Shown: positions 1 to 64,000 of the stretch, in pieces
How positions within the stretch are numbered: position 1 is the first letter of the stretch
How the letters are laid out: each line of letters begins with the position of its first letter
Source of the DNA: Enterobacter phage ZX14
Sequence record: PP236086.1
Reading direction: 5' to 3' (one strand)
DNA: 64,000 nt
Notes under the pieces: generated by a model
Database searches by the model: none
The model's input: the letters and a program-made list of their open reading frames with translations, nothing else
Told to the model about the DNA's origin: nothing
Translations under genes and position numbers: made by a program

Positions 1-24
1 TTAAGTTGTCGAATAATTCTTTCA

Positions 25-432
25 TCATTTAGCCTTATGTTGGGTGTTCCATGGAGGATTGAAGAGCTTGATGAACATTGGCTCCTCTAAATCTGTAGTG
101 GAGACGGACATCGTGCCAAGCTCATTTGTCATTGATAGGTTAAAGCACTGACGTGCATAGAACTCTACCTTCTTACCAGATATTAACGCGTCGTATATAG
201 CAGCAGATTTAACTGAATCACTGTTTTGATTTGTGCGATTAATACTGGTTCTGTAATAATTTATACGTTTGCGCAAGTTCTTAGTCTTGCCTATGTACAT
301 CAGTTCATCATCGACTGAAATAGCATATATGACGTTTTGCTTATTCGGTACTGTAAGAGTCTTGATAGTACAATCGTCGTTGAGCTCTAATGTAACATAC
401 TTTATGAAGCTGTATTCATTTGCTAATTTCAT
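25..432 (-). CDS. denA: endonuclease II (GIY-YIG family)
   Basis: 135 aa. Near-identical to T4 DenA over its full length (EYSFIKY...VIYAI..DELVYIGKTKNLRKRINYYR...FYARQCFNLSMTNELGTM). Lies downstream of nrdB as in T4. Confidence 0.85.
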   Translation of the reverse strand: MKLANEYSFIKYVTLELNDDCTIKTLTVPNKQNVIYAISVDDELMYIGKTKNLRKRINYYRTSINRTNQNSDSVKSAAIYDALISGKKVEFYARQCFNLSMTNELGTMSVSTTDLEEPMFIKLFNPPWNTQHKAK

Positions 433-458
433 ACTAAAGTAGGGCCGAAGCCCTATCC

Positions 459-1637
459 TTAAAGATAAACACGGAAGCCGTTAAGTACGTCCGCATCGAC
501 ATCGTTATCAATTTGTGCAACAAGATAAGAAGAGATTTCTACTTCTTGAGGCGCAGCCTGTACAAGGTCTGAGTTCAGATATTCACGAATCCAAGGGATA
601 GGATGGCGTGTTGACTCAAGTACAATATCACAAGGAAGACCGGCGGCTTTCATTCTGCTTACAGTCAGATAATCGATGAACTGGTGAAGAATTTCAACGT
701 TCAGACCTGGAAGCCCACCATTACGGAACAGGTGAATGGCCCATTCTTTTTCTTGACGGTTTACTTCCATGAAGATTTCTACTGCTTCACGTTCGCATTC
801 TTTAGCAATTTGAACCCACTCATCACCATCAGTACCCATCTGGAGTTGACGGATGATGTATTGAGTAGATTTCAGATGAAGCTGTTCGTCACGTGCAATG
901 AACTTCATAATCTTGCTGTTACCTTCCATGATTTCCATGTTCTTATGGAAGTTGAAGGTACAAGCGAATGAAACGTAGAAACGAATTGCTTCAAGTGCGT
1001 TGATAGAATGCAGGCACAGATAAAGAGCCTTCATGAGCTCATGTTTGCATTCAGTTTCATGTTTAACAGCATCTAAAAACAGATCATCAGAATGTTCGGT
1101 CGCTTCATAAAAATCAACATCAGCTTTAGCATTCTGCCAATAACGAGTTTTAGCCAGAACGTCATCGTACAAACGACCGATTGATTCAGCACGAGCCATA
1201 ATTGCTTCGTCAAGAATAATCTCATCGAAGATTTTAGCCGGGTCTGCAAACAGATTGCGCATGATATGTGTATAAGAGCGACTGTGGATGGTCTCAGAGA
1301 ACGTCCAAGTCTGAATCCATGTATCTAATGATGGGTCAGATACTAATGCCGCTAGGACCGCTGCAGGGGCCCTGCCTTGAATAGAATCAAGCAGTGATTG
1401 ATACTTCAGGTTAGAAATGAAGATGTCTTGCTGATGGTCTGCAAGCTTATCAAACTGAGCTTTGTCAGTCATCAAGTTTACTTCTTCAGGACGCCAGAAA
1501 AAACTTAATTGCTTTTCAGTGAGCTCTTCGAATTGTTTGTGGCGCTGGACATCGTAACGAGCAATACCAAGACCAGAACCGAAGAACATCGGTTCGTTCA
1601 TGATATCAACTTGCTCTTTATTAAAAACCGTACTCAT
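459..1637 (-). CDS. nrdB: ribonucleotide reductase small (beta) subunit, uninterrupted
   Basis: 392 aa class Ia RNR R2 (ferritin-like fold, di-iron ligands). Same position as T4 nrdB. No intron or I-TevIII. Confidence 0.95.
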   Translation of the reverse strand: MSTVFNKEQVDIMNEPMFFGSGLGIARYDVQRHKQFEELTEKQLSFFWRPEEVNLMTDKAQFDKLADHQQDIFISNLKYQSLLDSIQGRAPAAVLAALVSDPSLDTWIQTWTFSETIHSRSYTHIMRNLFADPAKIFDEIILDEAIMARAESIGRLYDDVLAKTRYWQNAKADVDFYEATEHSDDLFLDAVKHETECKHELMKALYLCLHSINALEAIRFYVSFACTFNFHKNMEIMEGNSKIMKFIARDEQLHLKSTQYIIRQLQMGTDGDEWVQIAKECEREAVEIFMEVNRQEKEWAIHLFRNGGLPGLNVEILHQFIDYLTVSRMKAAGLPCDIVLESTRHPIPWIREYLNSDLVQAAPQEVEISSYLVAQIDNDVDADVLNGFRVYL

Positions 1638-1852
1638 TTAACTTCCTCAAATTCAAATTCAACTTCTACATGAGCAATTGCTTCTGCACCTAAACGATAA
1701 CCTTCAAGATACATTGCAACGCCATATTCATCACCGTGAAATGTTGGCGGGACTTCTAAAAGTGAAGTATGAACAACAAATTCTTTCATTTGTTCGCCGT
1801 TATTATAAACAGCATAGATATCATAACTTTTTGCTTCTGTTTTGTGGCTCAT
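1634..1852 (-). CDS. hypothetical small protein
   Basis: 72-aa ORF. Its stop overlaps the nrdB start (ATGA-type coupling). Acidic C-terminus. Confidence 0.45.
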   Translation of the reverse strand: MSHKTEAKSYDIYAVYNNGEQMKEFVVHTSLLEVPPTFHGDEYGVAMYLEGYRLGAEAIAHVEVEFEFEEVK

Positions 1853-1892
1853 TTTATTTCCTCAAAAGGGCTCTTCCATGAGCCTATTATAC

Positions 1893-4148
1893 TTAAAGTT
1901 TACATGCAGCGCAATCGTCCGCTTTAGGACCTTCGATTTCGTAATCATCGGTACCGGACCCATCACGAGTGTTGTGATAATAAGCAGTCTTACCACCAAG
2001 TGACCAGAAGTAAAGCATATCACGCATCATGACTGACATCTCAACCTTACCTTTAGGGAAATTCTGAGGGTCATAATCAAAGTTTGTGGAAATACTTTGA
2101 CATACGAATTTCTGCATAATTGCTGCCTGAGTCAGGTAACCACGCATACCACGTTTAGTCATCTGCCACAGATAATCATACAGCTCAAGGTTATCTTCAA
2201 CCTTCGGGACAACCTGGTTAAATGAACCTTCTTTAGATTCTTTAACACTTACAGGGCCACGAGGAGGCTCGATGCCGTTCGTCGAGTTCGAGACTTGGCT
2301 TGAGGATTCACATGGCATAAGTGCGGACAATGTTGAGTTACGGATACCGTGTAATTTAAGGTCTTCCCGCAGCTGTTCCCAGTCACATACGTAGTTCGGC
2401 GCTGCGACGTTGTCAATCTTTTTATTGTACCAGTCGATAGGTAATTCGCCTCGAGACCAACGAGTGTCTGAATAATATTCGCAATGGCCTTTTTCTTTTG
2501 CGAGCTTAACAGATGCTGTGATGAGCCCATACTGTAACCTTTCAAACAATTCATGAGTTAAATCGTTAGCATCATCGTATGTAGCGAAGTTATTAGCCAG
2601 GAACCCAGCATAGTTCGTTACACCAACACCTAATGCACGACGCTTTTTAGCTTTCAGCGCTTCTTCGACAGGATAATCCTGATAATCAAGCAGGTTGTCA
2701 AGAGCACGCACCATTACTTCAGAGAGTTCATTTACCATGTCTTGGTCTTGATAATCAAAGCTATCCAGAACAAATGCCGCTAGCGTACACAGAGCGATCT
2801 CAGGGTCATCACCACCAACATCTTTAGTAGGCAGAGCGATTTCACAGCACAGGTTACTTTGTTTTACCGTAGCAATGTCACGAATAAATGGACCATGGTC
2901 ACCAACGTTATCAACGAAATAAGGATAAATTCGTGCTGTACCAGAACGTTCAGTGAAGAATGTTTCGAACAGCTCGAGAGCCTTAATACGTTTCTTACGA
3001 ACGGTAGGGTCTTTTTCTAATTGTTCGTATAATTCACGGAACTCGTCTGCATTTTTGAAATAACTTTCATACAGGGCACCCGCCATAATTTCAGGACTGA
3101 ACAATGTGATGTAATCATTTTTAATCAGACGTTCGATCATCAAGTCGTTAATCTGAATACCATAGTCTAAGTGACGAATACGGTTTTCGTCTACGCCTTT
3201 GTTGTTCTTAAGTACGAGGAGGTTTTCAACTTCCAAGTGCCAGATTGGATAGTACAATGTCGCCGCACCACCACGGACTCCGCCTTGGGAGCAGGATTTA
3301 ACTGCGGTTTGGAAGTGTTTCCAGAAAGGAATAACGCCAGTATGTTTGACTTCGCCATGACCAATTTTAGAACCTTCTGCACGAATCATGCCTGCGTTAA
3401 TACCGATACCGGCACGCTTGCTGATATATTTGATGATGCTGTTAGCCGCTTTGTTAATTGAATTCAGTGAATCACCACCTTCGATAACAACGCAACTTGA
3501 GAATTGACGAGTAGGAGTACGAACGCCTGCCATAATAGGAGTTGGCAATGAAATCTGACGTTGACTTACTGCATCATAGAAACGAAGAACGTGCTTAATA
3601 CGCTCATTTGGTTCGTCCTGGTGTAAACACATACCAATCAACATGAATGCGAACTGAGGTGTTTCGTACACTTTGCCAGTCGAACGGTTTTTGACCAGGT
3701 ATTTTTCTTTCAGCTGCATCGTTCCAGCATAAGTGAGTTCGAAGTCACGGTTGTGGTCGATACGAGATTCAAGATATGCAATTTCTTCTGCCGACCATTT
3801 CTGAAGGATTTCTTTATCATAAAGCCCTTCATTGACAACACGAGAAATATGGTCGATAAATGATGGTGGTTCGAATTGTCCGTACACGTCTTTGCGTAAC
3901 GCAAACATAGCCAGATTAGAAGCAACATACTGGAAATCAGGCTCCTGAACAGAGATGGCATTTGCTGCTACTTTGATAATAGCAGTTTGGATATCACGAG
4001 TGGTCATACCGTCTTGCAGATATGGTTTCACACGTTCGTATAAATCGTATGGGTCGATGTTAGTATTTTTTGTAGCCCAATCCAGAACTTGGATGATTTT
4101 ATTTGGTTCAAACAGCGTTGCAATACCGCTGGACTTTACTACTTGCAT
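1893..4148 (-). CDS. nrdA: ribonucleotide reductase large (alpha) subunit
   Basis: 751 aa with ATP-cone N-terminus, catalytic Cys motifs and C-terminal CxxC redoxins (DDCAACKL). T4 NrdA homolog. Confidence 0.95.
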   Translation of the reverse strand: MQVVKSSGIATLFEPNKIIQVLDWATKNTNIDPYDLYERVKPYLQDGMTTRDIQTAIIKVAANAISVQEPDFQYVASNLAMFALRKDVYGQFEPPSFIDHISRVVNEGLYDKEILQKWSAEEIAYLESRIDHNRDFELTYAGTMQLKEKYLVKNRSTGKVYETPQFAFMLIGMCLHQDEPNERIKHVLRFYDAVSQRQISLPTPIMAGVRTPTRQFSSCVVIEGGDSLNSINKAANSIIKYISKRAGIGINAGMIRAEGSKIGHGEVKHTGVIPFWKHFQTAVKSCSQGGVRGGAATLYYPIWHLEVENLLVLKNNKGVDENRIRHLDYGIQINDLMIERLIKNDYITLFSPEIMAGALYESYFKNADEFRELYEQLEKDPTVRKKRIKALELFETFFTERSGTARIYPYFVDNVGDHGPFIRDIATVKQSNLCCEIALPTKDVGGDDPEIALCTLAAFVLDSFDYQDQDMVNELSEVMVRALDNLLDYQDYPVEEALKAKKRRALGVGVTNYAGFLANNFATYDDANDLTHELFERLQYGLITASVKLAKEKGHCEYYSDTRWSRGELPIDWYNKKIDNVAAPNYVCDWEQLREDLKLHGIRNSTLSALMPCESSSQVSNSTNGIEPPRGPVSVKESKEGSFNQVVPKVEDNLELYDYLWQMTKRGMRGYLTQAAIMQKFVCQSISTNFDYDPQNFPKGKVEMSVMMRDMLYFWSLGGKTAYYHNTRDGSGTDDYEIEGPKADDCAACKL

Positions 4149-4450
4149 TATAAGTCCTCTAATGAAAATGTGTCTTTAAAAAGTTTATTCACCACTTCGG
4201 CTATTATATCACCATGACATGGCTTAGGTTTACATGTGCATCCTAATCTCATTCCACGTAATGGTTCTAGATGGGCTCTAGTGATTTCTCCGTTTCGGAG
4301 TTTATTATAAAAATCCTGTTTAAATGCAAGAATGGCAGCCTCTCGACTGCCAGCATCTTTACCTACATAATTACCCCAGAACGTTCCTCGATGAATATTG
4401 ACATCGAAGTCGGACTGGTATTTATTCACAACCCGACACGCTCTTTTCAT
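4148..4450 (-). CDS. DUF4326-like small protein
   Basis: 100 aa ending in the ...GCTCKPKPCHGDII motif typical of the DUF4326 family. Translationally coupled to nrdA. Confidence 0.55.
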   Translation of the reverse strand: MKRACRVVNKYQSDFDVNIHRGTFWGNYVGKDAGSREAAILAFKQDFYNKLRNGEITRAHLEPLRGMRLGCTCKPKPCHGDIIAEVVNKLFKDTFSLEDL

Positions 4451-4647
4451 TATTTTACTTTATGAACAATCACTAGAAGTTGTGGCTCATTATTCTTAAT
4501 TTCAATAAATGAAGCATTAATTCTATAAAAATAATTATCAATCATGATATCAGTACCATTTAATAAATCATTTTTATCTAAACGGTCTTCTAAAACAGCA
4601 AAAATTTTATTTTTATGTTCATCACAAAACACGGTTTTCATTCGCAA
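4450..4647 (-). CDS. hypothetical protein
   Basis: 65-aa ORF in the gene chain between td and nrdA, start/stop coupled. Confidence 0.4.
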   Translation of the reverse strand: MRMKTVFCDEHKNKIFAVLEDRLDKNDLLNGTDIMIDNYFYRINASFIEIKNNEPQLLVIVHKVK

Positions 4648-4865
4648 GCCCTCAATGTTGCTTGTAAGATTTCGATTAAATCACGGGCGTGGTCTCGGTC
4701 TATATCGAACCCAAGGCCAGGCGTATTCATTTTAATACGAATGGTATTATCGTAATTAGGATAACAGACAGCTTGAATTTTCTGCCAGTGCTTGTCTGTC
4801 ACTAATTCTATTTTAACCTGGTGAAGCGTATCACCAGGACTATTGCTGTCTGTTCTTTTAATCAT
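4638..4865 (-). CDS. hypothetical protein
   Basis: 75-aa ORF. Its stop overlaps the start of the next ORF. Confidence 0.4.
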   Translation of the reverse strand: MIKRTDSNSPGDTLHQVKIELVTDKHWQKIQAVCYPNYDNTIRIKMNTPGLGFDIDRDHARDLIEILQATLRACE

Positions 4866-5737
4866 ACGGCCATCTTCGCTTTAATAGTTGGATGAGATTC
4901 GTAACCTTTAAGAACAAAATCTGAAGGCTTCATCATTCCAGTAACCCATGCCAACTGTTGTTCGGTTGTAAGTTCATGAAACTCTTTATCAATTACTGGA
5001 GGCCAATAATTAATTTCAAGTTGACACAGCGGCTTAGGCTCACGTCGAAGGACTTCACGACACTGTTCGATATGGTTCGAATAGATGTGTGTATTGCCGC
5101 CTGAGAACACGAGGTCGCCTGGAATAAGATTACACATCTTCGCTACGATATGCAACAGGGCGGCGTAGGAGGCGATATTAAATGGTAATCCTAAGAACAC
5201 GTCCACTGAACGCTGATACCATTGCAGATCAAGATGCCCATTACGTACGTTGAACTGATAGAACATATGGCAAGGAGGCAGGGCCATACGGTCAATTTCA
5301 GCCGGGTTCCATGCAGAAACAATCTGACGACGGTCATTAGGCAGTTGTTTAATACGGTCGATAATTTTTACGACTTGGTCTACGCCACCGAAATCTCGCC
5401 ACTGCTTACCATACACTGGACCGAGTTCACCACCAGAATAACCGAGGTCTTTCGCCTGGTTTTCATAGTTTTCGTCCCAAATCGTTTTACCTTCAATTAA
5501 TGAACCGTGCGTACGTTGACGTAATTCATTGACGTTCGTGCTTCCAGACAAGAACCACAGCAATTCAGCAATACAAGCTTTCCATGCTAATTTCTTAGTC
5601 GTTACAGCAGGGAATCCTTGAGTAAGGTCCCAACGGGCCTTCGTCCCGAATACTGCAATTGTTCCAGTCCCAGTACGGTCATCAGTTTCATAACCGTTAG
5701 TAAGAATATGTTGAATCAGTTCTTGATATTGTTTCAT
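4862..5737 (-). CDS. td: thymidylate synthase, uninterrupted
   Basis: 291 aa ThyA (MKQYQELIQHILTNGYETDDRTGTGT..., catalytic Cys region PPCH). No td intron or I-TevI. Confidence 0.95.
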   Translation of the reverse strand: MKQYQELIQHILTNGYETDDRTGTGTIAVFGTKARWDLTQGFPAVTTKKLAWKACIAELLWFLSGSTNVNELRQRTHGSLIEGKTIWDENYENQAKDLGYSGGELGPVYGKQWRDFGGVDQVVKIIDRIKQLPNDRRQIVSAWNPAEIDRMALPPCHMFYQFNVRNGHLDLQWYQRSVDVFLGLPFNIASYAALLHIVAKMCNLIPGDLVFSGGNTHIYSNHIEQCREVLRREPKPLCQLEINYWPPVIDKEFHELTTEQQLAWVTGMMKPSDFVLKGYESHPTIKAKMAV

Positions 5738-6093
5738 TCTGCACCTAATATAAAGAGAATTTCACTGCCACGTTTATCGAATCTACCTCTCATAGATACG
5801 ATATCTTCATTATACCATAGATTTTGTGCAGCAATTTGTTTCAACAATTCGACATGACTACACAAGACTTTAACGATACGACCTTGACGTTGACCGTACC
5901 CGTCTAGCCAAAGACGGAAGCCATTATCATTGCTTTGGATGTTTTTAATATCGCAATCAATTTCATATAGGCCGTGAGGAATAGTATTGAACAAATGAGG
6001 GTTACGTTTGTACCCATCAATGGTCGGAACTGGCCCTTGGACCACTAAAGCCCATTTCTTTTGGACCGGGTCTACATCAATAAGGCGAATCAT
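5734..6093 (-). CDS. hypothetical protein inserted between td and frd
   Basis: ORF chosen from the internal ATG preceded by a GAGGT Shine-Dalgarno. The six-frame ORF extends to 6144. No T4 counterpart at this junction. Confidence 0.45.
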   Translation of the reverse strand: MIRLIDVDPVQKKWALVVQGPVPTIDGYKRNPHLFNTIPHGLYEIDCDIKNIQSNDNGFRLWLDGYGQRQGRIVKVLCSHVELLKQIAAQNLWYNEDIVSMRGRFDKRGSEILFILGAE

Positions 6094-6412
6094 AATGAAC
6101 CTCTGTTTCAGGAATGAAGTAGAACTTAGTGCCTTGCTTTTCAAAGTGGCCGATAATAGTCACGTATGGATCGTCGAATGTTACGTTCTGAACACGCATG
6201 GCTTCAATCCACGTTTTCGTACAGCGAGTAAGATAAGTCGTGAACTGATTAAATGGGGCAAATTCGCCATGGATATAATTAGCGTTCGTAGAGAACAGAC
6301 TTACTTTAATATCAGCCAGAGGCAGACGAAGAGCATAGATGCCTTTATCAAACTGAGGGCCTTGCCACTTAGGTTGTTTCCGGAACTTTTCAATTAGATG
6401 AGCATAATACAT
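6077..6412 (-). CDS. hypothetical protein inserted between td and frd
   Basis: 111-aa ORF. Its start abuts the frd stop. No recognisable motif. Confidence 0.45.
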   Translation of the reverse strand: MYYAHLIEKFRKQPKWQGPQFDKGIYALRLPLADIKVSLFSTNANYIHGEFAPFNQFTTYLTRCTKTWIEAMRVQNVTFDDPYVTIIGHFEKQGTKFYFIPETEVHYDSPY

Positions 6413-7017
6413 TAAATGTCCTTAGGCGTATAAACGCTTTCAATAATTTGAGTAATTTCATCGCATTGATACCAATGACTTTCAATCATTTTATACTTAT
6501 TGCGAATAGTAGCAATTACTTCTACAGGCATCTGAACATCAGAATTAACCCGGCGGTCTTTAATGATGGTCGTGTGTACAACCTGGTCAACCCTGGCAAT
6601 CGCCTGCTCAATTAAAGCTTTACCGCCAATGATACTTACATTGTCAGAGTTCCGGCTTACAGTAGCGTCCCAGGGATATTCCTTGGTGGCTGTAGAAACG
6701 ATGATATTCTCGCCATTCAAGAAGCGTTCGAACTCTTCAGGAGACATCACTTCAGATGGGTAGGTACCATCTTTAGTTTGAGGCTTACCACGTTGAAGAT
6801 TACATACAACAATAGAACGGCGGCCAGGAAGAGGCTTCGGAAAACTCTCCCAGGTTTTAGCACCCATAATCATAATCGTATTATCAGTGCGTGCTTTAAA
6901 GTTTTTAAGGTCTTGAGGGATACGACCCCATGGCAGACCATTATTCAGACCGAAGGCAATTTCGGATTTACCTTCGATAGTTTTTGTATTACAAGTTGCG
7001 AATACTAATTGGAGCAT
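6412..7017 (-). CDS. frd: dihydrofolate reductase
   Basis: 201 aa DHFR (…FGLNNGLPWGRIPQDLKNFK…). T4 Frd homolog. Confidence 0.9.
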   Translation of the reverse strand: MLQLVFATCNTKTIEGKSEIAFGLNNGLPWGRIPQDLKNFKARTDNTIMIMGAKTWESFPKPLPGRRSIVVCNLQRGKPQTKDGTYPSEVMSPEEFERFLNGENIIVSTATKEYPWDATVSRNSDNVSIIGGKALIEQAIARVDQVVHTTIIKDRRVNSDVQMPVEVIATIRNKYKMIESHWYQCDEITQIIESVYTPKDI

Positions 7018-7265
7018 TATCGTACCTCAATATAAGCTACAGCAGAAGGAGCTATATACATGCCCATTTCATCACATGGGTCGCCAAGAACAAAGCGATA
7101 ATTGTTACCGCGGCCTTGGAACCAGGCTAATTGGACCGTGTGCATCTCGCCATAAATTGTTTCAATTAAGAAAGGCTTATCATAAGCTTCGTCTGCATAA
7201 AGCGTGTCAAGACAAAAATCAGGCCCAATTTTAACCAGGCAGATATTTTTGTATTCGAGTTCCAT
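7017..7265 (-). CDS. hypothetical protein
   Basis: 82-aa ORF, start-stop coupled to frd. Confidence 0.4.
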   Translation of the reverse strand: MELEYKNICLVKIGPDFCLDTLYADEAYDKPFLIETIYGEMHTVQLAWFQGRGNNYRFVLGDPCDEMGMYIAPSAVAYIEVR

Positions 7266-7507
7266 TATAATAGCCCCTTTTCTTCTATGAACGAAATATC
7301 GTCTGGGTCTATACCATAATCCATATCTTCGCCAGGTTTAACAAAGCTAAAGTGTCCATCCACCTCGCAAAGCTCTGCTTGGAAAATAGAACCCCACTTA
7401 TCTTCAAGAACTAAAAGACTATTATAATTCTTGCTTTTCATCATTAGACTAAGTTCATGTTGACTTTTGTATTCGAATTCTTTTAATTCAATAGTTTTAC
7501 GTTTCAT
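7265..7507 (-). CDS. hypothetical protein
   Basis: Start taken at MKRKT. Its ATG overlaps the stop of the upstream zinc-ribbon ORF (TAATG). Confidence 0.4.
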   Translation of the reverse strand: MKRKTIELKEFEYKSQHELSLMMKSKNYNSLLVLEDKWGSIFQAELCEVDGHFSFVKPGEDMDYGIDPDDISFIEEKGLL

Positions 7508-7602
7508 TAGCCTTGCCTCATTCCACATTTAAAACATTTACCACCGAGTGACCATAGCCCGGCGCCACAATACTTACATTCCCAGTCACTTAGAATCCAC
7601 AT
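7507..7602 (-). CDS. small C4 zinc-ribbon protein (31 aa)
   Basis: MWILSDWECKYCGAGLWSLGGKCFKCGMRQG has CxxC…CxxC. Not in the ORF track because it is under 60 aa. Confidence 0.35.
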   Translation of the reverse strand: MWILSDWECKYCGAGLWSLGGKCFKCGMRQG

Positions 7603-7913
7603 GATTTGTGGCCACTCGCTTTAACCATATCACGAAGAACTTTGAAGCCTTGTTCAACTGCACCAGCCACTTCTTCAAAGACCGATTTCTTCAGAATGAA
7701 AAGTGAACCACTGGCTGTTTTATTGCCAATGCAATTGTTGATTACCTGGTCATCCAGAGGGAAGTCACCATAAGTGGTTTCAACCTTACCTGAGACTTGA
7801 TTGCCACGTGAATGTGGGTCGAATGCCATATGGATATATGATACTCCCGGAATAGTATCAAACTGACAACGAACTTTAATCGTCGGGTAACCTGTTACGC
7901 TAATCTTAGACAT
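7590..7913 (-). CDS. hypothetical protein
   Basis: Start taken at MSKIS (ATG 7913), just after the stop of the upstream ORF. Confidence 0.4.
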   Translation of the reverse strand: MSKISVTGYPTIKVRCQFDTIPGVSYIHMAFDPHSRGNQVSGKVETTYGDFPLDDQVINNCIGNKTASGSLFILKKSVFEEVAGAVEQGFKVLRDMVKASGHKSCGF

Positions 7914-8184
7914 TTTTCTTCGCCTTTTTCCAAGCAGCTTTAAATTCTTCAACGTCTTCAACATGAATCCAGAATCCTGAACCGAAGCCATCTTCATAGC
8001 AAGGGCAGCCATCGCAGTAACGATCCCAAGTAACTACTTCAGAACCGATAGTATGGTTGCATTCTATTGCACGAAGACGATCTTCAGCGGCTTCAAGAGC
8101 TTCAGGATTATCATCATGAATGTAGAACAACCACTTACCACGATTTTCAGAACCAAGTTTAATGCTTTCACGTTGAAGTTTCAT
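7906..8184 (-). CDS. hypothetical protein (Cys-rich)
   Basis: Start taken at MKLQRES, with a GGAGATTAAAATG Shine-Dalgarno. An early promoter lies immediately upstream. Confidence 0.5.
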   Translation of the reverse strand: MKLQRESIKLGSENRGKWLFYIHDDNPEALEAAEDRLRAIECNHTIGSEVVTWDRYCDGCPCYEDGFGSGFWIHVEDVEEFKAAWKKAKKNV

Positions 8185-8210
8185 TTTAATCTCCTTGTTG
8201 GTGTAGAAGC

Positions 8211-8240
8211 ATAATAACACGCTTCTACACCATTGTAAAC
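8211..8240 (-). promoter_or_regulatory. early promoter (GTTTACA -35, 18-nt spacer, TATTAT -10)
   Basis: Minus strand GTTTACAATGGTGTAGAAGCGTGTTATTAT. Flanking inverted repeat ggtgtagaagc/gcttctacacc. Confidence 0.55.
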
Positions 8241-8482
8241 TATTTCTTTAAAGCTTCTTTAAAAGCTTCAAGAGATACTGTATCAGCTGGGGTCAGATAC
8301 ACATAGTTGAATACACGACCGTCAAGCCCAAAGACTTCTACACACAGATTGTAGTAGTCACTTTCAACCAGATGCATAGCCTTAGGCTCATGAATTCGGT
8401 CAAACAATTGAACAACATTTGTACCAGCCCAGATGTTGTTACGACCATCATAATCAAAATCTTCAATCAGAACATAAATCAT
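8240..8482 (-). CDS. hypothetical protein
   Basis: 80-aa ORF. Confidence 0.45.
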   Translation of the reverse strand: MIYVLIEDFDYDGRNNIWAGTNVVQLFDRIHEPKAMHLVESDYYNLCVEVFGLDGRVFNYVYLTPADTVSLEAFKEALKK

Positions 8483-8712
8483 TTTGCCTCCAGAGCCATA
8501 ATTTCTTTGAAGTAGTTGGCATGCAGCTCACGATTGGTTTCAAAGAAGAAGTCATCATTGAAATCAATCAGAGAATCAAAATTGCCTTCCAGAACCATCA
8601 GGGTGCATACACTAATCAGTTTTTCTGATACAATTTTTACTTTAGATTTAGCAGCGATTTCACGAGCCAGTTCAACATTCTTAACTACAACTTCCAGTTT
8701 TAAAGTTTTCAT
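8479..8712 (-). CDS. hypothetical protein
   Basis: 77-aa ORF. Its stop overlaps the next start. An early promoter lies upstream. Confidence 0.45.
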   Translation of the reverse strand: MKTLKLEVVVKNVELAREIAAKSKVKIVSEKLISVCTLMVLEGNFDSLIDFNDDFFFETNRELHANYFKEIMALEAK

Positions 8713-8751
8713 TTTTAATCTCCGTTTGTTTCAATTTGTTGGTGTAGGAGT

Positions 8752-8781
8752 ATAGTAACATGCTCCTACACCGGTGTAAAC
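8752..8781 (-). promoter_or_regulatory. early promoter
   Basis: GTTTACACCGGTGTAGGAGCATGTTACTAT. The inverted repeat ggtgtaggag/ctcctacacc brackets the -10. Confidence 0.55.
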
Positions 8782-9149
8782 TACTTGTTGAAAACTTTTT
8801 TGATTAATTCAATCATTTCTTCAGCGTTATTAGAATCTACTTCCAATTTAAGCTCAAGAACACCACGTGAAGCACCTTCAGGCTTGACTTCTTCAAAGAA
8901 TTCAAATTCCAAGTTAGAGATTTCGAAGTATTCATCGCCCAAGCCGTCAGCGCTAAATTCTTCACCATTTGCCATACGAACTTTGGTTACATAACGCCCG
9001 CAATCCTCTTTATTAATTACTAAAACTGTAAACGAACCACCGTTTTCATCGATATGTTCAAGCATGTTTTCGTTACATGAGTTTTCATCAACAAACCGCT
9101 CGCGTTTGCTAGGGATAATGCGGTATACTTTGCCTTCTTTCATTTTCAT
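8781..9149 (-). CDS. hypothetical acidic protein
   Basis: 122-aa ORF. Confidence 0.45.
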   Translation of the reverse strand: MKMKEGKVYRIIPSKRERFVDENSCNENMLEHIDENGGSFTVLVINKEDCGRYVTKVRMANGEEFSADGLGDEYFEISNLEFEFFEEVKPEGASRGVLELKLEVDSNNAEEMIELIKKVFNK

Positions 9150-9370
9150 TCCTCAATCTCAGAGATAGTGTCAGCCAAGAACTCACCATCTTCATCTGCG
9201 CCTACACAGTATGATTCAGTCAAGAATTTAACGATTGCTTCACGTGAACCAGAAACTTTGTATTCAAAGCCCCATGCGATATCACCTGCAAATTTGCATT
9301 CTAAACCAAACTTCTCAACTTCGTTTTCGAAGTATTCTTCATCTGCAACGCCTAAGTAAATGTGAGCCAT
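9146..9370 (-). CDS. hypothetical protein
   Basis: Start taken at MAHIYLG, with a GGAGATTTAAAAATG Shine-Dalgarno. An early promoter lies upstream at 9402-9431. Confidence 0.5.
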   Translation of the reverse strand: MAHIYLGVADEEYFENEVEKFGLECKFAGDIAWGFEYKVSGSREAIVKFLTESYCVGADEDGEFLADTISEIEE

Positions 9371-9401
9371 TTTTAAATCTCCAGTTTGTTGGTGTAGGAG
9401 T

Positions 9402-9431
9402 ATAGTAACCTGTTTTGAAAGCGTTGTAAAC
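9402..9431 (-). promoter_or_regulatory. early promoter
   Basis: GTTTACAACGCTTTCAAAACAGGTTACTAT. Confidence 0.55.
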
Positions 9432-9550
9432 ACCTTTATTCAAAACCCCTAATGGAACATATAAGTTACTTTATCCGCAAAAAGTAGACTTAACGTAACT
9501 TATATGTTCCATAAACGAAAAATGGGAACCATAACGGTTCCCATTCATTA

Positions 9551-10465
9551 TTACAGACCAGCTAACAGGTCATCAAGACCGTCGTCATCACCACCAGCTT
9601 GAACACCGGTATCGACTGAATCTTGTTTCTGAGGTTTAGACTCGAACTGTTTCATTTCTTCATCAAAACCGTCCAGCTCATCAGCACGCTGTTCAGCTTT
9701 AGCAGCTGCAGCTGCTGCACCACCACCCAGAGCGGCAGTACCCATTACCTTAGCAAATTTCTTCTGGTTGTCTTCGAAAGACTTAAATTTAGCCAGCTCT
9801 TGCAGGTCACCCATGTCGTCCATCAATTTCTTCTGAACAGCTTCGTCATCGATACCTGGAATTTCTGACTGGTTCAGGAATTTGGAGTCATCGTAGTTTT
9901 TGAAACCACCGACCATTTTGCATTTCAGTGCAAAGTTAGCACCTTCATAGACACAAGTCACGTCAATCGGAGTTTCACCAATCTCAGTATCGACTTCAAC
10001 CATCTGGTTAATTTTGTCCATGATTTTCTGACCGAAACGGTATTTGAATACTTTACCTTCGTTAGCAGGAACAGCCGGGTCTTTAACAACCAGAATGTTA
10101 GCCCAGAAAGAAGTTTTACGTTTCAGCAGTTTGTATTCTTCAGGATTACTATTGAATGAATCGTTCTTAGTCAAGTGTTGGCACACTGGGCAAGAATCGA
10201 AATCACCGTGAGTAGAAGTACACGTTTCAATATACCATTGCCCATTTTTCTTAAAGCCGTGGTTTACCAGCTTCAGGAATGGAGATGGATTTTCTTCATT
10301 TTTTGAAGGTAAGAAACGGATTACTGCGCTACCGACACCATCTGTATCTTTCAGCTTCCATTCATTCTTATCATCGTCGTAAGATTTACCACCTTTCATT
10401 GCGGACAGTTGGGCTTGAAGCTGAGCGGGGTCTTTGCGTTTGAACATTTTATATACCTTATACAA
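9551..10465 (-). CDS. 32: single-stranded DNA-binding protein gp32
   Basis: 304 aa, MFKRK…LPSKNE…[15 protein letters not shown]…CPVCQ. Clear T4 gp32 homolog with the zinc-binding Cys/His subdomain. The acidic C-tail carries an extra Gly/Ala run. Confidence 0.95.
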
Positions 10466-10494
10466 TTATTAACAATTAACAGTTTTATTTACAT

Positions 10495-11121
10495 TTATGA
10501 GTATTTTAATTTAAGAAATTCAGAATCATTACTTGGAATCCATCCTTTCTTAAATTGTTTGACCATACTCTTGGCCGTTGTTTCACTAATATTTATACCG
10601 GATTTTATTAGACGTCGCCATCCACAATCACCGTATGTGTTATTAATTATAACATAATTGTCATAAGCAATATCACTAAGCTTCCAATCATCTGGATTTG
10701 CTCTGGAAGTTTTCCATGGGCGATAATCAGGACGATTCATATAATTTGAAGCTTTCATATTAGCTTGTACTTCAGGACGCTTAGCTGGATGTGAATCGCC
10801 GAAGACTCCAAATCCACCACCAGCGTAAACTAGATTAAAATAATCTTCATTATCTCGAGCAAGAACTTTAAGTTGTTCCTCACGTTCGACATTAATTATA
10901 TCATCTAATTCAGTTTCAGCAATTATATTAATTACAGGTCGTTCTTCTAACATTGCAATGTTAAATCGCTCTTGGGAACAAGATGACCAATATTCTTTAC
11001 CATGTGAATCAATTATAACACCGTTATCAAATAAGCAATTAGTTTTAGAACCAATGTATTTGAAAGGTTTTTGGCCATTCATCTGACGTTTAAGCCAGAT
11101 GAATTCATATACAATGTTCAA
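10495..11121 (-). CDS. putative GIY-YIG homing endonuclease (seg-like)
   Basis: The N-terminus IVYEFIW…(14 aa)…YIGSKT fits the GIY-(10-15)-YIG module. It sits at the 32/59 junction where T4 carries segG. Confidence 0.55.
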   Translation of the reverse strand: MNIVYEFIWLKRQMNGQKPFKYIGSKTNCLFDNGVIIDSHGKEYWSSCSQERFNIAMLEERPVINIIAETELDDIINVEREEQLKVLARDNEDYFNLVYAGGGFGVFGDSHPAKRPEVQANMKASNYMNRPDYRPWKTSRANPDDWKLSDIAYDNYVIINNTYGDCGWRRLIKSGINISETTAKSMVKQFKKGWIPSNDSEFLKLKYS

Positions 11122-11771
11122 TACTTACAACCTTTGATGGTTTCGATAAACAACTTACGAGCTTCATCCTTATCGATAATCAATATCTTACGGTAAGCCT
11201 CAAGTTTAGTCGAATACTTAGACCAAACAAGGTCATTTGTAGCCTCGTTATGTTTATCCACAATACCAAGGAAACTATCTAACAATAAGAACGTTTCGAA
11301 TGAAATCACATTCGATTGGAGGAGTTTAAAGATATAGCTCGATTGAACTTTATTATTATACTCAAATATTTCTGACAGCGCTTTTACTTCAACCTTTTGG
11401 CTAAAGTAATAGATGTTTTTGATATCATCTTTAAATTGTTCTTTTATACGTTTTAATCGACCGATATATTCACGGTAGAAAACGAGGGCGTCAGCATCAC
11501 TGATGTCGCCAATCCATGCATCTTGGTTAGCTACCAAGTTAGACATGAAAATGAGCGTGAGCTCTTTCAAAGTGTATTTATCACTTAATTTTTCGAAGAA
11601 ATATTTGTCACGTCGTTTTTGATACGCCGCATCAGAGACTCGCATGACCCAATTGTACTTAACAACATCGTAGCGCCCATTAAAGTGCTGTTTGATGGCT
11701 AAGTACAAAGTGTAGACACTCTTGCCATTGACCATGCGATTGTTGTTAGCGGGCATGCGAATTTTAATCAT
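11118..11771 (-). CDS. 59: helicase loader gp59
   Basis: 217 aa, near-identical to T4 gp59 (MIKIRMPA…KYNWVMRVSDAAYQKRRDKYFF…). Confidence 0.9.
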   Translation of the reverse strand: MIKIRMPANNNRMVNGKSVYTLYLAIKQHFNGRYDVVKYNWVMRVSDAAYQKRRDKYFFEKLSDKYTLKELTLIFMSNLVANQDAWIGDISDADALVFYREYIGRLKRIKEQFKDDIKNIYYFSQKVEVKALSEIFEYNNKVQSSYIFKLLQSNVISFETFLLLDSFLGIVDKHNEATNDLVWSKYSTKLEAYRKILIIDKDEARKLFIETIKGCKY

Positions 11772-12073
11772 AACAAGAAGTCCAGCGTATTTGTTTTCTG
11801 AGTACGACTAAATGAAGGACGAAGCATATGTTCGTCGATAGCTTCGTTTTTAATTTTATCAATTATACCCTGTGGAATGTATTTAGCAAACAACCCTTCT
11901 GGGATTGAATTTTCTTCAAGGAATAAAGTTGTCGCTTCAAGATAGCCTAATTCACCCTTGGCGACGATAGCTTCAATAGCGAACGCATTCTGTTGTTTAT
12001 CTAAACAAACATCAAGTGGTTCAACAGGGGCTTGTACAGCCCCATCAAAATCAGTTGTCGAAGACTGCGTCAT
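11768..12073 (-). CDS. 33: late transcription accessory protein gp33
   Basis: Start at MTQSSTT. The C-terminus …LRPSFSRTQKTNTLDFLL matches T4 gp33. The six-frame ORF extends further into dsbA. Confidence 0.8.
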   Translation of the reverse strand: MTQSSTTDFDGAVQAPVEPLDVCLDKQQNAFAIEAIVAKGELGYLEATTLFLEENSIPEGLFAKYIPQGIIDKIKNEAIDEHMLRPSFSRTQKTNTLDFLL

Positions 12074-12338
12074 ATAATTCCACCACTTCGGTTTTTTCAT
12101 CTTCAAAACGTTCACGAGTGCCTTTATGATACAGGGCAAACAGCTGATTGAACTTTTTACTATCTACGCCAAGTTCATCTTTAGCTTTAGTACGAAGTTC
12201 AGCGACTTCACCCATATAGCCTTCAGCTTTCAGTTTAGCATCTGATGCAGATTTAACCAGTTTGGCGAGCTCTTCGCCATGAGTATCAGGACAAAATTCA
12301 ACTTTCACTTTTTTAGCTTCTTTAGCCATTATATTCAC
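12051..12338 (-). CDS. dsbA: dsDNA-binding protein DsbA
   Basis: 95 aa. …HGEELAKLVKSASD…AKDELGVD…ALYHK…EVVELYDAVF matches T4 DsbA. Confidence 0.8.
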   Translation of the reverse strand: MNIMAKEAKKVKVEFCPDTHGEELAKLVKSASDAKLKAEGYMGEVAELRTKAKDELGVDSKKFNQLFALYHKGTRERFEDEKTEVVELYDAVFDN

Positions 12339-12339
12339 C

Positions 12340-13293
12340 TTAATAGAAGTCCTGCACGTGGGCAGTTAATTTAGAAAGACCAGACTTAACAAAGTAAGGA
12401 TATACTTTTGATTTAGCCGGCACTTGATAATTATTATAACGTTCCATGATTAAAGCAACAATATCATCTGGAATAGAATCCATATCGATGAGGAGTTGGT
12501 TTTCTTTGAAACGTTTAAACTGTTCTTCAGTCAGAAGTTTTTCCATCGCTTCGTCATCATAATAATTCAAAGCGAAGGCATCTAATTCCTTTGCTGTAGT
12601 CGATGGAGTACGTTCGCCGTCAACACGAGTCAACCAGAAATTACCACGAACTTTAATACTCGCAACGTTATCTTTCTTATCGCCTTTAATTACTTTAGTA
12701 ACACAATCCATGAGTGCATCGCCAGATTTGGTTTTGACCCATTTCTTCTGCATAGGAGACCACTGCTTAACACCAGGATATTTGTGAAGCTGTGTAAAGT
12801 CACCATCCGATGAAACGATTACACATGGATGTCCTAAAGATGTAAGATGTTTGATAAGCACAGCGATATGGTCATCCGCTTCAACCTTATCAATATTCAT
12901 TACAATATAAGGCATGTACTTTTCAAGTTCTTCAATAATGATATGCATTGCATTGAAGAGGCCTTCCCAGTCGAATGGTGAATCTTCACGGTCAACTTTA
13001 CGGTTTTTCTTATAATAAGAAGAATAATCGCGTCGCCAGTAGCCAGATTTACTGTTATCGACACAAACCACAAGATTTTGATAGCCTTGTTTCTTGAAGT
13101 CTTTTTTGTTTTTCTTGAGTGAATTCAGAACCAGATGTCGAAGCATCGCAGTGGTCACTCGAGGATATTTTGCCGCTTCACCAAATTCAGTAAAAGCTGC
13201 TGCCATGATAATCTGGCTGAAGTCCAGGAAGGCGAATCCTTCCTTTTCACGTTCGTCTTCAGGGAGTAAAAAATCTAATTCATTTAAAGCCAT
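12340..13293 (-). CDS. rnh: RNase H (5'-3' exonuclease, FEN-1 family)
   Basis: 317 aa. …VVCVDNSKSGYWRRDYSSYYKKNRK…SSDGDFTQLHKY…KGDKKDNVASIKVR matches T4 Rnh. Confidence 0.9.
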   Translation of the reverse strand: MALNELDFLLPEDEREKEGFAFLDFSQIIMAAAFTEFGEAAKYPRVTTAMLRHLVLNSLKKNKKDFKKQGYQNLVVCVDNSKSGYWRRDYSSYYKKNRKVDREDSPFDWEGLFNAMHIIIEELEKYMPYIVMNIDKVEADDHIAVLIKHLTSLGHPCVIVSSDGDFTQLHKYPGVKQWSPMQKKWVKTKSGDALMDCVTKVIKGDKKDNVASIKVRGNFWLTRVDGERTPSTTAKELDAFALNYYDDEAMEKLLTEEQFKRFKENQLLIDMDSIPDDIVALIMERYNNYQVPAKSKVYPYFVKSGLSKLTAHVQDFY

Positions 13294-13347
13294 ATGAACC
13301 TCTGTTCAGTTAGTTTACTCGTCTATAGTAACACATCCATGGGCAGC

Positions 13348-13355
13348 AATAAATA
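13348..13355 (+). promoter_or_regulatory. putative late promoter variant AATAAATA for gene 34
   Basis: AATAAATA, 33 nt upstream of the gp34 ATG. Confidence 0.35.
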
Positions 13356-13387
13356 GAATTATTACATCAAATGATAAAGGAAACACT

Positions 13388-16300
13388 ATGGCCGATTTAC
13401 TGAAACCTGCATTCCGTGCCACATCTGGTCTCGATGCTGCGGGTGAAAAAGTTATCAACGTAGCCAAGGCCGACTTCAATGTACTTGATGACGGCGTGAA
13501 CGTTGAATTCTTCATTGAAGAAAACACAATCCAGCAGTATGACCCTACGCGCGGGTATAAGAAAAATTTCGCTGTTATCTATGACAACCGTATCTGGACT
13601 TCAGTTCAGGCAATTCCGTCTCCAGCAGGTGCTTTCGTAGAACTTTATTGGAAAGCTGTTCGTACTGACCCTAAATGGGTAGAAATCGTCCAGCCAACTC
13701 ATTCCCTTAAATCAGGTGAATACGTTACTATCAACAGTGACGACCGTGCATGCACATTATCTTTACCGGCAACCCCACAAGATGGCGATACGATTGTAAT
13801 TAAAGATATCGGTACTAATGCCGGGTATCTTGAGCAGAAAATCCGTGCTACTAATCAATATATTATTCGCAATGGTGTTCAGGTTCAAGAAACTATTTTA
13901 ACTAAACGTAATTCATACAATATCCTGATTTATTCAGAACGTTTATGGCAGATGTATGAAACTGCAAATGAAGAGAGGGCCATCAGAGTTGTACCTGGTT
14001 CTCCTGTTCGTATTCTTGCAGGTGATTTAATTGCTCGTAGATATCCTACTGCAGGTGCAGTTCAATTAATTCTTCCTAAGTTTGCGAACGACGGCGATTT
14101 CATCAGAACTGTTGACGTTGATGGAATGGGTTCTGTATACCATTTAATAATTAGCACTTTTGATAACACATCATCAATTGGCAAAGCCGGTACGACCTCC
14201 ATGGAATTCCGTACTTCAGGCCATGGTATGCTAATTTATTCCGCTGCCGACAAATTATGGCGTGTTTGGGATGCTGATTTACGAACCCGTCTTCGTATTA
14301 TCAGAGATAACGTTAAGCTTCTGCCGAACGAATCAGTTATCGTCTTTGGTGAAAATAACAGTAATATCCAGACTATTACTCTTGATATGCCTACGGATGT
14401 AGCTATCGGTGATACTGTTAAAATTGCACTGAACTATCTTCGTAAAAACCAGACTGCAGTTATTCGTGTTGCACAAGGTTCTACCGATAAAATTTTAACT
14501 GATATTAAACTTCTTCAGTTCCCTAAACGTTCAGAGTATCCGCCTGATGCGACCTGGGTTTCTGTATCTTCATTGACTTTCAATGGTGATATCAGTTATA
14601 CTCCGGTAATTGAATTCAGCTATACCGAAGATAATGGCGTAGGTGTTTGGGTTATTGCCCAGAACGTTCCGACTGTAGAACGTGTAGACCCATTAAATGA
14701 TGCAACTCGTAAACGTCTTGGTGTAATTGCTCTGGCAAGCCAGGCTGAAGCCAACGTTGATAGAGAAAACAACCCTGTTAAAGAACAGGCAATTACTCCT
14801 GAAACTTTAGCTAACCGTGTTGCTACTGAAGCACGTCGTGGTATTGCTCGTATTGCCACCACAGCACAAGTCAACCAGATTACTGAATTTGCATTCCAAG
14901 ACGATCTCATTATTTCTCCTAAGAAATTAAATGAGAAACAAGCGACTGAAACAATGCGTGGTCTTGCTGAAATTGCAACTCAGGTTGAAACTGATGCTGG
15001 TACAGACGATGCTCGTATCGTTACTCCTAAAAAGCTTAATGATCGTAAAGCAACTGAATCGTTAACCGGTATTGCTAAACTTGTTTCTACTGTAGGTACT
15101 GCAAAAGGTTCTTCTAGAGCCGTAATGGGAACTAACGTTTATAATAAAAACAATAATACCGATATTGTTACTCCTAAATCTTTAAATCAGTTGAAAGGCG
15201 AATATGAAGACCAAGGTCTGTTCTATTCTGCTACTGAAGCTGAAGTTATTTCTGGGACTGTAACTGCAGGATTTGAAAACGTTGCTGTAACGCCTATTGA
15301 ATTACATAAGAAAACTGCTACTGAAGGAAGGATTGGTTTCTCTGAAATTGCTACGCAAGTCGAGACCGACGCTGGTACTGATGATTTCCGTTTCATTACT
15401 CCTAAAAAGCTTAATGATCGTAAAGCAACACAAACTCTTACTGGTATTGCTCGTATTGCAACTCAAACAGAATTTGATGCTGGTACATTAGATAATGTTA
15501 TTTCAACTCCGTTGAAAATTAAAACTAGATTTAATGATACTGCTAGAACATCTGTTATCCCGGCCAGTGGTTTAGTAGAAACAGGGACCTTATGGGACCA
15601 TTATACACTTGATATCAAGGAAGCAAGTGAGACTCAACGTGGCACACTGAAATTAGCAACCCAGGCATTAACTGATGCTGGTGTAGATGATACGACTGCT
15701 GTAACCCCACTGAAACTTCAGAAGAAAAAAGCGACTGAAAGTACCGAAGGTATTATCCAAATCGCTACTCAGGCTGAAACTGTTGCAGGTGCTGTAGGCA
15801 ATAAAGCTGTAGTTCCTGTTCATCTGAAATATGTAGTCCAACAAGAAAAATCTTGGGAAGCAACTCCTTTACGTCGTGGCTTTGTTAAAATGACTGAAGG
15901 TCCTTTAACTTGGGCTGGTAATAATGTTAAAGGTTCTATTGAAAACCAAGAAACATTCTTGAAAGATGGTTATGCTGTTTCTCCATACGAAATGAACTTG
16001 GCTCTGTCTCATTATCTCCCAATTAGCGCTAAGGCTGTTGATTCGGATAAATTAGACGGCCTGGATTCACTCCAGTTCATTCGTCGTGATGTAGACCAAA
16101 CCATTAATGGTGTTATGACCTTCAAGAAGGACGTAATCCTGGAAGCCCCTCTGCTCTCTACAAGCACTGCAGATTTTGCTGGTACTTTAGAAGCTAATGG
16201 ATTGACCTCTACTAATGGTGATTTCGCTATTGTAAATGGAACTAACAAATGGAAATTCACTGCTGGGTTAAATGGAACTACATTAGTAATTGGTGATACG

Positions 16301-17131
16301 ACTAACGTCTTGACCATGAATACGGCCTCCGGAAACGTTGCTGTGCTGAATAATGTTTCTGCCGGTAATAATGTTTCCGCTAAGACTTCTTATATTCTGA
16401 ATAGCCGTGAAGTTATTACAAGCAATGCTTCTAACGTAGTTATTGGTGACGCAACTAATGGTATGTCCTTACGTTCTAAAGATGCTGGTAATATCATCGC
16501 AGTTGATGATACTCCATTAGGAAGCCAATATCGTGTCTTGACTGAAAAGAACGTTAAAGAAATTGTTGACCGTGATTTCGTTAAGAAATCTGGTGATACT
16601 ATGGGTGGTAAATTAACGGTTGAAGCTCCAGTTCTCCCACAGATTTCTGAAGCTAAAGCTATGGCTCCTTTAACCGTTGATACAGTAGGTTTCTGGATGG
16701 CAAATATCACAACTCCATCAGTATATCAGCAATTACCAGGTTATGCTATTCCTGAATTTGCTACTAACGACCAAGGTAACCCTTACGTTGATTCTTATAC
16801 GTATAAGCCTGCTCCTGGTCTGATGACTTGTTCTGGTGTTTCAATTGACAATATCTATCGTACTTGGACCCCTCGTCCGGTTGGTGTTGCTGATAACGAA
16901 AACGCCCTTACTCAGTACATCAGTATTTGGGACGTTGCTCGTGGTGTATGGGGTGAATGGTCTCGTGTGTTAACTTCTCAGTTGCCACCGACTCCATCAG
17001 AAATTGGTGCTGTTGCTTCTTCAGGTTCAGCGTTCAACAACTTGAGAATTCGTGATTGGCTGCAAATCGGCAACGTTCGTATAGAGCCAGACCAAGCAAC
17101 GCAGACCGTTAAATTCACTTGGATTCCATAA
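13388..17131 (+). CDS. 34: long tail fibre proximal subunit gp34
   Basis: 1247 aa. The N-terminus and many blocks match T4 gp34. Contains internal fibre repeats of about 40 aa. Confidence 0.95.
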   Translation: MADLLKPAFRATSGLDAAGEKVINVAKADFNVLDDGVNVEFFIEENTIQQYDPTRGYKKNFAVIYDNRIWTSVQAIPSPAGAFVELYWKAVRTDPKWVEIVQPTHSLKSGEYVTINSDDRACTLSLPATPQDGDTIVIKDIGTNAGYLEQKIRATNQYIIRNGVQVQETILTKRNSYNILIYSERLWQMYETANEERAIRVVPGSPVRILAGDLIARRYPTAGAVQLILPKFANDGDFIRTVDVDGMGSVYHLIISTFDNTSSIGKAGTTSMEFRTSGHGMLIYSAADKLWRVWDADLRTRLRIIRDNVKLLPNESVIVFGENNSNIQTITLDMPTDVAIGDTVKIALNYLRKNQTAVIRVAQGSTDKILTDIKLLQFPKRSEYPPDATWVSVSSLTFNGDISYTPVIEFSYTEDNGVGVWVIAQNVPTVERVDPLNDATRKRLGVIALASQAEANVDRENNPVKEQAITPETLANRVATEARRGIARIATTAQVNQITEFAFQDDLIISPKKLNEKQATETMRGLAEIATQVETDAGTDDARIVTPKKLNDRKATESLTGIAKLVSTVGTAKGSSRAVMGTNVYNKNNNTDIVTPKSLNQLKGEYEDQGLFYSATEAEVISGTVTAGFENVAVTPIELHKKTATEGRIGFSEIATQVETDAGTDDFRFITPKKLNDRKATQTLTGIARIATQTEFDAGTLDNVISTPLKIKTRFNDTARTSVIPASGLVETGTLWDHYTLDIKEASETQRGTLKLATQALTDAGVDDTTAVTPLKLQKKKATESTEGIIQIATQAETVAGAVGNKAVVPVHLKYVVQQEKSWEATPLRRGFVKMTEGPLTWAGNNVKGSIENQETFLKDGYAVSPYEMNLALSHYLPISAKAVDSDKLDGLDSLQFIRRDVDQTINGVMTFKKDVILEAPLLSTSTADFAGTLEANGLTSTNGDFAIVNGTNKWKFTAGLNGTTLVIGDTTNVLTMNTASGNVAVLNNVSAGNNVSAKTSYILNSREVITSNASNVVIGDATNGMSLRSKDAGNIIAVDDTPLGSQYRVLTEKNVKEIVDRDFVKKSGDTMGGKLTVEAPVLPQISEAKAMAPLTVDTVGFWMANITTPSVYQQLPGYAIPEFATNDQGNPYVDSYTYKPAPGLMTCSGVSIDNIYRTWTPRPVGVADNENALTQYISIWDVARGVWGEWSRVLTSQLPPTPSEIGAVASSGSAFNNLRIRDWLQIGNVRIEPDQATQTVKFTWIP
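14780..15560 (+). repeat. tandem fibre repeats of about 40 aa within gp34
   Basis: Repeated …TPKKLNDRKATE..GIA.IATQ.E.DAGTDD… units, at least five copies. Coordinates approximate. Confidence 0.6.
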
Positions 17132-17139
17132 GAGGTAAT

Positions 17140-18258
17140 ATGGAAAAATATATGGCTGGCTTTGGACAGGGATTTGTCCAAGCCACTATTCTATCTGAAA
17201 ATAATGCGGTGAAATACCGCATTAGTGCTTCTGGAAGTTGCACTAAAAGTACAGTCCGTCCTTACATAAAAGTCCAGGACCAGCCTATTTCTATATTAGT
17301 GCGTCCTGGGCTTAATGTTTACATTTTTAATACAACTACTTTAGCTATTGAAGAAACCAAAAACTATATGTTTACAAAAGAAGCATCTTCTAGTAATGAG
17401 GCCTTCGTAACATATATGGAATCTCTTCCGGCTGGCAAGCTAGCTATAATGTTGTCTGAAGGAAAGCTTAATACTGATGATGCTTTAGTTTCATGGTTTA
17501 AATCTAGAAACTCTACGGCTTGGCCTTCTAAATTTGATATCACTAATTTTGATGCGGCTTATACGGCGTTCTATATGACGTCTAAGGCAACTATCACATC
17601 AGAACATGTAATATTCAACGATGGGGTTAAAAATGAAGCTGTAGAGCCCCTGATTGACGTAGTGTATGATTATTACTCTGACATAGGAGCCACCGGTTTT
17701 CCTAAGAGAATATTTGAATTTGCCGAAGAAGCGAGACCGACTGAAACTGGTTTAGCAATAATTAGGCTTCCTACTACAGATTTGCAAACACCTTTAGCTG
17801 ATTATAATCTTAAAAGTGGTGATGTGGTTTATTTTAAATTGCAGCTTCTTATAGATACAACCGATCCATCAGGAATTCCGGCCGGGACTACTCGTGCATC
17901 AGTTAGATTTTTTAATGAGACCACTTTAGTTAGTGATACTACTATAGAAGCCAACATATTAAATTTAGGCGAATGGCAATTATTCGAAAGGGATATAACT
18001 ATTCCTGAAGGAGCTACAAGCTTTACGGTGTATGTGTCTCGACAGAATACAAATGATATTGCTGCCGCTAGAAATTTAGTTATGACTGAAACTTCTAGAT
18101 ACCGATATCCTTTGATGCGTGCATCAGAATTTGGTGTCAATGGTATCAGAAACAACGTATTGATGGAAGATGTTCCGAACGATGAGCTTCTTATTCTTAA
18201 GAATACAGATGCTGATGACCGCGGCATTGTTCGAAGTGCAGAGTTTCGTGAGGTATAA
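17140..18258 (+). CDS. 35: tail fibre hinge protein gp35
   Basis: Start at MEKYMAGFGQG, matching T4 gp35 MEKFMAEFGQG. AGAGGT Shine-Dalgarno. Overlaps the gp34 stop. Confidence 0.9.
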   Translation: MEKYMAGFGQGFVQATILSENNAVKYRISASGSCTKSTVRPYIKVQDQPISILVRPGLNVYIFNTTTLAIEETKNYMFTKEASSSNEAFVTYMESLPAGKLAIMLSEGKLNTDDALVSWFKSRNSTAWPSKFDITNFDAAYTAFYMTSKATITSEHVIFNDGVKNEAVEPLIDVVYDYYSDIGATGFPKRIFEFAEEARPTETGLAIIRLPTTDLQTPLADYNLKSGDVVYFKLQLLIDTTDPSGIPAGTTRASVRFFNETTLVSDTTIEANILNLGEWQLFERDITIPEGATSFTVYVSRQNTNDIAAARNLVMTETSRYRYPLMRASEFGVNGIRNNVLMEDVPNDELLILKNTDADDRGIVRSAEFREV

Positions 18259-18276
18259 GGGCTTCGGCCCTTTTTT
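18259..18276 (+). terminator. rho-independent terminator after gene 35
   Basis: GGGCTTCGGCCC (UUCG tetraloop) followed by TTTTTT. Confidence 0.7.
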
Positions 18277-18278
18277 GG

Positions 18279-18286
18279 TATAAATA
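18279..18286 (+). promoter_or_regulatory. late promoter TATAAATA for gene 36/37
   Basis: Exact TATAAATA, 25 nt upstream of the gp36 ATG, immediately after a terminator. Confidence 0.6.
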
Positions 18287-18310
18287 CGGCTATACTTTAA
18301 GGAGAATACT

Positions 18311-18970
18311 ATGGCCGATTTAAAAGCTGGCACTACTATAGGTGGAGCGATTGCCTGGCACCAAGGCAATTTTCCTCTAAAGGCAGTTACAGATGATGTC
18401 TACTACAAAGACTACAAAATTTATACGACTTACAATAAACCTCAGGCTATAGATAACGACTTCGTTTCTAAAGCTCAAGGCGGTGCTTATTTAAAACCTG
18501 TCGACTTTATCGAAGGATTAAATATACTTGATAAAGCAGGTTATAAAATAAAATTCGGAATAAACAATGCTGGCTCAACGCCTATGCATGCTTATTCCGC
18601 TTCTATTAGAATTAAAGATTCACTTGCAATCGAAACTGATTCGGGCCAACCATTTATTTTATTTGATCCTAGTACTGATATGGCAAAAGCCAGATTAACA
18701 GTAATGGGGAATATTTTAGCAAGATATATTAATGACGAGAGTGGACGTGTATTCTCTCCAGGGAACCCTCCTACTCCAACTGATGTATCACTTGGTAATG
18801 TCACGAACGACGCTCAGGTTAAGGTAGCCTTCACAGGATTGCAAACTATGGCGGGTCCTTTGGCTTCACCTAATTTAATTTCGTTGAACCCGGCCTCTTT
18901 GCCAGAACATGTGCCTCGTCTTTCTCAGGTCATTGTTAAGGGTACAATTATCGATTTTGGAACTTTCTAA
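18311..18970 (+). CDS. 36: tail fibre protein gp36
   Basis: 219 aa. Preceded by a terminator, a TATAAATA late promoter and an AAGGAGA Shine-Dalgarno. Confidence 0.9.
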   Translation: MADLKAGTTIGGAIAWHQGNFPLKAVTDDVYYKDYKIYTTYNKPQAIDNDFVSKAQGGAYLKPVDFIEGLNILDKAGYKIKFGINNAGSTPMHAYSASIRIKDSLAIETDSGQPFILFDPSTDMAKARLTVMGNILARYINDESGRVFSPGNPPTPTDVSLGNVTNDAQVKVAFTGLQTMAGPLASPNLISLNPASLPEHVPRLSQVIVKGTIIDFGTF

Positions 18971-18979
18971 GAAGGTTAT

Positions 18980-21592
18980 ATGGCAGATTTAAAACAAATA
19001 CAATTTAAGCGCTCTAAAACAGCAGGCGCTAAACCAACAACGGCTCAAATCGCTGAAGGCGAACTGGCTATTAACCTGAAAGACCGTACTATTTTTACTA
19101 ATGATGGTTCTCAGATTATAGACCTTGGCTTTGCTAAAGGTGGTCAAATTGATGGTAATGTGACTCAAGTAGGTAATTATACTCAGACCGGTAATTACAC
19201 TACTTCTGGTGATGTCAGTGCTAAAACTATTTTAGCCTCAGCAGGTGTTTCATCAAATGGTGATATTGTTGCTGAAAGGGGTGTAATTCGAACTCGTGCT
19301 GCTGCTTCAGGCAATGCTCATTTATGGTTTGAAGGCGAAGAAGTAACTGGCGAAAACCGTAATAAAGAACGAGGCGTTTTATATGCTACCCAACAAACAG
19401 ATACTGATGGGCGAGTAAACCTTCGAGTTTACAATGGTAAATCCCACGCGGCTAATACAAACAACGCGCTGTTCGTGTTTAATGGTGCCGGGGATTTCGC
19501 GGCTCCTAAAGATTTGTATGGCCAGCGCTCTCGCTTAAGCATTGAGTCTGTAGCCCCGGTAATGAATACAAATCGCCTTTTAACAGCGAATAAACCATTT
19601 GCAAACCAAGTGTATAGCTTTGATGATATAGTCAATTATAAAGCCGGCGAGAATGGCGCTCTTGCGTTAAACTATGTGTACAAAGGCCGGGCGCATCAGG
19701 CTGGCACGATTTGGCATCATTTAATCGACGAACGCGAAGCTCCTGAATGGGCTCTTTATACTGGTTCAGGTCCTGCTAATAAAATGTTTGCTCTTCGTTC
19801 AGTTGGTGTCCGTGGACATGCACAGATTACTGGTAGCTTATTCTTAGGTCCTGGTGGTGGTGGGCTTGGGGTAACGTCTGGGATGGGCGAAGGCTCTTTG
19901 GCATTAGGTGATAATGATACTGGCTTCCGTTCCGATGGCGATGGCGCGTTTAGCATAATGGCCAACTCTCGAGCAGTTATTCATTATAATGCTTCGGCTC
20001 CTAAATTCCAAATTGAGCATAGAAAAGCAACAAGAATCACCCATACTGATAACTCAAATACTACAATTTTACCATCTAATAACACTTCAATTCTTGAAGT
20101 TGATACTTCATTAGATGGTAATAATGTAGGTGGTAATGGATTAACTCTCTTGGGTTACGTGTCTAGTGGAAGATATTACCATTATTTTCGTGGTACTGGT
20201 GGTGCAAACTTCGATATGGATAGTGGGGTTAATATCACTAAAGGCGGATTGACGGTCGTTGGTGGCGCATATATAAATGGCTCTGTTGGTTCAAATGGAC
20301 AGTTTAAAACTTCTGCAAATGACGGTTTAAAAATTTGGAATGGCGATTATGGTATGATACTGCGTCGTTCTGAAAATAATTTTTATCTTATCCCAACCGC
20401 ACAAGGCCAAGCCGAAAATGGTGGTATTAGTAATTTGCGGCCGTTTTATATTGATTGTGCTACCGGAAATTCTACTTTAGGGCATAACGTAACAGTTAAC
20501 GGACAATCTACTTTAAATGGTAATGTTACTTTAGGTTCGGGTCAAATTAACTTGCTTGGGGGTTCAGGTAATATTGGATTTGCAAAAGCAGGTACAAGCC
20601 CATATTCAATGAGAATTTTCTATGCCGGGAATAGTGAACGAGGCAACAGACTAGAAATCGCTGATGATTCGTCTTATTTGATGTATATTGAACGACATCC
20701 ATCTATAGGTATTCAATTAGTTACTAATGGCGGTCATGTTAAAACCGGAGCTGGAAGCGTTTATACTGAAGCTATAGCGTTAAATAGTGGTGCAAGACTT
20801 GTGGCTGATGGAAACATTTATTTACCAAATGCAACTAATGGTTTTTCCACAGGTTGGTTATTAGGCCAAATTAACAGTAGGATAAATGGTGTAAACGACA
20901 ACGCTAATAATAGAGTATCTAAATCTGGCGATACTATGACCGGTACTTTAACTATTAACAATGGGTCAAACACTGGTGTAATGGTTTCTGGTATTACATC
21001 TGGTAGTGATAAAGGGTTAATACGAGGCAACGTTGATGGTGGCGCCCACACCGCCTGGGAAAACCGTTCTTCTGGACTTCAATTGGATTGCCCAAGTTCC
21101 GATGGTAGCGCATATAATGTATGGAAAGCAACAAAATGGGGTGCTTACCATTTTGCAGCAATGGATGTTTATGCTCCTAATGGTAACGGATATGTTCGCT
21201 TAGTTATTCGTAATGGCGGTGCTCACATCTGGAACAACAGTAGTTATACGTCCCCAGTACAGATTAACGCTCCTGAGTTTTATCTGACTTCAGATATTTC
21301 GTTGAAGAAAGATATCCGTTCAATCGAAGATTCTCGTTCTAACTTGCATAAAGTTGAAATTAAACGATATGCAATGAAGGACGGTTCTAATGATAATGCA
21401 ATTGGTGTTATTGCACAAGAAGTTCAAGAAGTTTATCCAGAACTTGTTAATGAAAATAAAGATACCGGTAAATTATCTGTTAACTACCGTGGACTTTCTT
21501 CTGTACTTTGGAAGATTGTTCAGGAACAAGATAAAGAATTGGAAGATGTTAAATCTCGTTTGGCTCGCATCGAAGAGCTTTTGTCTAAATAA
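18980..21592 (+). CDS. 37: long tail fibre distal subunit gp37 with C-terminal intramolecular chaperone
   Basis: 870 aa. The N-terminus MADLKQIQFKRSKTAGAKPT is gp37-like. The C-terminal ~100 aa (from SDISLKKDIRSIED… through IAQEVQEVYPELV…) look like a peptidase-S74 auto-chaperone. Confidence 0.9.
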   Translation: MADLKQIQFKRSKTAGAKPTTAQIAEGELAINLKDRTIFTNDGSQIIDLGFAKGGQIDGNVTQVGNYTQTGNYTTSGDVSAKTILASAGVSSNGDIVAERGVIRTRAAASGNAHLWFEGEEVTGENRNKERGVLYATQQTDTDGRVNLRVYNGKSHAANTNNALFVFNGAGDFAAPKDLYGQRSRLSIESVAPVMNTNRLLTANKPFANQVYSFDDIVNYKAGENGALALNYVYKGRAHQAGTIWHHLIDEREAPEWALYTGSGPANKMFALRSVGVRGHAQITGSLFLGPGGGGLGVTSGMGEGSLALGDNDTGFRSDGDGAFSIMANSRAVIHYNASAPKFQIEHRKATRITHTDNSNTTILPSNNTSILEVDTSLDGNNVGGNGLTLLGYVSSGRYYHYFRGTGGANFDMDSGVNITKGGLTVVGGAYINGSVGSNGQFKTSANDGLKIWNGDYGMILRRSENNFYLIPTAQGQAENGGISNLRPFYIDCATGNSTLGHNVTVNGQSTLNGNVTLGSGQINLLGGSGNIGFAKAGTSPYSMRIFYAGNSERGNRLEIADDSSYLMYIERHPSIGIQLVTNGGHVKTGAGSVYTEAIALNSGARLVADGNIYLPNATNGFSTGWLLGQINSRINGVNDNANNRVSKSGDTMTGTLTINNGSNTGVMVSGITSGSDKGLIRGNVDGGAHTAWENRSSGLQLDCPSSDGSAYNVWKATKWGAYHFAAMDVYAPNGNGYVRLVIRNGGAHIWNNSSYTSPVQINAPEFYLTSDISLKKDIRSIEDSRSNLHKVEIKRYAMKDGSNDNAIGVIAQEVQEVYPELVNENKDTGKLSVNYRGLSSVLWKIVQEQDKELEDVKSRLARIEELLSK

Positions 21593-21596
21593 TTAA

Positions 21597-21610
21597 GGGC
21601 CTTCGGGCCC
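21597..21610 (+). terminator. UUCG hairpin after gene 37 (possible terminator or attenuator)
   Basis: GGGCCTTCGGGCCC, with a T-run a few nt downstream. Overlaps the gp38 translation initiation region. Confidence 0.4.
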
Positions 21611-21623
21611 TATGAGGATTTTT

Positions 21624-22406
21624 ATGGCTATTTCAGGTCCACGAATTGGAAGTTCAGCATTTGCGGAAACTGGTCAAAGAGCAATGTCTGCAGCACGTGT
21701 TGCTGTAAGACTTGTTGCTTCTCCTGGACGTTTATCCGAAATGATCGGTCGATCGGTAGAAGTGACAATTACTTTAGGGGCTAACCATTCTTATGATAGA
21801 AATGACTTAATTAATAAACTTCGTGCTTTAGGTTCTACGCCAGCTGTTGTAGTTGTTTCAGGTGATTTAGTAGCTCAAAGTACAGGGGTTCCTTGCCTTG
21901 AATTTCCATCTAACTTGCCTAATGAATATGTTATTCTCAGAAATAACGCTACAATTTATGGCCGGGGTGGTCAAGGTGGTACAGTTGGTGTTAACGTAGG
22001 CCAAGCCGGTGGTCCTGGTATTTTAAACAGTTTTGGTACTCGTCTTCGTATTGAAAATAATGGAAGCATTTGTGGTGGCGGTGGCGGTGGCGGTGGCGCT
22101 CGCGTAGGTTCGAACTTGACCTCAGGCGGTTCAGGTGGTAGACCATTTGGTCCTGCTGGTCTTGGTACAGGTCGAGATTCAAAAGATGGGTATGCCGCTA
22201 CTCTGGCTGCCCCAGGCGCCCAACCTCCTGACACTCGATATGGTTCTCACGGCGGTGCTGGTGGTAACGTTGGTTCTGCTGGTGCTCCCGGGACTAGAGC
22301 CGGTGACCAAGCAGAAGGTTATGCTGGTGGTGCTGCAGGTGCGGCTCTTTACGGAAGTGCTCCTACTTGGACACGAGTTGGCAATATTTACGGCTCACGT
22401 TTATAA
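21624..22406 (+). CDS. 38: tail fibre adhesin gp38 (T2-type, glycine-rich motifs)
   Basis: Start at MAISGPRIGSSAFAETGQR with a GAGGA Shine-Dalgarno. Matches the T2-type gp38 N-terminus. Has poly-Gly GRMs (CGGGGGGGGGARVG). Confidence 0.8.
   Translation: MAISGPRIGSSAFAETGQRAMSAARVAVRLVASPGRLSEMIGRSVEVTITLGANHSYDRNDLINKLRALGSTPAVVVVSGDLVAQSTGVPCLEFPSNLPNEYVILRNNATIYGRGGQGGTVGVNVGQAGGPGILNSFGTRLRIENNGSICGGGGGGGGARVGSNLTSGGSGGRPFGPAGLGTGRDSKDGYAATLAAPGAQPPDTRYGSHGGAGGNVGSAGAPGTRAGDQAEGYAGGAAGAALYGSAPTWTRVGNIYGSRL
22074..22097 (+). repeat. (GGTGGC)4 tandem hexanucleotide repeat in gp38
   Basis: ggtggcggtggcggtggcggtggc encodes the poly-Gly glycine-rich motif. Confidence 0.85.
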
Positions 22407-22430
22407 ATAAAGTAAACAAAGGAGAAACTT

Positions 22431-23078
22431 ATGGCCATGCCAAGTATTTCCATTGTAGACTTAGTATTTGGCGTGCTTGACCGACTCTTTAAAGATACAA
22501 CGGGTAAAGTTCCTTTTACCCGTATTCTTTCCGTTATACTATTATTTGTTATGGCCGTTATTTGGTACAAAGGCCCTGAGCTAATGACCATTTATAAGGA
22601 ATCTCGTTACGAAATTTATTCTGCTATGCAGCAAAAGATTGGTGACGAAAAGTTTGATAAGACTGTTCGCGAACAAGTCCAAATAGTTCATGTCTCCAGT
22701 GGAGCAGATTTTACAGCAGTATATGCATTTCGACCAGTAAACAAAAACTTTTTTGTTGATATGGTCGCTTATGAAGGCGTTCTACCATCTAGTGTGAACG
22801 AACTTAACTTAGGCGGGTATCCAATTGACAAATCGTCAACTGAATATATTAGACATGTAAATGGAGAATATTTTAGTTCAAATACGGAATCAATCTTCCT
22901 TCCAACCAAAAAGAAAACTGACTTCAACTTCATGTTTTCTTGTCCCTACTTCAATCTGGACAATAATTATGCTGGGAACATCAGTTTGATGTGGTATAAT
23001 GATGTTCCCAGGTATAGTAATGAAAGGTTGCAAGCTATTTGTGCGCCAGCAGCCCGTCTGATAGGTCGTTCACGTTAG
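22431..23078 (+). CDS. t: holin t
   Basis: 215 aa. MAMPSISIVDLVFGVLDRLFKD… plus a single TMD and …CPYFNLDNNYAG… match T4 holin T. Confidence 0.9.
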   Translation: MAMPSISIVDLVFGVLDRLFKDTTGKVPFTRILSVILLFVMAVIWYKGPELMTIYKESRYEIYSAMQQKIGDEKFDKTVREQVQIVHVSSGADFTAVYAFRPVNKNFFVDMVAYEGVLPSSVNELNLGGYPIDKSSTEYIRHVNGEYFSSNTESIFLPTKKKTDFNFMFSCPYFNLDNNYAGNISLMWYNDVPRYSNERLQAICAPAARLIGRSR

Positions 23079-23350
23079 AAATTGGAGGCATACATCATTA
23101 AATAACGGTGTATGTCTTCATACCCTTCGTTGAATTGCTCAATTAACAATTCACGCTCATCTTCAGAAAGTTCACGGAAAAGTTTATTGAAAGATAGATT
23201 AGTGAGCTCACGTCCTGCTTCAGTTCTAATCCCTAACTCATTCAAAAACGCAATGAAGTTATCCTTTTTCCACATTACATCTTCACAATCCGTTTTAATC
23301 AAAATAGAAACAATAGTGGCAATTTCAGAAACAATTTCAAATTTAGTCAT
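23075..23350 (-). CDS. asiA: anti-sigma70 factor AsiA
   Basis: 91 aa. …IATIVSILIK…NFIAFLNELGI…LIEQFNEGYEDIHRYLMMY matches T4 AsiA. Confidence 0.85.
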   Translation of the reverse strand: MTKFEIVSEIATIVSILIKTDCEDVMWKKDNFIAFLNELGIRTEAGRELTNLSFNKLFRELSEDERELLIEQFNEGYEDIHRYLMMYASNF

Positions 23351-23394
23351 TATACATCCTACATCTTAATGGTATGCTTTGTTGGTATGAAAGT

Positions 23395-23424
23395 ATAGTA
23401 TCATGTTACAAGGTAAATGTAAAC
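23395..23424 (-). promoter_or_regulatory. early promoter for asiA
   Basis: GTTTACATTTACCTTGTAACATGATACTAT, 45 nt upstream of the asiA ATG. Confidence 0.55.
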
Positions 23425-23774
23425 CCTGTGCCTTTAGCATACTCTTTAAACTTCTCAACAACGCCGATAATAGATTTCTTATCATGTGCCTTCAGATAAA
23501 CACTACGATTATCTTCGGTGACATCCATATGTGTGGCCAGGAAGTCAGGCCAGGACGCATCGCGTTTGTCGATGTATAATCCAATAAGACCACTTACAAA
23601 ACGTCCCCTGGCTACGCTGTCTTCACAGGACACTTCAGAACGAATGCACAGGTCAAGTTTGTATTCACAAACAATAGCCTTAGAGAGATCAATGAATTCA
23701 CGATAAGCCATAGATTCAGCTTCACGTTGTGAATGAACAACATCATTCCAAGGAGAAAAGTCAAACGCTTTCAT
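23406..23774 (-). CDS. hypothetical protein (arn-locus position)
   Basis: 122-aa ORF between asiA and motA. No motif recognised. Confidence 0.45.
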   Translation of the reverse strand: MKAFDFSPWNDVVHSQREAESMAYREFIDLSKAIVCEYKLDLCIRSEVSCEDSVARGRFVSGLIGLYIDKRDASWPDFLATHMDVTEDNRSVYLKAHDKKSIIGVVEKFKEYAKGTGFTFTL

Positions 23775-24127
23775 TAGAAATATTCCTCGAGTTCATATTC
23801 TTCGATAATTTCGTTTAACTGATTGCCAATATCTTCGAGGTCCGTTGACTCATTGAAGGCGACAATTTGGAAATGGCCGTCATGAAGATATTCAATAGCA
23901 CCGTCATTGATAAAACTAGCATCACTAAGAATTTCAGCAATAGTTTCGTTGACAATATTGCGATGAACTTTCTTTTCAAATTCTTCGACCTTAGCATTCC
24001 ACCAGACGGCGTAAGGGCGAGTTCCTTTATGAGTAATCATGTTCTTTGCCTTTATGCTTTTGTTTACGCTGAGATTCACTGGCGGCGCGCTTCTTATCTT
24101 TATGAGCACCACCTTTGTTGAAATCAT
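23774..24127 (-). CDS. hypothetical protein
   Basis: 117-aa ORF. Start uncertain, with internal Met candidates. Acidic C-terminus. Confidence 0.4.
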   Translation of the reverse strand: MISTKVVLIKIRSAPPVNLSVNKSIKAKNMITHKGTRPYAVWWNAKVEEFEKKVHRNIVNETIAEILSDASFINDGAIEYLHDGHFQIVAFNESTDLEDIGNQLNEIIEEYELEEYF

Positions 24128-24141
24128 GCTTTGCTACTGGA

Positions 24142-24339
24142 TTATTCATAATGCTTGATTACCTCTCTTAAACATCCACCTGTAAGACTAAAACGTTTGG
24201 CTATACCACATTCAATAATATGCTCTGAAAGCATACAAACATCAGTATAACCAAGCTCAACTATGAAGTATTTTATTTTAGCCTTTTCGGAACGATTCAG
24301 GCTATTAAAATAATCGCTTTTGGTATAAATCGCTCTCAT
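24142..24339 (-). CDS. hypothetical protein
   Basis: 65-aa ORF. Confidence 0.35.
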   Translation of the reverse strand: MRAIYTKSDYFNSLNRSEKAKIKYFIVELGYTDVCMLSEHIIECGIAKRFSLTGGCLREVIKHYE

Positions 24340-24743
24340 TAATAAAGGTCCTCACTGAAAAGTTCATCGGCTGGTCCTGATTTAGGACGAACTTTATTAA
24401 TTTGGCCTGCGTGTGTAGCAATAACAAGAGCTTCTTCGCGAGTGAAATACTCACCCCACTGGTCAATAAAACCTTGGTCCTCGCCATGAACATGGTCATT
24501 AACTACTTTATCACGAACCTGGTCAATAACTTCGGCCATATCTTTAGAATAATGCCGTGAACCTGGGATTACAAGATATCCACCGGTCTTAAGTTTAAAA
24601 CGGTTCGCTGCACATACAATTCGACGTTGAAGCAGACGCCCGTCCCACCAATCTGCAACCTTATAACAAATATTCAGACGTTGTTGTTCAGTTTCAATTC
24701 TAGACAAAACAGGTGCCTCTAAAGAAGATTTGTAAGTAGTCAT
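24339..24743 (-). CDS. hypothetical protein
   Basis: 134-aa ORF, coupled to its neighbours. Confidence 0.45.
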
Positions 24744-25072
24744 TATTTAAACCAACTCTTGATAATATTAACCCAACGAGATTGTTGTGCTTTATTAACG
24801 CCGTACGAACGAATTACAGGCTGAGATTCTTGTAATTCACGATAATCATCTTTAGCAATCTGTACAGCTTGAGGAATAAAGCTAGAGATTGCAGCCATGA
24901 AGTTCGTACGTTCGCCTAGTGGGCAAGAGGTATCACAACGAACAATTTCATAGAGACCTGTCTTAACTTTAACGATAGTACCAAGGTAAGCACCATGGAA
25001 CCATACATCCCAACCTTCTTGAGTTGGTTCAACACAACGACGGAGTTCGTTCAGGATTTCGATCTTGTTCAT
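24743..25072 (-). CDS. hypothetical protein
   Basis: 109-aa ORF. Confidence 0.45.
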
Positions 25073-25074
25073 AA

Positions 25075-25257
25075 TTAGCCTCTCACCTTTAAAGTCACTG
25101 ATTGAATTTCAATTTCAACATCGTCACGACATTCACGCTCATCACCATAAATCTGGCCAAGACGAACACAAGCATCATATTCATTTTTAGCCGGAATCTG
25201 ATAATCATGTTCAGAACCATTCTTCAAAAACTTAATCAGATACAGATTCCTCATCAT
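25075..25257 (-). CDS. hypothetical protein
   Basis: 60-aa ORF immediately downstream of motA. Confidence 0.35.
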   Translation of the reverse strand: MMRNLYLIKFLKNGSEHDYQIPAKNEYDACVRLGQIYGDERECRDDVEIEIQSVTLKVRG

Positions 25258-25264
25258 ATTTTCC

Positions 25265-25897
25265 TCAAATTGCGTTTACGATTACAGAGATGATATCAGC
25301 AGTTACAGCTGGGAAATCGATGTAAGTGTTTTTGCCACCTACTTTAAACTTAACGTCATAGCCTAAAGAAGTAAAGATTTTAGCATCTTTATCGGACATG
25401 TTGTAACCGAAGATACGAAGTGAACCATCACGACGAATTTCGATTTGACGAATACCGAGAGTACGTTTTACGAACTGAATTTCAAGGTTGCTACGGTTTT
25501 CACGAATTTCTTTAAGGTCGATACGACCATCAAGACCAGCTACAACCAGGTCAGCCAGTTCTTTCATAGTGTCAGTCACACCACGAGCCGAACGAGTCTT
25601 ACGTTTAGTCAACATCTCAGGAGCATTTTCGGATGCAAACAGATCGGCTGCAGCCTGAACGATGTCCATTGCTTCACCAGTAGCGATTAAACCGTCACCT
25701 GATTTTTCAATCAGACCTTTCTTAATCAGAACACCGATGTTGCTGTTCACAGAGCTTGCATTCATGGTTTCAACCAGAGCTTCACGAACTTCGGCAGAAG
25801 TGATGTAGTTTTTCTTAACTACTTGAACCAGGATTGCAGCAGTTTTTTCGTTCAGAACGTCGTTAGAAGCTTTGATGATGTAAGTTACTTTAGACAT
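25265..25897 (-). CDS. motA: middle-promoter transcription activator MotA
   Basis: 210 aa. MSKVTYIIKASNDVLNEKTAAIL…NSNIGVLIKKGLIEKSGDGLI is near-identical to the T4 MotA N-terminal domain. Confidence 0.9.
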   Translation of the reverse strand: MSKVTYIIKASNDVLNEKTAAILVQVVKKNYITSAEVREALVETMNASSVNSNIGVLIKKGLIEKSGDGLIATGEAMDIVQAAADLFASENAPEMLTKRKTRSARGVTDTMKELADLVVAGLDGRIDLKEIRENRSNLEIQFVKRTLGIRQIEIRRDGSLRIFGYNMSDKDAKIFTSLGYDVKFKVGGKNTYIDFPAVTADIISVIVNAI

Positions 25898-25942
25898 TTT
25901 AAATCTCCATTATATTTTGTTCATTTCGTTTGGTATGAGAAG

Positions 25943-25972
25943 ATAATACCATGTTCCTACACCGTTGTAAAC
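25943..25972 (-). promoter_or_regulatory. early promoter for motA
   Basis: GTTTACAACGGTGTAGGAACATGGTATTAT. Confidence 0.55.
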
Positions 25973-25975
25973 ACC

Positions 25976-26632
25976 TTATGCAAACATTTTTCTGCAGAGG
26001 TCCCACTGGATTACTGCATAGTCAAATTTGTAATCTAAAGCCATAAACATTTCAATGAATGTTGATTTATCTGTAACTACTGGATGCTTGTACAGAGCGA
26101 TTGCTTTGCGAGTGGGCTTAGCAACACGTTTCTTTTCACCACCAAAGTTCGGAGAAGAAGGCTTCTTAGAACGAGGCAGTTCACGATTAGTGAAAGCCGC
26201 TACATCAAAGTCAGATTCTTGACGAGTATGACCTGAGTTAATCATCCACTCTTTACGGAAACCAGGACCACCTTGAATGTTTGTGGTAGCACGAGCATGT
26301 GTATCACCGAGCTCGATAGCTTTAGCACGCCATACCTTGTTGTGACCTTCACCTGGGGTTAAAGCGTGAGCCAATTCATGAAGAATTGTTTCTTCAACCT
26401 GAGCAGCGGTCATTGCGAAGAAGAAGTGCGCCTGGATAGCAATTTTCTTTCTCCATGCAGAGCAATAACCGATGTTACGTTTTGAAGTTGATGAAACTAC
26501 ATGGAACGTCCAACCATCAAGCCCATGTTCTTTACACTTGGCTTCGAAGAAACCTTTAGCTGATTCGACTGAATGATACAGGTGACCTTCAGAGTAAAAA
26601 GCTTTAGATAAGATACGTTCGATAAGGTTCAT
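25976..26632 (-). CDS. SprT-like zinc metallopeptidase domain protein
   Basis: 218 aa with HEXXH (ILHELAHAL) and downstream Gly/His in a SprT-like arrangement. Has its own early promoter at 26661-26690. Confidence 0.55.
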   Translation of the reverse strand: MNLIERILSKAFYSEGHLYHSVESAKGFFEAKCKEHGLDGWTFHVVSSTSKRNIGYCSAWRKKIAIQAHFFFAMTAAQVEETILHELAHALTPGEGHNKVWRAKAIELGDTHARATTNIQGGPGFRKEWMINSGHTRQESDFDVAAFTNRELPRSKKPSSPNFGGEKKRVAKPTRKAIALYKHPVVTDKSTFIEMFMALDYKFDYAVIQWDLCRKMFA

Positions 26633-26660
26633 ATTAAATTCTCCATGTTGGTGTAAGAGT

Positions 26661-26690
26661 ATAGTAACCTGTTTTAAAGCAGATGTAAAT
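26661..26690 (-). promoter_or_regulatory. early promoter (ATTTAC -35 variant)
   Basis: ATTTACATCTGCTTTAAAACAGGTTACTAT, upstream of the SprT-like ORF. Confidence 0.45.
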
Positions 26691-26693
26691 ACC

Positions 26694-26723
26694 TAAAACG
26701 CAAAAAGAGACCCGAAGGTCTCT
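26694..26723 (-). terminator. rho-independent terminator downstream of gene 52
   Basis: Minus strand AGAGACCTTCGGGTCTCT followed by TTTTGCGTTTT. Confidence 0.65.
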
Positions 26724-26799
26724 TAAAAGAAGTATTCAATGACTAAGCTTATAATCCATAAGAAGAAAATCATTCCTACAAATAGACCATAAAAAGTCA

Positions 26800-26949
26800 T
26801 CATCTTGCCAAGCTCATCAGATACACGACCAAGCGGGTCACTGCATAAGAAACCAGGGCAGAGCCGCATGCTACTGCCACCGGTTGACCAGCCAGCAAAG
26901 TAAGGCCACCAAACAAGGCGGCGCTGGTAAATCCTACGAATACGCTCAT
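26800..26949 (-). CDS. small hydrophobic protein (49 aa)
   Basis: MSVFVGFTSAALFGGLTLLAGQPVAVACGSALVSYAVTRLVVYLMSLAR. Its ATG overlaps the gene 52 stop (ATGA). Confidence 0.3.
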   Translation of the reverse strand: MSVFVGFTSAALFGGLTLLAGQPVAVACGSALVSYAVTRLVVYLMSLAR

Positions 26950-28310
26950 TTCAATTCCTCTAAGTCTTTAAGATATTCAGTCGTGACATCAGTTGACTTC
27001 CAGTATTCGTGTTCTTCTTTTTTAGCCTTAGCTTCAAGAGCAAGCTTTTTGGCTTCATCAGAAGTCATATGGAAGATGTTCATAGCCACTAATTTTTCGG
27101 CATGGTCGCCATACACTTCAGAAGCAGAAAGTTCTTCGACCAAAGCTTTACGAGTTTTGCCTTGAACAACAACGACGCCATCAATTACATCTTTAATGAA
27201 TCGTGCCTTTGCCAGGGCAAGTTTAAAGGCTTCTTCAGTTTCTTTCAGTTTACCATCAATACGTTTCTGAACATAAACCTTACGAACTTCTACAAAGTCA
27301 CGAATAAGTTCTGAAGCAGTTTCATAAACTTTCAGTTTACCTTTTTCATTCACAACAGTAATGTTCTGGGAACGTCGTTCAATCAGTCCAAAGTCTTTCA
27401 TGATTTTATCATGACGTTCTTCTTCGGTTTCACCAAGATTATATTCTTTACGGAATTTGACTTTGAACCCAAAACCGTTTTCATCACAGGCATCATCCCA
27501 TGTAATGAAACCTTTTTCTTCAAGAGCATCAAGAATTTTTACATATTTTTCACGGTCATATTTGTACGGAACTTCTTCAATAACCATTTGTGTTCTTGAA
27601 GTGAATTTGTACTTACCATGAAGTTCCCAACGGCCATCAACTTCAACCACATCACCTTTGAATTCAGGGAAACTTACTTTCGGCTCAGTAATTTTCTTGC
27701 CTTCCACAGCCTGACGCACTGCTTTCTTGACCGAGGCCATATCATGAGGCAGAATATCAGTAGCATAACCGGTAGCAATGCCCGAAACACCATTGAGAAG
27801 AACCACAGGGATAATAGGCAGATAAAAAGCAGGAGGAATATGTTCTTTATCTTTATGTGCTGGAGCATACTCAGTGTCCTTATAGACATTAAAGAAGTTT
27901 TTGCCTACACGAGCAAAAATATAACGAGAAGCTGCAGCTTCTTGGACCAATCGAGAACCAAAGTTACCCTGACCATCTAAGATTGGATAGTTGTTGTTCC
28001 ATGTGTTCGCCATTAACGCGCCTGCGTCCTGAGCAGAACCTTCACCATGGTGATATCCTAAGTCTGCTACGCCACCTGCAATACTTGCAAGTTTATGGAA
28101 TTTATCACGATTACCACGGCCTAATTCCAGAGCACGAGCAACTACAAATCGTTGAACAGGTTTTAACCCATCAATCATATTTGGGATTGCACGGTTTTCT
28201 ACTGTATACATTGCATAAGCTAAGGCTTCATTGTCAATAATACTTTTCAGACCACGAACTGTAAAAGTATCACCAGCCTGTTTAGCCATCATGTCAAAAA
28301 TATCTGTCAT
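26946..28310 (-). CDS. 52: DNA topoisomerase II medium subunit gp52
   Basis: Start taken at MTDIFD. …LKSIIDNEALAYAMYTVENRAIPNMIDGLKPVQRF… (GyrA-like) matches T4 gp52. The six-frame ORF begins 12 nt earlier at a TTG. Confidence 0.9.
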   Translation of the reverse strand: MTDIFDMMAKQAGDTFTVRGLKSIIDNEALAYAMYTVENRAIPNMIDGLKPVQRFVVARALELGRGNRDKFHKLASIAGGVADLGYHHGEGSAQDAGALMANTWNNNYPILDGQGNFGSRLVQEAAASRYIFARVGKNFFNVYKDTEYAPAHKDKEHIPPAFYLPIIPVVLLNGVSGIATGYATDILPHDMASVKKAVRQAVEGKKITEPKVSFPEFKGDVVEVDGRWELHGKYKFTSRTQMVIEEVPYKYDREKYVKILDALEEKGFITWDDACDENGFGFKVKFRKEYNLGETEEERHDKIMKDFGLIERRSQNITVVNEKGKLKVYETASELIRDFVEVRKVYVQKRIDGKLKETEEAFKLALAKARFIKDVIDGVVVVQGKTRKALVEELSASEVYGDHAEKLVAMNIFHMTSDEAKKLALEAKAKKEEHEYWKSTDVTTEYLKDLEELK

Positions 28311-28315
28311 AATAC

Positions 28316-28453
28316 CTACCAAATTAATGAAGAGAGTTGTACTATAACATCAGAAATGAAAAGCACAATAGATACGAGCCCGTATAGAACTCCATAATAA
28401 AGAACTAATGCCAAAACAGCGGCCACTAGGGCCGCCATAAGAATCTTTTTCAT
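28316..28453 (-). CDS. small membrane protein (45 aa)
   Basis: MKKILMAALVAAVLALVLYYGVLYGLVSIVLFISDVIVQLSSLIW. Its ATG overlaps the TGA of the upstream ORF. Confidence 0.4.
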   Translation of the reverse strand: MKKILMAALVAAVLALVLYYGVLYGLVSIVLFISDVIVQLSSLIW

Positions 28454-28581
28454 AGTTTAAAGATTACAAAGTAAAGAATTAAAAGACCCATCAGCCCAGA
28501 TGAAATTGCTGTTGCTGGAAGGACACTTGTAAAGAACAATATAGTTAAGACTGTCCAAACACAACATAAAAATGCTTTCAT
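28450..28581 (-). CDS. small membrane protein (43 aa)
   Basis: MKAFLCCVWTVLTILFFTSVLPATAISSGLMGLLILYFVIFKL. TAATG coupling to the upstream ORF. Confidence 0.4.
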   Translation of the reverse strand: MKAFLCCVWTVLTILFFTSVLPATAISSGLMGLLILYFVIFKL

Positions 28582-28739
28582 TAATTATTAGCCTCACGAA
28601 TAAGAGCAAAAATGCATGAAATAATCCAAACAACAAACATAAAACCAATAAATGTTGCTGATGGGATCCATGCTCCCGTAAAATAACATACTGCACAAAC
28701 AATGGCGACAATTAATTCAATAAAAGCGATAAGAACCAT
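28581..28739 (-). CDS. small membrane protein (52 aa), Ac-like size and position
   Basis: MVLIAFIELIVAIVCAVCYFTGAWIPSATFIGFMFVVWIISCIFALIREANN. TAATG coupling. Confidence 0.4.
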   Translation of the reverse strand: MVLIAFIELIVAIVCAVCYFTGAWIPSATFIGFMFVVWIISCIFALIREANN

Positions 28740-28912
28740 TATTTAATCACCCCACATAAAATAGCCAGACGTTCTAAAGCCAGGATAGCAACACTATACG
28801 CCACTAGCCCAACAATACCTGATGTAAGCGGGGCACCTAAAAACAAGAAGGTGCCAACTACAAACATCATGCCTATCAGATAAAGATAGGCCATGCATCT
28901 TAAGGCGTCCAT
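28739..28912 (-). CDS. small membrane protein (57 aa)
   Basis: MDALRCMAYLYLIGMMFVVGTFLFLGAPLTSGIVGLVAYSVAILALERLAILCGVIK. Its ATG overlaps the ndd stop. Confidence 0.4.
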   Translation of the reverse strand: MDALRCMAYLYLIGMMFVVGTFLFLGAPLTSGIVGLVAYSVAILALERLAILCGVIK

Positions 28913-29373
28913 TAGTAGCTCTGCAGGATGAATTTGAAGTTATCATTCAGCATACGGTTCATTTCGCTGAAGTTCTGGTATTCATCTTTGTGTTTAGAAG
29001 TGAACATCAGAGACAGTTGGCCTTTACCGAAACCGGTGGTCAGAGGTTTCATTTTCTGAGGTGGAACAAAGTATACATCATACACATTGCCATTGGAAGA
29101 CAGTGTACGACCGAGCTGGCTACGACCCTGACGAATCTGAGACAGAACGTTAGCGAAACCAGACTTAGAACGTTGACGACCTACAAAGAAGCGAGCAGCA
29201 ACCTGACGCCATGGCAATGAACCCTTAACCATGAAATAGAAACCAGGTTCAGCCAGAGTTTCGTTATCGACATAACCAACGGTTTTGCCATTTTGGACAG
29301 CACACACAACAGTTGCACCAACAGCTTCGAGGTCAGCACGAGTCATATAGTTACGAACGTCTTGATGTGTCAT
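28912..29373 (-). CDS. ndd: nucleoid disruption protein Ndd
   Basis: 153 aa. …PGFYF…ARFFVGRQRSKSGFANVLSQIRQGRSQLGRT…MKPLTTGFGKGQL…EMNRMLNDNFKFILQSY matches T4 Ndd. Confidence 0.85.
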   Translation of the reverse strand: MTHQDVRNYMTRADLEAVGATVVCAVQNGKTVGYVDNETLAEPGFYFMVKGSLPWRQVAARFFVGRQRSKSGFANVLSQIRQGRSQLGRTLSSNGNVYDVYFVPPQKMKPLTTGFGKGQLSLMFTSKHKDEYQNFSEMNRMLNDNFKFILQSY

Positions 29374-29416
29374 ATTAATTTCCTCAGTAAGTTTAAATTA
29401 TTTCTCCAAGGAGGAC

Positions 29417-29446
29417 ATTATACTCTGTCCTCATGAGTTTGTAAAC
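29417..29446 (-). promoter_or_regulatory. early promoter for ndd (TATAAT -10)
   Basis: GTTTACAAACTCATGAGGACAGAGTATAAT. Confidence 0.55.
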
Positions 29447-29571
29447 TATTTCTTTTTCATCAGGCATTCAACATGGGCATAGTTCAGGTCATCAAGAGTA
29501 ATAATATCCTGCAACAGACGATTAATTTGCTTACCACACTCATAACAGGTAAAAATTCGTTTGACAGTCAT
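29446..29571 (-). CDS. small Cys/His protein (41 aa)
   Basis: MTVKRIFTCYECGKQ…HVECLMKKK. Confidence 0.3.
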   Translation of the reverse strand: MTVKRIFTCYECGKQINRLLQDIITLDDLNYAHVECLMKKK

Positions 29572-29691
29572 TTAGCCACCAATGATTCCAATATGAATTG
29601 AGTTGATGCCAAGCCAGTATGCCATGTTAAAACCTACATAAAATGATACTGCCCACAGAAAGCCACCGAACAGATATTTCAAGAAATCCAT
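29572..29691 (-). CDS. small membrane protein (39 aa)
   Basis: MDFLKYLFGGFLWAVSFYVGFNMAYWLGINSIHIGIIGG. Adjacent to the previous ORF. Confidence 0.3.
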   Translation of the reverse strand: MDFLKYLFGGFLWAVSFYVGFNMAYWLGINSIHIGIIGG

Positions 29692-29701
29692 AATATTTTC
29701 C

Positions 29702-29818
29702 TCAGAAGAAGTAGGCAAAGTGAACACGAATCACATCAATCATCAGAACAACCGGGAAGATTGCTAAAACCATTGCAATCACAAACATGTTCCAGATAGC
29801 TTTCAGTAATTTTTTCAT
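29702..29818 (-). CDS. small membrane protein (38 aa)
   Basis: Strong GGAGGTGA Shine-Dalgarno. MKKLLKAIWNMFVIAMVLAIFPVVLMIDVIRVHFAYFF. Confidence 0.4.
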   Translation of the reverse strand: MKKLLKAIWNMFVIAMVLAIFPVVLMIDVIRVHFAYFF

Positions 29819-29930
29819 ATTCACCTCCATTTATTCAGTACAGACATCATATCATGATGCGTAATGGATGTAAACACTCATTAGTATACAAACCAATGGA
29901 ATACTAAGAAACCATATAAAGCACCAGAAC

Positions 29931-30140
29931 TTACTCAAAGCCTGCACTCCCAACAACTAAAGAAGTTTTGTTATCGAAGATTTTGCAAGAACCATTACGA
30001 TACAATGCAGCCAACTCTTTAGCAGTTTCTTGTGCTTGCCACGGGAACATAAATTCTTCCCAGTCTTTGAAACGTGGTTCGCCATTTTCAAGTTCGAACC
30101 AAACCATAATAGTTACTTTAATCATTATAGTACTCCTCAT
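29931..30140 (-). CDS. hypothetical protein
   Basis: 69-aa ORF with its own early promoter at 30157-30186. Confidence 0.4.
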   Translation of the reverse strand: MRSTIMIKVTIMVWFELENGEPRFKDWEEFMFPWQAQETAKELAALYRNGSCKIFDNKTSLVVGSAGFE

Positions 30141-30156
30141 TTGTTTGTATAGGAGT

Positions 30157-30186
30157 ACTATATCATGTTAGATTTGTTGTGTAAAC
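30157..30186 (-). promoter_or_regulatory. early promoter
   Basis: GTTTACACAACAAATCTAACATGATATAGT. Confidence 0.5.
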
Positions 30187-30782
30187 TGGTGGAAGTTATA
30201 ATCTTCCATGTCATAAGGACGGGATGACAGGTAGTACCCGTCATTGAAGTTAGAACGAATCACTAATCCTGATTCTTTTGCAAAGGCATCACGGCCTGCA
30301 AGGAACTTAGGAGTGAACAGGACGGCGCCTGTTTCATCTTGTTTAGTATCGAATATGATTATTAAGTCTGCAAGCTTGTGCCCAAGGAATGGACCTAGGT
30401 TGATTCCTGGTGATTTAGCCGGATAATCACCTGACATACCGGTGTTCACAGTAATGTACTTGGATTTAGTCTGATGTGTTTTGACTTCAATCCTGACACC
30501 ATCTTTAGCAACCACATCGTAAGCAAATGACCATGGGTTATCATGATTCTCACGACCTGTAGGCATGAAGCCATGAACTGCTTTAGCTACAATCTGTTCA
30601 GCCATCATTGCTACTAGACAGCGACGTAAAACATCTTGACTGTTTTGGTTAGGGTCTTGTTCTAAAGAATAGCGAGCGGTATCATGAGCCTTTTCTTTAG
30701 CAAGATTAGTCATATGACGAGTAGACATTATTGTAGGATTAAGGCGCTGCAAAAGCGCCCAAGTATCACTGTTCCGAATCAT
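30168..30782 (-). CDS. hypothetical protein at the denB position (possible endonuclease IV-like)
   Basis: 204-aa ORF between ndd and rIIB, where T4 has denB. Assignment is by synteny only. I cannot verify the sequence match. Confidence 0.35.
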   Translation of the reverse strand: MIRNSDTWALLQRLNPTIMSTRHMTNLAKEKAHDTARYSLEQDPNQNSQDVLRRCLVAMMAEQIVAKAVHGFMPTGRENHDNPWSFAYDVVAKDGVRIEVKTHQTKSKYITVNTGMSGDYPAKSPGINLGPFLGHKLADLIIIFDTKQDETGAVLFTPKFLAGRDAFAKESGLVIRSNFNDGYYLSSRPYDMEDYNFHQFTQQI

Positions 30783-31056
30783 TTTCGACCTTAGGTGGAT
30801 TTAACCCCTGTGAATGAGAGCCATTGATGTATACATCTTCGATATAAAGGATTCCGTCATAACAACGATCATCAAAATTCAAATCTTCTTTATTGATTTT
30901 GTCCCAATCTACATCAATAAAAATATCATTTGCATATAATGTTCCGGCACCGTGTTTAATGACTATATCTTTACAATACACGTTATGCGCTTCATGTTTT
31001 CCATGAAGAGTCGTATGTTTGATGCCTGGGACTCTATCATTCATAGGGTTAATCAT
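30766..31056 (-). CDS. hypothetical protein
   Basis: Start taken at MINPMNDR, with a GAGGTAAATATG Shine-Dalgarno. Confidence 0.4.
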   Translation of the reverse strand: MINPMNDRVPGIKHTTLHGKHEAHNVYCKDIVIKHGAGTLYANDIFIDVDWDKINKEDLNFDDRCYDGILYIEDVYINGSHSQGLNPPKVENDSEQ

Positions 31057-31063
31057 ATTTACC

Positions 31064-31255
31064 TCAGAATCGTGCGATACGTTTTTCAAGAATGTGTTGG
31101 TATGCACTCATTGTATCAAGCTGTCGGAGAAGCAATTCACGGTCTACTTCATCAAGAGATTTGAAAACAGCACCTACGGTGAACGAACGAAGAGCATTAA
31201 TTTTCAAGGTCAGTTCAGAATGTTCGTCAATAACACGAGATTGGAAACCAGTCAT
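31064..31255 (-). CDS. hypothetical protein
   Basis: 63-aa ORF with an AAGGA Shine-Dalgarno, downstream of the rIIB hairpin. Confidence 0.4.
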   Translation of the reverse strand: MTGFQSRVIDEHSELTLKINALRSFTVGAVFKSLDEVDRELLLRQLDTMSAYQHILEKRIARF

Positions 31256-31291
31256 TTTAAGTCCTTAATAGGGGCCGAAGCCCCATTCAAA

Positions 31292-32320
31292 TTAGTAAGA
31301 ATAGCCATGAATTTCAGAAGTGAATTTCTCGGTAACATCTTCGAGAACTTCATACTGACAAGTACGCATTTTAGCATCGCCGTAATCAACCGGAATACTT
31401 ACTACATCACGTGGATGAACCTTAACTGATACGACACGAGAAGTACTGCAGCTAAAGTGTTTGATGTATGACTTAGAGCAAACATGCAGACCATTTGAAC
31501 AAGTTACTTCATCGTTATCGTTCACACGAGTACGAGGCATTTTAACTGTCTGACCCGGGCTGTTATCGAAAGTACCAGAGTGGTGGTCTTTATAGTCAGA
31601 ACGAACAACTTTCCAACCAATGAAATGGCCATCTTCAGTAAGCTCGATATCGTTAGCAACCAAGAAGTCGAATAGGCGGCTTACAGCTTTAGGGCTTGGG
31701 TTTTCCAACAGATTTTCCAGGAATGGCAGATAGAACTCAAAGTTCTCGCCTTTATTCATGGAATCAAGGATACGGTCAACCAGGCCTGAACGCAGTTCGA
31801 TGTCCTGATAATACAGGGTACCATCAGCAATACGAACATCACCTTTAACGAACTCTTTAACAGCACGTTCGATGTTAATGGTGTCACGAGCCTTACGAAC
31901 CAGTTCTTGTTCTTCAGCGTAAGATTTACCTACGGACTGGCTCAAGAAGGCGAAAGCAGCAGCAAAACCAGGGTGGTCTTTATCTGCGTTCCAAGTTTCA
32001 CGACCCTGAGTAATAGAGATGAACTTAGAGTTTGCGTTCCAGATGAAAGAAGGTTCTGGCGCTTTAGAAATAGGAGCGATAGTAATATTCACATCACCTG
32101 TGATTTGAATTGAACCATCACTTTTAGCAATGAAACGACCACGAGAATCGCGAGCAGGGCCTTTAGAAGCAGGAGCACCTTTAGCGGCTTTAATTACACG
32201 ATAAATGGTATCGCGAGACACGCCATAATCATCAGCCAATTCTTGCTGAGTTTTCAGTTTAGCTTTATAAGTTTGAACAATAGACAGCTTTTGATTTGCA
32301 TTTAAACATTTAACAGTCAT
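31292..32320 (-). CDS. rIIB: rIIB membrane-associated protein
   Basis: 342 aa. …YYQDIELRSGLVDRILDSMNKGENFEFYLPFLENLLENPSPKAVSRLFDFLVANDIELTEDG…MPRTRVNDNDEVTCSNGLHVCSKSYI…MRTCQYEV is near-identical to T4 rIIB. Confidence 0.95.
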   Translation of the reverse strand: MTVKCLNANQKLSIVQTYKAKLKTQQELADDYGVSRDTIYRVIKAAKGAPASKGPARDSRGRFIAKSDGSIQITGDVNITIAPISKAPEPSFIWNANSKFISITQGRETWNADKDHPGFAAAFAFLSQSVGKSYAEEQELVRKARDTINIERAVKEFVKGDVRIADGTLYYQDIELRSGLVDRILDSMNKGENFEFYLPFLENLLENPSPKAVSRLFDFLVANDIELTEDGHFIGWKVVRSDYKDHHSGTFDNSPGQTVKMPRTRVNDNDEVTCSNGLHVCSKSYIKHFSCSTSRVVSVKVHPRDVVSIPVDYGDAKMRTCQYEVLEDVTEKFTSEIHGYSY

Positions 32321-32346
32321 TTACAGTTTCTCTTTTTAAAGGGCGA

Positions 32347-34530
32347 TTACTCACCCATGATTTTTACAATTTCAGCTACAGCATTGCCTTCCATATTATA
32401 TCGATTACGCATATATTCGGAGACAACGATATTTTCGCCTTCAAACTTTTTGATACGGTCAGCAGCACGTTTGTCGGCATATTCATTTAACTTACGTACG
32501 ATATGCAACCCATTATAAACTTGGTCTTTATGGAGTGGATTCGTGTAAGCAATAATGTTTACTGGGTTCAACCAAGACCTTAATGCAAACAGATTTTTAG
32601 CTTCTTTAGAAGTTTTACCAGATTCAGTGAGATACTTCATCAAGAAACTGAGTTCAGGATATTTCTCAATATGTCTGGTGTAATTATAAGCTCGTCCACT
32701 TGTAGCAGTATAGTAGTCATAATCAACTTCATCAACCAGCTCTACAAATTTATCACTGATTGCAATCAGCATATCTTGACATTGGTCTAACTTAATAATT
32801 TTCTTCTGGAGCTGTGGGCGAACAATATGGAACTCTGTGATACCTAATACATCTGCGCACTGGCAAATACCACCAAAGTTGTTCCATACACCATACTCAG
32901 GTTCCATTGATACATAGTTATGGCCATTCTTAAACACTACCCAACCTTCGATATCTTCGGCATCAGCAGCATTGTAGAACAATTCTTCTTCAGCCCATGA
33001 ACCTTCTTTAGTTTTGTACCAACGAACTGCACTTGGTGCTTTTGGCTTAGGCTGATATTCACGCTGAACAACCACTACGTAATCTTCTACAGCAGCAAAG
33101 AATTCAGACGTGTATTTGATAGTTACTGGGTCTTCACCCATTTGAATCAATACGTCAGGTAGAGTGTTCATTTCCAGTTCTGATTCCGGATTCACAAACA
33201 GAATTTCTTCACCACCGTCCGGCAGCCATGGATTCTCTTCAAGAATTTTCTTGGCCTTTTCATCTTTAGACCAACGAATTGCAGCCAGAGCACGAACTGC
33301 AGGCAAACGTTGTTTCTTGCAGTCATCAATGATAATAGTCAAAGATTTACGTTGGGTGCCAAACATATAATTAACACCAATACCACCTCGACCGCCATTA
33401 GACTTCAGACGTTTCATTTTAGGGTCCGAACATACTTCATATACAACACCTGCATCAATGAAACGACTCTTAACATCATACTTAGCATAAAGCTGATTAT
33501 ACGTTCTGCCATTACAAAGTTTCTGATGGGTGTTTTGAAGCATACGGTTTGCATTATAGCCTAGACCACCTACTTCACGAATAACCTTACGTTCGTGGGT
33601 ACTTTCACGCCATTCTTTCAGGTCTTCTTCCATCACGCGTTTATCAAGATTAATAACACGAGATTTGATGTTTGCGATAGTCTGTTCATCAAGTGACAGT
33701 TCTTCACGTGACGCTGCGATATCCAGTTCGCCTAATGGGAACTTAATGAATACGACATCATTACGAGCGCCAACCCAAGTTTCACCAAGACCAGGAACAT
33801 CATTCAATGGATAAACTATAGAACCGTATACAGCAAATAGACCAGAACGTTCTTCATAAGTATAGTCGGTGTCTGGAATTGCATAGTACTCGTCGAATTC
33901 TGGGAAGAAACGTGGCTCAAGTTTAGAACCAACCAGATTTACTTTTGATTCGCCAAATGGGCGAACAACATATTTGATTTCATCTTTCCAACGCTGGATA
34001 TCTGCCGTTTTAACCGGGACCGTAATTTCCAGACCAGTTTTGTCATCTTCTTTCATATCTTCTTCGAACAGAAGACGAATAACAGGTTCGCCATTATCAA
34101 GCATTGCCGTGTAGCCGTACACTTTACCTTCATGATAAGAAACAACGGTAAACGTATCTGTGTAGCTAAATGGAGATTTAGAACCAAGGCCTAATGCACC
34201 GATGAAGTCATTAGAGTTGTTCTTAGTTGATGCAAAGTAAGTCGTGTACAGGTTTTCCAGACCATCTTTAGACAGACCTGGACCGAAGTCACGAATAATG
34301 AAACGTGGGTCCATCTGACCCGGTACGTTAATCTGGAATGCACCTTCAAAGCCATTCAACTTATGGGCGTCAAGACAGTTACATGCCAGCTCGCGAACGA
34401 TTGCACGAATCTTGTTTTTGTAAAGACCAGAAGAAAGGATTTTAAATGCCTTTGCACTTGTGGTGATTTTAAACTTGGTGTTTGCACCCTTACTGCCTAA
34501 TACTACTTCATCATCGCCTTGGATAATCAT
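32347..34530 (-). CDS. rIIA: rIIA protein (GHKL ATPase-like N-terminus)
   Basis: 727 aa with an N-terminal HATPase_c-like motif (IRAIVRELACNCLDAH, DFGPG). Size and position match T4 rIIA at 725 aa. Confidence 0.9.
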   Translation of the reverse strand: MIIQGDDEVVLGSKGANTKFKITTSAKAFKILSSGLYKNKIRAIVRELACNCLDAHKLNGFEGAFQINVPGQMDPRFIIRDFGPGLSKDGLENLYTTYFASTKNNSNDFIGALGLGSKSPFSYTDTFTVVSYHEGKVYGYTAMLDNGEPVIRLLFEEDMKEDDKTGLEITVPVKTADIQRWKDEIKYVVRPFGESKVNLVGSKLEPRFFPEFDEYYAIPDTDYTYEERSGLFAVYGSIVYPLNDVPGLGETWVGARNDVVFIKFPLGELDIAASREELSLDEQTIANIKSRVINLDKRVMEEDLKEWRESTHERKVIREVGGLGYNANRMLQNTHQKLCNGRTYNQLYAKYDVKSRFIDAGVVYEVCSDPKMKRLKSNGGRGGIGVNYMFGTQRKSLTIIIDDCKKQRLPAVRALAAIRWSKDEKAKKILEENPWLPDGGEEILFVNPESELEMNTLPDVLIQMGEDPVTIKYTSEFFAAVEDYVVVVQREYQPKPKAPSAVRWYKTKEGSWAEEELFYNAADAEDIEGWVVFKNGHNYVSMEPEYGVWNNFGGICQCADVLGITEFHIVRPQLQKKIIKLDQCQDMLIAISDKFVELVDEVDYDYYTATSGRAYNYTRHIEKYPELSFLMKYLTESGKTSKEAKNLFALRSWLNPVNIIAYTNPLHKDQVYNGLHIVRKLNEYADKRAADRIKKFEGENIVVSEYMRNRYNMEGNAVAEIVKIMGE

Positions 34531-34542
34531 ATTAATTTAGTC

Positions 34543-34746
34543 TCATTCACAATGTTTTTTGATAAGTTCTGCTACTTGAAGAAGTTCATCTTTAGTAGCG
34601 GTGTTTTTAAGTATTTTATTACGAATTTCTTTGAAGCATAACTTAAACTCAATGGCCAAGTCGATATCAAAGAAACGTTCTAGAATTCTATATTCACGGA
34701 AAACAGCGTCATCAAATAATTCCAGATTGACATTATAACTTCGCAT
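34543..34746 (-). CDS. hypothetical protein
   Basis: Start taken at MRSYNV with a GAGGT Shine-Dalgarno. rIIA.1 position. Confidence 0.35.
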   Translation of the reverse strand: MRSYNVNLELFDDAVFREYRILERFFDIDLAIEFKLCFKEIRNKILKNTATKDELLQVAELIKKHCE

Positions 34747-35050
34747 TTGGTAATACCTCATGTTGCTTATACTCAAGAGTAGAACCAATTTCACGAAGTA
34801 TCTTACGCATGTTACCCATGGAAGCTTTGTGAGTTTGGTCATGATAAATCAAGTTCAGAACGCTCTCCTGTTGTTCAGGAGTGAGCGCCTGGTTGTTTTT
34901 AATTTGAACGGCAATAGATTTAACAGCCTGAGCATACGCGCGCTTCCTGTCGGCGTCGTGCGTGCTATTCTTGGCCTTACGTATTCCAGCCTCCATCACT
35001 ACCAAAGCAAGGTTATCTAAATTAACCATGCTATTGTCAGACATAACCAT
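34733..35050 (-). CDS. hypothetical protein
   Basis: 105-aa ORF. Confidence 0.4.
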   Translation of the reverse strand: MVMSDNSMVNLDNLALVVMEAGIRKAKNSTHDADRKRAYAQAVKSIAVQIKNNQALTPEQQESVLNLIYHDQTHKASMGNMRKILREIGSTLEYKQHEVLPNAKL

Positions 35051-35107
35051 AAACCGTTCCTATACAAAAATGGGATGTAGCTATTACACCACATCCCTTA
35101 GAAAGCA

Positions 35108-35284
35108 TTAATGGCTTAATGGACCCCATCCGCCTTCAATTTTATAAGCTTGCCCACGAACTTTAGTTAATGAACCATCCGGGTTTTCTACTGAAATAGT
35201 AACATATTGAGCAAAGAGAGGTTTCTCTTCAGCCCAAAGATAACCAAATTCACCAGTAGCTAAAGTAATCCAATATTGTTTCAT
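35108..35284 (-). CDS. small late protein (58 aa)
   Basis: MKQYWITLATGEF…GGWGPLSH. AAGGAG Shine-Dalgarno. TATAAATA late promoter 35 nt upstream. Confidence 0.4.
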   Translation of the reverse strand: MKQYWITLATGEFGYLWAEEKPLFAQYVTISVENPDGSLTKVRGQAYKIEGGWGPLSH

Positions 35285-35320
35285 ATGAGCTCCTTATTAC
35301 GAGGCAAAAATACCTCGTAT

Positions 35321-35328
35321 TATTTATA
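35321..35328 (-). promoter_or_regulatory. late promoter TATAAATA (minus strand)
   Basis: Minus-strand TATAAATA upstream of the 58-aa ORF. Confidence 0.45.
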
Positions 35329-35336
35329 ACAGAACT

Positions 35337-37178
35337 TTAACTCATCCAAACTTTACGTGGAGCCGGGTCTTTACCTAACAACATCTCGAATTGTTCTTTC
35401 CAATCATCCGGAAGTTGAACAACATCATACTTAGGATTCATAATCATCTGCTTATATTCAGATTTCTGAAGTGAACCAAGTCCTTTGATGTATCGAATAG
35501 AATGTTTAGGTAATTTGTCTTTAGCCGCTTCATATTCAGGTAGATCATAGAACCATTTTTGTTCTTTACCAATCTGAGCAATGATAACAGGAGTTTTAAC
35601 AAATCGTACTCGACCTTCTTTATAAAGCTGTGGCCATTGGGTAAAGAATGCAAGCAGTGATGGATAAATTGAACCGGTTCCATCGACATCAGCATCAGTC
35701 ATGATAGCAATATTGCGATAACCCATCGAGCTGATATCTTCATCACCAATCGTCAGACCTGTGATAGCACAGATATCAAAAGCTTCTTTGTTCTTCATGA
35801 TATCAACACCAGACATACCCCATGTGTTCATGAACTTACCACGTAATGGATAACCACCATGCAGTTCACGGTCACGGACTTCAATCAGATAGCCAATTGC
35901 TGAATCGCCTTCCGTCAAGAACAATGTTGTGTCAGCATCTTTACCATAAAGGTTTGCTTTAATATGCTTTTGAACTTTTGCTTTAGCAGCTTTCTTATTG
36001 GCTTTAGTTTCAGCAGCCTTTTCGGCGGCTAATTTACGAGCCAATGCAGCTTCAACGATAGGCATAATAAGGCCTTCGTCTTTCAAAATAGCATTAGCAA
36101 TTTTCTTAGCATCAATTTGAATATGAGCACGAATTTCACCGAACGGCGAAGTCAGACGTTCTTTAGTCTGAGAATCGAAACGCATGTTGCTCATATCACG
36201 AATGAACATCAGCATCGTCATACATTCTTTAACACGTGCTTTACTTACTTCGATGCCTTTATATTTCTTCTTAATACCTGGCAGAAGATGTTCACAGATA
36301 TCATCGAAAACACATTCAACATGATGACCGCCGTTTTTAGTATGAATGTTGTTCACATAAGTCAGATGACGGAAACCATCAGGGCTAGTAGCAAAAGACA
36401 TCGATACTTTATCTGTCTCTTGAATTACAACATTTTCACCAAACTGTTTAGCAAACTTCTTAAAGTTGCCATCTACTTTCTTACCACAGAAGGTGAATTG
36501 AATATCAGGGAAAACTACTGCCAGAGTTTGAAGGCGGTCTAAAGTAATATCACGGTAAACTTCACTGAAGCCGTTTGTTTCAAAATGGCTGAAATCTGGA
36601 ATGAAAGAAACAATTGTACCAGTCTTAGCTTTAACAAATTCTTTCTTAGAAGCCGGAACAATATCCCAACTTTTATTTTCCATACCATTAGAGCAACGTA
36701 CTACAATCTCATTCTTACCATCACAGGTGGCGCCTGCGAACGTTACTGAGAAGATATTAGTTAAACTACTGCCAACACCGTTCATGCCACCTGTCTTACG
36801 TTCAGCGTCATCGCCAAAGTTACCGCCAGCTTTTGGAATAGTCCATGCTGCTACAGGACCTGGAAGTTCAGCACCGGTTTGGTCGACAACCATCGCTTGA
36901 GGAATGCCACGCCCGTTGTCTTCGACGATAACTTTATTGCCTTTAAAATCTACATCTATTTTGTTTGCAAATTTAAAATTGGTACGAATGGCTTCATCGA
37001 CAGAGTTATCAATAATTTCATCAATTAGTTTTACCAACCCTGGGACATAAGTTACTGATTGGAATTTACCAAATAGAAAACGCTCGTGCGCTTCATTTGC
37101 ACTAGAGCCGATGTACATCCCACTACGCTTTTTAATATGTTCAACGTCAGACAATACTTTAATTTCGTTCTTAATCAT
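35337..37178 (-). CDS. 39: DNA topoisomerase II large subunit (GyrB-like), contiguous 39+60 form
   Basis: 613 aa with an N-terminal GHKL ATPase (…IDNSVDEA…EDNGRGIP…) and a C-terminal TOPRIM. No gene 60 split, no mobA. Confidence 0.9.
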   Translation of the reverse strand: MIKNEIKVLSDVEHIKKRSGMYIGSSANEAHERFLFGKFQSVTYVPGLVKLIDEIIDNSVDEAIRTNFKFANKIDVDFKGNKVIVEDNGRGIPQAMVVDQTGAELPGPVAAWTIPKAGGNFGDDAERKTGGMNGVGSSLTNIFSVTFAGATCDGKNEIVVRCSNGMENKSWDIVPASKKEFVKAKTGTIVSFIPDFSHFETNGFSEVYRDITLDRLQTLAVVFPDIQFTFCGKKVDGNFKKFAKQFGENVVIQETDKVSMSFATSPDGFRHLTYVNNIHTKNGGHHVECVFDDICEHLLPGIKKKYKGIEVSKARVKECMTMLMFIRDMSNMRFDSQTKERLTSPFGEIRAHIQIDAKKIANAILKDEGLIMPIVEAALARKLAAEKAAETKANKKAAKAKVQKHIKANLYGKDADTTLFLTEGDSAIGYLIEVRDRELHGGYPLRGKFMNTWGMSGVDIMKNKEAFDICAITGLTIGDEDISSMGYRNIAIMTDADVDGTGSIYPSLLAFFTQWPQLYKEGRVRFVKTPVIIAQIGKEQKWFYDLPEYEAAKDKLPKHSIRYIKGLGSLQKSEYKQMIMNPKYDVVQLPDDWKEQFEMLLGKDPAPRKVWMS

Positions 37179-37238
37179 TTCATTTCCTCATGTAGTAGGA
37201 GAATAATATCCCATCTCATTAAAAGCAGAAAAGGAGCA

Positions 37239-37460
37239 CTAGGCTCCCTTACATTTTTTGCATCGTGAATCATGCCATTGTGCAGCAGACATCCCAGAAG
37301 CTAGATAAGCACGGAATTCTTTCTTCGCTTCACGTTTTTGCTTATCTGTCATTGGAACCGGTCGATAATACGAAGATGCTTTACCACTTACTTTCATAGT
37401 GAAAATAAATGCTGCACTTCCGTTATATGGATGTTTACCATATGATTCATCAATTTTCAT
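37239..37460 (-). CDS. hypothetical protein
   Basis: 73-aa basic protein ending in CKKCKGA. Confidence 0.4.
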   Translation of the reverse strand: MKIDESYGKHPYNGSAAFIFTMKVSGKASSYYRPVPMTDKQKREAKKEFRAYLASGMSAAQWHDSRCKKCKGA

Positions 37461-37723
37461 TATTCGAACCTGATAGTAGAGTTCTTAAAGAACATACCAG
37501 AGCAAACAGCACCTTTAACAGGAATGCCTGTAGGGCCTTTAGCTGTGAAACCTGTAGAGAAAGTATCTTTATCAGAACAACTCAACCAAGCGTAGCCGGT
37601 AAACTGAATTTCAGTAAAGCCATTTGCTTTGAGAATTCGTTCGGCCCCAACTTCGTCAGTGCATCCTGTCAGAATACCGATAGACAGAACAGCAGCAATC
37701 AAACCCATTACAAATACTTTCAT
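37460..37723 (-). CDS. putative lipoprotein
   Basis: Signal peptide plus lipobox (…GILTGC). 87 aa. Confidence 0.55.
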   Translation of the reverse strand: MKVFVMGLIAAVLSIGILTGCTDEVGAERILKANGFTEIQFTGYAWLSCSDKDTFSTGFTAKGPTGIPVKGAVCSGMFFKNSTIRFE

Positions 37724-37814
37724 TTTTTAGTTACCTTAATAATTTTACCGCTGTGTAGTTTAATAACCCGGCTTTCGCCGGATTTCATAAAACGAATACG
37801 TGGACGGGTACCCA

Positions 37815-37991
37815 TTAGTAATCACCACTTTTGAGACCATCATAATGAACCGCAGGAGCAGAAACGATACGCTTCATTTGCCCTTCACAATTCAAGAACT
37901 TACATTCGTGTGGATTGTCGCGCTCAGAAATCTTAACATTCTTTTCTGATTTTTCACCACATGCTTCACATTGATAATCATACAGAGGCAT
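37815..37991 (-). CDS. FmdB-type zinc-ribbon protein (58 aa)
   Basis: MPLYDYQCEACGEK…HECKFLNCEG. CxxC…CxxC of the FmdB family. Confidence 0.45.
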   Translation of the reverse strand: MPLYDYQCEACGEKSEKNVKISERDNPHECKFLNCEGQMKRIVSAPAVHYDGLKSGDY

Positions 37992-38385
37992 CTTTTAGTC
38001 CTTGTAACATAATAATTGCAGCGTGAACTTCTTCCATTGTAGTAATGGTCAGACGAATTTCAGGAATCTTATGGATTCTGTTAAATTGTTCTAAGTCGCT
38101 CGTATCGCTTGAAGTATTACCGTATTCTCTAAGGAAAGCGGCTTCACCTTTAGTAAGGTGGCATGAATGATCAGCACCATATTTGTGGGCAATTTCTGCC
38201 GCGGTGAATGTGTTACCAGACATATCTTCAAAATACGCATATATGCCTTCGCTTGGGCTCAGTTTAGGTTTAAACGGGCCAATGTCATCAAAAATTTTAA
38301 TTAAATTTTTATTGGCTGCACACTGAATCATGAATCCTTCACGGTCGCCGATAACATAGAATTTATTAGGGTCTAAAGTTGTCAT
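37978..38385 (-). CDS. hypothetical protein
   Basis: 135-aa ORF. Confidence 0.45.
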   Translation of the reverse strand: MTTLDPNKFYVIGDREGFMIQCAANKNLIKIFDDIGPFKPKLSPSEGIYAYFEDMSGNTFTAAEIAHKYGADHSCHLTKGEAAFLREYGNTSSDTSDLEQFNRIHKIPEIRLTITTMEEVHAAIIMLQGLKDASV

Positions 38386-39182
38386 TTGAACACCATATTA
38401 GTTAACATTTCGATAGCTTTAAGACGAGATACTTCATCTTCAACTACAAAGCGAATTTTACCTTTGACTTCAACCTTTGACTGGATTTCGCAGACAGTTT
38501 CTTCAGACTCATCTACTACACCATAGTCCTGCTCAGGCTGTTCAATTTCCCCACATAACTTAAACCGCTCACTACGTTTAGGTAATTCATCTGTAATATT
38601 ATTACCACGAATAAAACCTGAAATGATAGGACGTTTCCATTCTTCAAAATGGATAATTTCGTCTTCAGTCAAAGTGAAATTCAGGTAGCAGAATTTAGCG
38701 CGATCAGCAGGGTCAACATATTTCAAACGCGTTGTTTTAACATCATAACTTGACCCTAAACAGACGCTTTCAACGATAAATGGGTTATAGCCGATTTCGC
38801 GTAAGAAATTCATATTGATAGAAGAACTTCTTTTCAATTCTAAAGCATCTTTTAGTTGATAAGCGGCATTAACACACCAGACCTTGTCAAAAGCAACTTT
38901 AAAATAAGTACCCTCATTAACCGCATCTAAATGCAAAAAATCTGTTTCACCTGCGTGGTTAACTACTCTCTGAGCGTTACCATAATCGTCTACTTCAATA
39001 ACTTTAAAAGGATGAGTTCCTACAAAGTTAGCGAACACACGATTATCAGTACAGCGCTGCATGAATAAAGCACGGTCGTGTGTGCTTTTAAAATTATAGT
39101 AATAGCCTTCAGTGAACTTATGCATTGTAAACTTCCTTCCAGTAATGAGCTCCATCTTCGGTGATTTCTTGGAATACACCAT
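38382..39182 (-). CDS. hypothetical protein
   Basis: 266-aa ORF. Start uncertain. Confidence 0.45.
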   Translation of the reverse strand: MVYSKKSPKMELITGRKFTMHKFTEGYYYNFKSTHDRALFMQRCTDNRVFANFVGTHPFKVIEVDDYGNAQRVVNHAGETDFLHLDAVNEGTYFKVAFDKVWCVNAAYQLKDALELKRSSSINMNFLREIGYNPFIVESVCLGSSYDVKTTRLKYVDPADRAKFCYLNFTLTEDEIIHFEEWKRPIISGFIRGNNITDELPKRSERFKLCGEIEQPEQDYGVVDESEETVCEIQSKVEVKGKIRFVVEDEVSRLKAIEMLTNMVFK

Positions 39183-39339
39183 ACAGAGGAATTTTTGATT
39201 CTACAGTTTCATATACATAGAAAACCGTAGTATGACTTAAATGGTCATTCCAGCTTTTTTCAACAACGACCAAGTCATTAGCATAACGAACATCGTCAAA
39301 CTGACCGCCGGTGATGTTTAAAGTAGTTTTAGCTTTCAT
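39118..39339 (-). CDS. hypothetical protein
   Basis: Start taken at MKAKTT. Early promoter upstream at 39372-39401. Confidence 0.45.
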   Translation of the reverse strand: MKAKTTLNITGGQFDDVRYANDLVVVEKSWNDHLSHTTVFYVYETVESKIPLYGVFQEITEDGAHYWKEVYNA

Positions 39340-39371
39340 TTTGTTTTCCTCTCGTTTGTTGGTGTAGGAAC

Positions 39372-39401
39372 ATAGTATCATGAACCTACACCGTTGTAAA
39401 C
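39372..39401 (-). promoter_or_regulatory. early promoter
   Basis: GTTTACAACGGTGTAGGTTCATGATACTAT. Confidence 0.55.
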
Positions 39402-39413
39402 ACTTATTTTCGA

Positions 39414-39863
39414 TTAACGAACTTTCAGAATTCCAGCTACGCAGCTACGTGGCACGACAGTGAAATCACCTGCATGAACAACGTTAAGCAGTTCTACGCC
39501 GTCTTCAATCCACTGGTCAGAAACCCAGCCACAAGTACGGGAGCGGAATGGAGTTTCAAAACAAACTGCTTTAGTAAGCAGATCGGTTGGGTCTTTGATA
39601 ATCAGTGGCTTAATCTGAGTCAGATACATATGAGCCACATCTTCATCGACAACATAACCACCTATTTTAGACGGATATTTGCTTGTAGGGGCATCAGAGC
39701 CAATGACTTCAGTCACGTGTTCAGGTTTAACATAACCGACAACGCCAAAGTCTGTACGAACTTTATAACCATCACGAGTAGAAGTACCGACTACAGTACC
39801 GGTTTCGCCAGCAATTTTAGAGCCAGACAGGAAAGATACGTATACACGAGAACCAATTTTCAT
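39414..39863 (-). CDS. hypothetical protein
   Basis: 149-aa ORF. Confidence 0.45.
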   Translation of the reverse strand: MKIGSRVYVSFLSGSKIAGETGTVVGTSTRDGYKVRTDFGVVGYVKPEHVTEVIGSDAPTSKYPSKIGGYVVDEDVAHMYLTQIKPLIIKDPTDLLTKAVCFETPFRSRTCGWVSDQWIEDGVELLNVVHAGDFTVVPRSCVAGILKVR

Positions 39864-39872
39864 AATAACACC

Positions 39873-40421
39873 TTAAAATAAAATAAAATCAACTTGAACA
39901 GCATCAGCACGTTTGAACATAACCTGGCTGTCACCGAGTAGAACACTATTATCATCCACTTCGTATATAGCAAGATAGTAACCTTTATTACGAAGTGAAT
40001 CAAAATCACAATCATCAAACCACTTGTAGAAATGGCCTTCAGTTTCGAAACCAAAGTAATACTCTTTGTGCCATCTCTTAGGCAGCTCAAATTGGTCCTC
40101 TACATTATAACGACTTACCGCAGAGGCCATCAGCTTTTTATCAGCACCCGGAGGTGGGCGATTGAAAGCACCTTTAGAATTAACGATGTGTCTGAAATTA
40201 CCTTCTTCGATACCGTGTTTGTCCATCCAAAGAATCGTATCTTCAGAATTGTCAGCGCCTGCCCAACCATATGGTGAACGAGGTTCTTTGTTCCATGATG
40301 GTTTATGTTCAAACTGACCTTGGACCGTAGTCCAACCGCCAGATGGGCAACGTTCAAATTTGAGTTGACGAATATCTTCACGACGAGTACAGAATTTTCT
40401 TTCAACACGATAGATAAGCAT
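39873..40421 (-). CDS. hypothetical protein
   Basis: Start at the second ATG (MLIYRV), which has a GGAGGT Shine-Dalgarno. The first ATG sits inside the Shine-Dalgarno leader shared with the mod gene. Confidence 0.45.
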   Translation of the reverse strand: MLIYRVERKFCTRREDIRQLKFERCPSGGWTTVQGQFEHKPSWNKEPRSPYGWAGADNSEDTILWMDKHGIEEGNFRHIVNSKGAFNRPPPGADKKLMASAVSRYNVEDQFELPKRWHKEYYFGFETEGHFYKWFDDCDFDSLRNKGYYLAIYEVDDNSVLLGDSQVMFKRADAVQVDFILF

Positions 40422-40447
40422 GATGACCTCCATTAGTAAGTGAGGTC

Positions 40448-40477
40448 ATCATATCATGCTCTAAAGTGGTTGTAAAC
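40448..40477 (-). promoter_or_regulatory. early promoter with shared leader cassette
   Basis: GTTTACAACCACTTTAGAGCATGATATGAT followed by the leader ACTTACTAATGGAGGTCATCATG. Confidence 0.5.
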
Positions 40478-41163
40478 TACCCACGTGAAACAGGCAGAGA
40501 ACGCGGGTCGACATTATCACCTTCAGGACATTCGTCAAGACCCATGGCATATCGCTGAGCAAACTTAAGCATCAGAATATCTTTAGCACAGTCATGAACT
40601 GAGTCGTGTGCCACAAAGCCATCTAGTGTGCCTTGAACCATTGGAGTAGTCGAAAGACCACGAACCATAGCGTATGCTTCAATTGCAGTTCGGATATCAC
40701 GCTGGTTCCAGAACTTCACAGGTTCTTGGTGGAACGTATCAATATCTTCTTCAGCAACACCATCAACACGATAAAGGTCACGAATCAAGTCAACCAGAAT
40801 TGGGAAGTCGAATGACATACCACGACACCAGGCCTGGGATTTCCATGCGTCAACATCGTTTTCACGACAATAATCCAGGAACTGCTTAATGCCTTCAAGA
40901 GTTGTCACATCATCTTCAGTAGGAGCCAAGTTAGCACGAGCTTCTGCAGATTGTTCTTTCCACCATTTTACAGTGCTCTTACCGAAAAGACGTTGGCCTT
41001 TCTGTTCGGCCAGTTTAAATTTGATACGTTTACCACGATTTACTAAAGTGTCAAAACTTTCTACTTTAGAAGGGTCTGGGTCAAAAGCAATAACAGCCAA
41101 GTCAATGACTGCTGCTTTGCTTACGTTACCAAACGTTTCAAAGTCAATAATTATATCTTTCAT
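40477..41163 (-). CDS. dexA: exonuclease A (DEDDh 3'-5' exonuclease)
   Basis: 228 aa. MKDIIIDFETFG…. T4 DexA size and position. Confidence 0.8.
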   Translation of the reverse strand: MKDIIIDFETFGNVSKAAVIDLAVIAFDPDPSKVESFDTLVNRGKRIKFKLAEQKGQRLFGKSTVKWWKEQSAEARANLAPTEDDVTTLEGIKQFLDYCRENDVDAWKSQAWCRGMSFDFPILVDLIRDLYRVDGVAEEDIDTFHQEPVKFWNQRDIRTAIEAYAMVRGLSTTPMVQGTLDGFVAHDSVHDCAKDILMLKFAQRYAMGLDECPEGDNVDPRSLPVSRG

Positions 41164-41402
41164 AGTTTACCTTCTTGAGCCAGCACTACTAATCGCTCTA
41201 CTAGTTGTGTTGGCAGAATAATATCAGGCTCACAGCCTAAAGCATTTGCTAATTCAAGACCGTTATCGCAAATTCGCATTGCATCATAAAGAGCATCTAA
41301 TTCACACAAGGAATAACGACCCGGGCTAATTTTGTTTTTACGAGACATTTCTCGCTGAGCGGCAATAATTTTGTTTGCTGTATATTCATTAATTCGTAAC
41401 AT
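41160..41402 (-). CDS. hypothetical protein
   Basis: 80-aa ORF between dda and dexA. Confidence 0.4.
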   Translation of the reverse strand: MLRINEYTANKIIAAQREMSRKNKISPGRYSLCELDALYDAMRICDNGLELANALGCEPDIILPTQLVERLVVLAQEGKL

Positions 41403-41410
41403 TCTAACCT

Positions 41411-42745
41411 CTAAACATAATAAGCATCATGACGAGCTCGTGTGAGCCCTACGTAAGCCAGCTGTTTAGCAAGATTTGCTTCAGCCATGTGAATACAAGG
41501 AGTATAGATGAAGCTGTTGTTCACACTGATACCCTGGCTTTTATGTATTGTACTCACAGGAAGTGCACGCACTTTAAGGAACGTACGTTTAATTTTCCAG
41601 AAGTCGTCCCAAGGTGGGCGCTTACCGGCTGCTTTCATTTCACGGTATGTCGTAGCTACTTTAGCCAAGAACATATCCATTTTTTGGTATTGGTCTAACG
41701 GAAGAACTTTAATCACTTCAATTTTGTATTCTTCGTCTGGGTCGATTGTCTCGACTTCAAGTGCCCAATAGTTAATATGTTGTTTGGTTGAAACATTACG
41801 AGCAATCAAAGGCATGCTTGTTAGCATTGCATCTTTAATACGAACCATTTCACCGTTGTTGAAAACAATTTCACTGAACTTTTTACCATCGAACTCGAGC
41901 TCTTTAATAAATGGCTCTTGCATAACGATAACTTCATTGTTGATGAATGGAGTTTCAGTTTCATACAGCTTACGACGAATAATATTGTTCAGCTTTTCGA
42001 CTGACTTATTCGTGAATGCCAACATACGAGTTTCGAACAGGTCTTCTGGTGATTTCACAACTTCAAAGTACTGCATCATGAAATCTTTCAGAGCTGTGTT
42101 ACTTGCAAACTCATGAACCCCGTGTCCATCGATAGTATGATGCCGCAACCAACCACCAGTACGGATTTCAGTAGCAACATCGATGATAGGAGCATTAGAA
42201 CGCATTACCTGAGTCAGATGAACCTGCTTAAAGCTTGGATGTGTGAAGAACGGAGAAATCTGAGGAGTCCCATCACTTCCAGGTTCTACAGGCTGAAGCT
42301 GTTCGCGGTCACCAATTCCGATTAATACACACCAAGGCGGAATAGAATTCAGAATGATTTTGAAAATCTTGGCGTCTAACATTGACGCTTCATCACAGAC
42401 TAATACGTTACATTTAGACATATCAGGCATTTCGCGTTGTTCAAACACGTCTTGGTCTTCGTATGTCATAGGGTTAATTTTTAAGACGCGGTGAATGGTA
42501 TTTGCTTCCATACCAGACATCTTGGCTAATACTTTTTTAGCCTGATGAGTCGGCGCCGCTAGAACAACTCCTAACACACCATTACGTATGATATGTTGAA
42601 TGATGAACTTAGTTAGGGTAGTTTTACCCGTGCCGGCAGGGCCGTTTAAGGTCAGTCGTTCGCCATTTCGACGTTGAATTGCCGCAGTGATAGTATCAAA
42701 AGCTTCACGTTGCCCCTGGTTCAAATCTTCAAACTTAATACTCAT
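41411..42745 (-). CDS. dda: Dda DNA helicase (SF1B)
   Basis: 444 aa. …LTLNGPAGTGKTTLTKFII…LAAPTHQAKKVL…VLVCDEASM…IGIGDREQLQPV…VGLTRARHDAYYV matches T4 Dda. Confidence 0.9.
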   Translation of the reverse strand: MSIKFEDLNQGQREAFDTITAAIQRRNGERLTLNGPAGTGKTTLTKFIIQHIIRNGVLGVVLAAPTHQAKKVLAKMSGMEANTIHRVLKINPMTYEDQDVFEQREMPDMSKCNVLVCDEASMLDAKIFKIILNSIPPWCVLIGIGDREQLQPVEPGSDGTPQISPFFTHPSFKQVHLTQVMRSNAPIIDVATEIRTGGWLRHHTIDGHGVHEFASNTALKDFMMQYFEVVKSPEDLFETRMLAFTNKSVEKLNNIIRRKLYETETPFINNEVIVMQEPFIKELEFDGKKFSEIVFNNGEMVRIKDAMLTSMPLIARNVSTKQHINYWALEVETIDPDEEYKIEVIKVLPLDQYQKMDMFLAKVATTYREMKAAGKRPPWDDFWKIKRTFLKVRALPVSTIHKSQGISVNNSFIYTPCIHMAEANLAKQLAYVGLTRARHDAYYV

Positions 42746-43056
42746 ACCAACTTAACCTTTTTAATAAACAGGGTGTTGAACACTTGGGCTTTAAATTTAA
42801 ACTCTTCATTAGACAAGAGCCTGCCTGGGAAATTCATTTCTTTTTTCCAGAACCAAAAGCCGGTCACAACTTTTACAGGTTTAGGGTTCAATTCACTTTT
42901 AAGAGTTTCATGTTCATCGTCAAACCATTTTTGTGCAATTTCCTTATAAGGAGTAATTACAACCAACTCTTGGCTGGAATAACGATGGAACAAAGGCAAC
43001 TCAAAGCCGTCTTTATCTTTGTAATATAAAGCATATCCATAATACATTTTATTCAC
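42742..43056 (-). CDS. hypothetical protein
   Basis: 104-aa ORF. Confidence 0.4.
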   Translation of the reverse strand: MNKMYYGYALYYKDKDGFELPLFHRYSSQELVVITPYKEIAQKWFDDEHETLKSELNPKPVKVVTGFWFWKKEMNFPGRLLSNEEFKFKAQVFNTLFIKKVKLV

Positions 43057-43765
43057 CTTTTTGAATCATTGGAAGGCCACGCTTTAAACGAACGTAGTTG
43101 TGAGCGTTCATGTATTCAAAACGAAGCAAAGCTGTAGCTATAATACCATAGGCCTGGGCAGCATTTTTAGCTGTTTTAACTTTTGCCTTAGGGTCTTCTT
43201 TAGCCTTGTTCATTTCTTTTTCGAATAATACAAGAAGACGAGCAGCTTCTTCAGTTCCTGAAGCGATACGTTTCTTGAGAGTTTCAATTCGAACCATTGT
43301 GGCTTCGTCAATGACACTAGCAGCTTCAAGGTTTTTGAGGGATTCTTTACGTCCTTCAACGTTCTTCAGAACACGAAGACGAATAAAATTAAGCTCTCTT
43401 GCTTTTTTAGGAACCTTAAACGCTTCAGGCCGGTCAAGATTTTTTAATCGAGCATCAGCTATGCCAGAGGCATCCATGAGCTGCTTTAAAGACAGGTCTC
43501 CGCGCCATAAGTTGTATTTCAATTTAACTGGAACCACATTACCTTTAACATAGCCCTTATCGTTATCCCAACGCTCAAGAGTAAGTTTATCATCGCCACC
43601 ACCGAACTTTTCGCCTGAATAAGCACAATGAGTTTGAAGAAGGATATTCTCCATATATGCTCGGTCAAGGTTAAAGTCCTTACCACGAGAGCGAGCAGAT
43701 TCACGAGTGTGAGACAGGCGACGTTTAGCTTTTTTCTGGAATGGTGTTAATGGTTCTGTAGTCAT
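43049..43765 (-). CDS. hypothetical basic protein at the srd position
   Basis: 238-aa ORF. Early promoter upstream at 43793-43822. Any identity with T4 Srd is not verifiable by eye. Confidence 0.4.
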   Translation of the reverse strand: MTTEPLTPFQKKAKRRLSHTRESARSRGKDFNLDRAYMENILLQTHCAYSGEKFGGGDDKLTLERWDNDKGYVKGNVVPVKLKYNLWRGDLSLKQLMDASGIADARLKNLDRPEAFKVPKKARELNFIRLRVLKNVEGRKESLKNLEAASVIDEATMVRIETLKKRIASGTEEAARLLVLFEKEMNKAKEDPKAKVKTAKNAAQAYGIIATALLRFEYMNAHNYVRLKRGLPMIQKGE

Positions 43766-43792
43766 TTTGTTTCTCCATGTTGGTGTAGAAGC

Positions 43793-43822
43793 ATACTAAC
43801 AAGTTCCTACACCGTTGTAAAC
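43793..43822 (-). promoter_or_regulatory. early promoter
   Basis: GTTTACAACGGTGTAGGAACTTGTTAGTAT. Confidence 0.55.
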
Positions 43823-43867
43823 ACTTTCTTGCTTTTTATTTTCGTAGTGTATAATGGTTCTGAGGTT

Positions 43868-44485
43868 CTACCATTCAATCAGTTCCAGGTCGATGATAGT
43901 ATAAACGGTTTCAACACCATAATCTTTCACTGCTTGACTGCTACAAATACGGTACGTTGCTTCCGAAGGAAGCATAAACTCACACTCACCTTGAACCATA
44001 TCTAACTTATCTTCACGTTGTTCTTTTGCTTCCATCTGACCCATGAATTCTTCATCGGGAGCCGCCAACAAAATCTGAATCATTTCTTCTTGATAATTGA
44101 AAGCATATGGGCAGTTTTTAATACGGAAAACAATTTGAGAATTATAGTGCCACTTTGAAGCAAATTGTTTAGCTGTGCTGAAGTCGGAACTAAAGCTTGT
44201 TACACGATTCAGTGTGAATGTTTCACCTTCAGCCAAGTCATAAATTTTGTTTGCTTCAAGCAATGAAATCCCACGGAATAATGGAGGAACCGTAGATGTC
44301 AGATGCTTACGTACAATAGGATTCAATAGTTCATGAATGTAGTCAGTATTCTTATCGTTCATGCACAGCCACAGAATACTTTGCTCCTGATCAGTGAACT
44401 TTTCGTCTACACGTTGTTGAATGTAAAGACGTTCTTTTTCTTCTTCATCTAAAACTAGTTGTTTGATCGTAGAAACTTGAAGCAT
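43868..44485 (-). CDS. ADP-ribosyltransferase (Mod/Alt R-S-E family)
   Basis: Start at the second ATG (MLQVS) with a GGAGGT Shine-Dalgarno. R-S-ExE elements: FRGIS, TSFSS, GECEFMLP. T4 ModA/ModB are of similar size. Confidence 0.65.
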   Translation of the reverse strand: MLQVSTIKQLVLDEEEKERLYIQQRVDEKFTDQEQSILWLCMNDKNTDYIHELLNPIVRKHLTSTVPPLFRGISLLEANKIYDLAEGETFTLNRVTSFSSDFSTAKQFASKWHYNSQIVFRIKNCPYAFNYQEEMIQILLAAPDEEFMGQMEAKEQREDKLDMVQGECEFMLPSEATYRICSSQAVKDYGVETVYTIIDLELIEW

Positions 44486-44511
44486 GATGACCTCCATTGT
44501 AAGTGAAGATC

Positions 44512-44541
44512 ATCATAACATGAGAGGAAGGGCTTGTAAAC
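44512..44541 (-). promoter_or_regulatory. early promoter with shared leader cassette (mod gene)
   Basis: GTTTACAAGCCCTTCCTCTCATGTTATGAT followed by the leader CTTCACTTACAATGGAGGTCATCATG. Confidence 0.5.
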
Positions 44542-44786
44542 TACCTAAATATGCCCATTGGGATACCGAAGACTGCTATGTCTGCAGCCTGGCCTAGAGG
44601 AGATTGCGAGTGTCTGTAAGAGCTTTTGAAGGATTCAGGCTTTTTAACCTTTTCTTCAATCACTTCGGTTTTTGCTTTAGATTTAGCTTCAATTCGCTTT
44701 TGTTCGGCAAGTCTTTTCCTATCTACATCTAATGTAGAGGTAGGTATGTTTGTTAACCAATTCATCATTTCACCCAAGGTGCCCAC
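44541..44786 (-). CDS. hypothetical protein
   Basis: 81-aa ORF. Confidence 0.35.
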   Translation of the reverse strand: MGTLGEMMNWLTNIPTSTLDVDRKRLAEQKRIEAKSKAKTEVIEEKVKKPESFKSSYRHSQSPLGQAADIAVFGIPMGIFR

Positions 44787-44977
44787 GGTGGTGGGTCATC
44801 ATAATAAGACGCAAGGTCTTGCAGGACGGCGAGAGGGACACTGATACCATGTTTCTGAATAATTATATCAAGTTCATCAACAAGTTCTTCACGCGCTGTC
44901 CTAGGCGCTTCAGGCTTCAAGGATGATTCTGTGTCCGGTATAACCAGCATATCAAACAAATCCATTACATCCACCAT
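44765..44977 (-). CDS. hypothetical protein
   Basis: 70-aa ORF. Confidence 0.35.
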   Translation of the reverse strand: MVDVMDLFDMLVIPDTESSLKPEAPRTAREELVDELDIIIQKHGISVPLAVLQDLASYYDDPPPWAPWVK

Positions 44978-45477
44978 TCACGAATGAGAGGTTTATAAGT
45001 GCTATATGGCTGCCCAGCTTCAATAGTCTTACGCATATTTTCTGATGGCTTCCAATTGACATAAGCTAATGAAGATTCATTCCACAACTTATATCGGAAA
45101 TATGATATGTCATCTAAACATTGGACATAAAACTTTTGTCTTTCTGCCTTTTCTTCGGAATCGTAACTAAACCAACCTTTAGCATCACTAGGACTGATAT
45201 ACCCATCTTTTGTTAAAGACCTTATAATACCCCATGGACATCCTTCAGGCAAAGAGCCTGTCCAATTGTGAGCTAACTCAACCATGATATCTTCTGGTAA
45301 AGGAATGCTTTTAAAACTAGCAACTAAGTCTTCAATCCTATCGTTGTAACGACCTGCGCCTTCAATAAAAGCAATTTCATTTACAATAATGTCTGATACC
45401 CATTCATTGCCACGTTCGTCAGGCTTTTTAAGCTTACGAGTAATGCGTGTTGCATAATTATGAACCACTGCTGTCAT
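44965..45477 (-). CDS. hypothetical protein
   Basis: 170-aa ORF. Confidence 0.45.
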   Translation of the reverse strand: MTAVVHNYATRITRKLKKPDERGNEWVSDIIVNEIAFIEGAGRYNDRIEDLVASFKSIPLPEDIMVELAHNWTGSLPEGCPWGIIRSLTKDGYISPSDAKGWFSYDSEEKAERQKFYVQCLDDISYFRYKLWNESSLAYVNWKPSENMRKTIEAGQPYSTYKPLIREWWM

Positions 45478-45497
45478 AATATTTTCCTCAATTTAAA

Positions 45498-45911
45498 TTA
45501 ATCGCAAGAACCACTACTAGAACCAGAGTCACATGACGAATAGCCTGGGTCATATCCACCTGTAGATGGTGTATAACTAGGCGTAGAATGCACTATTGCC
45601 GCAGGAGCAATCATGCTCATATGGGTGTTATCTGTATAGCTTCGGTCATAATGGGTTGCAGTTGGAGCCGTTCCAGTACGATTCGGGTTTTGATTACGGG
45701 CTTTGCTTAAAGAAGATACGCGTTTAAGTTCTTCTGCTTTTAATACTTTAGCACCAGGACTAGGGTTTGCTTTAGGGAAAGGGTCGCCTCGTCTGACGAC
45801 TTCTTCAATCATTCCATCACCCATATAGATGTATTCCTTTTCTTCTTTAATAGGAACCATTTGCTCTTGTGGTTGAGCTGGAGAAAACAGGTTTTTGATA
45901 AATTTAATCAT
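45498..45911 (-). CDS. hypothetical protein with low-complexity Ser/Gly/Cys C-terminus
   Basis: 137 aa. The C-terminus reads …GGYDPGYSSCDSGSSSGSCD. Confidence 0.4.
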   Translation of the reverse strand: MIKFIKNLFSPAQPQEQMVPIKEEKEYIYMGDGMIEEVVRRGDPFPKANPSPGAKVLKAEELKRVSSLSKARNQNPNRTGTAPTATHYDRSYTDNTHMSMIAPAAIVHSTPSYTPSTGGYDPGYSSCDSGSSSGSCD

Positions 45912-46144
45912 ATCGTTATATTCTCGAATTTAATTTGAACATCATTATTAGACGAAGCATTATAGTCCCAAAAACGAACTTCGAGTGATGCTTCAAGACT
46001 TGTACCAACTTCACGGTAACCATGAACAATCACATCAATATAGTATTCCGAGTCAAAGTGATACTTATCAAGATAATACTTTGCTATAAGATAGCTAATC
46101 CCACCACAATCACCTACTGGCTTACGCCATGCTGTTGATTTCAT
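45908..46144 (-). CDS. hypothetical protein
   Basis: 78-aa ORF. Confidence 0.4.
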   Translation of the reverse strand: MKSTAWRKPVGDCGGISYLIAKYYLDKYHFDSEYYIDVIVHGYREVGTSLEASLEVRFWDYNASSNNDVQIKFENITI

Positions 46145-46341
46145 GATTTAATCCTAAAAAGATCATCAGCTAATGCTTTAGCAGTTTGGAAATCTATTTC
46201 ATTCTGCTTTTCTTTAGCTAAGTTCAGTAAATGGTCTTCGGTTTGTTCATTGAAGTCATTCATAGCTTTCCAGAACTCGTCTGGTTGTGAAAGCCAATTT
46301 TTAATCCAAGGTAAAGGGTTCAGTTTCATATTTTTCCTCAC
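46141..46341 (-). CDS. hypothetical protein
   Basis: 66-aa ORF followed by a terminator. Confidence 0.4.
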   Translation of the reverse strand: MRKNMKLNPLPWIKNWLSQPDEFWKAMNDFNEQTEDHLLNLAKEKQNEIDFQTAKALADDLFRIKS

Positions 46342-46376
46342 TTAGTAGATGATTCATTCTACCACCTGGTTTAAAA

Positions 46377-46407
46377 GCAAAAAAAAAAGGACTCCCGAAG
46401 GAGTCCT
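46377..46407 (-). terminator. rho-independent terminator after the Soc-fusion gene
   Basis: Minus strand AGGACTCCTTCGGGAGTCCT followed by T10. Confidence 0.75.
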
Positions 46408-46411
46408 ATAA

Positions 46412-47926
46412 TTAGACAATTGTATCTTTTAAGAAGGATGCAAACAGAGAACCACGACGAGCATAACCAGCATCGTTAGGATGCACAAGGTCATGCGAAG
46501 TGTATTCTTCAGCATTTTCTTTAGTAATCCAGCCTTGGACGTCAACAAACTTCAGTGAATGTTTTTCAGCCTGTTCCATTACAGCCGTACGAATCTTATT
46601 AATTGCTTCTGTTTCACCTTGCGGCGTAGCAGGACCAATTAAAATGACCGGGACTGTAGGGAAATTGGTTTTAACAATTTCAAGAGCAGCGTCCATATTA
46701 GTCTTAAGTTCTTCTACTCTACCTGCTACAGAATCATTATAGCCTAAGCTAAAGATAATATAATCAGGAACTCTAGACAATGTCAGCAATTTATTGGTAA
46801 CACGAGTTGCTGGGACCCTTTCACCGGTAGAGGTCCAGCCAGAACCACCAATACCATCTGCTAATCCGTCTACGCCTAAATGGTCACACATAATACGGAA
46901 ATCGTTAAAGCTTGGCTGAGTTGCTTCGGTACCGAAGGTATATGAATCACCCATCTGCCATACGAATTTACGAGTACGTGGAGGCTTGGACAACGTATCA
47001 GAAGATGAACCTAAGTTCAAGCCGCCGAATGCACTGTTAACGCCTGCTAATGAATATGAGCGTGATTTACGTTCACCGCCCCAATCAACTAAATAGACAA
47101 ATGAAGAACCAGATGAATCAGTAGTTATGCTCTGTGTACCGACTCTTAACCCATCAACATAAAGCTCACAAATAGTATTAAGACCTGCTAATTTAATTTC
47201 AAATTTAGGAGAGTCAGTAACCCAGTTAGCTCTAAATTGTGTGCCATTTCCGATACCATTCCCACGATAACCAGAAGTAGAATCTTTTACATCAGAACCC
47301 CAATAATCGAAAGCAGTATCAGTACGTTCTTTAGAAACACCTGCATACATAGATGTTGCGTTAGTACCACGATAAGTAAGGTTGAATGTTGCACCTGTCC
47401 CTGTCGTTATATTAGCACCATTGTTTCCATTACCCGCTTCAGTAGCACAAGGGTTCGTAGGAGGAGTTGTGTATACACCACCTTGACGGACAGAAGCGGT
47501 TGTTATAGCACCTTCAGCACCTACTGCAGTAACACGAATTAATGTTGGCGCTGATTTAACTCCACCAGAAACATGAATAATATCACCAAACTTATAACCT
47601 GTACCACCATCAACAATTACTGCCGTATCTAAAGCACCACTACCTTTATAAAGATTCGTTGCAGGAGCAGGAGAAATAGGAGCAAATGGAGGGATAATTT
47701 CAGGAAGTTCTGGGATAATTGGTGGTATTACTTCGCCAAACATTACTTCGATATTATATTTTTGCCATTCTACATCCTGTCCTTTTTCAAAGACTGTAGA
47801 ATATAGTGGTTCTTCACTTAAAGAAAGGTTATAAAAAGAGCCTGCTATTTTATGAGCATTTGAATACACCGTAAAATAAACTGATACTTCTATACCCGAT
47901 CTTAACTTCAAATTTATATATTTCAT
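46412..47926 (-). CDS. Soc-domain fusion protein with C-terminal SGNH/GDSL hydrolase domain
   Basis: 504 aa. The N-terminal ~65 aa are homologous to the adjacent Soc (IEVSVYFTVYSNAHKIAGSFYNLSLSEEPLYSTV vs VEVSVAFKVYSDAHRIAGAHYQIFPSEEPAYADV). A Pro-rich linker and Gly/Thr/Asn-rich beta-like middle follow. The C-terminus has GDSYTFG (GDS block) and DLVHPNDAGY (DxxH). Confidence 0.8.
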   Translation of the reverse strand: MKYINLKLRSGIEVSVYFTVYSNAHKIAGSFYNLSLSEEPLYSTVFEKGQDVEWQKYNIEVMFGEVIPPIIPELPEIIPPFAPISPAPATNLYKGSGALDTAVIVDGGTGYKFGDIIHVSGGVKSAPTLIRVTAVGAEGAITTASVRQGGVYTTPPTNPCATEAGNGNNGANITTGTGATFNLTYRGTNATSMYAGVSKERTDTAFDYWGSDVKDSTSGYRGNGIGNGTQFRANWVTDSPKFEIKLAGLNTICELYVDGLRVGTQSITTDSSGSSFVYLVDWGGERKSRSYSLAGVNSAFGGLNLGSSSDTLSKPPRTRKFVWQMGDSYTFGTEATQPSFNDFRIMCDHLGVDGLADGIGGSGWTSTGERVPATRVTNKLLTLSRVPDYIIFSLGYNDSVAGRVEELKTNMDAALEIVKTNFPTVPVILIGPATPQGETEAINKIRTAVMEQAEKHSLKFVDVQGWITKENAEEYTSHDLVHPNDAGYARRGSLFASFLKDTIV

Positions 47927-47952
47927 ATTGGTTCCCTTTGTTTACAAGTTAT

Positions 47953-47960
47953 ATTTATTT
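47953..47960 (-). promoter_or_regulatory. putative late promoter variant AATAAATA for the Soc-fusion gene
   Basis: Minus-strand AATAAATA, 27 nt upstream of the ATG. Confidence 0.35.
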
Positions 47961-47974
47961 AATGCTGTGTGTAA

Positions 47975-48002
47975 ACAAAAAAAGGACTCCCGAAGGAGTC
48001 CT
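47975..48002 (-). terminator. rho-independent terminator after soc (identical copy)
   Basis: Same 20-nt hairpin AGGACTCCTTCGGGAGTCCT followed by T7. Confidence 0.75.
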
Positions 48003-48006
48003 TTAA

Positions 48007-48255
48007 TCAACCAGCAGGTTCTTCAGGTTCAGCTGGAACACCGACAAACATCGCGGCATTCTTGGTAGCCCAATCTTCTGCAGTTTCAACTACATCTGCA
48101 TAAGCAGGTTCTTCAGACGGGAAAATCTGATAATGTGCACCAGCAATACGGTGTGCATCAGAATATACTTTAAAAGCAACAGAAACTTCTACACCTTTTA
48201 CTTCACCAGATGGCAGAGTATGATCGAAAGTTTTGATATTTACATAACCGCCCAT
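48007..48255 (-). CDS. soc: small outer capsid protein Soc
   Basis: 82 aa. GYVNIKTFDHTL…VSVAFKVYSDAHRIAGAHYQIFPSEEPAYADV matches T4 Soc. Confidence 0.85.
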   Translation of the reverse strand: MGGYVNIKTFDHTLPSGEVKGVEVSVAFKVYSDAHRIAGAHYQIFPSEEPAYADVVETAEDWATKNAAMFVGVPAEPEEPAG

Positions 48256-48289
48256 AATGGACTCCTTTTAGTTGGATTGATTACAGGCG

Positions 48290-48297
48290 TATTTATT
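48290..48297 (-). promoter_or_regulatory. putative late promoter variant AATAAATA for soc
   Basis: Minus-strand AATAAATA, 35 nt upstream of the soc ATG. Confidence 0.35.
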
Positions 48298-48302
48298 ACC
48301 GA

Positions 48303-48830
48303 TTAATAACCACGGTCTTGACGAGCAAAGTTTTCTGCGTTCTTCAGATGGTAAAGCTTGTAGATTTCTTCTGCGTCCATACCAAGAGCCATGAACTTAT
48401 TCAAGAAGAAATGAAGCTGATCAATGAGTTCGAATTTAATTTCAAGCTGGTCTTCAGGAGACAGGTCTTTAATCTTTTTAGCCTGCATTTCAACATGCCG
48501 TGCTTTCCATGGTTTCCAGACAGCAGACGCTTCTTTTTCACCATTGCTCATGCCACCGAGTGCAGTGTACAGTTCACGGGTTTCATCAGCAAGATAATCA
48601 TCTTGTGCACGCAGCCAAGCCAGAACTTCACCTGCGGTTTCCAGCGAATCTGGATGGCGATTGCTTTCTGGTTTGTCTTTAGCCAGACGAACCTGCAGAG
48701 ATTTCTGCATATCAAGCATTGCCTGCAGTGGGTCTTCATTGCCACGCAACATACCGTAATATCGTCCAGTCGCCTGGTCTAAAGCCGCTTTATCTTTTAC
48801 CAGTTGAGAACATTCGTTAAAGTGTGCCAT
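48303..48830 (-). CDS. 56: dCTP pyrophosphatase gp56 (MazG-like)
   Basis: Start at MAHFNEC with an AAGGAAAT Shine-Dalgarno. …GEKEASAVWKPWKARH…SPEDQLEIKFELIDQLHFFLN…FARQDRGY is near-identical to T4 gp56. Confidence 0.85.
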   Translation of the reverse strand: MAHFNECSQLVKDKAALDQATGRYYGMLRGNEDPLQAMLDMQKSLQVRLAKDKPESNRHPDSLETAGEVLAWLRAQDDYLADETRELYTALGGMSNGEKEASAVWKPWKARHVEMQAKKIKDLSPEDQLEIKFELIDQLHFFLNKFMALGMDAEEIYKLYHLKNAENFARQDRGY

Positions 48831-48875
48831 TTTATTTCCTTTCAATTCAAGTAGAGATTAATTATAACATTATGT

Positions 48876-49160
48876 TTATTCAGCAACTAAGCCTAAAAGA
48901 ACAGATGCATTACGGAAATGTTCTATCTTTTCATATTTTGCCCAGACAGCATCTTTATCTTCGACAAAGTCGAAATCTGTTTTAACGCGAAGATTCAAAA
49001 GGCAACCCATGATATCGTTCAGCTCATCTGTCAGACGCTGGCGATTTGTTTTACCTTCGTATTCGGAATCTAATCCGAACTGCATAATCTTAGAACACAA
49101 CATTGCAACTTCGTTGCATTCTTCGCCTAGTTTTAAAAAAGCGTGTTGTTCTTGGTTCAT
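48876..49160 (-). CDS. hypothetical protein (possible MazG-like fold)
   Basis: 94-aa ORF. EECNEVA and a helical pattern weakly reminiscent of MazG. Confidence 0.35.
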   Translation of the reverse strand: MNQEQHAFLKLGEECNEVAMLCSKIMQFGLDSEYEGKTNRQRLTDELNDIMGCLLNLRVKTDFDFVEDKDAVWAKYEKIEHFRNASVLLGLVAE

Positions 49161-49182
49161 TATTTAACCTTAATTTAACTTT

Positions 49183-49190
49183 TATAAATA
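49183..49190 (+). promoter_or_regulatory. late promoter TATAAATA
   Basis: Exact TATAAATA upstream of the plus-strand small membrane ORF. Confidence 0.5.
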
Positions 49191-49206
49191 TTGAATGGAG
49201 GTGGTT

Positions 49207-49416
49207 ATGGGGACGATATTTTATCAAATCTCGAAACTTGGTAATAAAGAACGTAAAGCAATGATAGGCTTTTTGGCTTTCGATGTAATCGTCTGGAATT
49301 TTCTTATAGTTCCAGTCGCAGCAACTCAAGGGGTATTACTCCCTCAAGTTACATTAGAGCACATTATGTCTATTATTAGTGCATTCGGTGGTTTAGCTTC
49401 TAGCGTACCGACTTAA
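49207..49416 (+). CDS. small late membrane protein (69 aa)
   Basis: TATAAATA at 49183-49190, then a GGAGGTG Shine-Dalgarno and ATG at 49207. Hydrophobic (…GFLAFDVIVWNFLIVPVAAT…). Its 3' end is antisense to the end of gene 61. Confidence 0.4.
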   Translation: MGTIFYQISKLGNKERKAMIGFLAFDVIVWNFLIVPVAATQGVLLPQVTLEHIMSIISAFGGLASSVPT

Positions 49417-50421
49417 TCTCATTTTAGCCATTAACCCCTGTTCGGTGTTCTTGTTCATGTAGTCAAGAATTTGTTCAGGGGTTGCTCCATCATCTTTAAT
49501 CATATCATTTATATCCTTCGAAGGCCATGGAGCCTTGTCCCAGAATAAAATCCTTTCACCTGCATTGACAAGTTTAGTCATACGTTTAATGGTATCAGGC
49601 TTTCGGGCTTCGTTATCCATCACCCAAACACGAGTCTCTTTAAATGGAACTATATTTAAGTCCATAGAGCCGCCTGTTATCGCGATAGAATTAGGTATGA
49701 ATAAACTATCAATAGGCCCTTCCATCACCCAGACACGTTTACGTTCATCAACTGTGTCGAGTCCATAGATTTTTGTTGCATCGTCGTGTGCTTTGATTGT
49801 GATGTATTTCTGTGGAGCATCTTTGCGTAGAGCTCGTCCTTGGAATGATTCGATGTCTTTGTTGCTGTTGAAGATAGGTATAACCAACCGCGGTTCATTC
49901 GTTTCATTACTGTACGTCCCAGGTTTCACAGAGTTAACAAGAGCAGGCCACTGCATAGTAAACCATAACCGATGCCATTGGTTCTCAGGAATGAACCTGG
50001 AACGAACATATTTGATTATAGGATGGTCTGGTTGTAATTTGTCAAGACGAGTACAATACTCTAATTTTTCGATAACAGGCATTTTTGCTTTAAATTTATC
50101 CGAAACTTCAACTTCTTTTCTTTCCGGCTTAGCAAAAGTCCTTTCTTTCCTTATCTCAAGAATGTATTCTCGATAAAGGTCCTCTTCAAATTCTTTCAAG
50201 TACTTACTCAACCATGCATCATATTCACAGTTAAAGCAATGAACACGTATTCCTGAATCTTTAGTAGGATAAGCCCAGAAACGAGCTTTATGCATGTCTT
50301 TTTGGGAGTCACCACAAACCTTACAACGACAGTTTAATTTGAAGTCGCTCCCGGTTACTTGTCTGAATTTAGGCTGATGAGATAAAGCCCTTAATGCAAA
50401 TTCACGGTCTACAAAACTCAT
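49393..50421 (-). CDS. 61: DNA primase gp61
   Basis: 342 aa. Zinc ribbon CRCKVCGDS…CFNCEY and TOPRIM. …QGRALRKDAPQKYITI…DNEARKPDTIKRMTKLVNAGER…QGLMAKMRLS matches T4 gp61. Confidence 0.9.
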   Translation of the reverse strand: MSFVDREFALRALSHQPKFRQVTGSDFKLNCRCKVCGDSQKDMHKARFWAYPTKDSGIRVHCFNCEYDAWLSKYLKEFEEDLYREYILEIRKERTFAKPERKEVEVSDKFKAKMPVIEKLEYCTRLDKLQPDHPIIKYVRSRFIPENQWHRLWFTMQWPALVNSVKPGTYSNETNEPRLVIPIFNSNKDIESFQGRALRKDAPQKYITIKAHDDATKIYGLDTVDERKRVWVMEGPIDSLFIPNSIAITGGSMDLNIVPFKETRVWVMDNEARKPDTIKRMTKLVNAGERILFWDKAPWPSKDINDMIKDDGATPEQILDYMNKNTEQGLMAKMRLSRYARS

Positions 50422-50433
50422 AATGGTCCTTAA

Positions 50434-50460
50434 ACTAAAAAGGCTCTCGATATGAGAGCC
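50434..50460 (-). terminator. rho-independent terminator
   Basis: Minus strand GGCTCTCATATCGAGAGCC followed by TTTTTAGTTT. Confidence 0.6.
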
Positions 50461-50466
50461 ATTATA

Positions 50467-50631
50467 TTATACTTCTTCGGACTTCTTAGATTTTTGCTTC
50501 TTAGCAGGGATTTGTTCGGGGCCTTTATTAACTACAGCGCCTGAAGTGGTTCCCGAGGCAATATTCTGAGGATTACCACCAGCATCACCTGCGACCATTT
50601 CTTCTTTTAAAAATTCTTCGTATGTTTTCAT
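50467..50631 (-). CDS. hypothetical small protein (54 aa)
   Basis: AAGGAGA Shine-Dalgarno. MKTYEEFLKEEMVAGDAGGN…. Followed by a hairpin terminator. Confidence 0.4.
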   Translation of the reverse strand: MKTYEEFLKEEMVAGDAGGNPQNIASGTTSGAVVNKGPEQIPAKKQKSKKSEEV

Positions 50632-50674
50632 TTGCTCTCCTTAGAGCTATTTAACTAGTAAAAATATGTTTGCA

Positions 50675-50953
50675 TTACAAACCTATTAAATCACAATGGA
50701 TTCTTTCTAAAGAATCTTCAAATGCTTTACGATAAATTTCACGTAAAACAGCCATCCGGAAATACTTCTTCAACTTACGCATTTGGCGCTTAGTTGGTTT
50801 GGTCACGAACTCAAAGAATTCAACATGACCAAATGGAAGAGTGTTATCTCCAGCTTGGTCAATGATAACTTCCCAAGTTGCATATTCATCATAAGACTTC
50901 ATACGAAGCCCATTTGATAATACCACTGGAGCATAAAACATATGAATTTTCAT
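50675..50953 (-). CDS. hypothetical protein
   Basis: Start at MKIHMF. ATGA overlap with the upstream ORF. Confidence 0.4.
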   Translation of the reverse strand: MKIHMFYAPVVLSNGLRMKSYDEYATWEVIIDQAGDNTLPFGHVEFFEFVTKPTKRQMRKLKKYFRMAVLREIYRKAFEDSLERIHCDLIGL

Positions 50954-51297
50954 CGGTTCATCCACGCATCAAAAATAGGGTCACCTGAGGACTTTTTAAA
51001 AGGCTTAATATCTTTGTAGGTCCAGCCTGCAGCAACAACTGTAGAATTTGCTTCAATATCAAACATTATGTCTTCGTCAATACCAGAATCATAAGCAGCA
51101 CTAATAGCGAAGTTCTTTAACGATCTATCCGTTAACTCAAAATTTTCGCACTCAACTAATCTAGGGTTTTCATGAGTCATCTTATGGGTCACTATACCTT
51201 GGTATGTTACCACTAGGGTACCAATCCAGATACCGTCGGCATCCCAAACCATCAGATGACGATTATCAGCATTATACTTTGATTTAAACATATACAT
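50950..51297 (-). CDS. hypothetical protein
   Basis: 115-aa ORF. Confidence 0.45.
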   Translation of the reverse strand: MYMFKSKYNADNRHLMVWDADGIWIGTLVVTYQGIVTHKMTHENPRLVECENFELTDRSLKNFAISAAYDSGIDEDIMFDIEANSTVVAAGWTYKDIKPFKKSSGDPIFDAWMNR

Positions 51298-51650
51298 TAT
51301 TCAGGGTCCACGAATTCTACAGCTTGTTGAGGGGTTTTGCCTTCACAGACAACCATTTGAATTGCAACTAAAGTATCTTTGAAGCTATAATCTTCGAAGG
51401 TCATTGCACGGTTTTTGTCAATATGAGGCACGATTGTTTCGACTGCAAAGGCTCTTACTTCAGGCTCATCGGCTTCTGCAGTAAAGATGCACTCAGGAGA
51501 ATTGTAACCAGTTTCCATCGTATCTGCTTTCGACGTTGATGGTATCAACTGGTCCATATAAGCCATAGCTTCGGCTTTTGTATCAGCCATCGCAGGTTGC
51601 ATCCCACACGCACTTAAAGCAAATACTAAAGCCAGGGTTAACCGTTTCAT
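51297..51650 (-). CDS. sp: spackle-like periplasmic protein
   Basis: Signal peptide MKRLTLALVFALSACGMQPAMA resembles T4 Sp (…ALASCAAQPAMA). 117 aa. Location is 61-proximal as in T4. Confidence 0.6.
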   Translation of the reverse strand: MKRLTLALVFALSACGMQPAMADTKAEAMAYMDQLIPSTSKADTMETGYNSPECIFTAEADEPEVRAFAVETIVPHIDKNRAMTFEDYSFKDTLVAIQMVVCEGKTPQQAVEFVDPE

Positions 51651-51790
51651 TCTTCTTCTCCAAAGTCATAGTGGTTTTCGTAAAAACAATCTTGACAATA
51701 ATCACCGTCATCACCAAAACAAGTTTCATTTCGATGAACTTCATTTTCTGGTATCTTAACACCACAATCATCACATGTAAACTGTCTCAT
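51647..51790 (-). CDS. small acidic C4 zinc-ribbon protein (47 aa)
   Basis: MRQFTCDDCGVKIP…YCQDCFYENHYDFGEEE. ATGA coupling on both sides. Confidence 0.35.
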   Translation of the reverse strand: MRQFTCDDCGVKIPENEVHRNETCFGDDGDYCQDCFYENHYDFGEEE

Positions 51791-51924
51791 TCTTCTCCTA
51801 AATATTCGTCATATTCTTCTTGTTCAAGTTCACATTCCATACAGATTGCGGTATTCGTATAGTCAAAAACCGCTAATTTTTCGTTTACAAGGTGTCCACA
51901 GATAGAGCATTTAACTTCTTCCAT
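51787..51924 (-). CDS. small acidic C4 zinc-ribbon protein (45 aa)
   Basis: MEEVKCSICGHLVN…AICMECELEQEEYDEYLGEE. Confidence 0.35.
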   Translation of the reverse strand: MEEVKCSICGHLVNEKLAVFDYTNTAICMECELEQEEYDEYLGEE

Positions 51925-52215
51925 TTAGATTTCCTCGCAGAAGGCCCATTCGGCATGATAAACCGTAGCGCCTTTAGTGTCACTTAAGCAAACCACATCT
52001 ACCGGAGAAACTACACGATAGACAACTGGTTCTCCTCCGTATGAACGTGCAGCACGTCCAGCATAAATCTTTGCTAGTCCGATATCTTCGGTGAAGAATA
52101 CACGGTCTAAATTTTTCTTACGTCCTACTTCAGAAATTACTCCAGTATCGACAGGTGGACAAAGCATGTTTTTGATGTTTGCGTTAGTTGTCGAGCCATG
52201 ATAGTAAGTTTTCAT
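51925..52215 (-). CDS. hypothetical protein with H-G-S…Y…E (ART-like) motif pattern
   Basis: Start at MKTYYHGS (GGAGAACAAAATG). HGS, then KIYAG / VVYRVV, then AEWAF(CEE). Own early promoter at 52242-52270. Confidence 0.45.
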   Translation of the reverse strand: MKTYYHGSTTNANIKNMLCPPVDTGVISEVGRKKNLDRVFFTEDIGLAKIYAGRAARSYGGEPVVYRVVSPVDVVCLSDTKGATVYHAEWAFCEEI

Positions 52216-52241
52216 TTTGTTCTCCATGTTGGTACAAGACT

Positions 52242-52270
52242 ATAATATCACGCCCTAAGGAGATGTAAAC
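52242..52270 (-). promoter_or_regulatory. early promoter (17-nt spacer)
   Basis: GTTTACATCTCCTTAGGGCGTGATATTAT. Confidence 0.45.
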
Positions 52271-52277
52271 CCCTAAA

Positions 52278-52295
52278 GGAGGCCGAAGCCTCCTC
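52278..52295 (-). terminator. UUCG hairpin after gene 41 (weak terminator)
   Basis: AGGAGGCTTCGGCCTCCT followed by TTTAGGGG. Confidence 0.4.
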
Positions 52296-53738
52296 TTAGA
52301 ATTTTAACTGACCTGCAAGTTCATCAAGGTCACTTCGATTGACACGAGCCTGTCTGTTCGCTTCAGCCTGACGATTCATCTCGCCTGTGGCTTCACGTAC
52401 AGTAGAGATAGGTCCTTTAGGTCCACCTTCATCTTCTACTTCGACCCAACGTTGGTTGCCTTTCTTAACGCCAATCTTGAACTTATTATAGTAGTTCTTG
52501 TCACCATAACGTGACTTCAACTGTTTAATCATTTGAAGACCCATCTGTGCAAATTCTTCGGTCTCAACAATACCAAGCATGAAGTCTGCTGTATGTGCGA
52601 TACCAAATGATTCTGCGATGTCAGCCATATCGATTTCAGCTGAAACGTTAGCACCACGAGTTGTCTGTGCTGCAGTCCACATGACGATTTTCTTTTCTAC
52701 CGCCAGACCACGAAGTTCTTCAGCTACCATCTTAATCAAACCATAGCTGTTTTCAGAGAACACTTTAACGCGGCTTGAAGCACAAATAGCCAAGTAGTCA
52801 ACAATCACTACATCAGGAACAAAGCCTTGCTTAAGCTTATATTCGTTCAACAGTGCACGGAACGTATCAGCATTAGCACCACCAGTAGGATATTGCTTAA
52901 CTTTAAGCTTACCTAAAGTTTTATTCTGACGCCATTTATCCATCTTAGCTTTATATTCAGGCCAAGATACATGCCCTTCATCAAGGTCATCAAGTGTAAC
53001 ATCCAGAAGGTTGGCATCAATACGCTTGGCGCATACTTCTTCTGCCATCTCCATGGAGATATAAAGGACGTTTAGACCAGACTGAAGATAATCAGCAGCT
53101 AATGAACAAAGTCCAAGAGACTTACCTACGTTCGTCCCTGCCAACAGAATATTCAATGTACCGAACTCAACACCACCTTTAGTGATTTTGTTGAAAATAT
53201 TCAGACGGAATGGAACCTTATTTGCTTTATTCATGTATGTCTGGAAACGGGCTTCGCTATCTTCCATCCAGTCATGACCAAGCTGTGAGTCGAAACAAAT
53301 AGACAGTGCATCGCGCATTATATCTGGGATTGCACCAATACCTGGCAACTTACGGTTCTGTTCATGCGGTGGTAGGTCTGCATTAGTCTGGATTTCGATA
53401 ATCTTAGACGTCGCATTATACATTGCCGCTTTCTGAACATACTTTTCAGTTTCAGCTACTAACCAATCAAAATCTTCAGGACCTGCATTTAAATCAGAAA
53501 GAAGAGCTTTAGTTTCTTTATATTCGATTTCACCGATACTAGCATTGCTTAATGCAATATCTAATGCATTTTTAGAAGGAACTGAATTATATTCGTTTAC
53601 ATGAGCCTTTAACAATTTGAATAGGGTCTTTGCAGGACCCTGGTCAAAATAATCAGCATTCATATAAGGCCAGACACGGACAAAATAGTCCTTATTGCCT
53701 AGCAACTGTGCTAAAATTGTTTCTACCACTTCCACCAC
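52296..53738 (-). CDS. 41: replicative DNA helicase gp41 (DnaB-like)
   Basis: 480 aa. Walker A AGTNVGKSLGL, RecA-like core. T4 gp41 is 475 aa. Confidence 0.9.
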   Translation of the reverse strand: MVEVVETILAQLLGNKDYFVRVWPYMNADYFDQGPAKTLFKLLKAHVNEYNSVPSKNALDIALSNASIGEIEYKETKALLSDLNAGPEDFDWLVAETEKYVQKAAMYNATSKIIEIQTNADLPPHEQNRKLPGIGAIPDIMRDALSICFDSQLGHDWMEDSEARFQTYMNKANKVPFRLNIFNKITKGGVEFGTLNILLAGTNVGKSLGLCSLAADYLQSGLNVLYISMEMAEEVCAKRIDANLLDVTLDDLDEGHVSWPEYKAKMDKWRQNKTLGKLKVKQYPTGGANADTFRALLNEYKLKQGFVPDVVIVDYLAICASSRVKVFSENSYGLIKMVAEELRGLAVEKKIVMWTAAQTTRGANVSAEIDMADIAESFGIAHTADFMLGIVETEEFAQMGLQMIKQLKSRYGDKNYYNKFKIGVKKGNQRWVEVEDEGGPKGPISTVREATGEMNRQAEANRQARVNRSDLDELAGQLKF

Positions 53739-54064
53739 CTTTTCTTCATATTAATTTCTTTAAGAGCTTCGTTAATTTGCATTGTAACACATTTTTCAAC
53801 ATGCTCTGCTAATTCGCCTTTACGCTCTTCGGAAGGAGTACCAAAATCTACGGTCACTTGACCTTTTGGAGAAATATCAATCTTTGTAACATAAACCATA
53901 TGGCTACTACCATCTGGGAGTGTTAACAAAATCTCCTGCATAACAGAACCCATGCTCTGTTTAATAATGTCTAAAGACTTCTCGTAATACTGAGGACCAC
54001 TAGGGCCCTCTTCGGTGTCTTTGACAAAGTTGTCCAGGTCGGACAGGTCTAAGTCATTACTCAT
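53723..54064 (-). CDS. 40: gp40-position protein
   Basis: Start at MSNDLDLSDL. Lies between uvsX and 41 as T4 gene 40. Confidence 0.5.
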   Translation of the reverse strand: MSNDLDLSDLDNFVKDTEEGPSGPQYYEKSLDIIKQSMGSVMQEILLTLPDGSSHMVYVTKIDISPKGQVTVDFGTPSEERKGELAEHVEKCVTMQINEALKEINMKKRWWKW

Positions 54065-55232
54065 TATCTTCTTCCATTTCGTCAAGAGCATTCTCAACAT
54101 CGGCTGCGGATGGTTTACCTTTCTTACCTAAGTCAGGAATTTTACTTGTCGCTTTAGCATTTAACAGGTCAGCAACAGCGTCATCAACTTCTTTAATAGA
54201 AGAGATTGCACCAAGTTTGTATTTGGTTTCGATTGCATCACGGAACGGTTTATGCTTAAACAGAGGACCCCAGAATTCAACATCATCTGTAGCCTTAGCA
54301 CGCCATGATTTTTCTTCCTGAACCATTTCACCGGTTTCTTCATCAAGGAATGAACGAGCATACCAGCCAGCTTTTGGTTTAACAACGAAACCGAGGTCTG
54401 TAGCTAGTTCAAGCAGACCACTGAATGGGTCAATACCACCTTTAAAGTTCACCGTAATCGGGAACGTGGATTTTTCTTGAACAGTACGAGACTTTTCAGC
54501 TTTCAGAGTGAAGTCATAACCAGTGAGTTCAGTGCCATCTTTAATCTGGCGTTTAGAGATATAGAATACCGTTGACGCAGAATAAAGAATACCAGTACCG
54601 CCACCCATGATTTCTTTAGGGTACATACCACCGATTTCCATTGCCGTATGGTTAATCGCTACGCACGGAATATCTTTAATAGTTAGATATGGCGTTACGA
54701 TACGGAACAGAGATTTCAGTGACTTAGCACGGGACATATCACCAACTTCTTTTTCGTCCAGAGCATCTTGTGTTTCTTTCTTAGATGCAGTGTTACCGAT
54801 GGAGTCGATGAAGATAATAACCTTTTCACCACGCTGGATTTCTTCCAGTTGGTTGGTCATATCAATTTTCAGCTTCTCTACTGACTGGATTGGCGTATGA
54901 ACCACTCGTTCCAGGTCTACACCCATTGAACGGAAGTAAGATTCGGAAGCACCAAATTCAGAGTCATAGAACAGACAAATTGCATCTGGATATTTCTTCA
55001 TATATGCGGCGACCATTGTCAAACCAAACAGAGTTTTAAAGTGTTTAGATGGCGCAGCGAAAATAGTCAGACCAGATTGTAAGCCAGTATTCAGACCACC
55101 ACCTAACGCAATGTTTAACATTGGGATACGAGTAGGGACTTCGTCACGACCGTTAAACAGTTTAGACTTAGTCAGATCAGCAGTCAGTTTAGTAGTAGAA
55201 GCTTTAATCAGGCGAGATTTTAAATCGGACAT
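54057..55232 (-). CDS. uvsX: UvsX recombinase (RecA homolog)
   Basis: 391 aa. MSDLKSRLIKAS…, Walker A, C-terminal acidic tail EMEEDNE. T4 UvsX is also 391 aa. Confidence 0.9.
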   Translation of the reverse strand: MSDLKSRLIKASTTKLTADLTKSKLFNGRDEVPTRIPMLNIALGGGLNTGLQSGLTIFAAPSKHFKTLFGLTMVAAYMKKYPDAICLFYDSEFGASESYFRSMGVDLERVVHTPIQSVEKLKIDMTNQLEEIQRGEKVIIFIDSIGNTASKKETQDALDEKEVGDMSRAKSLKSLFRIVTPYLTIKDIPCVAINHTAMEIGGMYPKEIMGGGTGILYSASTVFYISKRQIKDGTELTGYDFTLKAEKSRTVQEKSTFPITVNFKGGIDPFSGLLELATDLGFVVKPKAGWYARSFLDEETGEMVQEEKSWRAKATDDVEFWGPLFKHKPFRDAIETKYKLGAISSIKEVDDAVADLLNAKATSKIPDLGKKGKPSAADVENALDEMEEDNE

Positions 55233-55295
55233 TATATTTTTCCATTGGTCACCATTATATTTTTCTCACAGTTAGATTAGAAGGTAATTATATCA

Positions 55296-55427
55296 CTTTG
55301 GGTTTACAGCACGTTCTACACACGCCTTAGCCCATTTTTTATTATTTTGACGCTCAAAAAACAATAAAACAAATAGACCGCCTAGGCTAAGAAGACCTAG
55401 GCTAATAATAAAGATTAACGGGCCCAT
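55296..55427 (-). CDS. small membrane peptide (43 aa)
   Basis: MGPLIFIISLGLLSLGGLFVLLFFERQNNKKWAK… overlaps the 3' end of the kinase gene. Confidence 0.25.
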
Positions 55428-55966
55428 TTGATAATCATCGTAATCAAAGCATTACGCTCGTTTGCATTAAAACTTTTAATCTTGTTGTTGCCGTAATGGT
55501 TCAGCAATTGATAGATATGAACATCATTTGTATCTGCAAACTCTTCGAACAATGAGATGACCTTATTGAAACCTTCTGCAGACAAAGAAATCAAGTCATC
55601 TTCAAAGTCTTCGGTCATTTCATTACGAGTCAGAATGATTGGCAGAACACTATTATGTGTACAAAGACGATGGAAGTCTTCTTCATACATATTAAGAACA
55701 GACTCTTTCTCTCGTCGAATCATGCCATAAACCCAGTTTGAAATATAACCACGGTCTAACAGATAAATCTTAGATGGGTCTAAGTATTTCAACATTGTTT
55801 CGAAACAAGCCACTTCATTTCGTGACTTGATATCGAACCGTCCTTCAGAAGTACGTTTTGGGAATTCAATCTTTACATAACGGTCAGAGATTTCACAGAT
55901 ATCGCGAATAAGAGATGTTTTACCTGCGTTATCTGCACCATCAACTAAAATAATTTTGGTTTTCAT
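55415..55966 (-). CDS. P-loop kinase (nucleoside/nucleotide or sugar kinase-like)
   Basis: 183 aa. Walker A ILVDGADNAGKTS at the N-terminus. First gene of the sugar-nucleotide cassette. Confidence 0.55.
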   Translation of the reverse strand: MKTKIILVDGADNAGKTSLIRDICEISDRYVKIEFPKRTSEGRFDIKSRNEVACFETMLKYLDPSKIYLLDRGYISNWVYGMIRREKESVLNMYEEDFHRLCTHNSVLPIILTRNEMTEDFEDDLISLSAEGFNKVISLFEEFADTNDVHIYQLLNHYGNNKIKSFNANERNALITMIIKWAR

Positions 55967-56862
55967 TCGTTAATTACCACGTCACTGTACATAGGAATAT
56001 TATACGGCGAAGAAATGAAAGCGCCAAAATAAATGAATTCTGCTAAACCAGGATGGAATACCTTTTCAGGGTTCTCGAAATACTGGATATGTGGTCTGCC
56101 TTTCAGTACTTGATAATATTCTGCTTTGGTCAGTTTAGTCAAACGAATCACAGCTTCTTCTGGATAATGACTACGGTCGAAACTATCATTAGGGTCTGTG
56201 ATATAAACCGGTTGCTGAGTTTGAATTGCACATTCAACCACTTGGTTGAAACGATAACATGGGTCACTGATACGGAATGGATGGAAGATACCATTCACAT
56301 GTACCGCTTCAAGACCCGCAGCGTAGCGCTCGATTACGCTAGGACGCACGACCTTTTGGTCTACAATAATCTTATAGTCATCAGCCCCGTGTTTAACCAG
56401 GACGTCCTTCTGACACTGATTCAATACTGTCGTATACTTACTACGATTTACTGATGCAACATCTTCTTCAATGAATTGGTCGATATAGAAAAGAGGCTTT
56501 TCTGGATTCATTGTGATGTTAAAGTTGAACCATACCGGATGACGACCCTTATAACCTGTGATATCTGTTACCAATCCAACAACATCATAATATTCTACTA
56601 ATGAGTCAACGACCCATTGGTTTTCTTCCCAGAAATGTTTACGAGTTTCGAAAGCATTTTCTTTATACCACAGAGGGATAAATTCGAACTCAGGGAACAA
56701 TTCACGAAGTTCATCTGCATCAGAAGCATTTTTAGGAATAGCGATAATATCGCCAGCACGAGCACGGTTCAAATGAAGCTGAAGATTGCCGTCCTTCAGA
56801 ACGGCATATTCACCAGTTTCATGAGACCGCATACTATAAATTGGTACGCGGAGATGAGGCAT
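55963..56862 (-). CDS. hypothetical protein at the beta-glucosyltransferase position (candidate DNA glycosyltransferase)
   Basis: 299-aa ORF between uvsX and gene 42, where T4 has beta-gt. No similarity to T4 Bgt visible. Confidence 0.45.
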   Translation of the reverse strand: MPHLRVPIYSMRSHETGEYAVLKDGNLQLHLNRARAGDIIAIPKNASDADELRELFPEFEFIPLWYKENAFETRKHFWEENQWVVDSLVEYYDVVGLVTDITGYKGRHPVWFNFNITMNPEKPLFYIDQFIEEDVASVNRSKYTTVLNQCQKDVLVKHGADDYKIIVDQKVVRPSVIERYAAGLEAVHVNGIFHPFRISDPCYRFNQVVECAIQTQQPVYITDPNDSFDRSHYPEEAVIRLTKLTKAEYYQVLKGRPHIQYFENPEKVFHPGLAEFIYFGAFISSPYNIPMYSDVVINE

Positions 56863-57551
56863 TAGATAAAACCTTTCACATAATCAAAGTCACGCTCAAA
56901 TACATGAGCACTCACCATGGTGTGGGTATAATCACCCAGTTCAACACCACATTCTTTTGCAATGAATTCCATCAGTTTGCCTTGCAGATAGAAATCCAGC
57001 TGCATTACAATAGCACAGTTTTGTGACCGCATATGACAGTGAGTGTAAAGCTTACCTTCACGGATATAATACGTTACCGAGTCTGTACAAGGGTATTCAA
57101 GGGACTCGTCGCTATCTAAGAGCGCTTGGTCTTGTTCTTGGAGAATCTGGAACACAACACGTCTCGAGTTAGGCTTCTCTTTAAGCTCTTTAAGTAAGGC
57201 TGGGAGTTGGGCCACAATTCGAGGTCCATAGAAAGTGTTGAAGTTTGCAGGCAATACGTCACTTTTCGGCTTAGCAATGAACTTAGCAACATTTGGATAT
57301 TCCTTAAATGCTTCTTCTGCATCTGTACCGCCTGAAATCATGAACTGCCAGAATGCTTCAGCATATTCATAACTAATACGGTTGATACGTTCGTCTTTGA
57401 ATTTATAAGTGGATGGGTCTAATACACGAAGGGTCATTGAACCAATTTCATTACAACGGCCAATACGAGATTCAATTTCAAAATCAGGCAATTCAAGAAT
57501 CTTTTCGTTAGCCTGTTTAAATGCACTTTCAAAAGTAGAGCAAACAATCAT
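56862..57551 (-). CDS. 42: dCMP hydroxymethylase gp42 (ThyA-like fold)
   Basis: 229 aa with thymidylate-synthase-like blocks (…NSRRVVFQI…, …HCHMRSQNCAIVMQLD…, …HTMVSAHVFE…). Position as T4 gene 42. Confidence 0.65.
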   Translation of the reverse strand: MIVCSTFESAFKQANEKILELPDFEIESRIGRCNEIGSMTLRVLDPSTYKFKDERINRISYEYAEAFWQFMISGGTDAEEAFKEYPNVAKFIAKPKSDVLPANFNTFYGPRIVAQLPALLKELKEKPNSRRVVFQILQEQDQALLDSDESLEYPCTDSVTYYIREGKLYTHCHMRSQNCAIVMQLDFYLQGKLMEFIAKECGVELGDYTHTMVSAHVFERDFDYVKGFI

Positions 57552-57553
57552 TT

Positions 57554-57919
57554 TTATACCTCTGGAATATATGGTTCGGCTTTATGCAACAAATTGTTTT
57601 GCATAAGCATTTTAAATGTTGCAGGTGACATTGCCTTATCATCAATAATCCAATCATATCTTGGTTTATGAGTCAGCAATTCATGGTACTTCAGTCCAAT
57701 CTTTTCCAGATTCTTAAGAAGTGGAGGTAATATTTCCGAAGCGATTCGGTCTGGTCCAACACTCTCCATACCACGTGCAGTATACAGGACAATTGTATTA
57801 CCTTCGTCATACAGCTTATTAATCATGGACACCATTTCGGTGTCCGGTACGAAGTTTTCGTAATCACGGCCATTATCCCAGACCGTGATAGTATTATCAA
57901 TATCAAAACATAAACGCAT
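57554..57919 (-). CDS. HAD-superfamily phosphatase
   Basis: Start at MRLCFDIDNT (DxDxT motif I). TAATG coupling to the upstream gene. 121 aa. Confidence 0.6.
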   Translation of the reverse strand: MRLCFDIDNTITVWDNGRDYENFVPDTEMVSMINKLYDEGNTIVLYTARGMESVGPDRIASEILPPLLKNLEKIGLKYHELLTHKPRYDWIIDDKAMSPATFKMLMQNNLLHKAEPYIPEV

Positions 57920-59607
57920 TATCGAATTCGTTCCCATTGATGAGTGATATCGCCACCGATTGGTTTGTAGACTGCACCGGTTTCTTTATCGATGAGTTCC
58001 CACTTATCACTGTTCTTTGTGATAAGAGTTGCCGTAATAGCTTCTGGCAGGTCTTTAGCGACTGTACCGTCTTTCAACATACGGCCCATTTTACGTAATT
58101 GTTTAGTCAGCAGATACATGCCGTAGTAATAGGCTGAAACCGCTTTCAATGGGTTGTTCTTGAAATAACCACCGAGAGCAATCCAGATAATCGCTACAGC
58201 CAGATGGTGATGTTCGTTGAACGTGTCCATCTTTTCATATTTGTAGATTAATGGCTCGATATTAATATAAGCCTTTTCGCCTTCAATATTCAAACCACCC
58301 CATAAGGCATCTGCGTTAAATTCATCATACCCACTTACAGCATATAATACTTTTGCTTCATCATACAAGCGTGGACCATAAATCTTCGTGTTACCAAAAT
58401 AGCCGCGAGGGTCAATAAATTTAATATCGCCATCGATAAACGTAATCATCGTATTACTGAAGTTAGGGTCGCCATGAATAACATGATAACGTTTAGAATA
58501 TTGATAACGAACAAGATGGTTCAATGCCTGTTTCAACATTGGCACTAAACGACCGATTTTAATACCATTCACATGAGTAATCTTACCAAATGAATCAATC
58601 ACTGGCTGAATACTTGCACAACGGTCGATAACTTTATCATGGAATTCTTTCTTGAAATCGGCTTCTATTTCTTTACGGTCGACACTCTTACTCATTGCAT
58701 CTTCAAAACGAAGAGCATCAAGAATTTTATCAATCATACTGATACGAGCATTTGATTTCAATGTTTTGATATGCTCAAACATAGGCAGACCATGAATTCG
58801 TTCCATTTCAAATTCACCTGCTTCTTTATTGTAGTTAACGATTTGAGGAATCGAATTCGAATGAACAGAATAATACCATTTGACTTCATCTTCTTGAAGA
58901 GAACGGCCTTGTTCTGTTACTGCAATTTTAGTTACAGTATCTTCGTTTATTTCCACTGAATTAAAACTACGATTCAGTTCACGGTCTGCATGTGCATTAG
59001 CCAGTTTAGGCTTATCGCCTAAATCGATTAAATTCAGCAGTTCGGATTGACGCATTGATTCGCCATAAACGAAATCAACAAAGTCACGCCCTTCACAATG
59101 GTCATTGATTTCTTCTTTGGTTATGCCCATGAAGAATTCCCAGTCTTTAAACTGGTAAATGCCTACTACATTACCACCTGTTGCACCGACGTTACGAAGT
59201 GAATAACCGTCGAAATTATAACGGCATTCATCGCCCTTCGTATAAATGGCGTTCTCACCCCAAGACCATGAACCAAAGTCTGGGATAATGTCACACCAGT
59301 TCACGACGACATTATGACCATCCAGAATAGGATGTAATAATGCCAATGCATAAGCAGAACCATAAGATTCATCTACAGTCTGAACATTAATTTTCAGACC
59401 TTCTTGTTCTGCATAAGCTTCGACCATGCCCTGGAATTTAGAATGCACGACAACAATAACTTCATCTGCACCCAAATCAGTATAAATGGTCGCTAAGTTT
59501 TTGAGAATGGTGTCTTGTTTATAGTTCACAAGCACTTTAGGGATATGATGAGTGATTGGATATAAACGAGTAGCCAATCCAGCTCCGAGAATAACAGCCT
59601 TTTTCAT
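57919..59607 (-). CDS. bifunctional sugar-1-phosphate nucleotidyltransferase / kinase-like protein
   Basis: Start at MKKAVILGAGLATRLYPIT (GxGTRL NT-transferase signature). The C-terminal half has an aminoglycoside/choline-kinase-like HGDPNFSN motif. The six-frame ORF runs 97 codons further upstream into the SIS gene and was trimmed. Confidence 0.65.
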   Translation of the reverse strand: MKKAVILGAGLATRLYPITHHIPKVLVNYKQDTILKNLATIYTDLGADEVIVVVHSKFQGMVEAYAEQEGLKINVQTVDESYGSAYALALLHPILDGHNVVVNWCDIIPDFGSWSWGENAIYTKGDECRYNFDGYSLRNVGATGGNVVGIYQFKDWEFFMGITKEEINDHCEGRDFVDFVYGESMRQSELLNLIDLGDKPKLANAHADRELNRSFNSVEINEDTVTKIAVTEQGRSLQEDEVKWYYSVHSNSIPQIVNYNKEAGEFEMERIHGLPMFEHIKTLKSNARISMIDKILDALRFEDAMSKSVDRKEIEADFKKEFHDKVIDRCASIQPVIDSFGKITHVNGIKIGRLVPMLKQALNHLVRYQYSKRYHVIHGDPNFSNTMITFIDGDIKFIDPRGYFGNTKIYGPRLYDEAKVLYAVSGYDEFNADALWGGLNIEGEKAYINIEPLIYKYEKMDTFNEHHHLAVAIIWIALGGYFKNNPLKAVSAYYYGMYLLTKQLRKMGRMLKDGTVAKDLPEAITATLITKNSDKWELIDKETGAVYKPIGGDITHQWERIR

Positions 59608-59648
59608 TTTGTGTTCCTCATTAAATGGTACATCCATTGTACCATAAT

Positions 59649-59792
59649 TTAATTGAAGCAATTGTATTTGGCCTGGAGCCAGAGCATACACCAACCTATG
59701 ACTAATGTAGGAATCATTAGAGGTACAGTGATAGACCAATAAATTGTTAGTCCGAAGAAGGCTAACAGAAGGAATCCGGCTAAGTATTTCAT
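59649..59792 (-). CDS. small membrane protein (47 aa)
   Basis: MKYLAGFLLLAFFGLTIYWSITVPLMIPTLVIGWCMLWLQ…. Its ATG overlaps the SIS stop (ATGA). Confidence 0.35.
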   Translation of the reverse strand: MKYLAGFLLLAFFGLTIYWSITVPLMIPTLVIGWCMLWLQAKYNCFN

Positions 59793-60427
59793 TTCTCACC
59801 ACGGAGCTGAGCACCAAGTGCACCACCAGGGTGGAAGCGCAGGAAGTCGTCAGGAGTAAAACGACGTGCGGCTGAAAGGTTAATTGCAAAGGTATCAATT
59901 AGAGCCAAGAGCAGCGTCGTAGACATTGTAGGCGCTAATTTGTTGTCATCAATCTCAATAGCTCGACCAGTACAGAAATTGTAGTCGAACATCTTTAAGA
60001 TATCATCAGGTAGACTTGGATTACAATGAAGAAGAATCTGATTCACACCAGGACGAATACCACGCAGATGATTAACAACGCCTAACATTTCTTCAGTCTT
60101 ACCTGAACGAGAGATATGGACCAGCACATCATTAGGACCAATGAAACCAGCATCACCGTGTGAATAATGGCCTGTATTCAAATACATACTTGGAATACCA
60201 AGCGAGGCCATTGTTTCTGAAGCCTTAGTGGCGATGTTAGCGTTTTTACCTACACCAGTAATAATTACACGACCTTCATAATCGGACAAACCAGGGACGC
60301 CTAGGACTGCCAGGATTTCAAGATAATTTCTATAATCTTTCTCAACTATAGATGTCAGTATATCAAGAGCTTGTGATTGAAGTTCTAATGCATTTTTAGC
60401 TCGGTCAATTGGATTGATGTGGTTCAT
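59789..60427 (-). CDS. SIS-domain sugar-phosphate isomerase (KpsF/GutQ arabinose-5-phosphate isomerase-like)
   Basis: 212 aa. SIS signature …RVIITGVGKNANIATKASETMASLGIPS… and HISRSGKTEE. Confidence 0.7.
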   Translation of the reverse strand: MNHINPIDRAKNALELQSQALDILTSIVEKDYRNYLEILAVLGVPGLSDYEGRVIITGVGKNANIATKASETMASLGIPSMYLNTGHYSHGDAGFIGPNDVLVHISRSGKTEEMLGVVNHLRGIRPGVNQILLHCNPSLPDDILKMFDYNFCTGRAIEIDDNKLAPTMSTTLLLALIDTFAINLSAARRFTPDDFLRFHPGGALGAQLRGEK

Positions 60428-60941
60428 TACGTTTTACCCTATTACATTCATTTTCAGTTTTAAGAGCTTTGGCCTGAAGCTTTGTGTAGCTCTTTTTCCA
60501 AAGGTCAAAAGCTGTACTGTATTCATAAGATTTACGATAATCGCTTCGTGATGGGCGTTTATCAATAAGTTTATTATATTCTTCTTTGAACGTATCATTG
60601 ACAAAACGCTCACAGTATTCTGCAATACGAGTGTTACGGTCAATTTCATGGTTCTTGGCTACAGCACGAAGATAATCTTCACGTGGTTGTGCGTTACGAC
60701 GTTCTTCATCAAGCTTGGCTGCTAATTCAGCTTGAGCAGCACAGTTCTTACCACATTGATTTGGAGCTCTGGTATACGTAATGCCTGTACCGTTACGCCA
60801 TTGGACTTCACCTGTACGTGCGTCAACTTCAGCCTGGGTCCTAATCTTTCCTACTTCAGACGCATTGTAGATAGGCCCTTGAGGCATCTGACAACCGGCC
60901 AGAAGAGTAGCAGCTGCTATTAAAGCAATTTTAAATTTCAT
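60405..60941 (-). CDS. putative lipoprotein at the imm position
   Basis: Start at MKFKIALIAAATLLAGC (lipobox LAGC) with a GAGGA Shine-Dalgarno. Lies between the SIS gene and gene 43. Confidence 0.55.
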   Translation of the reverse strand: MKFKIALIAAATLLAGCQMPQGPIYNASEVGKIRTQAEVDARTGEVQWRNGTGITYTRAPNQCGKNCAAQAELAAKLDEERRNAQPREDYLRAVAKNHEIDRNTRIAEYCERFVNDTFKEEYNKLIDKRPSRSDYRKSYEYSTAFDLWKKSYTKLQAKALKTENECNRVKRNEPHQSN

Positions 60942-60996
60942 TTTAATCCTCAAAAAGTGTTAGGCCATTTTATCACAGCCTAACACATTTGTAAAC

Positions 60997-63702
60997 TTAG
61001 AAATCGAACATATCGAACAGACTTGCTTTCTTTTCATAGTCAATTTTAGCTGCATCGGTGAAAGCAGTTAAAGGTTTGACGAATGTTTTCTGGAACAACG
61101 TGTTGTAGTCCATCCAAGCCAGAACTTGGTCACGAATCTGAATTGGTAGTTCAATTCCTGAAGGCCATGCAATAGACGTTTCACCAAATGGGTTACCTTC
61201 ACGAAGTGGAAGAGTATAAACCTTTTCACCATCTACAATTTGTGGAACGGTGAGGTCGCCTTTGGTTGCTCGCATATAAGCTAGAACACCTTTGATATGG
61301 CCAGGGCATTTATAACCTGGGAAACCATTATCATTATACTTCTGAATGTTGTTCGCTGAAGATACACCTGCGATGCTGATATAATTCAGTTCATTGAATT
61401 CTTTGTTGAACTCTTTGAAATATTCTTGCAGACTTCCTTCACCTTCTTGAAGCATACGACGAATACATTCTTTTAGTGCTTTCTGAACAGCTTTTGGAGT
61501 ACTTGATTTCTGAGTTTCAAGTCCCATGATTTTCAGTTTTGGTTCAACGAAACGAGTACCTTCCATGTCCCATACGTTCAGGGCATATCGTTTCTTGCCG
61601 GTCCAGAAACCACCAATACCATCAGAACCAAGTGGTGGTCCTGCGATAGCTTCTCGGTCCATGAACATCAAATGTTCTCTGTTGTTCATGTATTCACACA
61701 TTTCACGGAAGCCAGCATCAATAGCAGGTTCCATACGTTCACGTGCGAACTTATCTAAGAAGTCTACATAATGGTTCGTGTCGCGGAATTTTTCCATTCC
61801 TACTTTCTCAAGGATTTTATCAGCCTTCACATAAATGGAGTCAGTATCACCATAAAGTACGAATGCTTCATTTTCTGTACCAAGAGTTTTGTTCAGATAT
61901 TCATTAACCTTACGTTCAATCCACTGCAATGCCATCTGACCAAAGGTTGTGATAGCCGTAGCATTTCGAAGGTCGTAATAACGGAACCATACGTTACCAA
62001 GTGCACCATAAAGTGAGTTGATAAGCAACTTACGGTTAATCTGAGCAGTGTTACCTGCAACTTCACAACGTTCTGCTTTGAACAACATTGATTCTAATGC
62101 TTTCTGACTTAATTCGTGAAGTTTAGATTTAACTTCATCATTGAAGTCGAAACGGTAATCAACTTCAAATTCAGGCTTATCACCTTTAGTCGTTTTCTTA
62201 GCTTCTTTAATAAGTTCTTGGTTACGCTGAGCAGCCAGCATATAACCTTTATGCTCTTTACGCTGTTTAAAGACCTTAGTGATTTCAACCGGAACTACGC
62301 CTTGGAAGCTCTTATCGTACATCATACCATTTGGAGAACATGAATACACATCAGATGGGCGTGGAGCTGTACCAGCGATATATTCAGCCAATGGATGTAC
62401 TTTGAACTGACCAACTAATGTTTCTGGGCTGATATTAACTTGACGAATGATACTTGGGTACAGAGATGTCAAGTCAAAGCTCATTACATATTTGTAGGCA
62501 TTCGGAATCGGTTCTTTAACAAATGCACCAGGATAAGGCAGAACTGGGTGTGACTGCATTTGTGGAATAACTTTCTTCTGGTCTTTAAGTGAGTTAAAGA
62601 TGATTGCGTCCCATGTTTTGATAGGACTAAACACAGATTGAATCTGCATCTTCGCATAATAACCCATTGACAAGCTCAGGTTAATGAACTGTCGTTTCAT
62701 ATCAATTTGAATAACACGATAAACGTCGATAATGTTATAACTGATATAACGTTGGTGGTTAGTTTCACGCAACTTAGAAATAGGACCATCATATGGCAGT
62801 TTACCGACCTTCAATTCAAATTCAGAGACATAGTCTAAAGAATAAGATGGCTGGTTGGTGAAACTAAATTTCTTGTACAGGTCAATATAATCCAGCATAC
62901 TGATACCGTACAGTTGGATAATCTGACGGGCGCCACCATACATACTTTCAACTTCTTTAATACGAACACGACGGTGAGGAGACAGACGTTTAGCGGTCTT
63001 TTCACTGAAGATATTCTTCAAACGGTTATACACGTACGGCACGTCAAATGCCTCAACGTTCCAACCTGTTAAAACAACAGGAGTTTTCTGTTCCCAAAGG
63101 TTCAGATATTCCAGAAGAAGTTCTTTTTCATCATCGAATGGCATATAGACAATTTTATCTGCGATTTCTTCAGGCAGAGCATCACCACCTTCTTCTTCAA
63201 GTTTGCGAGCCAGTTTCAATGACCATTCTTTGACATTACCATATGGACCACCTAAAAGGTCAAACACATAGAACTTATCATCGATAGAATCATAATGGGT
63301 AATCGCATCGATTGGATGCTTAGCTTCAGCCGGTTCAGGGAACCCGTCAGGAGATGTTACCTCGATGTCAAAGTTTGCTACACGAATTTTAGTCTGGTCG
63401 TAATGGATTTCACCACGATAAGTGTCGCTGATATAAGCCAACTTATAATCGTCCATGCCTAGTGCTTCAAGACCCATGTCGTCCATACGACGCATCCAAT
63501 CTTTAGCATCACGCATGCCTGGGAAAGTTTTCTTGACACAATATTTGCCATAGATATCTTTATATTCTGTAGGCTCATTAGAGTGCATGAACATACATGG
63601 AGCATAAGTTACTTCACGAACTTGTTCGCGACCATTACTATCGATATAACGTTCGAAGATACTGTCACCGAATTGTTCGACTGTCAAATAAAATTCTTGC
63701 AT
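60997..63702 (-). CDS. 43: DNA polymerase gp43 (family B)
   Basis: 901 aa. Exo motifs (FDIE…), SLYPSII, YGDTDS. Near-identical blocks to T4 gp43. Confidence 0.95.
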   Translation of the reverse strand: MQEFYLTVEQFGDSIFERYIDSNGREQVREVTYAPCMFMHSNEPTEYKDIYGKYCVKKTFPGMRDAKDWMRRMDDMGLEALGMDDYKLAYISDTYRGEIHYDQTKIRVANFDIEVTSPDGFPEPAEAKHPIDAITHYDSIDDKFYVFDLLGGPYGNVKEWSLKLARKLEEEGGDALPEEIADKIVYMPFDDEKELLLEYLNLWEQKTPVVLTGWNVEAFDVPYVYNRLKNIFSEKTAKRLSPHRRVRIKEVESMYGGARQIIQLYGISMLDYIDLYKKFSFTNQPSYSLDYVSEFELKVGKLPYDGPISKLRETNHQRYISYNIIDVYRVIQIDMKRQFINLSLSMGYYAKMQIQSVFSPIKTWDAIIFNSLKDQKKVIPQMQSHPVLPYPGAFVKEPIPNAYKYVMSFDLTSLYPSIIRQVNISPETLVGQFKVHPLAEYIAGTAPRPSDVYSCSPNGMMYDKSFQGVVPVEITKVFKQRKEHKGYMLAAQRNQELIKEAKKTTKGDKPEFEVDYRFDFNDEVKSKLHELSQKALESMLFKAERCEVAGNTAQINRKLLINSLYGALGNVWFRYYDLRNATAITTFGQMALQWIERKVNEYLNKTLGTENEAFVLYGDTDSIYVKADKILEKVGMEKFRDTNHYVDFLDKFARERMEPAIDAGFREMCEYMNNREHLMFMDREAIAGPPLGSDGIGGFWTGKKRYALNVWDMEGTRFVEPKLKIMGLETQKSSTPKAVQKALKECIRRMLQEGEGSLQEYFKEFNKEFNELNYISIAGVSSANNIQKYNDNGFPGYKCPGHIKGVLAYMRATKGDLTVPQIVDGEKVYTLPLREGNPFGETSIAWPSGIELPIQIRDQVLAWMDYNTLFQKTFVKPLTAFTDAAKIDYEKKASLFDMFDF

Positions 63703-63761
63703 TGTTTTTCCTTTTGGTTTATAGTCCGAGTGATTGGACTGTTGGTACTGCCATTATACTC

Positions 63762-63783
63762 CGAAAAGGAGCCCGTAGGCTCC
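63762..63783 (-). terminator. hairpin terminator / operator upstream of gene 43
   Basis: GGAGCCTACGGGCTCC followed by TTTTCGG, within the gene 43 leader. Confidence 0.45.
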
Positions 63784-63789
63784 TATTGC

Positions 63790-63953
63790 TATACTACGAC
63801 AACTTCATTAGTGATTTTGTTTCCACGTTTAACAAAAACTGTTATAGCTGTGCCTTCTTTAACACCTTCAAATACCGCTTGTTGAATTTGGTATGTGATT
63901 TGCTCATCGGGTGTAAGGTCGAACAATGTTTTACCTTTTGGAACTTCAATCAT
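63790..63953 (-). CDS. hypothetical small protein upstream of 43 (54 aa)
   Basis: MIEVPKGKTLFDLTPDEQITYQIQQAVFEG…. It is in the regA position, but it is shorter than T4 RegA (122 aa) and I see no match beyond MIE. Confidence 0.25.
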
Positions 63954-64000
63954 ATTAGTTACCTATTGTGTATTTTGATTTCAGTGTCCATTCATGTTTT

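Follow-up and report, generated by a model that had tools for sequence, protein, structure and literature searches.

At its soc locus, Enterobacter phage ZX14 (sequence record PP236086.1) encodes a second protein that begins like Soc and ends like an SGNH/GDSL hydrolase. This raises the question whether a T4-like phage naturally displays an enzyme on its head. We followed it up within a stretch of 64,000 nucleotides, called the window in the following. As the best explanation, which we hold with a probability of roughly 0.55, the gene would encode a head-decoration enzyme, docked by its Soc module and carrying an esterase as cargo. Since sister phages carry the same enzyme on a Hoc anchor, the phage head seems to be a natural site of enzyme display.

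Architecture and occurrence of the fusion gene

The fusion gene is located between soc and genes of the early region, and its features are collected in Table 1. A sequence-only reading, made without database searches, had delimited the open reading frame as it appears in the table, without giving a strand; both this frame and soc map to the minus strand. The parts of the product named in that reading are found as well. The Pro-rich linker includes IPPIIPELPEIIPPFAPISPAP at aa 67-88, the supposed beta-like middle is divided by the AF2 model into a beta domain (aa 93-190) and a jelly roll (aa 191-315), and the hydrolase motifs GDSYTFG and DLVHPNDAGY occupy aa 326-332 and aa 479-488, respectively. 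While Soc proteins are single-domain proteins of about 80 aa, the fusion protein reaches 504 aa with four further segments.

Table 1. Coordinates of the fusion gene, the neighbouring soc gene and associated elements in the window.
Feature	Position	Strand	Description
Intrinsic terminator after fusion gene	46378..46407	minus	8-bp stem, UUCG loop, T-run
Soc-esterase fusion gene	46412..47926	minus	504 aa, 54.2 kDa, pI 5.4; ORF list, Pfam Soc and Lipase_GDSL_2
SGNH/GDSL hydrolase domain, aa 316-504	46415..46981	minus	Pfam PF13472, covering 2-178 of 178 positions
Codons of predicted catalytic and oxyanion residues	Ser328 46943-46945; Gly363 46838-46840; Asn397 46736-46738; Asp479 46490-46492; His482 46481-46483		
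Beta jelly roll, aa 191-315	46982..47356	minus	like N-terminal domain of CE2 esterases; AF2, Foldseek
Beta domain, aa 93-190	47357..47650	minus	like domain I of tail-sheath gp18; AF2, profile match, PHROG 32129
Pro-rich linker, aa 67-92	47651..47728	minus	IPPIIPELPEIIPPFAPISPAPATNL, 9 Pro; sequence
Soc module, aa 1-66	47729..47926	minus	Pfam PF16855, phmmer, AF2 and Foldseek
Weak RBS of fusion gene	47933-47938	minus	AAGGGA
Late-promoter-like motif of fusion gene	47952..47959	minus	AATAAATA, 25 nt upstream of fusion ATG; putative role
Intrinsic terminator after canonical soc	47974..48004	minus	same 20-nt hairpin
Canonical soc	48007..48255	minus	82 aa; Pfam Soc E 1.5e-19, PHROG 1715; strong RBS AAGGAG
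Motif upstream of canonical soc	48290-48297	minus	AATAAATA, 34 nt upstream of start codon

Proteins 97.6-99.6% identical to the fusion protein are encoded by the Enterobacter phages IME523, Q7622, CIP9, and Entb_45, where GenBank labels the gene as lipase, hoc or virion structural protein. The gene arrangement, i.e., soc followed by the fusion gene with its own motif and terminator, is kept in a variant with 85% protein identity. Among 1.84 billion representative proteins, the fusion family is the sole convincing long protein with a Soc domain, and a word-indexed Soc search returned exclusively proteins of 71-98 aa. P0145 (884 aa) also matched the Soc profile and was considered as a further natural fusion; since it is a repeat-rich secreted protein of bacterial type, the match was judged spurious.

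The Soc module

Homology of the N-terminus to Soc, as proposed earlier from the likeness to the gene next door, is established by several searches. Pfam Soc matches aa 10-58 with 39 bits (E 1.2e-9, gathering cut-off 27), phmmer retrieves T4 Soc 5vf3_O at E 6.5e-8, and BLASTP against canonical Soc yields 40% identity over the first ~75 aa (E 2e-14), with a 9-aa deletion in the N-terminal loop of the fusion.

The Soc module and the full-length protein were modelled separately, after MAFFT, given both together, had spread the Soc sequences over the length of the fusion. The AF2 model of the module alone has a pLDDT of 81.6, and its top four Foldseek matches are Soc proteins of T4 (5vf3_O, 9mkb_BN) and RB69 (3ig9) with TM 0.68-0.75, so that the tadpole-shaped Soc fold is predicted, just as the sequence-only reading would have it. 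Since a Soc alignment went into the model, fold and sequence are not two separate lines of evidence. Superposition on capsid-bound T4 Soc (9mkb_BN) gives an rmsd of 1.3 A. In the full-length model, aa 1-72 remain below a pLDDT of 50, so that it is uninformative on contacts between Soc module and cargo.

The module retains each of the 12 columns in which 34 Soc sequences show no variation. Among 16 nearly invariant positions, five differ and two more are lost through the loop deletion, and the conserved motif YQxFPSE reads YNLSLSE. Given these deviations, binding site or affinity may differ from those of canonical Soc. The N-terminal loop is also absent from two canonical Soc proteins of 71 aa. 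Compared with the metagenomic variant L007, the 66 codons of the module reveal 14 nonsynonymous and 32 synonymous differences (dN 0.094, dS saturated); the module is under purifying selection. The linker begins where canonical Soc proteins carry variable C-terminal tails, and it is similar to the linker of a Hoc-anchored homologue (P0003).

The putative enzyme cargo

The C-terminal part of the protein belongs to the SGNH hydrolases by profile, by residues and by predicted fold. Pfam Lipase_GDSL_2 (PF13472) matches aa 325-490 over the full model length (E 4.7e-17), and SGNH blocks I (GDS), II (G), III (GxND), and V (DxxH) are all present. None of G326-D327-S328, Gly363, Asn397, Asp479, and His482 varies among 48 homologues, so that the Ser-His-Asp triad, on which the idea of an esterase depended, is in place together with the oxyanion residues. 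AF2 predicts the three-layer alpha/beta/alpha fold for aa 316-504 with a pLDDT of about 85-97, and Foldseek aligns this domain to many SGNH structures, including TesA, at TMt 0.70-0.80, in good agreement with the earlier assignment.

The beta domain in front of it is modelled with a pLDDT above 90. Its family profile matches residues 78-185 of T4 gp18 (E 7e-5), and PHROG 32129 matches aa 80-159 of the fusion protein.

Jelly roll and SGNH domain together align over ~350 columns to the two-domain CE2 esterases 2wab/2wao, to SsfX3 (3skv) and to Est2A (3u37), with TMt 0.60-0.70; for the CE2 structures 2wab/2wao/4xvh/2waa, Foldseek E ranges from 1e-12 to 4e-11. The best structural match is SsfX3, an acyltransferase, and hydrolase chemistry is hence likely rather than proven for the modelled domain. 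Pfam CE2_N does not match the fusion protein, and in the CC31 homologue it stays below threshold (E 0.063). According to the models, the cargo is built like a CE2 enzyme, yet we do not assign it to CE2.

Relatives of the cargo on other anchors

In phages of the CC31/PG7/PEi20/S13 type, an orthologous cargo is joined to a Hoc capsid-binding domain. Cargo identity between the fusion and these Hoc-type proteins amounts to 51-56% (51% over 433 aa for CC31p007), and PHROG 9703 ("head decoration") matches aa 69-503 of the fusion at E 7.4e-168. The N-terminus of the Hoc-type protein shows 42% identity to the capsid-binding domain of T4 Hoc (E 3e-16). Among the matches listed, each genome contains a single cargo form, Hoc-type or Soc-type, never both. 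In the tree, the Soc-type cargo branches from within the Hoc-type proteins. Both types together receive 100% bootstrap support, and only 2% of the replicates recover the Hoc type as a clade of its own. Neither the fusion protein nor the whole window contains similarity to the Hoc domain, and a search of the window for a remnant of the Hoc-anchored gene or for a canonical hoc gene found none.

More distant homologues of the cargo have tail-fibre anchors (PF08400, Mtd_N) or belong to tail-fibre loci of prophages, and one follows shortly after gpJ among the genes of a lambdoid tail module. Two of the homologues, P0017 and P0036, combine a tail attachment domain with a tail-fibre locus. The fusion has neither a tail or baseplate attachment domain nor such a locus; its N-terminus is Soc and its gene is adjacent to soc.

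Origin of the cassette

As noted from the letters before, the fusion gene is bracketed by two terminators with an identical hairpin. Both copies of the 20-nt hairpin AGGACTCCTTCGGGAGTCCT, at 46388-46407 and at 47983-48002, lie on the minus strand, are followed by a T-run and belong to a 34-nt direct repeat of 94% identity. Folding energies are -14.1 and -16.7 kcal/mol (z about -4.2). Further copies with up to 3 mismatches are absent from the 64-kb window, where zero are expected by chance. Kosakonia phage 305, in which the site is empty, has one terminator copy there, and this confirms that the cassette is bounded by a duplicated terminator.

The sequence-only reading had explained this repeat by a duplication of soc that carried the terminator along. 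Its terminator-bounded cassette stands, given the empty site, but the Soc module is no recent copy of its neighbour. It is 46-48% identical to the neighbouring Soc, against 35-49% for the remaining Soc proteins, with about the same distance to every one of them. A two-residue insertion of T4 type (GQDVEW) is present in the module and absent from the neighbour, and DNA similarity between the two genes is restricted to the 34-nt terminator repeat. Descent of the cargo from a Hoc-anchored ancestor likewise speaks against a recent tandem duplicate.

The motif AATAAATA, formerly taken for a late-type element belonging to the gene, is indeed found 25 nt upstream of the fusion ATG, but it is not enriched: the window contains 4 copies against 6.8 expected, which rules it out as an enriched motif. 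Two of the four copies are on the coding strand upstream of the two soc-type start codons, and the core ATAAATA is retained at the same place in variant L007. From position alone, a function of these copies as late promoters is suggestive.

Evolution of the locus may be pictured as follows. The cargo would derive from an esterase that sat on Hoc in T4-like phages and would then have moved to a Soc anchor; a late-gene cassette of 1.6 kb, flanked by the two copies of the soc terminator, would be the outcome.

Proposed capsid display and competing explanations

On the preferred reading, the Soc module would dock on the expanded capsid at Soc-type sites between hexamers of the major capsid protein, where it would compete with the canonical Soc from the neighbouring gene. 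A Pro-rich stalk of ~26 residues would exit from the naturally exposed Soc C-terminus and keep the ~44-46-kDa cargo off the shell. The cargo would be composed of the gp18-domain-I-like beta domain, the CE2-like jelly roll, probably glycan-binding, and the SGNH esterase with its predicted Ser328-His482-Asp479 triad. Most likely it would strip O-acetyl or other small acyl groups from capsule, O-antigen or exopolysaccharide, and this would help the bulky head to cross surface polysaccharide layers or not to stick to them. While the domain make-up, the catalytic residues, the predicted folds, selection on the module, the change of anchor, the cassette boundaries, and the empty site are shown here, attachment to the capsid and its site, the number of copies, catalysis, and the substrate are inferred.

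Capsid display is favoured by comparative evidence: the orthologous cargo on a Hoc anchor, the lack of both forms together in any genome listed, the nesting of the Soc type among Hoc-type cargoes, purifying selection acting on the module, the more distant homologues in prophage tail-fibre loci, and the empty site in Kosakonia phage 305. Passengers engineered onto the Soc C-terminus leave the affinity for T4 capsids unchanged, while the copy number drops for those above about 30 kDa (PMC3012670). At trimeric Soc sites, the ~44-46-kDa passenger may be sterically limited. Our literature search found no virion proteomics, cryo-EM or binding data for the fusion or its Hoc-anchored homologue, which is not among the proteins given in the proteomics paper on ECLFM1.

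The protein could be part of the virion and still miss the canonical Soc sites, with a diverged module at other capsid positions, e.g., at interfaces near the vertices left empty by Soc, or with the gp18-domain-I-like domain attaching elsewhere. We regard this as unlikely, though it is the least unlikely of the alternatives. It draws on the nearly invariant positions changed or deleted in the module, on the co-existence with an intact canonical soc that has the stronger RBS, on the resemblance of aa 93-190 to an exposed sheath domain, and on the varying Soc occupancy between sites of T4 heads (PMC9958956). Against it, all invariant Soc columns are kept, the predicted fold superimposes closely on capsid-bound T4 Soc, and the missing loop is likewise missing from two canonical Soc proteins. 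As for the second variant, gp18 domain I is a surface protrusion and is not known as an attachment module.

Slightly less probable again is a soluble late enzyme outside the virion, which would be freed at lysis and strip acyl groups from cell-surface polymers and debris, e.g., against trapping of progeny, with the Soc part as a leftover or a tag for folding or solubility. Presence of the protein in particles is deduced by comparing sequences, and the plain "lipase" of the GenBank annotation would suit such an enzyme; a leftover is hard to reconcile with the clear purifying selection on the Soc module, with a junction exactly at the exposed Soc C-terminal tail, and with cargo relatives that are consistently found on virion anchors (Hoc capsid-binding domain, tail-fibre N-terminal domains, Mtd_N). 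We consider it improbable that the cargo mainly serves as a glycan-binding adhesin, i.e., an "environment sensor" in the manner of Hoc that would recognise mucus or the surface of bacteria, or as an acyltransferase instead of a hydrolytic esterase. Ig-type Hoc is thought to work by adhesion (PMC10385173), SsfX3 as the best structural match is an acyltransferase, and CE2 active sites double as binding sites according to the title of entry 2w9x. Yet invariance of the residues of blocks I, II, III, and V across the 48 homologues argues for catalysis, an acyl donor is absent outside the cell, and related SGNH proteins of phage tails are active esterases.

Beyond the preferred reading of a Soc-docked esterase, a wider proposal can be made, to which we give somewhat less than even odds. 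T4-like phages might plug one enzyme module into either of their two dispensable head-decoration anchors, Hoc and Soc, as into interchangeable sockets. In this lineage, the esterase would have moved from Hoc, with up to 155 sites that Ig-type Hoc uses as well, to Soc, with up to 870. The head would thereby become a catalytic surface with tens to hundreds of O-acetylesterase copies that remodel glycans of capsule, biofilm or mucus, and the capsid rather than the tail would act as the receptor-destroying or path-clearing device.

Novelty and implications

The sequence-only reading had regarded natural enzyme display of this kind as undescribed. For the Soc version this holds within our literature search, which found no description of a Soc-esterase, and the genome papers of CIP9 and Entb_45 do not mention the fusion gene. 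However, the Hoc-domain-GDSL protein of phage PG7, an analogue, was noted by Fokine et al. in 2023 (PMC10385173), and the gene itself is deposited in four GenBank genomes.

Soc is the workhorse of engineered T4 display, in vaccines as well as enzyme immobilisation. A natural Soc fusion, if true, would mean that evolution arrived at the same design as the engineers, and engineered constructs could borrow the native Pro-rich stalk and the shortened Soc module of the fusion. Soc- and Hoc-anchored orthologues constitute a matched natural experiment with the same enzyme on two capsid sockets, which makes it testable whether phage heads do more than protect DNA, e.g., carry glycan-acting enzymes. 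For therapeutic Enterobacter phages (CIP9, IME523, Q7622, Entb_45), the fusion may also matter to host range and to the penetration of biofilms.

Comparison with known systems

With canonical Soc (T4 Soc 5VF3/7VS5; RB69 Soc 3IG9; PF16855), the fusion shares homologous sequence and the same predicted fold, and with the neighbouring soc gene it also shares the locus, the late-type character, the promoter-like motif and the terminator hairpin. It differs by its length, the shortened loop, the altered YQxFPSE motif and the large C-terminal passenger. Laboratory display on T4 Soc, which includes enzymes such as PNGase F, likewise places a passenger on the Soc C-terminus for high-copy presentation on the head (PMC3012670; PMC6424964). 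In contrast, the fusion described here, known from its sequence, is natural and evolved, stands beside a wild-type soc and has a dedicated Pro-rich stalk.

The CE2 carbohydrate esterases (Clostridium thermocellum CtCE2 2WAB/2WAO; Est2A) resemble the cargo in their architecture of jelly roll and SGNH domain (Foldseek E 1e-12 to 1e-9, TMt up to 0.70), whereas sequence identity is merely 13-17% and a significant Pfam CE2_N match is absent. They are bacterial or fungal enzymes acting on plant cell walls and have no virion anchor, unlike the Soc-anchored fusion.

SGNH proteins of phage tails are proven esterases or deacetylases, among them the O-antigen deacetylase G7C gp63.1 and receptor-binding SGNH fibres of Klebsiella prophages (PMC13123978). 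They have the SGNH catalytic domain in common with the fusion, and the 450-aa proteins from tail loci of enterobacterial prophages are direct homologues of its cargo (41-50% identity). O-deacetylation of surface polysaccharides is the likely chemistry of both. Tail esterases act from the tail at adsorption, whereas the fusion has a head anchor far from the baseplate, and its role in infection must therefore differ.

The closest counterparts are the Hoc-domain-GDSL proteins of Karamvirus and Kanagawavirus (PG7, 511 aa; CC31p007; PEi20 "hoc"). They have orthologous linker, beta domain, jelly roll, and SGNH domain, follow the same plan of an N-terminal capsid-decoration anchor and a subsequent enzyme, and likewise occur in T4-like phages of Enterobacteriaceae. 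Their gene lies between genes 39 and 39.1, while the fusion gene directly follows soc, and the close relative Q7622 has kept a full Ig-type Hoc. The T4 head has 155 sites for Hoc and 870 for Soc. The two also differ in the anchor: the Hoc capsid-binding domain binds one site per hexamer centre, whereas the Soc module of the fusion would address the sites between hexamers.

Domain Composition and Predicted Structure

The product of the fusion gene and the canonical Soc share 40% identity (E 2e-14) in pairwise alignment across the first ~75 residues; in its N-terminal loop the fusion is 9 residues shorter through a deletion. The sequence-only reading had placed a Soc module at the start of this protein, and profile searches bear this out: Pfam PF16855 matches aa 10-58 (39 bits; cut-off 27), PHROGs Soc family 1715 covers aa 11-61, and there is a direct sequence match to T4 Soc chains of the capsid structure (5vf3_O, E 6.5e-8). 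The Pro-rich linker and the GDSYTFG and DLVHPNDAGY blocks pointed out in the same reading were all found. In the part following the Soc module, here called cargo, Lipase_GDSL_2 matches aa 325-490 (Pfam, E 4.7e-17), and PHROGs family 9703, 'head decoration', covers aa 69-503 (E 7e-168).

Location of the fusion gene and of canonical soc in the window
Feature	Coordinates	Strand	Source
Soc-esterase fusion gene, 504 aa	46412..47926	minus	ORF list
Canonical soc, 82 aa	48007..48255	minus	ORF list

An AF2 model of aa 1-69, built on an alignment of 34 Soc sequences, has a pLDDT of 81.6. Its sole significant Foldseek matches in the PDB are T4 Soc in the capsid (9mkb_BN, rmsd 1.3 Å, TM 0.74; also 5vf3_O) and RB69 Soc (3ig9, TM 0.75), the structure proposed for this comparison beforehand; the fold match depends on sequence homology and is not separate evidence. 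The full-length model (AF2, 48 cargo homologues) reveals a pLDDT mostly >90 over aa 80-504, and its N-terminus is unresolved because alignment depth is too low there. Approximately 350 of its columns align by Foldseek to two-domain enzymes composed of a jelly roll and an SGNH domain, among them SsfX3, the acetyl-xylan esterase Est2A, the peptidoglycan O-acetylesterase Ape1, and two carbohydrate esterases of family CE2 (2wab and 2wao). G326-D327-S328, G363, N397, D479, and H482 are invariant in 48 of 48 homologues, which includes the putative Ser/Asp/His triad (S328, D479, H482) that had been singled out for checking.

The family profile also matches domain I of the T4 tail-sheath protein gp18 at aa ~93-190 (window 47357-47650; E 7e-5 against the PDB). 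Domain I is surface-exposed, and its likeness to the first cargo domain suggests an exposed 'decoration' domain common to sheath and head proteins.

Conservation of the Soc Module

Between the fusion and its 85% identical metagenomic variant (L007), the Soc module differs by 14 nonsynonymous and 32 synonymous changes (dN 0.094, dS saturated); it is under strong purifying selection. The module retains all 12 invariant columns of the Soc alignment A2. Among 16 nearly invariant positions, five differ and two are deleted with the loop; YQxFPSE is changed to YNLSLSE. Two canonical Soc proteins of 71 aa lack the same N-terminal loop. The linker starts exactly where the C-terminal tails of canonical Soc proteins vary and are evidently exposed (A2).

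The C-terminal tails of canonical Soc proteins are variable, Pro/Gly/acidic in composition and 0-20 aa long (e.g., P0093, P0126, P0129); they are short natural extensions at the point where the fusion linker begins. P0085, a 97-aa Soc on a 173.5-kb contig, contains an internal 15-aa duplication (SDAHRIAGAHYQIFP twice), which may be genuine or may have arisen in assembly.

Passengers engineered onto either terminus of Soc leave T4 head affinity unchanged, and passengers above ~30 kDa reduce the copy number, e.g., to ~300 for 90 kDa (PMC3012670). The computed passenger mass of the fusion is 46.5 kDa. In phage Q7622, three CDS in a row (9805-14020) bear the label 'major head protein' and are apparently gp23 and two gp24-like vertex paralogues; this could influence the range of capsid interfaces open to a variant Soc module.

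Expression Signals

A T-run follows the hairpin AGGACTCCTTCGGGAGTCCT, which lies 4 nt past the stop codons of both soc and fusion and at no other site in 64 kb, even with three mismatches permitted, so the paired identical terminators reported earlier hold. Its folding energy lies between -14 and -17 kcal/mol, with z near -4.2. In L007, the terminator after the fusion gene (7514-7533) is identical to this hairpin and the one after canonical soc (5924-5955) has a diverged stem and loop; therefore, the two copies have not always evolved together.

A late-type element had also been assigned to the fusion. Motif and upstream position stand: two of four AATAAATA copies are on the coding strand and precede the two soc-type ATGs by 25 nt and 34 nt, and the ATAAATA core is retained at the matching position in the diverged variant. 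However, the window shows no enrichment of AATAAATA (4 copies observed, 6.8 expected). Its placement would fit late transcription of both genes. The Shine-Dalgarno sequence of the fusion (AAGGGA) is weaker than that of soc (AAGGAG), which hints that Soc may be produced in excess.

Distribution and Origin of the Cassette

The window shares ~94% identity with Enterobacter phage vB_EclM_Q7622 (Kanagawavirus), and the fusion protein occurs at 97.6-99.6% identity in IME523, Q7622, CIP9, and Entb_45, where its GenBank labels are lipase, hoc, GDSL esterase or virion structural protein. The soc-then-fusion order is retained in the metagenomic variant. A Soc-profile HMM search of 1.84 billion representative proteins gave 20 matches, with one convincing long match, the representative of the fusion family. 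The other long match, P0145 (884 aa; E 3e-5 in five stretches), is a secreted bacterial repeat protein of Bacteroidetes type and was judged spurious; its repeats probably drive the match.

Kosakonia phage 305, which belongs to the same genus, carries soc, a single terminator and the downstream gene, in that order and without the fusion gene, and both flanks of this site (L009 1804-1880) match the window. The fusion is thus a presence/absence cassette of 1,595 bp, made up of the promoter-like motif, the gene and its terminator, with a 34-nt direct repeat at its edges. The sequence-only reading had proposed a soc duplication that carried the terminator along; the terminator is indeed duplicated at the cassette edges, but a recent copy of the neighbouring soc was rejected on alignment and DNA-repeat comparison. 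Phage 305 also has a homing endonuclease between its dCTPase and MazG-like genes (L009 2706-3356), which is absent from the window.

Compared with L007:6001-7509, identity is 99% in the SGNH domain (dS 0.20) and 69-86% across Soc module, linker, beta domain and jelly roll (dS 0.9 to saturated). The gene is mosaic, which implies a recombination breakpoint near aa 316.

Relatives of the Cargo

Homologues of residues 68-503 with 50-56% identity were found in CC31, PG7, PEi20, S13, and ~60 other records, where their gene lies between topoisomerase gene 39 and 39.1. In sister phages the same cargo is joined to the other capsid-decoration anchor, Hoc. All genomes listed have one copy, either Soc type or Hoc type. 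In a bootstrapped NJ tree of the cargo, both types form a joint clade (100% support) within which the Soc type nests among Hoc types, the latter being monophyletic by themselves in 2% of replicates; therefore, Hoc is the ancestral anchor and Soc the derived one. The closest relative is the S13-like P0003 (58% support), which also comes closest in its Pro-rich linker. Q7622 additionally encodes a full 487-aa Ig-type Hoc; an enzyme shifted to Soc sites would, we infer, end competition for Hoc sites.

Further homologues (40-50% identity, 450-620 aa) occur in enterobacterial genomes, some with the tail-fibre N-terminal domain PF08400 or Mtd_N. In a lambdoid tail module, a Salmonella homologue of 451 aa (L005 13370-15717) comes directly after gpJ and sits between phage_tail_N genes; partition genes of SopB and ParA type on the same contig suggest a phage-plasmid. 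Fold matches in BFVD comprise phage tail fibres as well as SGNH proteins.

Interpretation

The Soc-SGNH fusion itself is confirmed, and its reading as a capsid-displayed enzyme is supported to the limit of sequence analysis. A capsid-anchored glycan esterase is the best explanation (probability roughly 0.55). The altered nearly invariant positions speak for, and the intact invariant columns against, binding at non-canonical sites, which we consider unlikely. A soluble enzyme outside the virion, against which the purifying selection on the Soc module counts, is slightly less probable still. An adhesin or acyltransferase, with the structural match to the acyltransferase SsfX3 for it and the invariant catalytic residues against it, is the least probable alternative.

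As for known systems, experiments have proven virion SGNH proteins of similar general kind to be esterases or deacetylases (PMC13123978, which cites G7C gp63.1). Fokine et al. 2023 (PMC10385173) noted the PG7 Hoc-type protein as one potential means 'to functionalize the capsid surface'. No description of a Soc-anchored enzyme was found in the literature searched; enzymes naturally fused to Hoc, and SGNH esterases mounted on tails, are already known.

Follow-up and report, generated by a model that had tools for sequence, protein, structure and literature searches.

What is made from a short plus-strand reading frame that faces the 3' end of the primase gene in a T-even phage: a membrane protein, an antisense RNA, or nothing at all? 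The question was raised by the initial annotation of positions 49183–49416 of the window (the whole analysed stretch of 64,000 nt from Enterobacter phage ZX14, record PP236086.1), which had described a late promoter followed by a gene for a hydrophobic protein of 69 aa, and had proposed that the transcript could encode a lysis- or superinfection-related membrane protein and could also act as a late antisense RNA against the primase mRNA. The phage is a member of Kanagawavirus in the Tevenvirinae, and the reading frame belongs to a catalogued but uncharacterised protein family, phrog_2024, which includes Dam.1 of phage T4.

Reading frame and genomic setting

On the plus strand the locus comprises, in this order, the octamer TATAAATA (49183..49190), the spacer ttgaat, the Shine-Dalgarno (SD) sequence GGAGGTG (49198..49204, with its GGAGG core at 49198–49202 ending 4 nt ahead of the start codon), the trinucleotide gtt and the ATG at 49207, from which 69 codons lead to a TAA at 49414–49416 (CDS 49207..49416). 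All these elements were confirmed in the sequence exactly as they had been described. The program-made list of open reading frames gives a longer version (49195..49416, 73 aa), because an in-frame ATG is present upstream at 49195. We rejected this start, as it is located at or before the predicted transcription start (~49196), has no SD sequence and is missing in the relatives; both the proteins of the relatives and the phrog_2024 profile begin with the Met encoded at 49207. The ZX14 record contains a protein identical to the one studied here, labelled 'hypothetical protein'.

The neighbours of the ORF in the window are a MazG-like gene and, convergently, gene 61 (49393..50421, minus strand, 342 aa). 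The latter is identified as the DNA primase gene by the annotation of phage Q7622, which lists a DNA primase subunit here and whose DNA is 97% identical over the region. The two coding sequences overlap tail to tail by 24 nt (49393..49416), which agrees with the antisense overlap claimed for the 3' end of gene 61. The accompanying statement that this part of the genome consists otherwise entirely of minus-strand early genes is correct locally, for ~11 kb on each side, but not across the whole window, in which plus-strand late genes (tail fibres, holin t) are present at 13–23 kb.

Conservation and selection

The sequence of the 69-aa form matches the phrog_2024 profile with an E-value of 1.7e-24, and in the 73-aa reading residues 5–67 are aligned with positions 1–64 of the 65 positions of the profile (E 2.1e-24). 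Relatives were found by tblastn in 950 phage records, and profile searches identified 121 clusters at 90% identity among 5.8 billion proteins and 23 clusters at 50% identity among 1.84 billion representatives. A search for loci with the single protein yielded only 7 close loci from IMG/VR, and tblastn searches of the phage collection with the distant members P0138 and P0128 revealed no further cultured relatives; homologs also exist outside the T4-like phages. The loci that we examined come from Kanagawa-, Tequatro-, Mosig-, Dhaka-, Gapriver-, Jiaoda- and Gelderlandvirus and from unclassified metagenomic contigs. At every one of them the ORF is on the strand opposite to its neighbours and convergent with the 3' end of the primase gene, with one extra gene between the two in some lineages.

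The substitution pattern is that of a coding sequence. In pairs unsaturated at synonymous sites dN/dS ranges from 0.07 to 0.30 (for instance 0.12 between loci L008 and L010, with 19.5 synonymous and 10.5 non-synonymous changes, and 0.18 between L006 and L017), and the column entropies at codon positions 1, 2 and 3 are 1.20, 0.78 and 1.46 bits, i.e. most of the variation is found in the third position. Since the spacer that holds the greater part of the ORF has no gene on the opposite strand, this signal of selection is the ORF's own. At the protein level conservation can be followed down to 24–30% identity, with a W, an N and a P invariant throughout.

The alternative to a gene would be a chance ORF that happens to follow a chance TATAAATA in an AT-rich spacer, its apparent conservation being due to minus-strand signals between gene 61 and the MazG-like gene. 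The number of TATAAATA occurrences in the window, which equals the chance expectation, is compatible with this explanation, and so are the small size of the ORF and its omission from the reference annotations of T4 and JS98. Nevertheless, an ORF of this kind would account neither for the low dN/dS and the coding-type variation among codon positions, nor for three invariant residues retained at such low identity, a PHROG family of its own, homologs beyond the T4-like phages and a strong SD sequence in every lineage (GGAG, GGAGG or AGGAGG at the equivalent place in every ortholog). We consider the chance explanation effectively refuted, with a negligible probability of being correct, and the ORF almost certainly a real protein-coding gene. 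A lack of conservation in relatives had been named in advance as a refutation, but the ORF proved to be conserved, syntenic and under purifying selection; the proposed plus-strand gene for a small membrane protein is thus backed by selection, by a PHROG family and by synteny in at least 7 named genera.

The T4 ortholog

The T4 ortholog is located at 17738–17938 of NC_000866 (plus strand, 66 aa), with GATAAATA and AAGGAGG ahead of it and a 4-nt overlap with the stop of gene 61. The gap between dam and 61 is left unannotated in NC_000866.4 and AF158101; the ORF is named dam.1 in the T4T record HM137666 (ADJ39749). The two proteins share the phrog_2024 profile (E 2e-24 for the window, 5e-31 for T4), a basic N-terminus, a transmembrane segment and the motif WN..P...G..[LI]P, and their genes share the strand, the convergent position relative to the primase stop, the size (66 vs. 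69 aa) and an upstream NATAAATA box with a strong SD sequence. On the other hand, the proteins are only ~31% identical, the predicted box is GATAAATA in T4 and the exact TATAAATA in the window phage, the overlap with the primase gene is 4 nt in the former and 24 nt in the latter, and the downstream neighbour is dam in T4 and the MazG-like gene in the window phage.

In the literature on T4 small ORFs and transcription-start maps we found no description of dam.1, including its function, and for no phage did we find transcript, ribosome-profiling or proteomic evidence for the ORF. The T4 gene lists of CRISPRi-ART and HIDEN-SEQ pass from dam straight to 61: the ORF is absent from the T4 RefSeq/AF158101 annotation and was therefore left out of both. 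In the T4-like phage Bas37, the 201-nt plus-strand ORF bas37_0144, which overlaps the primase gene by 4 nt, carried transposon insertions at 20 of its 24 TA sites and was classed as non-essential, and the screens listed for it show no conditional effect that is significant (bioRxiv 10.1101/2025.11.20.689424). We infer, from position and size only, that bas37_0144 is orthologous to the ORF in the window.

Putative late promoter

The exact octamer is by itself no more frequent than expected by chance (5 occurrences of TATAAATA in the window vs. 5.15 expected from shuffles), and the meaning of the putative gp55-type late promoter therefore depends on its position and conservation. Both were assessed by comparison of 21 distinct upstream regions of 60 nt each. 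In 20 of them NATAAATA ends 12–33 nt ahead of the ATG, within flanks that have diverged, against a background of ATAAATA in 1.2% of equal-sized segments of the same loci; the exception is Gelderlandvirus, with ATTAAATA. The base that varies among the orthologous boxes is that at -13 (T, A, G or C). Variation at -13 is also a property of the T4 late promoters, of which 50 have been listed, 32 of them perfect and 9 with A at this position, and the late promoter consensus is TATAAATA at about -13 to -6, with no requirement for a -35 element (PMC2988020). The box at 49183–49190 is identical to this consensus.

The other sites in the window lead to the same picture. There are 10 occurrences of NATAAATA, and 7 of these lie 16–36 nt upstream of an SD sequence and an ATG; the genes that follow encode a gp34-like and a gp36-like tail fibre, the T holin, soc, a Soc-lipase fusion, a 58-aa ORF of phrog_4369 and the ORF under study, so that in this genome the motif predicts late genes well. 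The layout ahead of holin t, where TATAAATA is found 21 nt before the ATG, is the same as that at our ORF. In addition, an 8-bp promoter on the plus strand is listed in the record of phage Lutter, 20 nt ahead of the ortholog in that phage; a mapped 5' end for the promoter site was not found in the literature. The retention of the box in relatives and the arrangement typical of the window's late genes support the proposed late promoter, and the ORF is probably driven by it, judging from sequence comparison. Late in infection, gp55-loaded RNA polymerase would start at the TATAAATA box, at ~49196, and the resulting short plus-strand mRNA would carry an 11-nt leader with a strong GGAGG, so that translation from the ATG at 49207 would yield the 69-aa protein.

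Overlap with the primase gene

A late promoter that opposes the surrounding early genes recalls the late antisense transcripts of the T4 early region (e.g. in the region of gene 32; see Belin et al. 1987), and some T4 sites are known to be transcribed from both strands, each at a different time (PMC2988020). It might accordingly be supposed that the main product of the locus is the late plus-strand RNA, which would shut off or destabilise the primase mRNA in cis, and that the ORF is secondary. In the window phage the 24-nt overlap with gene 61 is in keeping with such a role; moreover, no intrinsic terminator with a T-run follows the ORF on the plus strand of the window, and read-through antisense to gene 61 is therefore plausible. 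The comparison with relatives speaks against it. The length of the overlap varies from 24 nt in the window to 4 nt in T4 and several other loci and to 0 in Gaprivervirus EAWsc9 and Klebsiella phage RCIP0102, i.e. some genera lack it, and elsewhere the ORF converges on a gene other than primase, for example Dam in L025 and a 124-aa gene in L019. Where the ORF and the primase gene are set apart by another gene or by a gap (L005, L008, L010, L019 and L025), a hairpin is found right after the ORF stop; it is GC-rich in most of them, with a T-run that is clear in some and clearest in L019, and in Metamorpho (L010) a terminator is annotated directly after the ORF. Unlike the late antisense transcripts of T4, the predicted late transcript carries a conserved ORF under selection and would end before the antisense target in several lineages. 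Finally, a function of the RNA alone leaves the purifying selection on the protein and its invariant residues unexplained.

For these reasons antisense control of the primase mRNA, as proposed initially, does not appear to be the selected function of the locus: the overlap is not conserved, and the hairpins stand directly behind the ORF wherever the two genes do not abut. We regard an RNA as the main product as improbable. Some antisense read-through into the primase gene is possible in the window phage, but it is not the conserved feature, and the overlap would be a by-product of convergent gene packing and not a regulatory device.

The 3' end of gene 61 contains a stem-loop, AACCCCTG...CAGGGGTT (49426..49486, plus strand), which has no T-run and lies 10–70 nt past the ORF stop. 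The 125-nt segment that includes it (49396–49520) folds with -24.3 kcal/mol (z = -3.3). A similar hairpin is present in T4, L007, L009, L021 and L023 and missing from L003, L006, L017 and L018. The notion that it is a conserved 3' element was rejected, since RNAalifold found no consensus structure for it across 13 lineages, and we treat it as lineage-restricted; it could form a 3' structure of the late transcript in the window phage.

Predicted protein

The claim that the protein is hydrophobic is substantiated by a Kyte-Doolittle maximum of 2.11 (19-residue frame, residues 19–37). A basic N-terminus (K10, K14, R16 and K17) precedes the sole strongly hydrophobic stretch, residues ~19–41, for which one transmembrane helix is predicted. 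No variation is seen at W30, N31 and P36, and very little at A38, G42 and P46; the invariant W-N-x4-P falls inside the predicted helix, which is followed on its C-terminal side by the G-x2-L-P-x-h-x-h-[D/E] segment, also conserved, and by a short, weakly hydrophobic tail. The protein from the window thus exhibits the complete signature of the family, W-N-[FYL]-x3-P ... G-x2-[LI]-P, together with a basic N-terminus and one hydrophobic segment behind it. The AF2 model, based on an alignment of 21 sequences, consists of helices at 3–9, 13–41 and 50–61 and is of low confidence (pLDDT 62).

According to these predictions, the product is very probably a protein of the inner membrane. The positive-inside rule indicates that the likely topology is N-in, C-out, and the N-terminus would presumably be cytoplasmic, with the G-x2-L-P segment and an amphipathic tail exposed to the periplasm. 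Comparisons with characterised families were uninformative for the short proteins themselves: neither the window protein nor its T4 counterpart is matched by any entry of Pfam, NCBIfam or PADLOC (in the Pfam scan, nothing even at E <= 10), and a profile search of PDB sequences returned chance transmembrane matches only (E >= 0.09).

Possible relationship to holins and putative function

A clue to function comes from longer relatives. The search among representatives yielded more distant members of 50–99 aa, all of which still match phrog_2024, including a subfamily of 96–98 aa that is common in enterobacterial chromosomes (prophages) and whose C-terminal 45 residues align to the T4-type family (hhalign probability 98.2%, E 5e-14). 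PF11351 (GTA_holin_3TM) is hit at E <= 1 by 22 of the 43 proteins in the extended family, with a best E-value of 0.002; all of these hits are in the C-terminal part and all are below threshold (at best 14–15 bits vs. the gathering cut-off of 24.8 bits). Hits to any other Pfam family come from 6 of the 43 at most. The holin family phrog_3427 is hit by 8 of them (best E 5e-4). The longer proteins of 96–98 aa match the C-terminal third of the holin profiles, and the window protein is homologous to the matching part. The window protein itself has no match to PF11351 and differs from that family in having one predicted transmembrane segment instead of three; it corresponds to the last membrane module only. 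The link to holins is weak: it is transitive, and its second step is below the curated thresholds.

The genomic neighbourhood of the relatives outside the T4-like phages points in a similar direction. In these phages and prophages the gene occupies the end of the element, behind a J-type tail-tip gene, and of 7 informative contexts 5 have a T4-type lysozyme gene (PF00959) within ~2 kb of it; in L038 it has kept its place next to the lysozyme/SegE pair despite the relocation of its other usual neighbours. All of these neighbourhoods belong to one broad prophage type, and they are not independent. The adjacent genes encode proteins of ~180 aa and ~105 aa that have neither a lipobox nor a transmembrane segment, with a weak hit to 'minor tail protein'. 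A full holin-spanin cassette in these relatives was considered and rejected, because the neighbours look soluble or structural and not spanin-like. With one phage type and structural-looking neighbours, the association with lysozyme is suggestive only. For an E. coli prophage context, PGAP offers only 'hypothetical protein' and 'glycoside hydrolase'.

If the relationship is genuine, the protein would descend from the membrane module at the C-terminus of a holin-like family. Given that the canonical T holin has a gene of its own (22431..23078; PF11031, E 2.8e-64), the protein would modulate membrane events and would not be the main holin. The ORF product shares with T and with the antiholins RI and RIII of T4 the character of a T-even membrane protein of late expression, which in its own case is deduced from the promoter. 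It has no sequence similarity to T and no match to Phage_holin_T (PF11031); T has 215–218 aa and a large periplasmic domain, whereas the ORF encodes 69 aa with almost no soluble domain. In the T4-like phages, moreover, the gene is adjacent neither to an endolysin nor to a holin gene. T is required for the lysis of T4, and t-defective T4 does not lyse; the ORF product is therefore no self-sufficient holin, and, given a normal T holin in the window phage, any role in lysis has to be accessory. The dispensability of the positionally equivalent ORF in Bas37, so different from the necessity of T, and the presence of a separate T holin both argue against the function of a primary holin.

The lysis-related role that had been suggested initially is therefore supported in part, by the robust homology to longer prophage proteins encoded near lysozyme genes, but the matches of those proteins to holin profiles remain sub-threshold. 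A lysis-related or holin-like function is a tentative assignment and less likely than not. Its most specific form, according to which the ORF encodes a late holin-like protein of the T-even phages (T4 among them), overlooked owing to its omission from the T4 reference annotation, derived from the last module of a 3-TM holin family and engaged in lysis timing, lysis inhibition or membrane depolarisation beside T, RI and RIII, we consider unlikely.

The gene, promoter and membrane evidence would be identical for a late inner-membrane protein with a role other than lysis, such as superinfection exclusion or a block of DNA entry, counter-defence directed at a membrane-associated host system, or help in membrane-associated assembly. 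The holin similarity being sub-threshold, such a role could draw on the behaviour of the Bas37 ORF, non-essential on laboratory E. coli and with no significant conditional effect, as is typical of an accessory gene of host interaction, and on the position of the relatives outside the T4-like phages, at the accessory prophage end after the tail-tip gene, which is a frequent site of morons and exclusion genes. Against it, the T4 exclusion genes imm and sp are early genes, whereas our ORF has a predicted late promoter; PADLOC found nothing in the window or T4 protein; and the recurrent proximity of lysozyme genes, together with holin profiles as the consistent best hit, argues in the opposite direction. 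We see a role outside lysis as conceivable, though not probable. On balance we lean slightly towards a conserved late gene whose product would sit in the inner membrane and have an accessory part in the lysis or envelope stage.

The interest of the family lies in its conservation across the T-even genera examined, in the gap that it reveals in the T4 annotation and in its possible descent from a holin-like module. Lysis and lysis inhibition in T4 are textbook systems, whose list of parts (T, E, RI, RIII and the spanins) is considered complete. Should the gene affect lysis timing or envelope physiology, it would be a new component of a paradigm system; should it have no such effect, it would still exemplify how gaps in reference annotations pass into functional genomics. 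The practical outcome is modest: a fitting annotation would be that of a Dam.1-like (phrog_2024) putative late membrane protein and not of a primase regulator. At present many newer records list its relatives as 'hypothetical protein', one record has 'holin family protein', and one UniRef name is 'Holin'.

The T4 counterpart and the convergent junction with gene 61

The T4 counterpart of the 69-aa ORF is a conserved ORF of 66 aa on the plus strand (3239-3439 of the T4 locus L002, i.e. 17738-17938 of NC_000866.4), which carries no annotation in the T4 RefSeq and AF158101 records. Because of this omission, the gene tables used in the T4 screens CRISPRi-ART (PMC11879866) and HIDEN-SEQ (bioRxiv 10.1101/2025.11.20.689424) pass directly from dam to 61, and the 66-aa ORF was never scored in T4.

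The 3' end of the primase gene 61, which converges with the ORF, contains a stem-loop, AACCCCTG...CAGGGGTT (49426-49486, on both strands), made by the primase C-terminus codons for TPEQ and QGL. The 125-nt segment that includes it has a folding z of -3.3. The stem-loop is common to T4 and to some, not all, of the other lineages, and no consensus structure was obtained across 13 lineages. It could be relevant to the 3' end of either of the convergent transcripts. At three junctions, those of the Jiaodavirus phage Metamorpho (L010) and of the unclassified metagenomic contigs L019 and L025, an extra gene lies between the ORF and the primase; it encodes a protein of 116-124 aa in L010 and L019 and a Dam methyltransferase in L025. 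Each of these loci has a GC-rich hairpin placed exactly between the convergent genes (1650-1669 in L010, about 2207-2240 in L019, where it is accompanied by a clear T-run, and about 745-775 in L025), and these hairpins are probably bidirectional terminators.

Relatives in prophages

The non-T4 relatives of the ORF in family phrog_2024 (L029-L031, L032, L034-L036, L038 and L040) are part of a module that recurs where sipho-like Enterobacteriaceae prophages end. The module comprises, in this order, a J-type tail tip, a transmembrane and coiled-coil protein of ~90 aa, a T4-type lysozyme, either a SegE-type GIY-YIG homing endonuclease or Endo VII, a protein of ~190 aa, one of ~105 aa and, last, the phrog_2024 member. 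In repeated cases the homing endonuclease adjoins the lysozyme gene, which it separates from the remainder of the module.

Other genes of the window

Downstream of the primase, the window has two tandem genes of the nucleoside-triphosphate pyrophosphohydrolase type, both on the minus strand. One encodes a MazG-like protein of 94 aa (48876-49160), whose match to phrog_4856 is confined to the C-terminal half of that family (positions 84-180 of 195), and the other a homolog of the gp56 dCTPase (48303-48845). T4 has dam in the place of the MazG-like gene.

The ordinary soc gene (48007-48255) is directly followed by a minus-strand gene for a protein of 504 aa (46412-47926), whose promoter box, AATAAATA (47959-47952, minus strand), lies 25 nt before the ATG. 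In Pfam searches its N-terminal part matched Soc (small outer capsid; PF16855, E 1e-9) and its C-terminal part the GDSL/SGNH lipase-esterase family (PF13472, E 5e-17), and this fusion suggests an esterase displayed on the capsid. In phage Q7622 the protein is labeled simply 'lipase'.

Three plus-strand ORFs of 125-141 aa (6020-6397, 31022-31429 and 37409-37834), located in parts of the window that are free of a longer minus-strand ORF, have neither a late box nor an obvious SD sequence, exhibit no matches to Pfam or PHROG, and may be spurious or orphan genes.

A second small ORF driven by an exact TATAAATA box (35328-35321, minus strand) amid early genes encodes 58 aa on the minus strand (35108-35284) and matches phrog_4369 (E 1e-27), a family of unknown function; a short hairpin, GAGGtatttttgCCTC, lies in its leader, after the box and before the SD sequence.

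Follow-up and report, generated by a model that had tools for sequence, protein, structure and literature searches.

The cassette located between uvsX and gene 43 of Enterobacter phage ZX14 is very probably a minimal form of the arabinosyl-5-hydroxycytosine cluster of Straboviridae, and its DNA is predicted to be mono-arabinosyl: the predicted base is 5-hydroxycytosine with an arabinose ether-linked at C5, not arabinosyl-hydroxymethylcytosine (ara-hmC). Homology, motifs, fold and synteny support this assignment, while the hydroxylase activity and the order of the sugar pathway would be those shown for homologues of 62–82% identity. Collinearity of the whole block with published phage clusters, at 62–98% protein identity, is far beyond chance. 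The system itself is already known: it was published in 2018 and 2025–2026, so that the present finding opens no new question, and Kanagawaviruses are listed among the carriers of the syntenic cluster (PMC13326640). An earlier sequence-only reading of this DNA had recognized a real system, an RB69-type sugar-nucleotide pathway making activated arabinose for DNA hypermodification, and named its base wrongly.

The window, a stretch of 64,000 nucleotides (PP236086.1), belongs to a T4-like phage of Kanagawavirus (Tevenvirinae), and over 55200–61000 it shows 92.5–95.3% DNA identity to vB_EclM_Q7622 (Q7622), vB_EhoM-IME523 (IME523) and Kosakonia phage 305. The cassette occupies the position of beta-gt in T4. 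Its ORFs are all on the minus strand, co-oriented and tightly packed with 2-nt and overlapping junctions. The ORFs, domain calls, flanking genes and gene 56 of the earlier reading are all found in place, while its list, whose named ORFs are real, omitted a conserved 47-aa membrane ORF. The features are as follows.

48303–48845, minus strand: gp56 dCTPase, outside the cassette, 68% identical to RB69 gp28 (gene 56); PHROG 173 NTP pyrophosphohydrolase, E 1.6e-39.
54057–55232: uvsX, flanking the cassette.
55415–55966, minus strand: thymidylate-kinase-like (TMK-like) P-loop nucleotide kinase, 183 aa, 72% identical to RB69 gp45 and HY126 XAN60473; Walker A GADNAGKT, LLDRGY; PHROG 761 "thymidylate kinase," E 4.7e-42.
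55963–56862, minus strand: GT-B fold glycosyltransferase, 299 aa, base-proximal arabinosyltransferase of the RB69 gp46:47 / DLP3 gp79 family, 69% identical to the RB69/HY126 counterpart.
56862–57551, minus strand: predicted 5-hydroxy-dCMP synthase of the ThyA superfamily, flavin/O2-dependent, 229 aa, RB69 gp48 homolog, 81–82% identical to RB69/HY126; Pfam thymidylate-synthase family, E 4e-15.
57554–57919 or 57937 (ambiguous start), minus strand: HAD-family sugar phosphatase, 121 or 127 aa, 63% identical to RB69 gp51 and HY126 XAN60478 (AfhF); DIDNT motif; NCBIfam capsule biosynthesis phosphatase / HAD-IIIA.
57919–59607, minus strand: bifunctional fusion, 562 aa, RB69 gp52:53 / HY126 AfhE homolog, with an N-terminal sugar-1-phosphate nucleotidyltransferase and a C-terminal APH/choline-kinase-like sugar kinase.
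59636–59660, minus strand: MotA-box-like match to the middle-promoter consensus, just ahead of the fusion gene.
59649–59792, minus strand: conserved 47-aa hydrophobic peptide, 62–76% identical to its RB69 (gp54) and HY126 (XAN60480) counterparts; PHROG 3610, E 5e-26.
59789–60427, minus strand: single-domain SIS arabinose-5-phosphate isomerase (Ru5P to Ara5P), 212 aa, 70% identical to RB69 gp55; PHROG 5670 "arabinose 5-phosphate isomerase," E 1.8e-105.
60997–63702: DNA polymerase (gene 43), flanking the cassette.

The sequence at 59636–59660, TGCTTCAATTAAATTATGGTACAAT, fits TGCTTNA-N11-13-TANNNT, a pattern that occurs 8 times in the window where 3.15 occurrences are expected, and this consensus match weakly suggests a candidate middle promoter. 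A sigma-70 promoter scan gave 25 matches, barely above the shuffled expectation of 19.7, and was not used as evidence.

In the proposed pathway, gp56 dCTPase would remove dCTP and thereby supply dCMP, which the ThyA-like enzyme would hydroxylate at C5 with flavin and O2 to form 5-hydroxy-dCMP. This product would be raised to the triphosphate by a gp1-type dNMP kinase encoded outside the window, perhaps also by the TMK-like kinase of the cassette, and the phage polymerase would insert 5-hydroxy-dCTP instead of C. In parallel, the SIS isomerase would convert ribulose-5-phosphate to arabinose-5-phosphate, from which the C-terminal kinase domain of the fusion would make arabinofuranose-1,5-bisphosphate; the HAD phosphatase would then strip the 5-phosphate, and the N-terminal nucleotidyltransferase domain of the fusion would produce UDP-arabinofuranose. 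Finally, the GT-B transferase would link the 5-hydroxyl to arabinose by an O-glycosidic bond of the ether type. The PDB sequence matches of the fusion include cytidylyl-, guanylyl- and uridylyltransferases, and UDP as the nucleotide carrier is taken from the homolog.

The 299-aa ORF has no Pfam or NCBIfam match and had been called an unknown protein, leaving the transferase unassigned. It is the transferase, 98.7% identical to the IME523 protein and 48% to that of Thanatos-2, and its gene adjoins the hydroxylase gene. The first arabinose may be placed on DNA or on a nucleotide; the DLP3 first-step transferases were inactive in vitro on 5hoC-DNA with UDP-Ara (PMC13326640). In tblastn with the T4 proteins as queries, alpha-gt, beta-gt and imm have zero matches in the window at E<0.1, as had been claimed for the two glucosyltransferases. 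Nor is there another glycosyltransferase-like ORF of at least 180 aa within the 64 kb, and the suggestion that the cassette may feed a second modification finds no support in the window.

The number of arabinoses has to be considered separately. RB69 virion DNA contains mono- and di-arabinosylated 5-hydroxycytosine (PMC13326640), and the second and third arabinoses in RB69 and DLP3 are added by extra GT-B enzymes, with the gene for RB69 gp3 a long way from the main cluster. Roughly 110 kb of the ZX14 genome lies outside the window, and a further transferase encoded there would make the same arabinosyl-5-hydroxycytosine system di- or poly-arabinosylating. We regard this as unlikely. Within the window, the RB69 gp3 / DLP3 gp76-77 family of second GT-B transferases is not represented: gp3 has no tblastn match at E<0.1, and its syntenic site, the gap from rIIA (32347–34530) to gene 39 (35337–37178), is inside the window and empty. 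Moreover, gp3 homologs were found by tblastn in 212 phage records, of which none comes from Enterobacter, Kosakonia or Edwardsiella phages, and no Kanagawavirus is among them. The first-transferase family was located at 370 places across 367 records, a single copy in almost every phage, which also argues against additional copies, as does the absence of other candidate ORFs noted above. Because only one transferase is present and the gp3 type is absent from its syntenic site, mono-arabinosyl-5-hydroxycytosine is predicted. Indeed, Thanatos, which has just one transferase of the first-transferase family, is reported to be mono-arabinosylated.

The identity of the base depends on the ThyA-family enzyme. 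It had been read as gene 42 and, together with gene 56, as a sign of hmC. By its sequence, the enzyme falls in the T4 gene 42 superfamily without being orthologous to T4 gp42: identity is 82% to RB69 gp48, against 25% to T4 gp42 over 151 aa. It matches PDB 9iqu/9iqc/9ir2 (E 2e-128), and the best 60 of its 100 PDB matches do not include T4 dCMP hydroxymethylase. Furthermore, it has Asn (RSQN) at the position of E. coli ThyA D169, where T4 gp42 has RSND and ThyA/td have RSCD/RSVD; the window's own td (4862–5737), like T4 gp42, retains the Asp. Other motifs are the catalytic Cys in LEYPC (L143E) and QLD (N177D). D169N is the signature of 5hodCMP synthases, all tested D169N homologs make 5hodCMP, and RB69 gp48 yields 5-hydroxy-dCMP from O2 with incorporation of 18O2 (PMC13326640). 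The PDB matches, D169N and the two identities are the grounds for rejecting the reading from gene 42 to hmC.

That the enzyme would be a gp42-type dCMP hydroxymethylase, with arabinose attached to hmC, is accordingly very improbable. This view draws on membership in the thymidylate synthase family, on N177D and L143E, which are common to T4 gp42, on the label of dCMP hydroxymethylase given to the ortholog in many GenBank records, and on the ara-hmC proposed for RB69 by Thomas et al. (2018). However, the closeness to the 5hodCMP-making RB69 gp48 and the D169N signature speak against it, and two later papers describe RB69 DNA as arabosyl-5-hydroxycytosine and the earlier ara-hmC assignment as erroneous (PMC13326640, PMC13390438). 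Virion DNA in which arabinosylated 5-hydroxycytosine replaces C has been shown for RB69, DLP3, NP and others.

The three enzymes of the UDP-arabinofuranose route, isomerase, fusion and phosphatase, are all present. To our knowledge, the host has no UDP-arabinose, so that activated arabinose must come from phage enzymes. The SIS isomerase matches NCBIfam KpsF/GutQ (E 1.6e-32) and KdsD (E 6e-30) as well as PDB 3etn, 5uqi and 2xhz, and the phosphatase matches PDB 9iqw (E 4.6e-49) and 1xpj (E 5.6e-9). The fusion contains Pfam NTP_transferase at residues 3–100 (E 8.5e-10) and matches PHROG 4098 (E 2.6e-276), with the kinase motifs HGDPNFSN and IDPRG in its C-terminal half. The pyrophosphorylase–kinase fusion and its domains are thus as previously described, while the motif given as GxGTRL is literally GAGLATRL. 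Its architecture is the same as in RB69 ORF53_52c / HY126 AfhE (562 vs 561–562 aa; 71% identity over 562 aa to HY126 XAN60479). The hydrophobicity of the 47-aa peptide would suffice for two membrane spans. As for the order of steps, the phosphatase had been placed before the kinase. In the account of He et al. 2026 given in PMC13326640, the HY126 homologues run kinase first, from Ara5P to Ara-1,5-P2 by the kinase domain, then to Ara-1-P by the HAD phosphatase and finally to UDP-Araf; the phosphatase homolog converts Araf-1,5-P2 to Araf-1-P (PMC13326640). The relation of the isomerase to KdsD/KpsF and the fit of the phosphatase to capsule biosynthesis phosphatase models would suit a non-DNA role of the sugar genes, e.g., in host Kdo/LPS or capsule via arabinose-5-phosphate with DNA left as unglycosylated 5-hydroxycytosine, but such a role is hardly credible, given that these genes are interleaved with the hydroxylase and transferase genes in one co-oriented, tightly packed block and that homologous blocks in RB69, HY126, DLP3 and others go with arabinosylated DNA.

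The TMK-like kinase gene stands beside the transferase gene in a genome that also has the dCTPase. A PDB sequence search with this protein gave nothing useful, and the assignment as a P-loop kinase is drawn from its motifs, from PHROG 761 and from the fold reported for the 72%-identical RB69 gp45. The enzyme may act on 5hodCMP or on arabinosylated 5hodCMP.

The practical value of the assignment lies in annotation. None of the Q7622, IME523 and Kosakonia phage 305 records annotates the pathway correctly. In this phage group, the gene labeled "42," dCMP hydroxymethylase or thymidylate synthase should become a cytosine C5 hydroxylase, and the "hypothetical" 299-aa gene a DNA arabinosyltransferase. 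For the actual DNA of ZX14, we infer that arabinosyl-5-hydroxycytosine is to be expected. With this modification, homologous phages are protected against many type II restriction enzymes and certain CRISPR systems and are still vulnerable to enzymes of the GmrSD/BrxU type; nanopore basecalling is corrupted as well (PMC13326640, PMC13390438, PMC12838424).

Among known systems, the closest characterized ones are RB69 gp45–gp55 and HY126 Afh of Mosigvirus. The comparison with the RB69 arabinosylation ORFs proposed in the sequence-only reading shows gene-for-gene correspondence at 62–82% protein identity; gene order, orientation and the location between uvsX and gene 43 are all shared. RB69 differs in having gp49 and the U32-family gp50 between hydroxylase and phosphatase, neither with a significant tblastn match in the window, and the second transferase gp3 near rIIA. 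The window, in turn, has a 182-aa lipoprotein gene in the isomerase–polymerase interval, and its predicted product is mono-arabosyl, while that of RB69 is mono- plus di-arabosyl.

Within the genus, Q7622, IME523 and Kosakonia phage 305 have a cassette architecture identical to that of the window, also with neither U32 nor chorismate mutase, except that Kosakonia phage 305 carries a homing endonuclease between transferase and hydroxylase. Enterobacter phages CIP9, Entb_45 and MY742 and Edwardsiella phage PEi20, also of Kanagawavirus, have the same core genes but harbor two further ones between hydroxylase and phosphatase, for a chorismate mutase and a U32-family protein. The CIP9 pair has no significant tblastn match and no remnant in the window, and the phosphatases of the window and CIP9 are 63% identical, that of the window being a divergent allele. 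Equating RB69 gp49 with the Kanagawavirus chorismate mutase was rejected, as gp49 shows no similarity to it and no Pfam match. The presence of the pair thus varies within the genus, which is one open lead. Characterized cellular U32 proteins (TrhP, RlhA and UbiU/V) are prephenate-dependent, O2-independent hydroxylases, and two of them make 5-hydroxy-pyrimidines in RNA. For this reason, the pair may form a route to 5-hydroxycytosine that depends on prephenate and not on O2. By this analogy, it is a tentative possibility that the ZX14 phage is a natural minimal variant and that, in its relatives, the pair serves as an anaerobic backup to the O2-dependent ThyA-like enzyme; in that case, neither this phage nor the relatives lacking U32 could hypermodify their DNA in the absence of oxygen.

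The T4 glucosyl-hmC system (gp42, gp56, alpha-gt and beta-gt) uses folate-dependent hydroxymethylation and a different sugar, whereas flavin/O2-dependent C5 hydroxylation is predicted here and orthologs of alpha-gt and beta-gt are absent from the window; a gp42-like dCMP hydroxymethylase with Asp at D169 is likewise absent. The pentosyl-cytosine system of Shewanella phage Thanatos resembles that of the window in having the same fusion enzyme and just one transferase, of the same family, but includes genes for U32 and chorismate mutase, which the window lacks.

The region between uvsX (54057-55232) and the DNA polymerase gene gp43 (60997-63702) is occupied by a tightly packed block of genes on the minus strand, as seen in an ORF list covering 50-64 kb. 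The sequence-only reading had placed a sugar-nucleotide cassette here; the feature is real and its coordinates are correct, and the domain calls are borne out by Pfam, PHROGs and NCBIfam, with the expected motifs present. The genes are as follows.

Genes of the cassette and the adjoining lipoprotein gene
55415-55966, minus strand: P-loop kinase, 183 aa (PHROG "thymidylate kinase", E 4.7e-42; motifs GADNAGKT and LLDRGY)
55963-56862, minus strand: transferase, 299 aa
56862-57551, minus strand: thymidylate-synthase-family hydroxylase, 229 aa (family match in Pfam)
57554-57937, minus strand: HAD/capsule phosphatase, 127 aa, or 121 aa from 57919 (motif DIDNT)
57919-59607, minus strand: nucleotidyltransferase-kinase fusion, 562 aa (NTP_transferase at residues 3-100; motifs GAGLATRL, HGDPNFSN and IDPRG)
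59649-59792, minus strand: very hydrophobic mini-ORF, 47 aa, RB69 gp54 homologue (PHROG 3610)
59789-60427, minus strand: SIS isomerase of the KpsF-GutQ-KdsD type, 212 aa (motif GVGKN)
60405-60953, minus strand: predicted lipoprotein, 182 aa (signal peptide, LLAGC lipobox; PHROG 1754, unknown function)

The fusion ORF is counted from the first in-frame ATG, which is preceded by a long TTG-initiated extension. The cassette ORFs overlap or are spaced by 0-2 nt; for instance, TAAAAATG spans the phosphatase stop codon and the ATG that follows it, and GAGGT falls within the upstream gene. Base composition of the cassette is uniform with that of its flanks, which rules out a recent foreign island. 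The stretch 55200-61000 is 95.3% identical by megablast to Kosakonia phage 305, 94.0% to Enterobacter phage vB_EclM_Q7622 in a single unbroken piece, and 92.5% to vB_EhoM-IME523, all belonging to the genus Kanagawavirus of Tevenvirinae, and the same relatives match 30000-54999 at 91.5-93.6%. PHROG matches across the window describe an ordinary T4-type early region with nrdB, nrdA, td, frd, gp32, gp59, tail fibres, motA, gp52, denB, rIIB, rIIA, gp39, dexA, dda, srd, modA, gp56 and gp61, to which gp41 and uvsX are added by the ORF list and tblastn. A 504-aa Hoc-like "head decoration" gene (46412-47926, minus strand; hoc in the CIP9 annotation) occupies the interval between modA and gene 56; in T4, hoc is located elsewhere.

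When proteins of the RB69 and HY126 regions are searched against the window by tblastn, the cassette corresponds to both clusters one-to-one and collinearly. Identities are 72% for gp45, 69% over 299 aa for gp46 plus gp47, 81% for gp48 (82% in a separate comparison), 63% for gp51, 62-76% for gp54 (RB69 and HY126) and 70% for gp55. RB69 gp46 and gp47 are one gene broken by a sequencing error, and the HY126 counterpart is intact. The fusion architecture, which the sequence-only reading wished to see compared, is the same in the window, RB69 and HY126 (gp52:53, HY126 XAN60479; 71% over 562 aa). Judged by sequence, the cassette is a member of the published arabinosyl-5-hydroxycytosine system, with all of the defining sequence features examined present.

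The modified base is not the one first proposed. From the presence of genes 42 and 56 the DNA had been taken to contain hmC, in line with a 2018 ara-hmC model that has since been revised (PMC6024577). The 229-aa protein is only 25% identical, over 151 residues, to T4 gp42. Its best PDB matches are 9iqu, 9iqc and 9ir2 (E 2e-128), followed by MilA (E 3e-13), and T4 dCMP hydroxymethylase is not found in the best 60 of 100 PDB matches. When the protein is aligned with ThyA of E. coli, gp42 of T4, gp48 of RB69 and the HY126 protein, its catalytic Cys lies in LEYPC (L143E), while the N177 position is occupied by Asp (QLD) and the D169 position by Asn (RSQN). The Asp at D169 is retained by T4 gp42 (RSND), by ThyA of E. 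coli (RSCD) and by the thymidylate synthase that the window itself encodes (4862-5737; RSVD ... PFN). RB69 gp48 and DLP3 gp80 bind a flavin and convert dCMP to 5-hydroxy-dCMP with oxygen drawn from O2 (18O2 labelling), and D169N is the diagnostic signature, 5hodC being made by all nine of nine further D169N homologs (Lee et al., 2026, PMC13326640). The hmC deduction therefore fails, since the enzyme is gp48-like and carries D169N, and an orthology to T4 gene 42 is rejected on the low identity and the Asn. In the virion DNA of RB69, 5-hydroxycytosine is found in mono- and di-arabinosylated form, its sugar joined directly to C5 via oxygen, and Kanagawaviruses are among the genera listed with a syntenic cluster (Lee et al., 2026, PMC13326640). 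Independently, 5-ara-dC and 5-ara-ara-dC were found in Mosigvirus NP, and the RB69 ara-hmC was stated to be "erroneously identified" (PMC13390438).

The proposed sugar pathway is largely right. The isomerase is a single-domain KdsD/GutQ relative, the phosphatase matches PDB 9iqw (E 4.6e-49), and the fusion joins an N-terminal nucleotidyltransferase to a C-terminal APH/choline-kinase-like domain. The order of steps, free arabinose first and then phosphorylation at C1, disagrees with the HY126 biochemistry reported by Lee et al. (PMC13326640, citing He et al., 2026): there, AfhE converts Araf-5-P to Araf-1,5-P2, the Mg-dependent HAD phosphatase AfhF takes off the 5-phosphate, and the AfhE N-domain makes UDP-Araf. 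A dephosphorylate-first order agrees with an earlier table in PMC13326640, not with the biochemistry this paper cites.

The transferase sought in the sequence-only reading is the 299-aa ORF within the cassette. Sequence methods, including Pfam and NCBIfam, give no assignment for it, and a Pfam domain is found in none of its 91 homologs in a large protein database; homologs with a source name are all from T4-like phages. Its comparison figures are 17.0 with BshA, 16.3 with PimA, 14.4 with 9iqz (the 366-aa HY126 glycosyltransferase) and 13.5 with T4 alpha-glucosyltransferase (1y6f). The family is found in 367 phage records, nearly always as one copy per genome. Two distant homologs, P0084 and P0085 (37-39% identity), are encoded on contigs of 348,873 and 383,404 bp. 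These may belong to jumbo phages or to cellular genomes, a hint that the family reaches beyond T4-like phages.

T4 alpha-gt, beta-gt and imm have no tblastn counterpart within the 64-kb window, in agreement with the sequence-only reading on the glucosyltransferases, and neither do RB69 gp3, gp49 and gp50 (U32 family). Between rIIA (32347-34530) and gene 39 (35337-37178), the place of gp3, the window has just a pair of overlapping ORFs, each about 100 aa long. Database-wide, tblastn finds gp3 in 212 phage records; their hosts are Escherichia, Shigella, Acinetobacter and a small number of others, with no phage of Kanagawavirus hosts among them. Among the ORFs of at least 180 aa in the rest of the window, no other one is glycosyltransferase-like; they have ordinary T4-type assignments or are small unknowns. 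Thanatos has one transferase and mono-arabinosylated DNA (PMC13326640). By analogy, the single transferase leads us to predict mono-arabinosyl-5-hydroxycytosine for this phage, on the basis of the 64-kb window, with about 110 kb of the genome outside.

Public records of Q7622, IME523 and Kosakonia phage 305 show the same layout, with one transferase and no U32 gene, so the system, this layout included, is already known. These records are annotated with hypothetical proteins, "thymidylate synthase" and "phosphoheptose isomerase", and the value of this analysis is in the corrected annotation and base identity. In Kosakonia phage 305 the transferase and hydroxylase genes are separated by a homing endonuclease (4671-5330 of its region L003), and PEi20 has segC there, whereas no homing endonuclease is present at this junction (56862) in the window; one is found at 10495-11121, between gp32 and gp59. 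The lipoprotein gene, between isomerase and DNA polymerase, shares 23 nt with the start of the isomerase gene and shows faint similarity to T4 imm.1 (E 0.019). Because it holds the place of imm/imm.1 in T4, a superinfection-exclusion role may be guessed. Directly downstream of the DNA polymerase stop, 60957-60995 (minus strand) forms a 12-bp-stem hairpin followed by TTTTT, overlapping a sigma-70-like promoter match, TTTACA-17-TAAAAT with TG; from these consensus matches it may be a terminator/promoter boundary preceding the lipoprotein gene and the cassette. At the other end, a 44-aa very hydrophobic mini-ORF without family match (55293-55427, minus strand), annotated in Kosakonia phage 305, adjoins uvsX.

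There is a further variation among Kanagawaviruses. CIP9, Entb_45, MY742 and PEi20 have two additional genes between hydroxylase and phosphatase (2858-4260 of the CIP9 region, L007; 2501-3909 of the Entb_45 region, L010), where the window has a 2-nt junction (57551-57554) and no remnant of either. One encodes a 79-aa type II chorismate mutase (Pfam CM_2, E 2.4e-10, above threshold; PDB 1ybz, E 3.5e-8), to which RB69 gp49, considered as its counterpart, is unrelated; the other encodes a 388-390-aa Peptidase_U32 protein (Pfam E 2.7e-11). RB69 gp50 is also U32 (E 7.4e-11), with a weak UbiU match. Identity to CIP9 falls to 63% (aa) and 73% (nt) over the phosphatase gene and the opening ~77 nt of the hydroxylase gene (57474-57602, continuing over 57554-57937), against about 85-88% for flanking cluster genes, a divergence that suggests replacement of the segment by recombination rather than clean deletion.

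Phage chorismate mutase occurs in 51 records, next to a ThyA homolog and/or a U32 gene in every record listed; among them are phages of Klebsiella, Serratia (including LC53 and 92A1), Yersinia, Erwinia, Pectobacterium, Shewanella (Thanatos), Morganella and Providencia. Those cellular U32 proteins that have been characterised hydroxylate with prephenate and without O2, acting on tRNA (TrhP, ho5U34), 23S rRNA (RlhA, ho5C2501) and ubiquinone (UbiU/UbiV) (PMC6599085, PMC5727448, PMC10990095). Phage U32 homologs number 222 records, and the organisms listed are Enterobacterales or Shewanella phages throughout; Acinetobacter and Rhizobium phages (57 and 17 records with the transferase) are absent among the records listed, so each has at most two. 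Both hosts are aerobes. The agreement with host oxygen lifestyle is incomplete, since some 40 records of Escherichia phages that carry the transferase lack U32 (177 versus 137). Prephenate is the product of chorismate mutase. Because the characterised cellular U32 proteins use prephenate and not O2, which the ThyA-like hydroxylase needs, the chorismate mutase-U32 pair is a plausible anaerobic route to 5-hydroxycytosine. Lee et al. (PMC13326640) label gp50 "sugar or heterocycle reductase" without mention of chorismate or prephenate, and no published link of the pair to 5-hydroxycytosine was found in the literature covered, which excluded He et al. and Mahler et al. Such a duality of ThyA-like and U32 enzymes would parallel the dual pathway of TrhO and TrhP.
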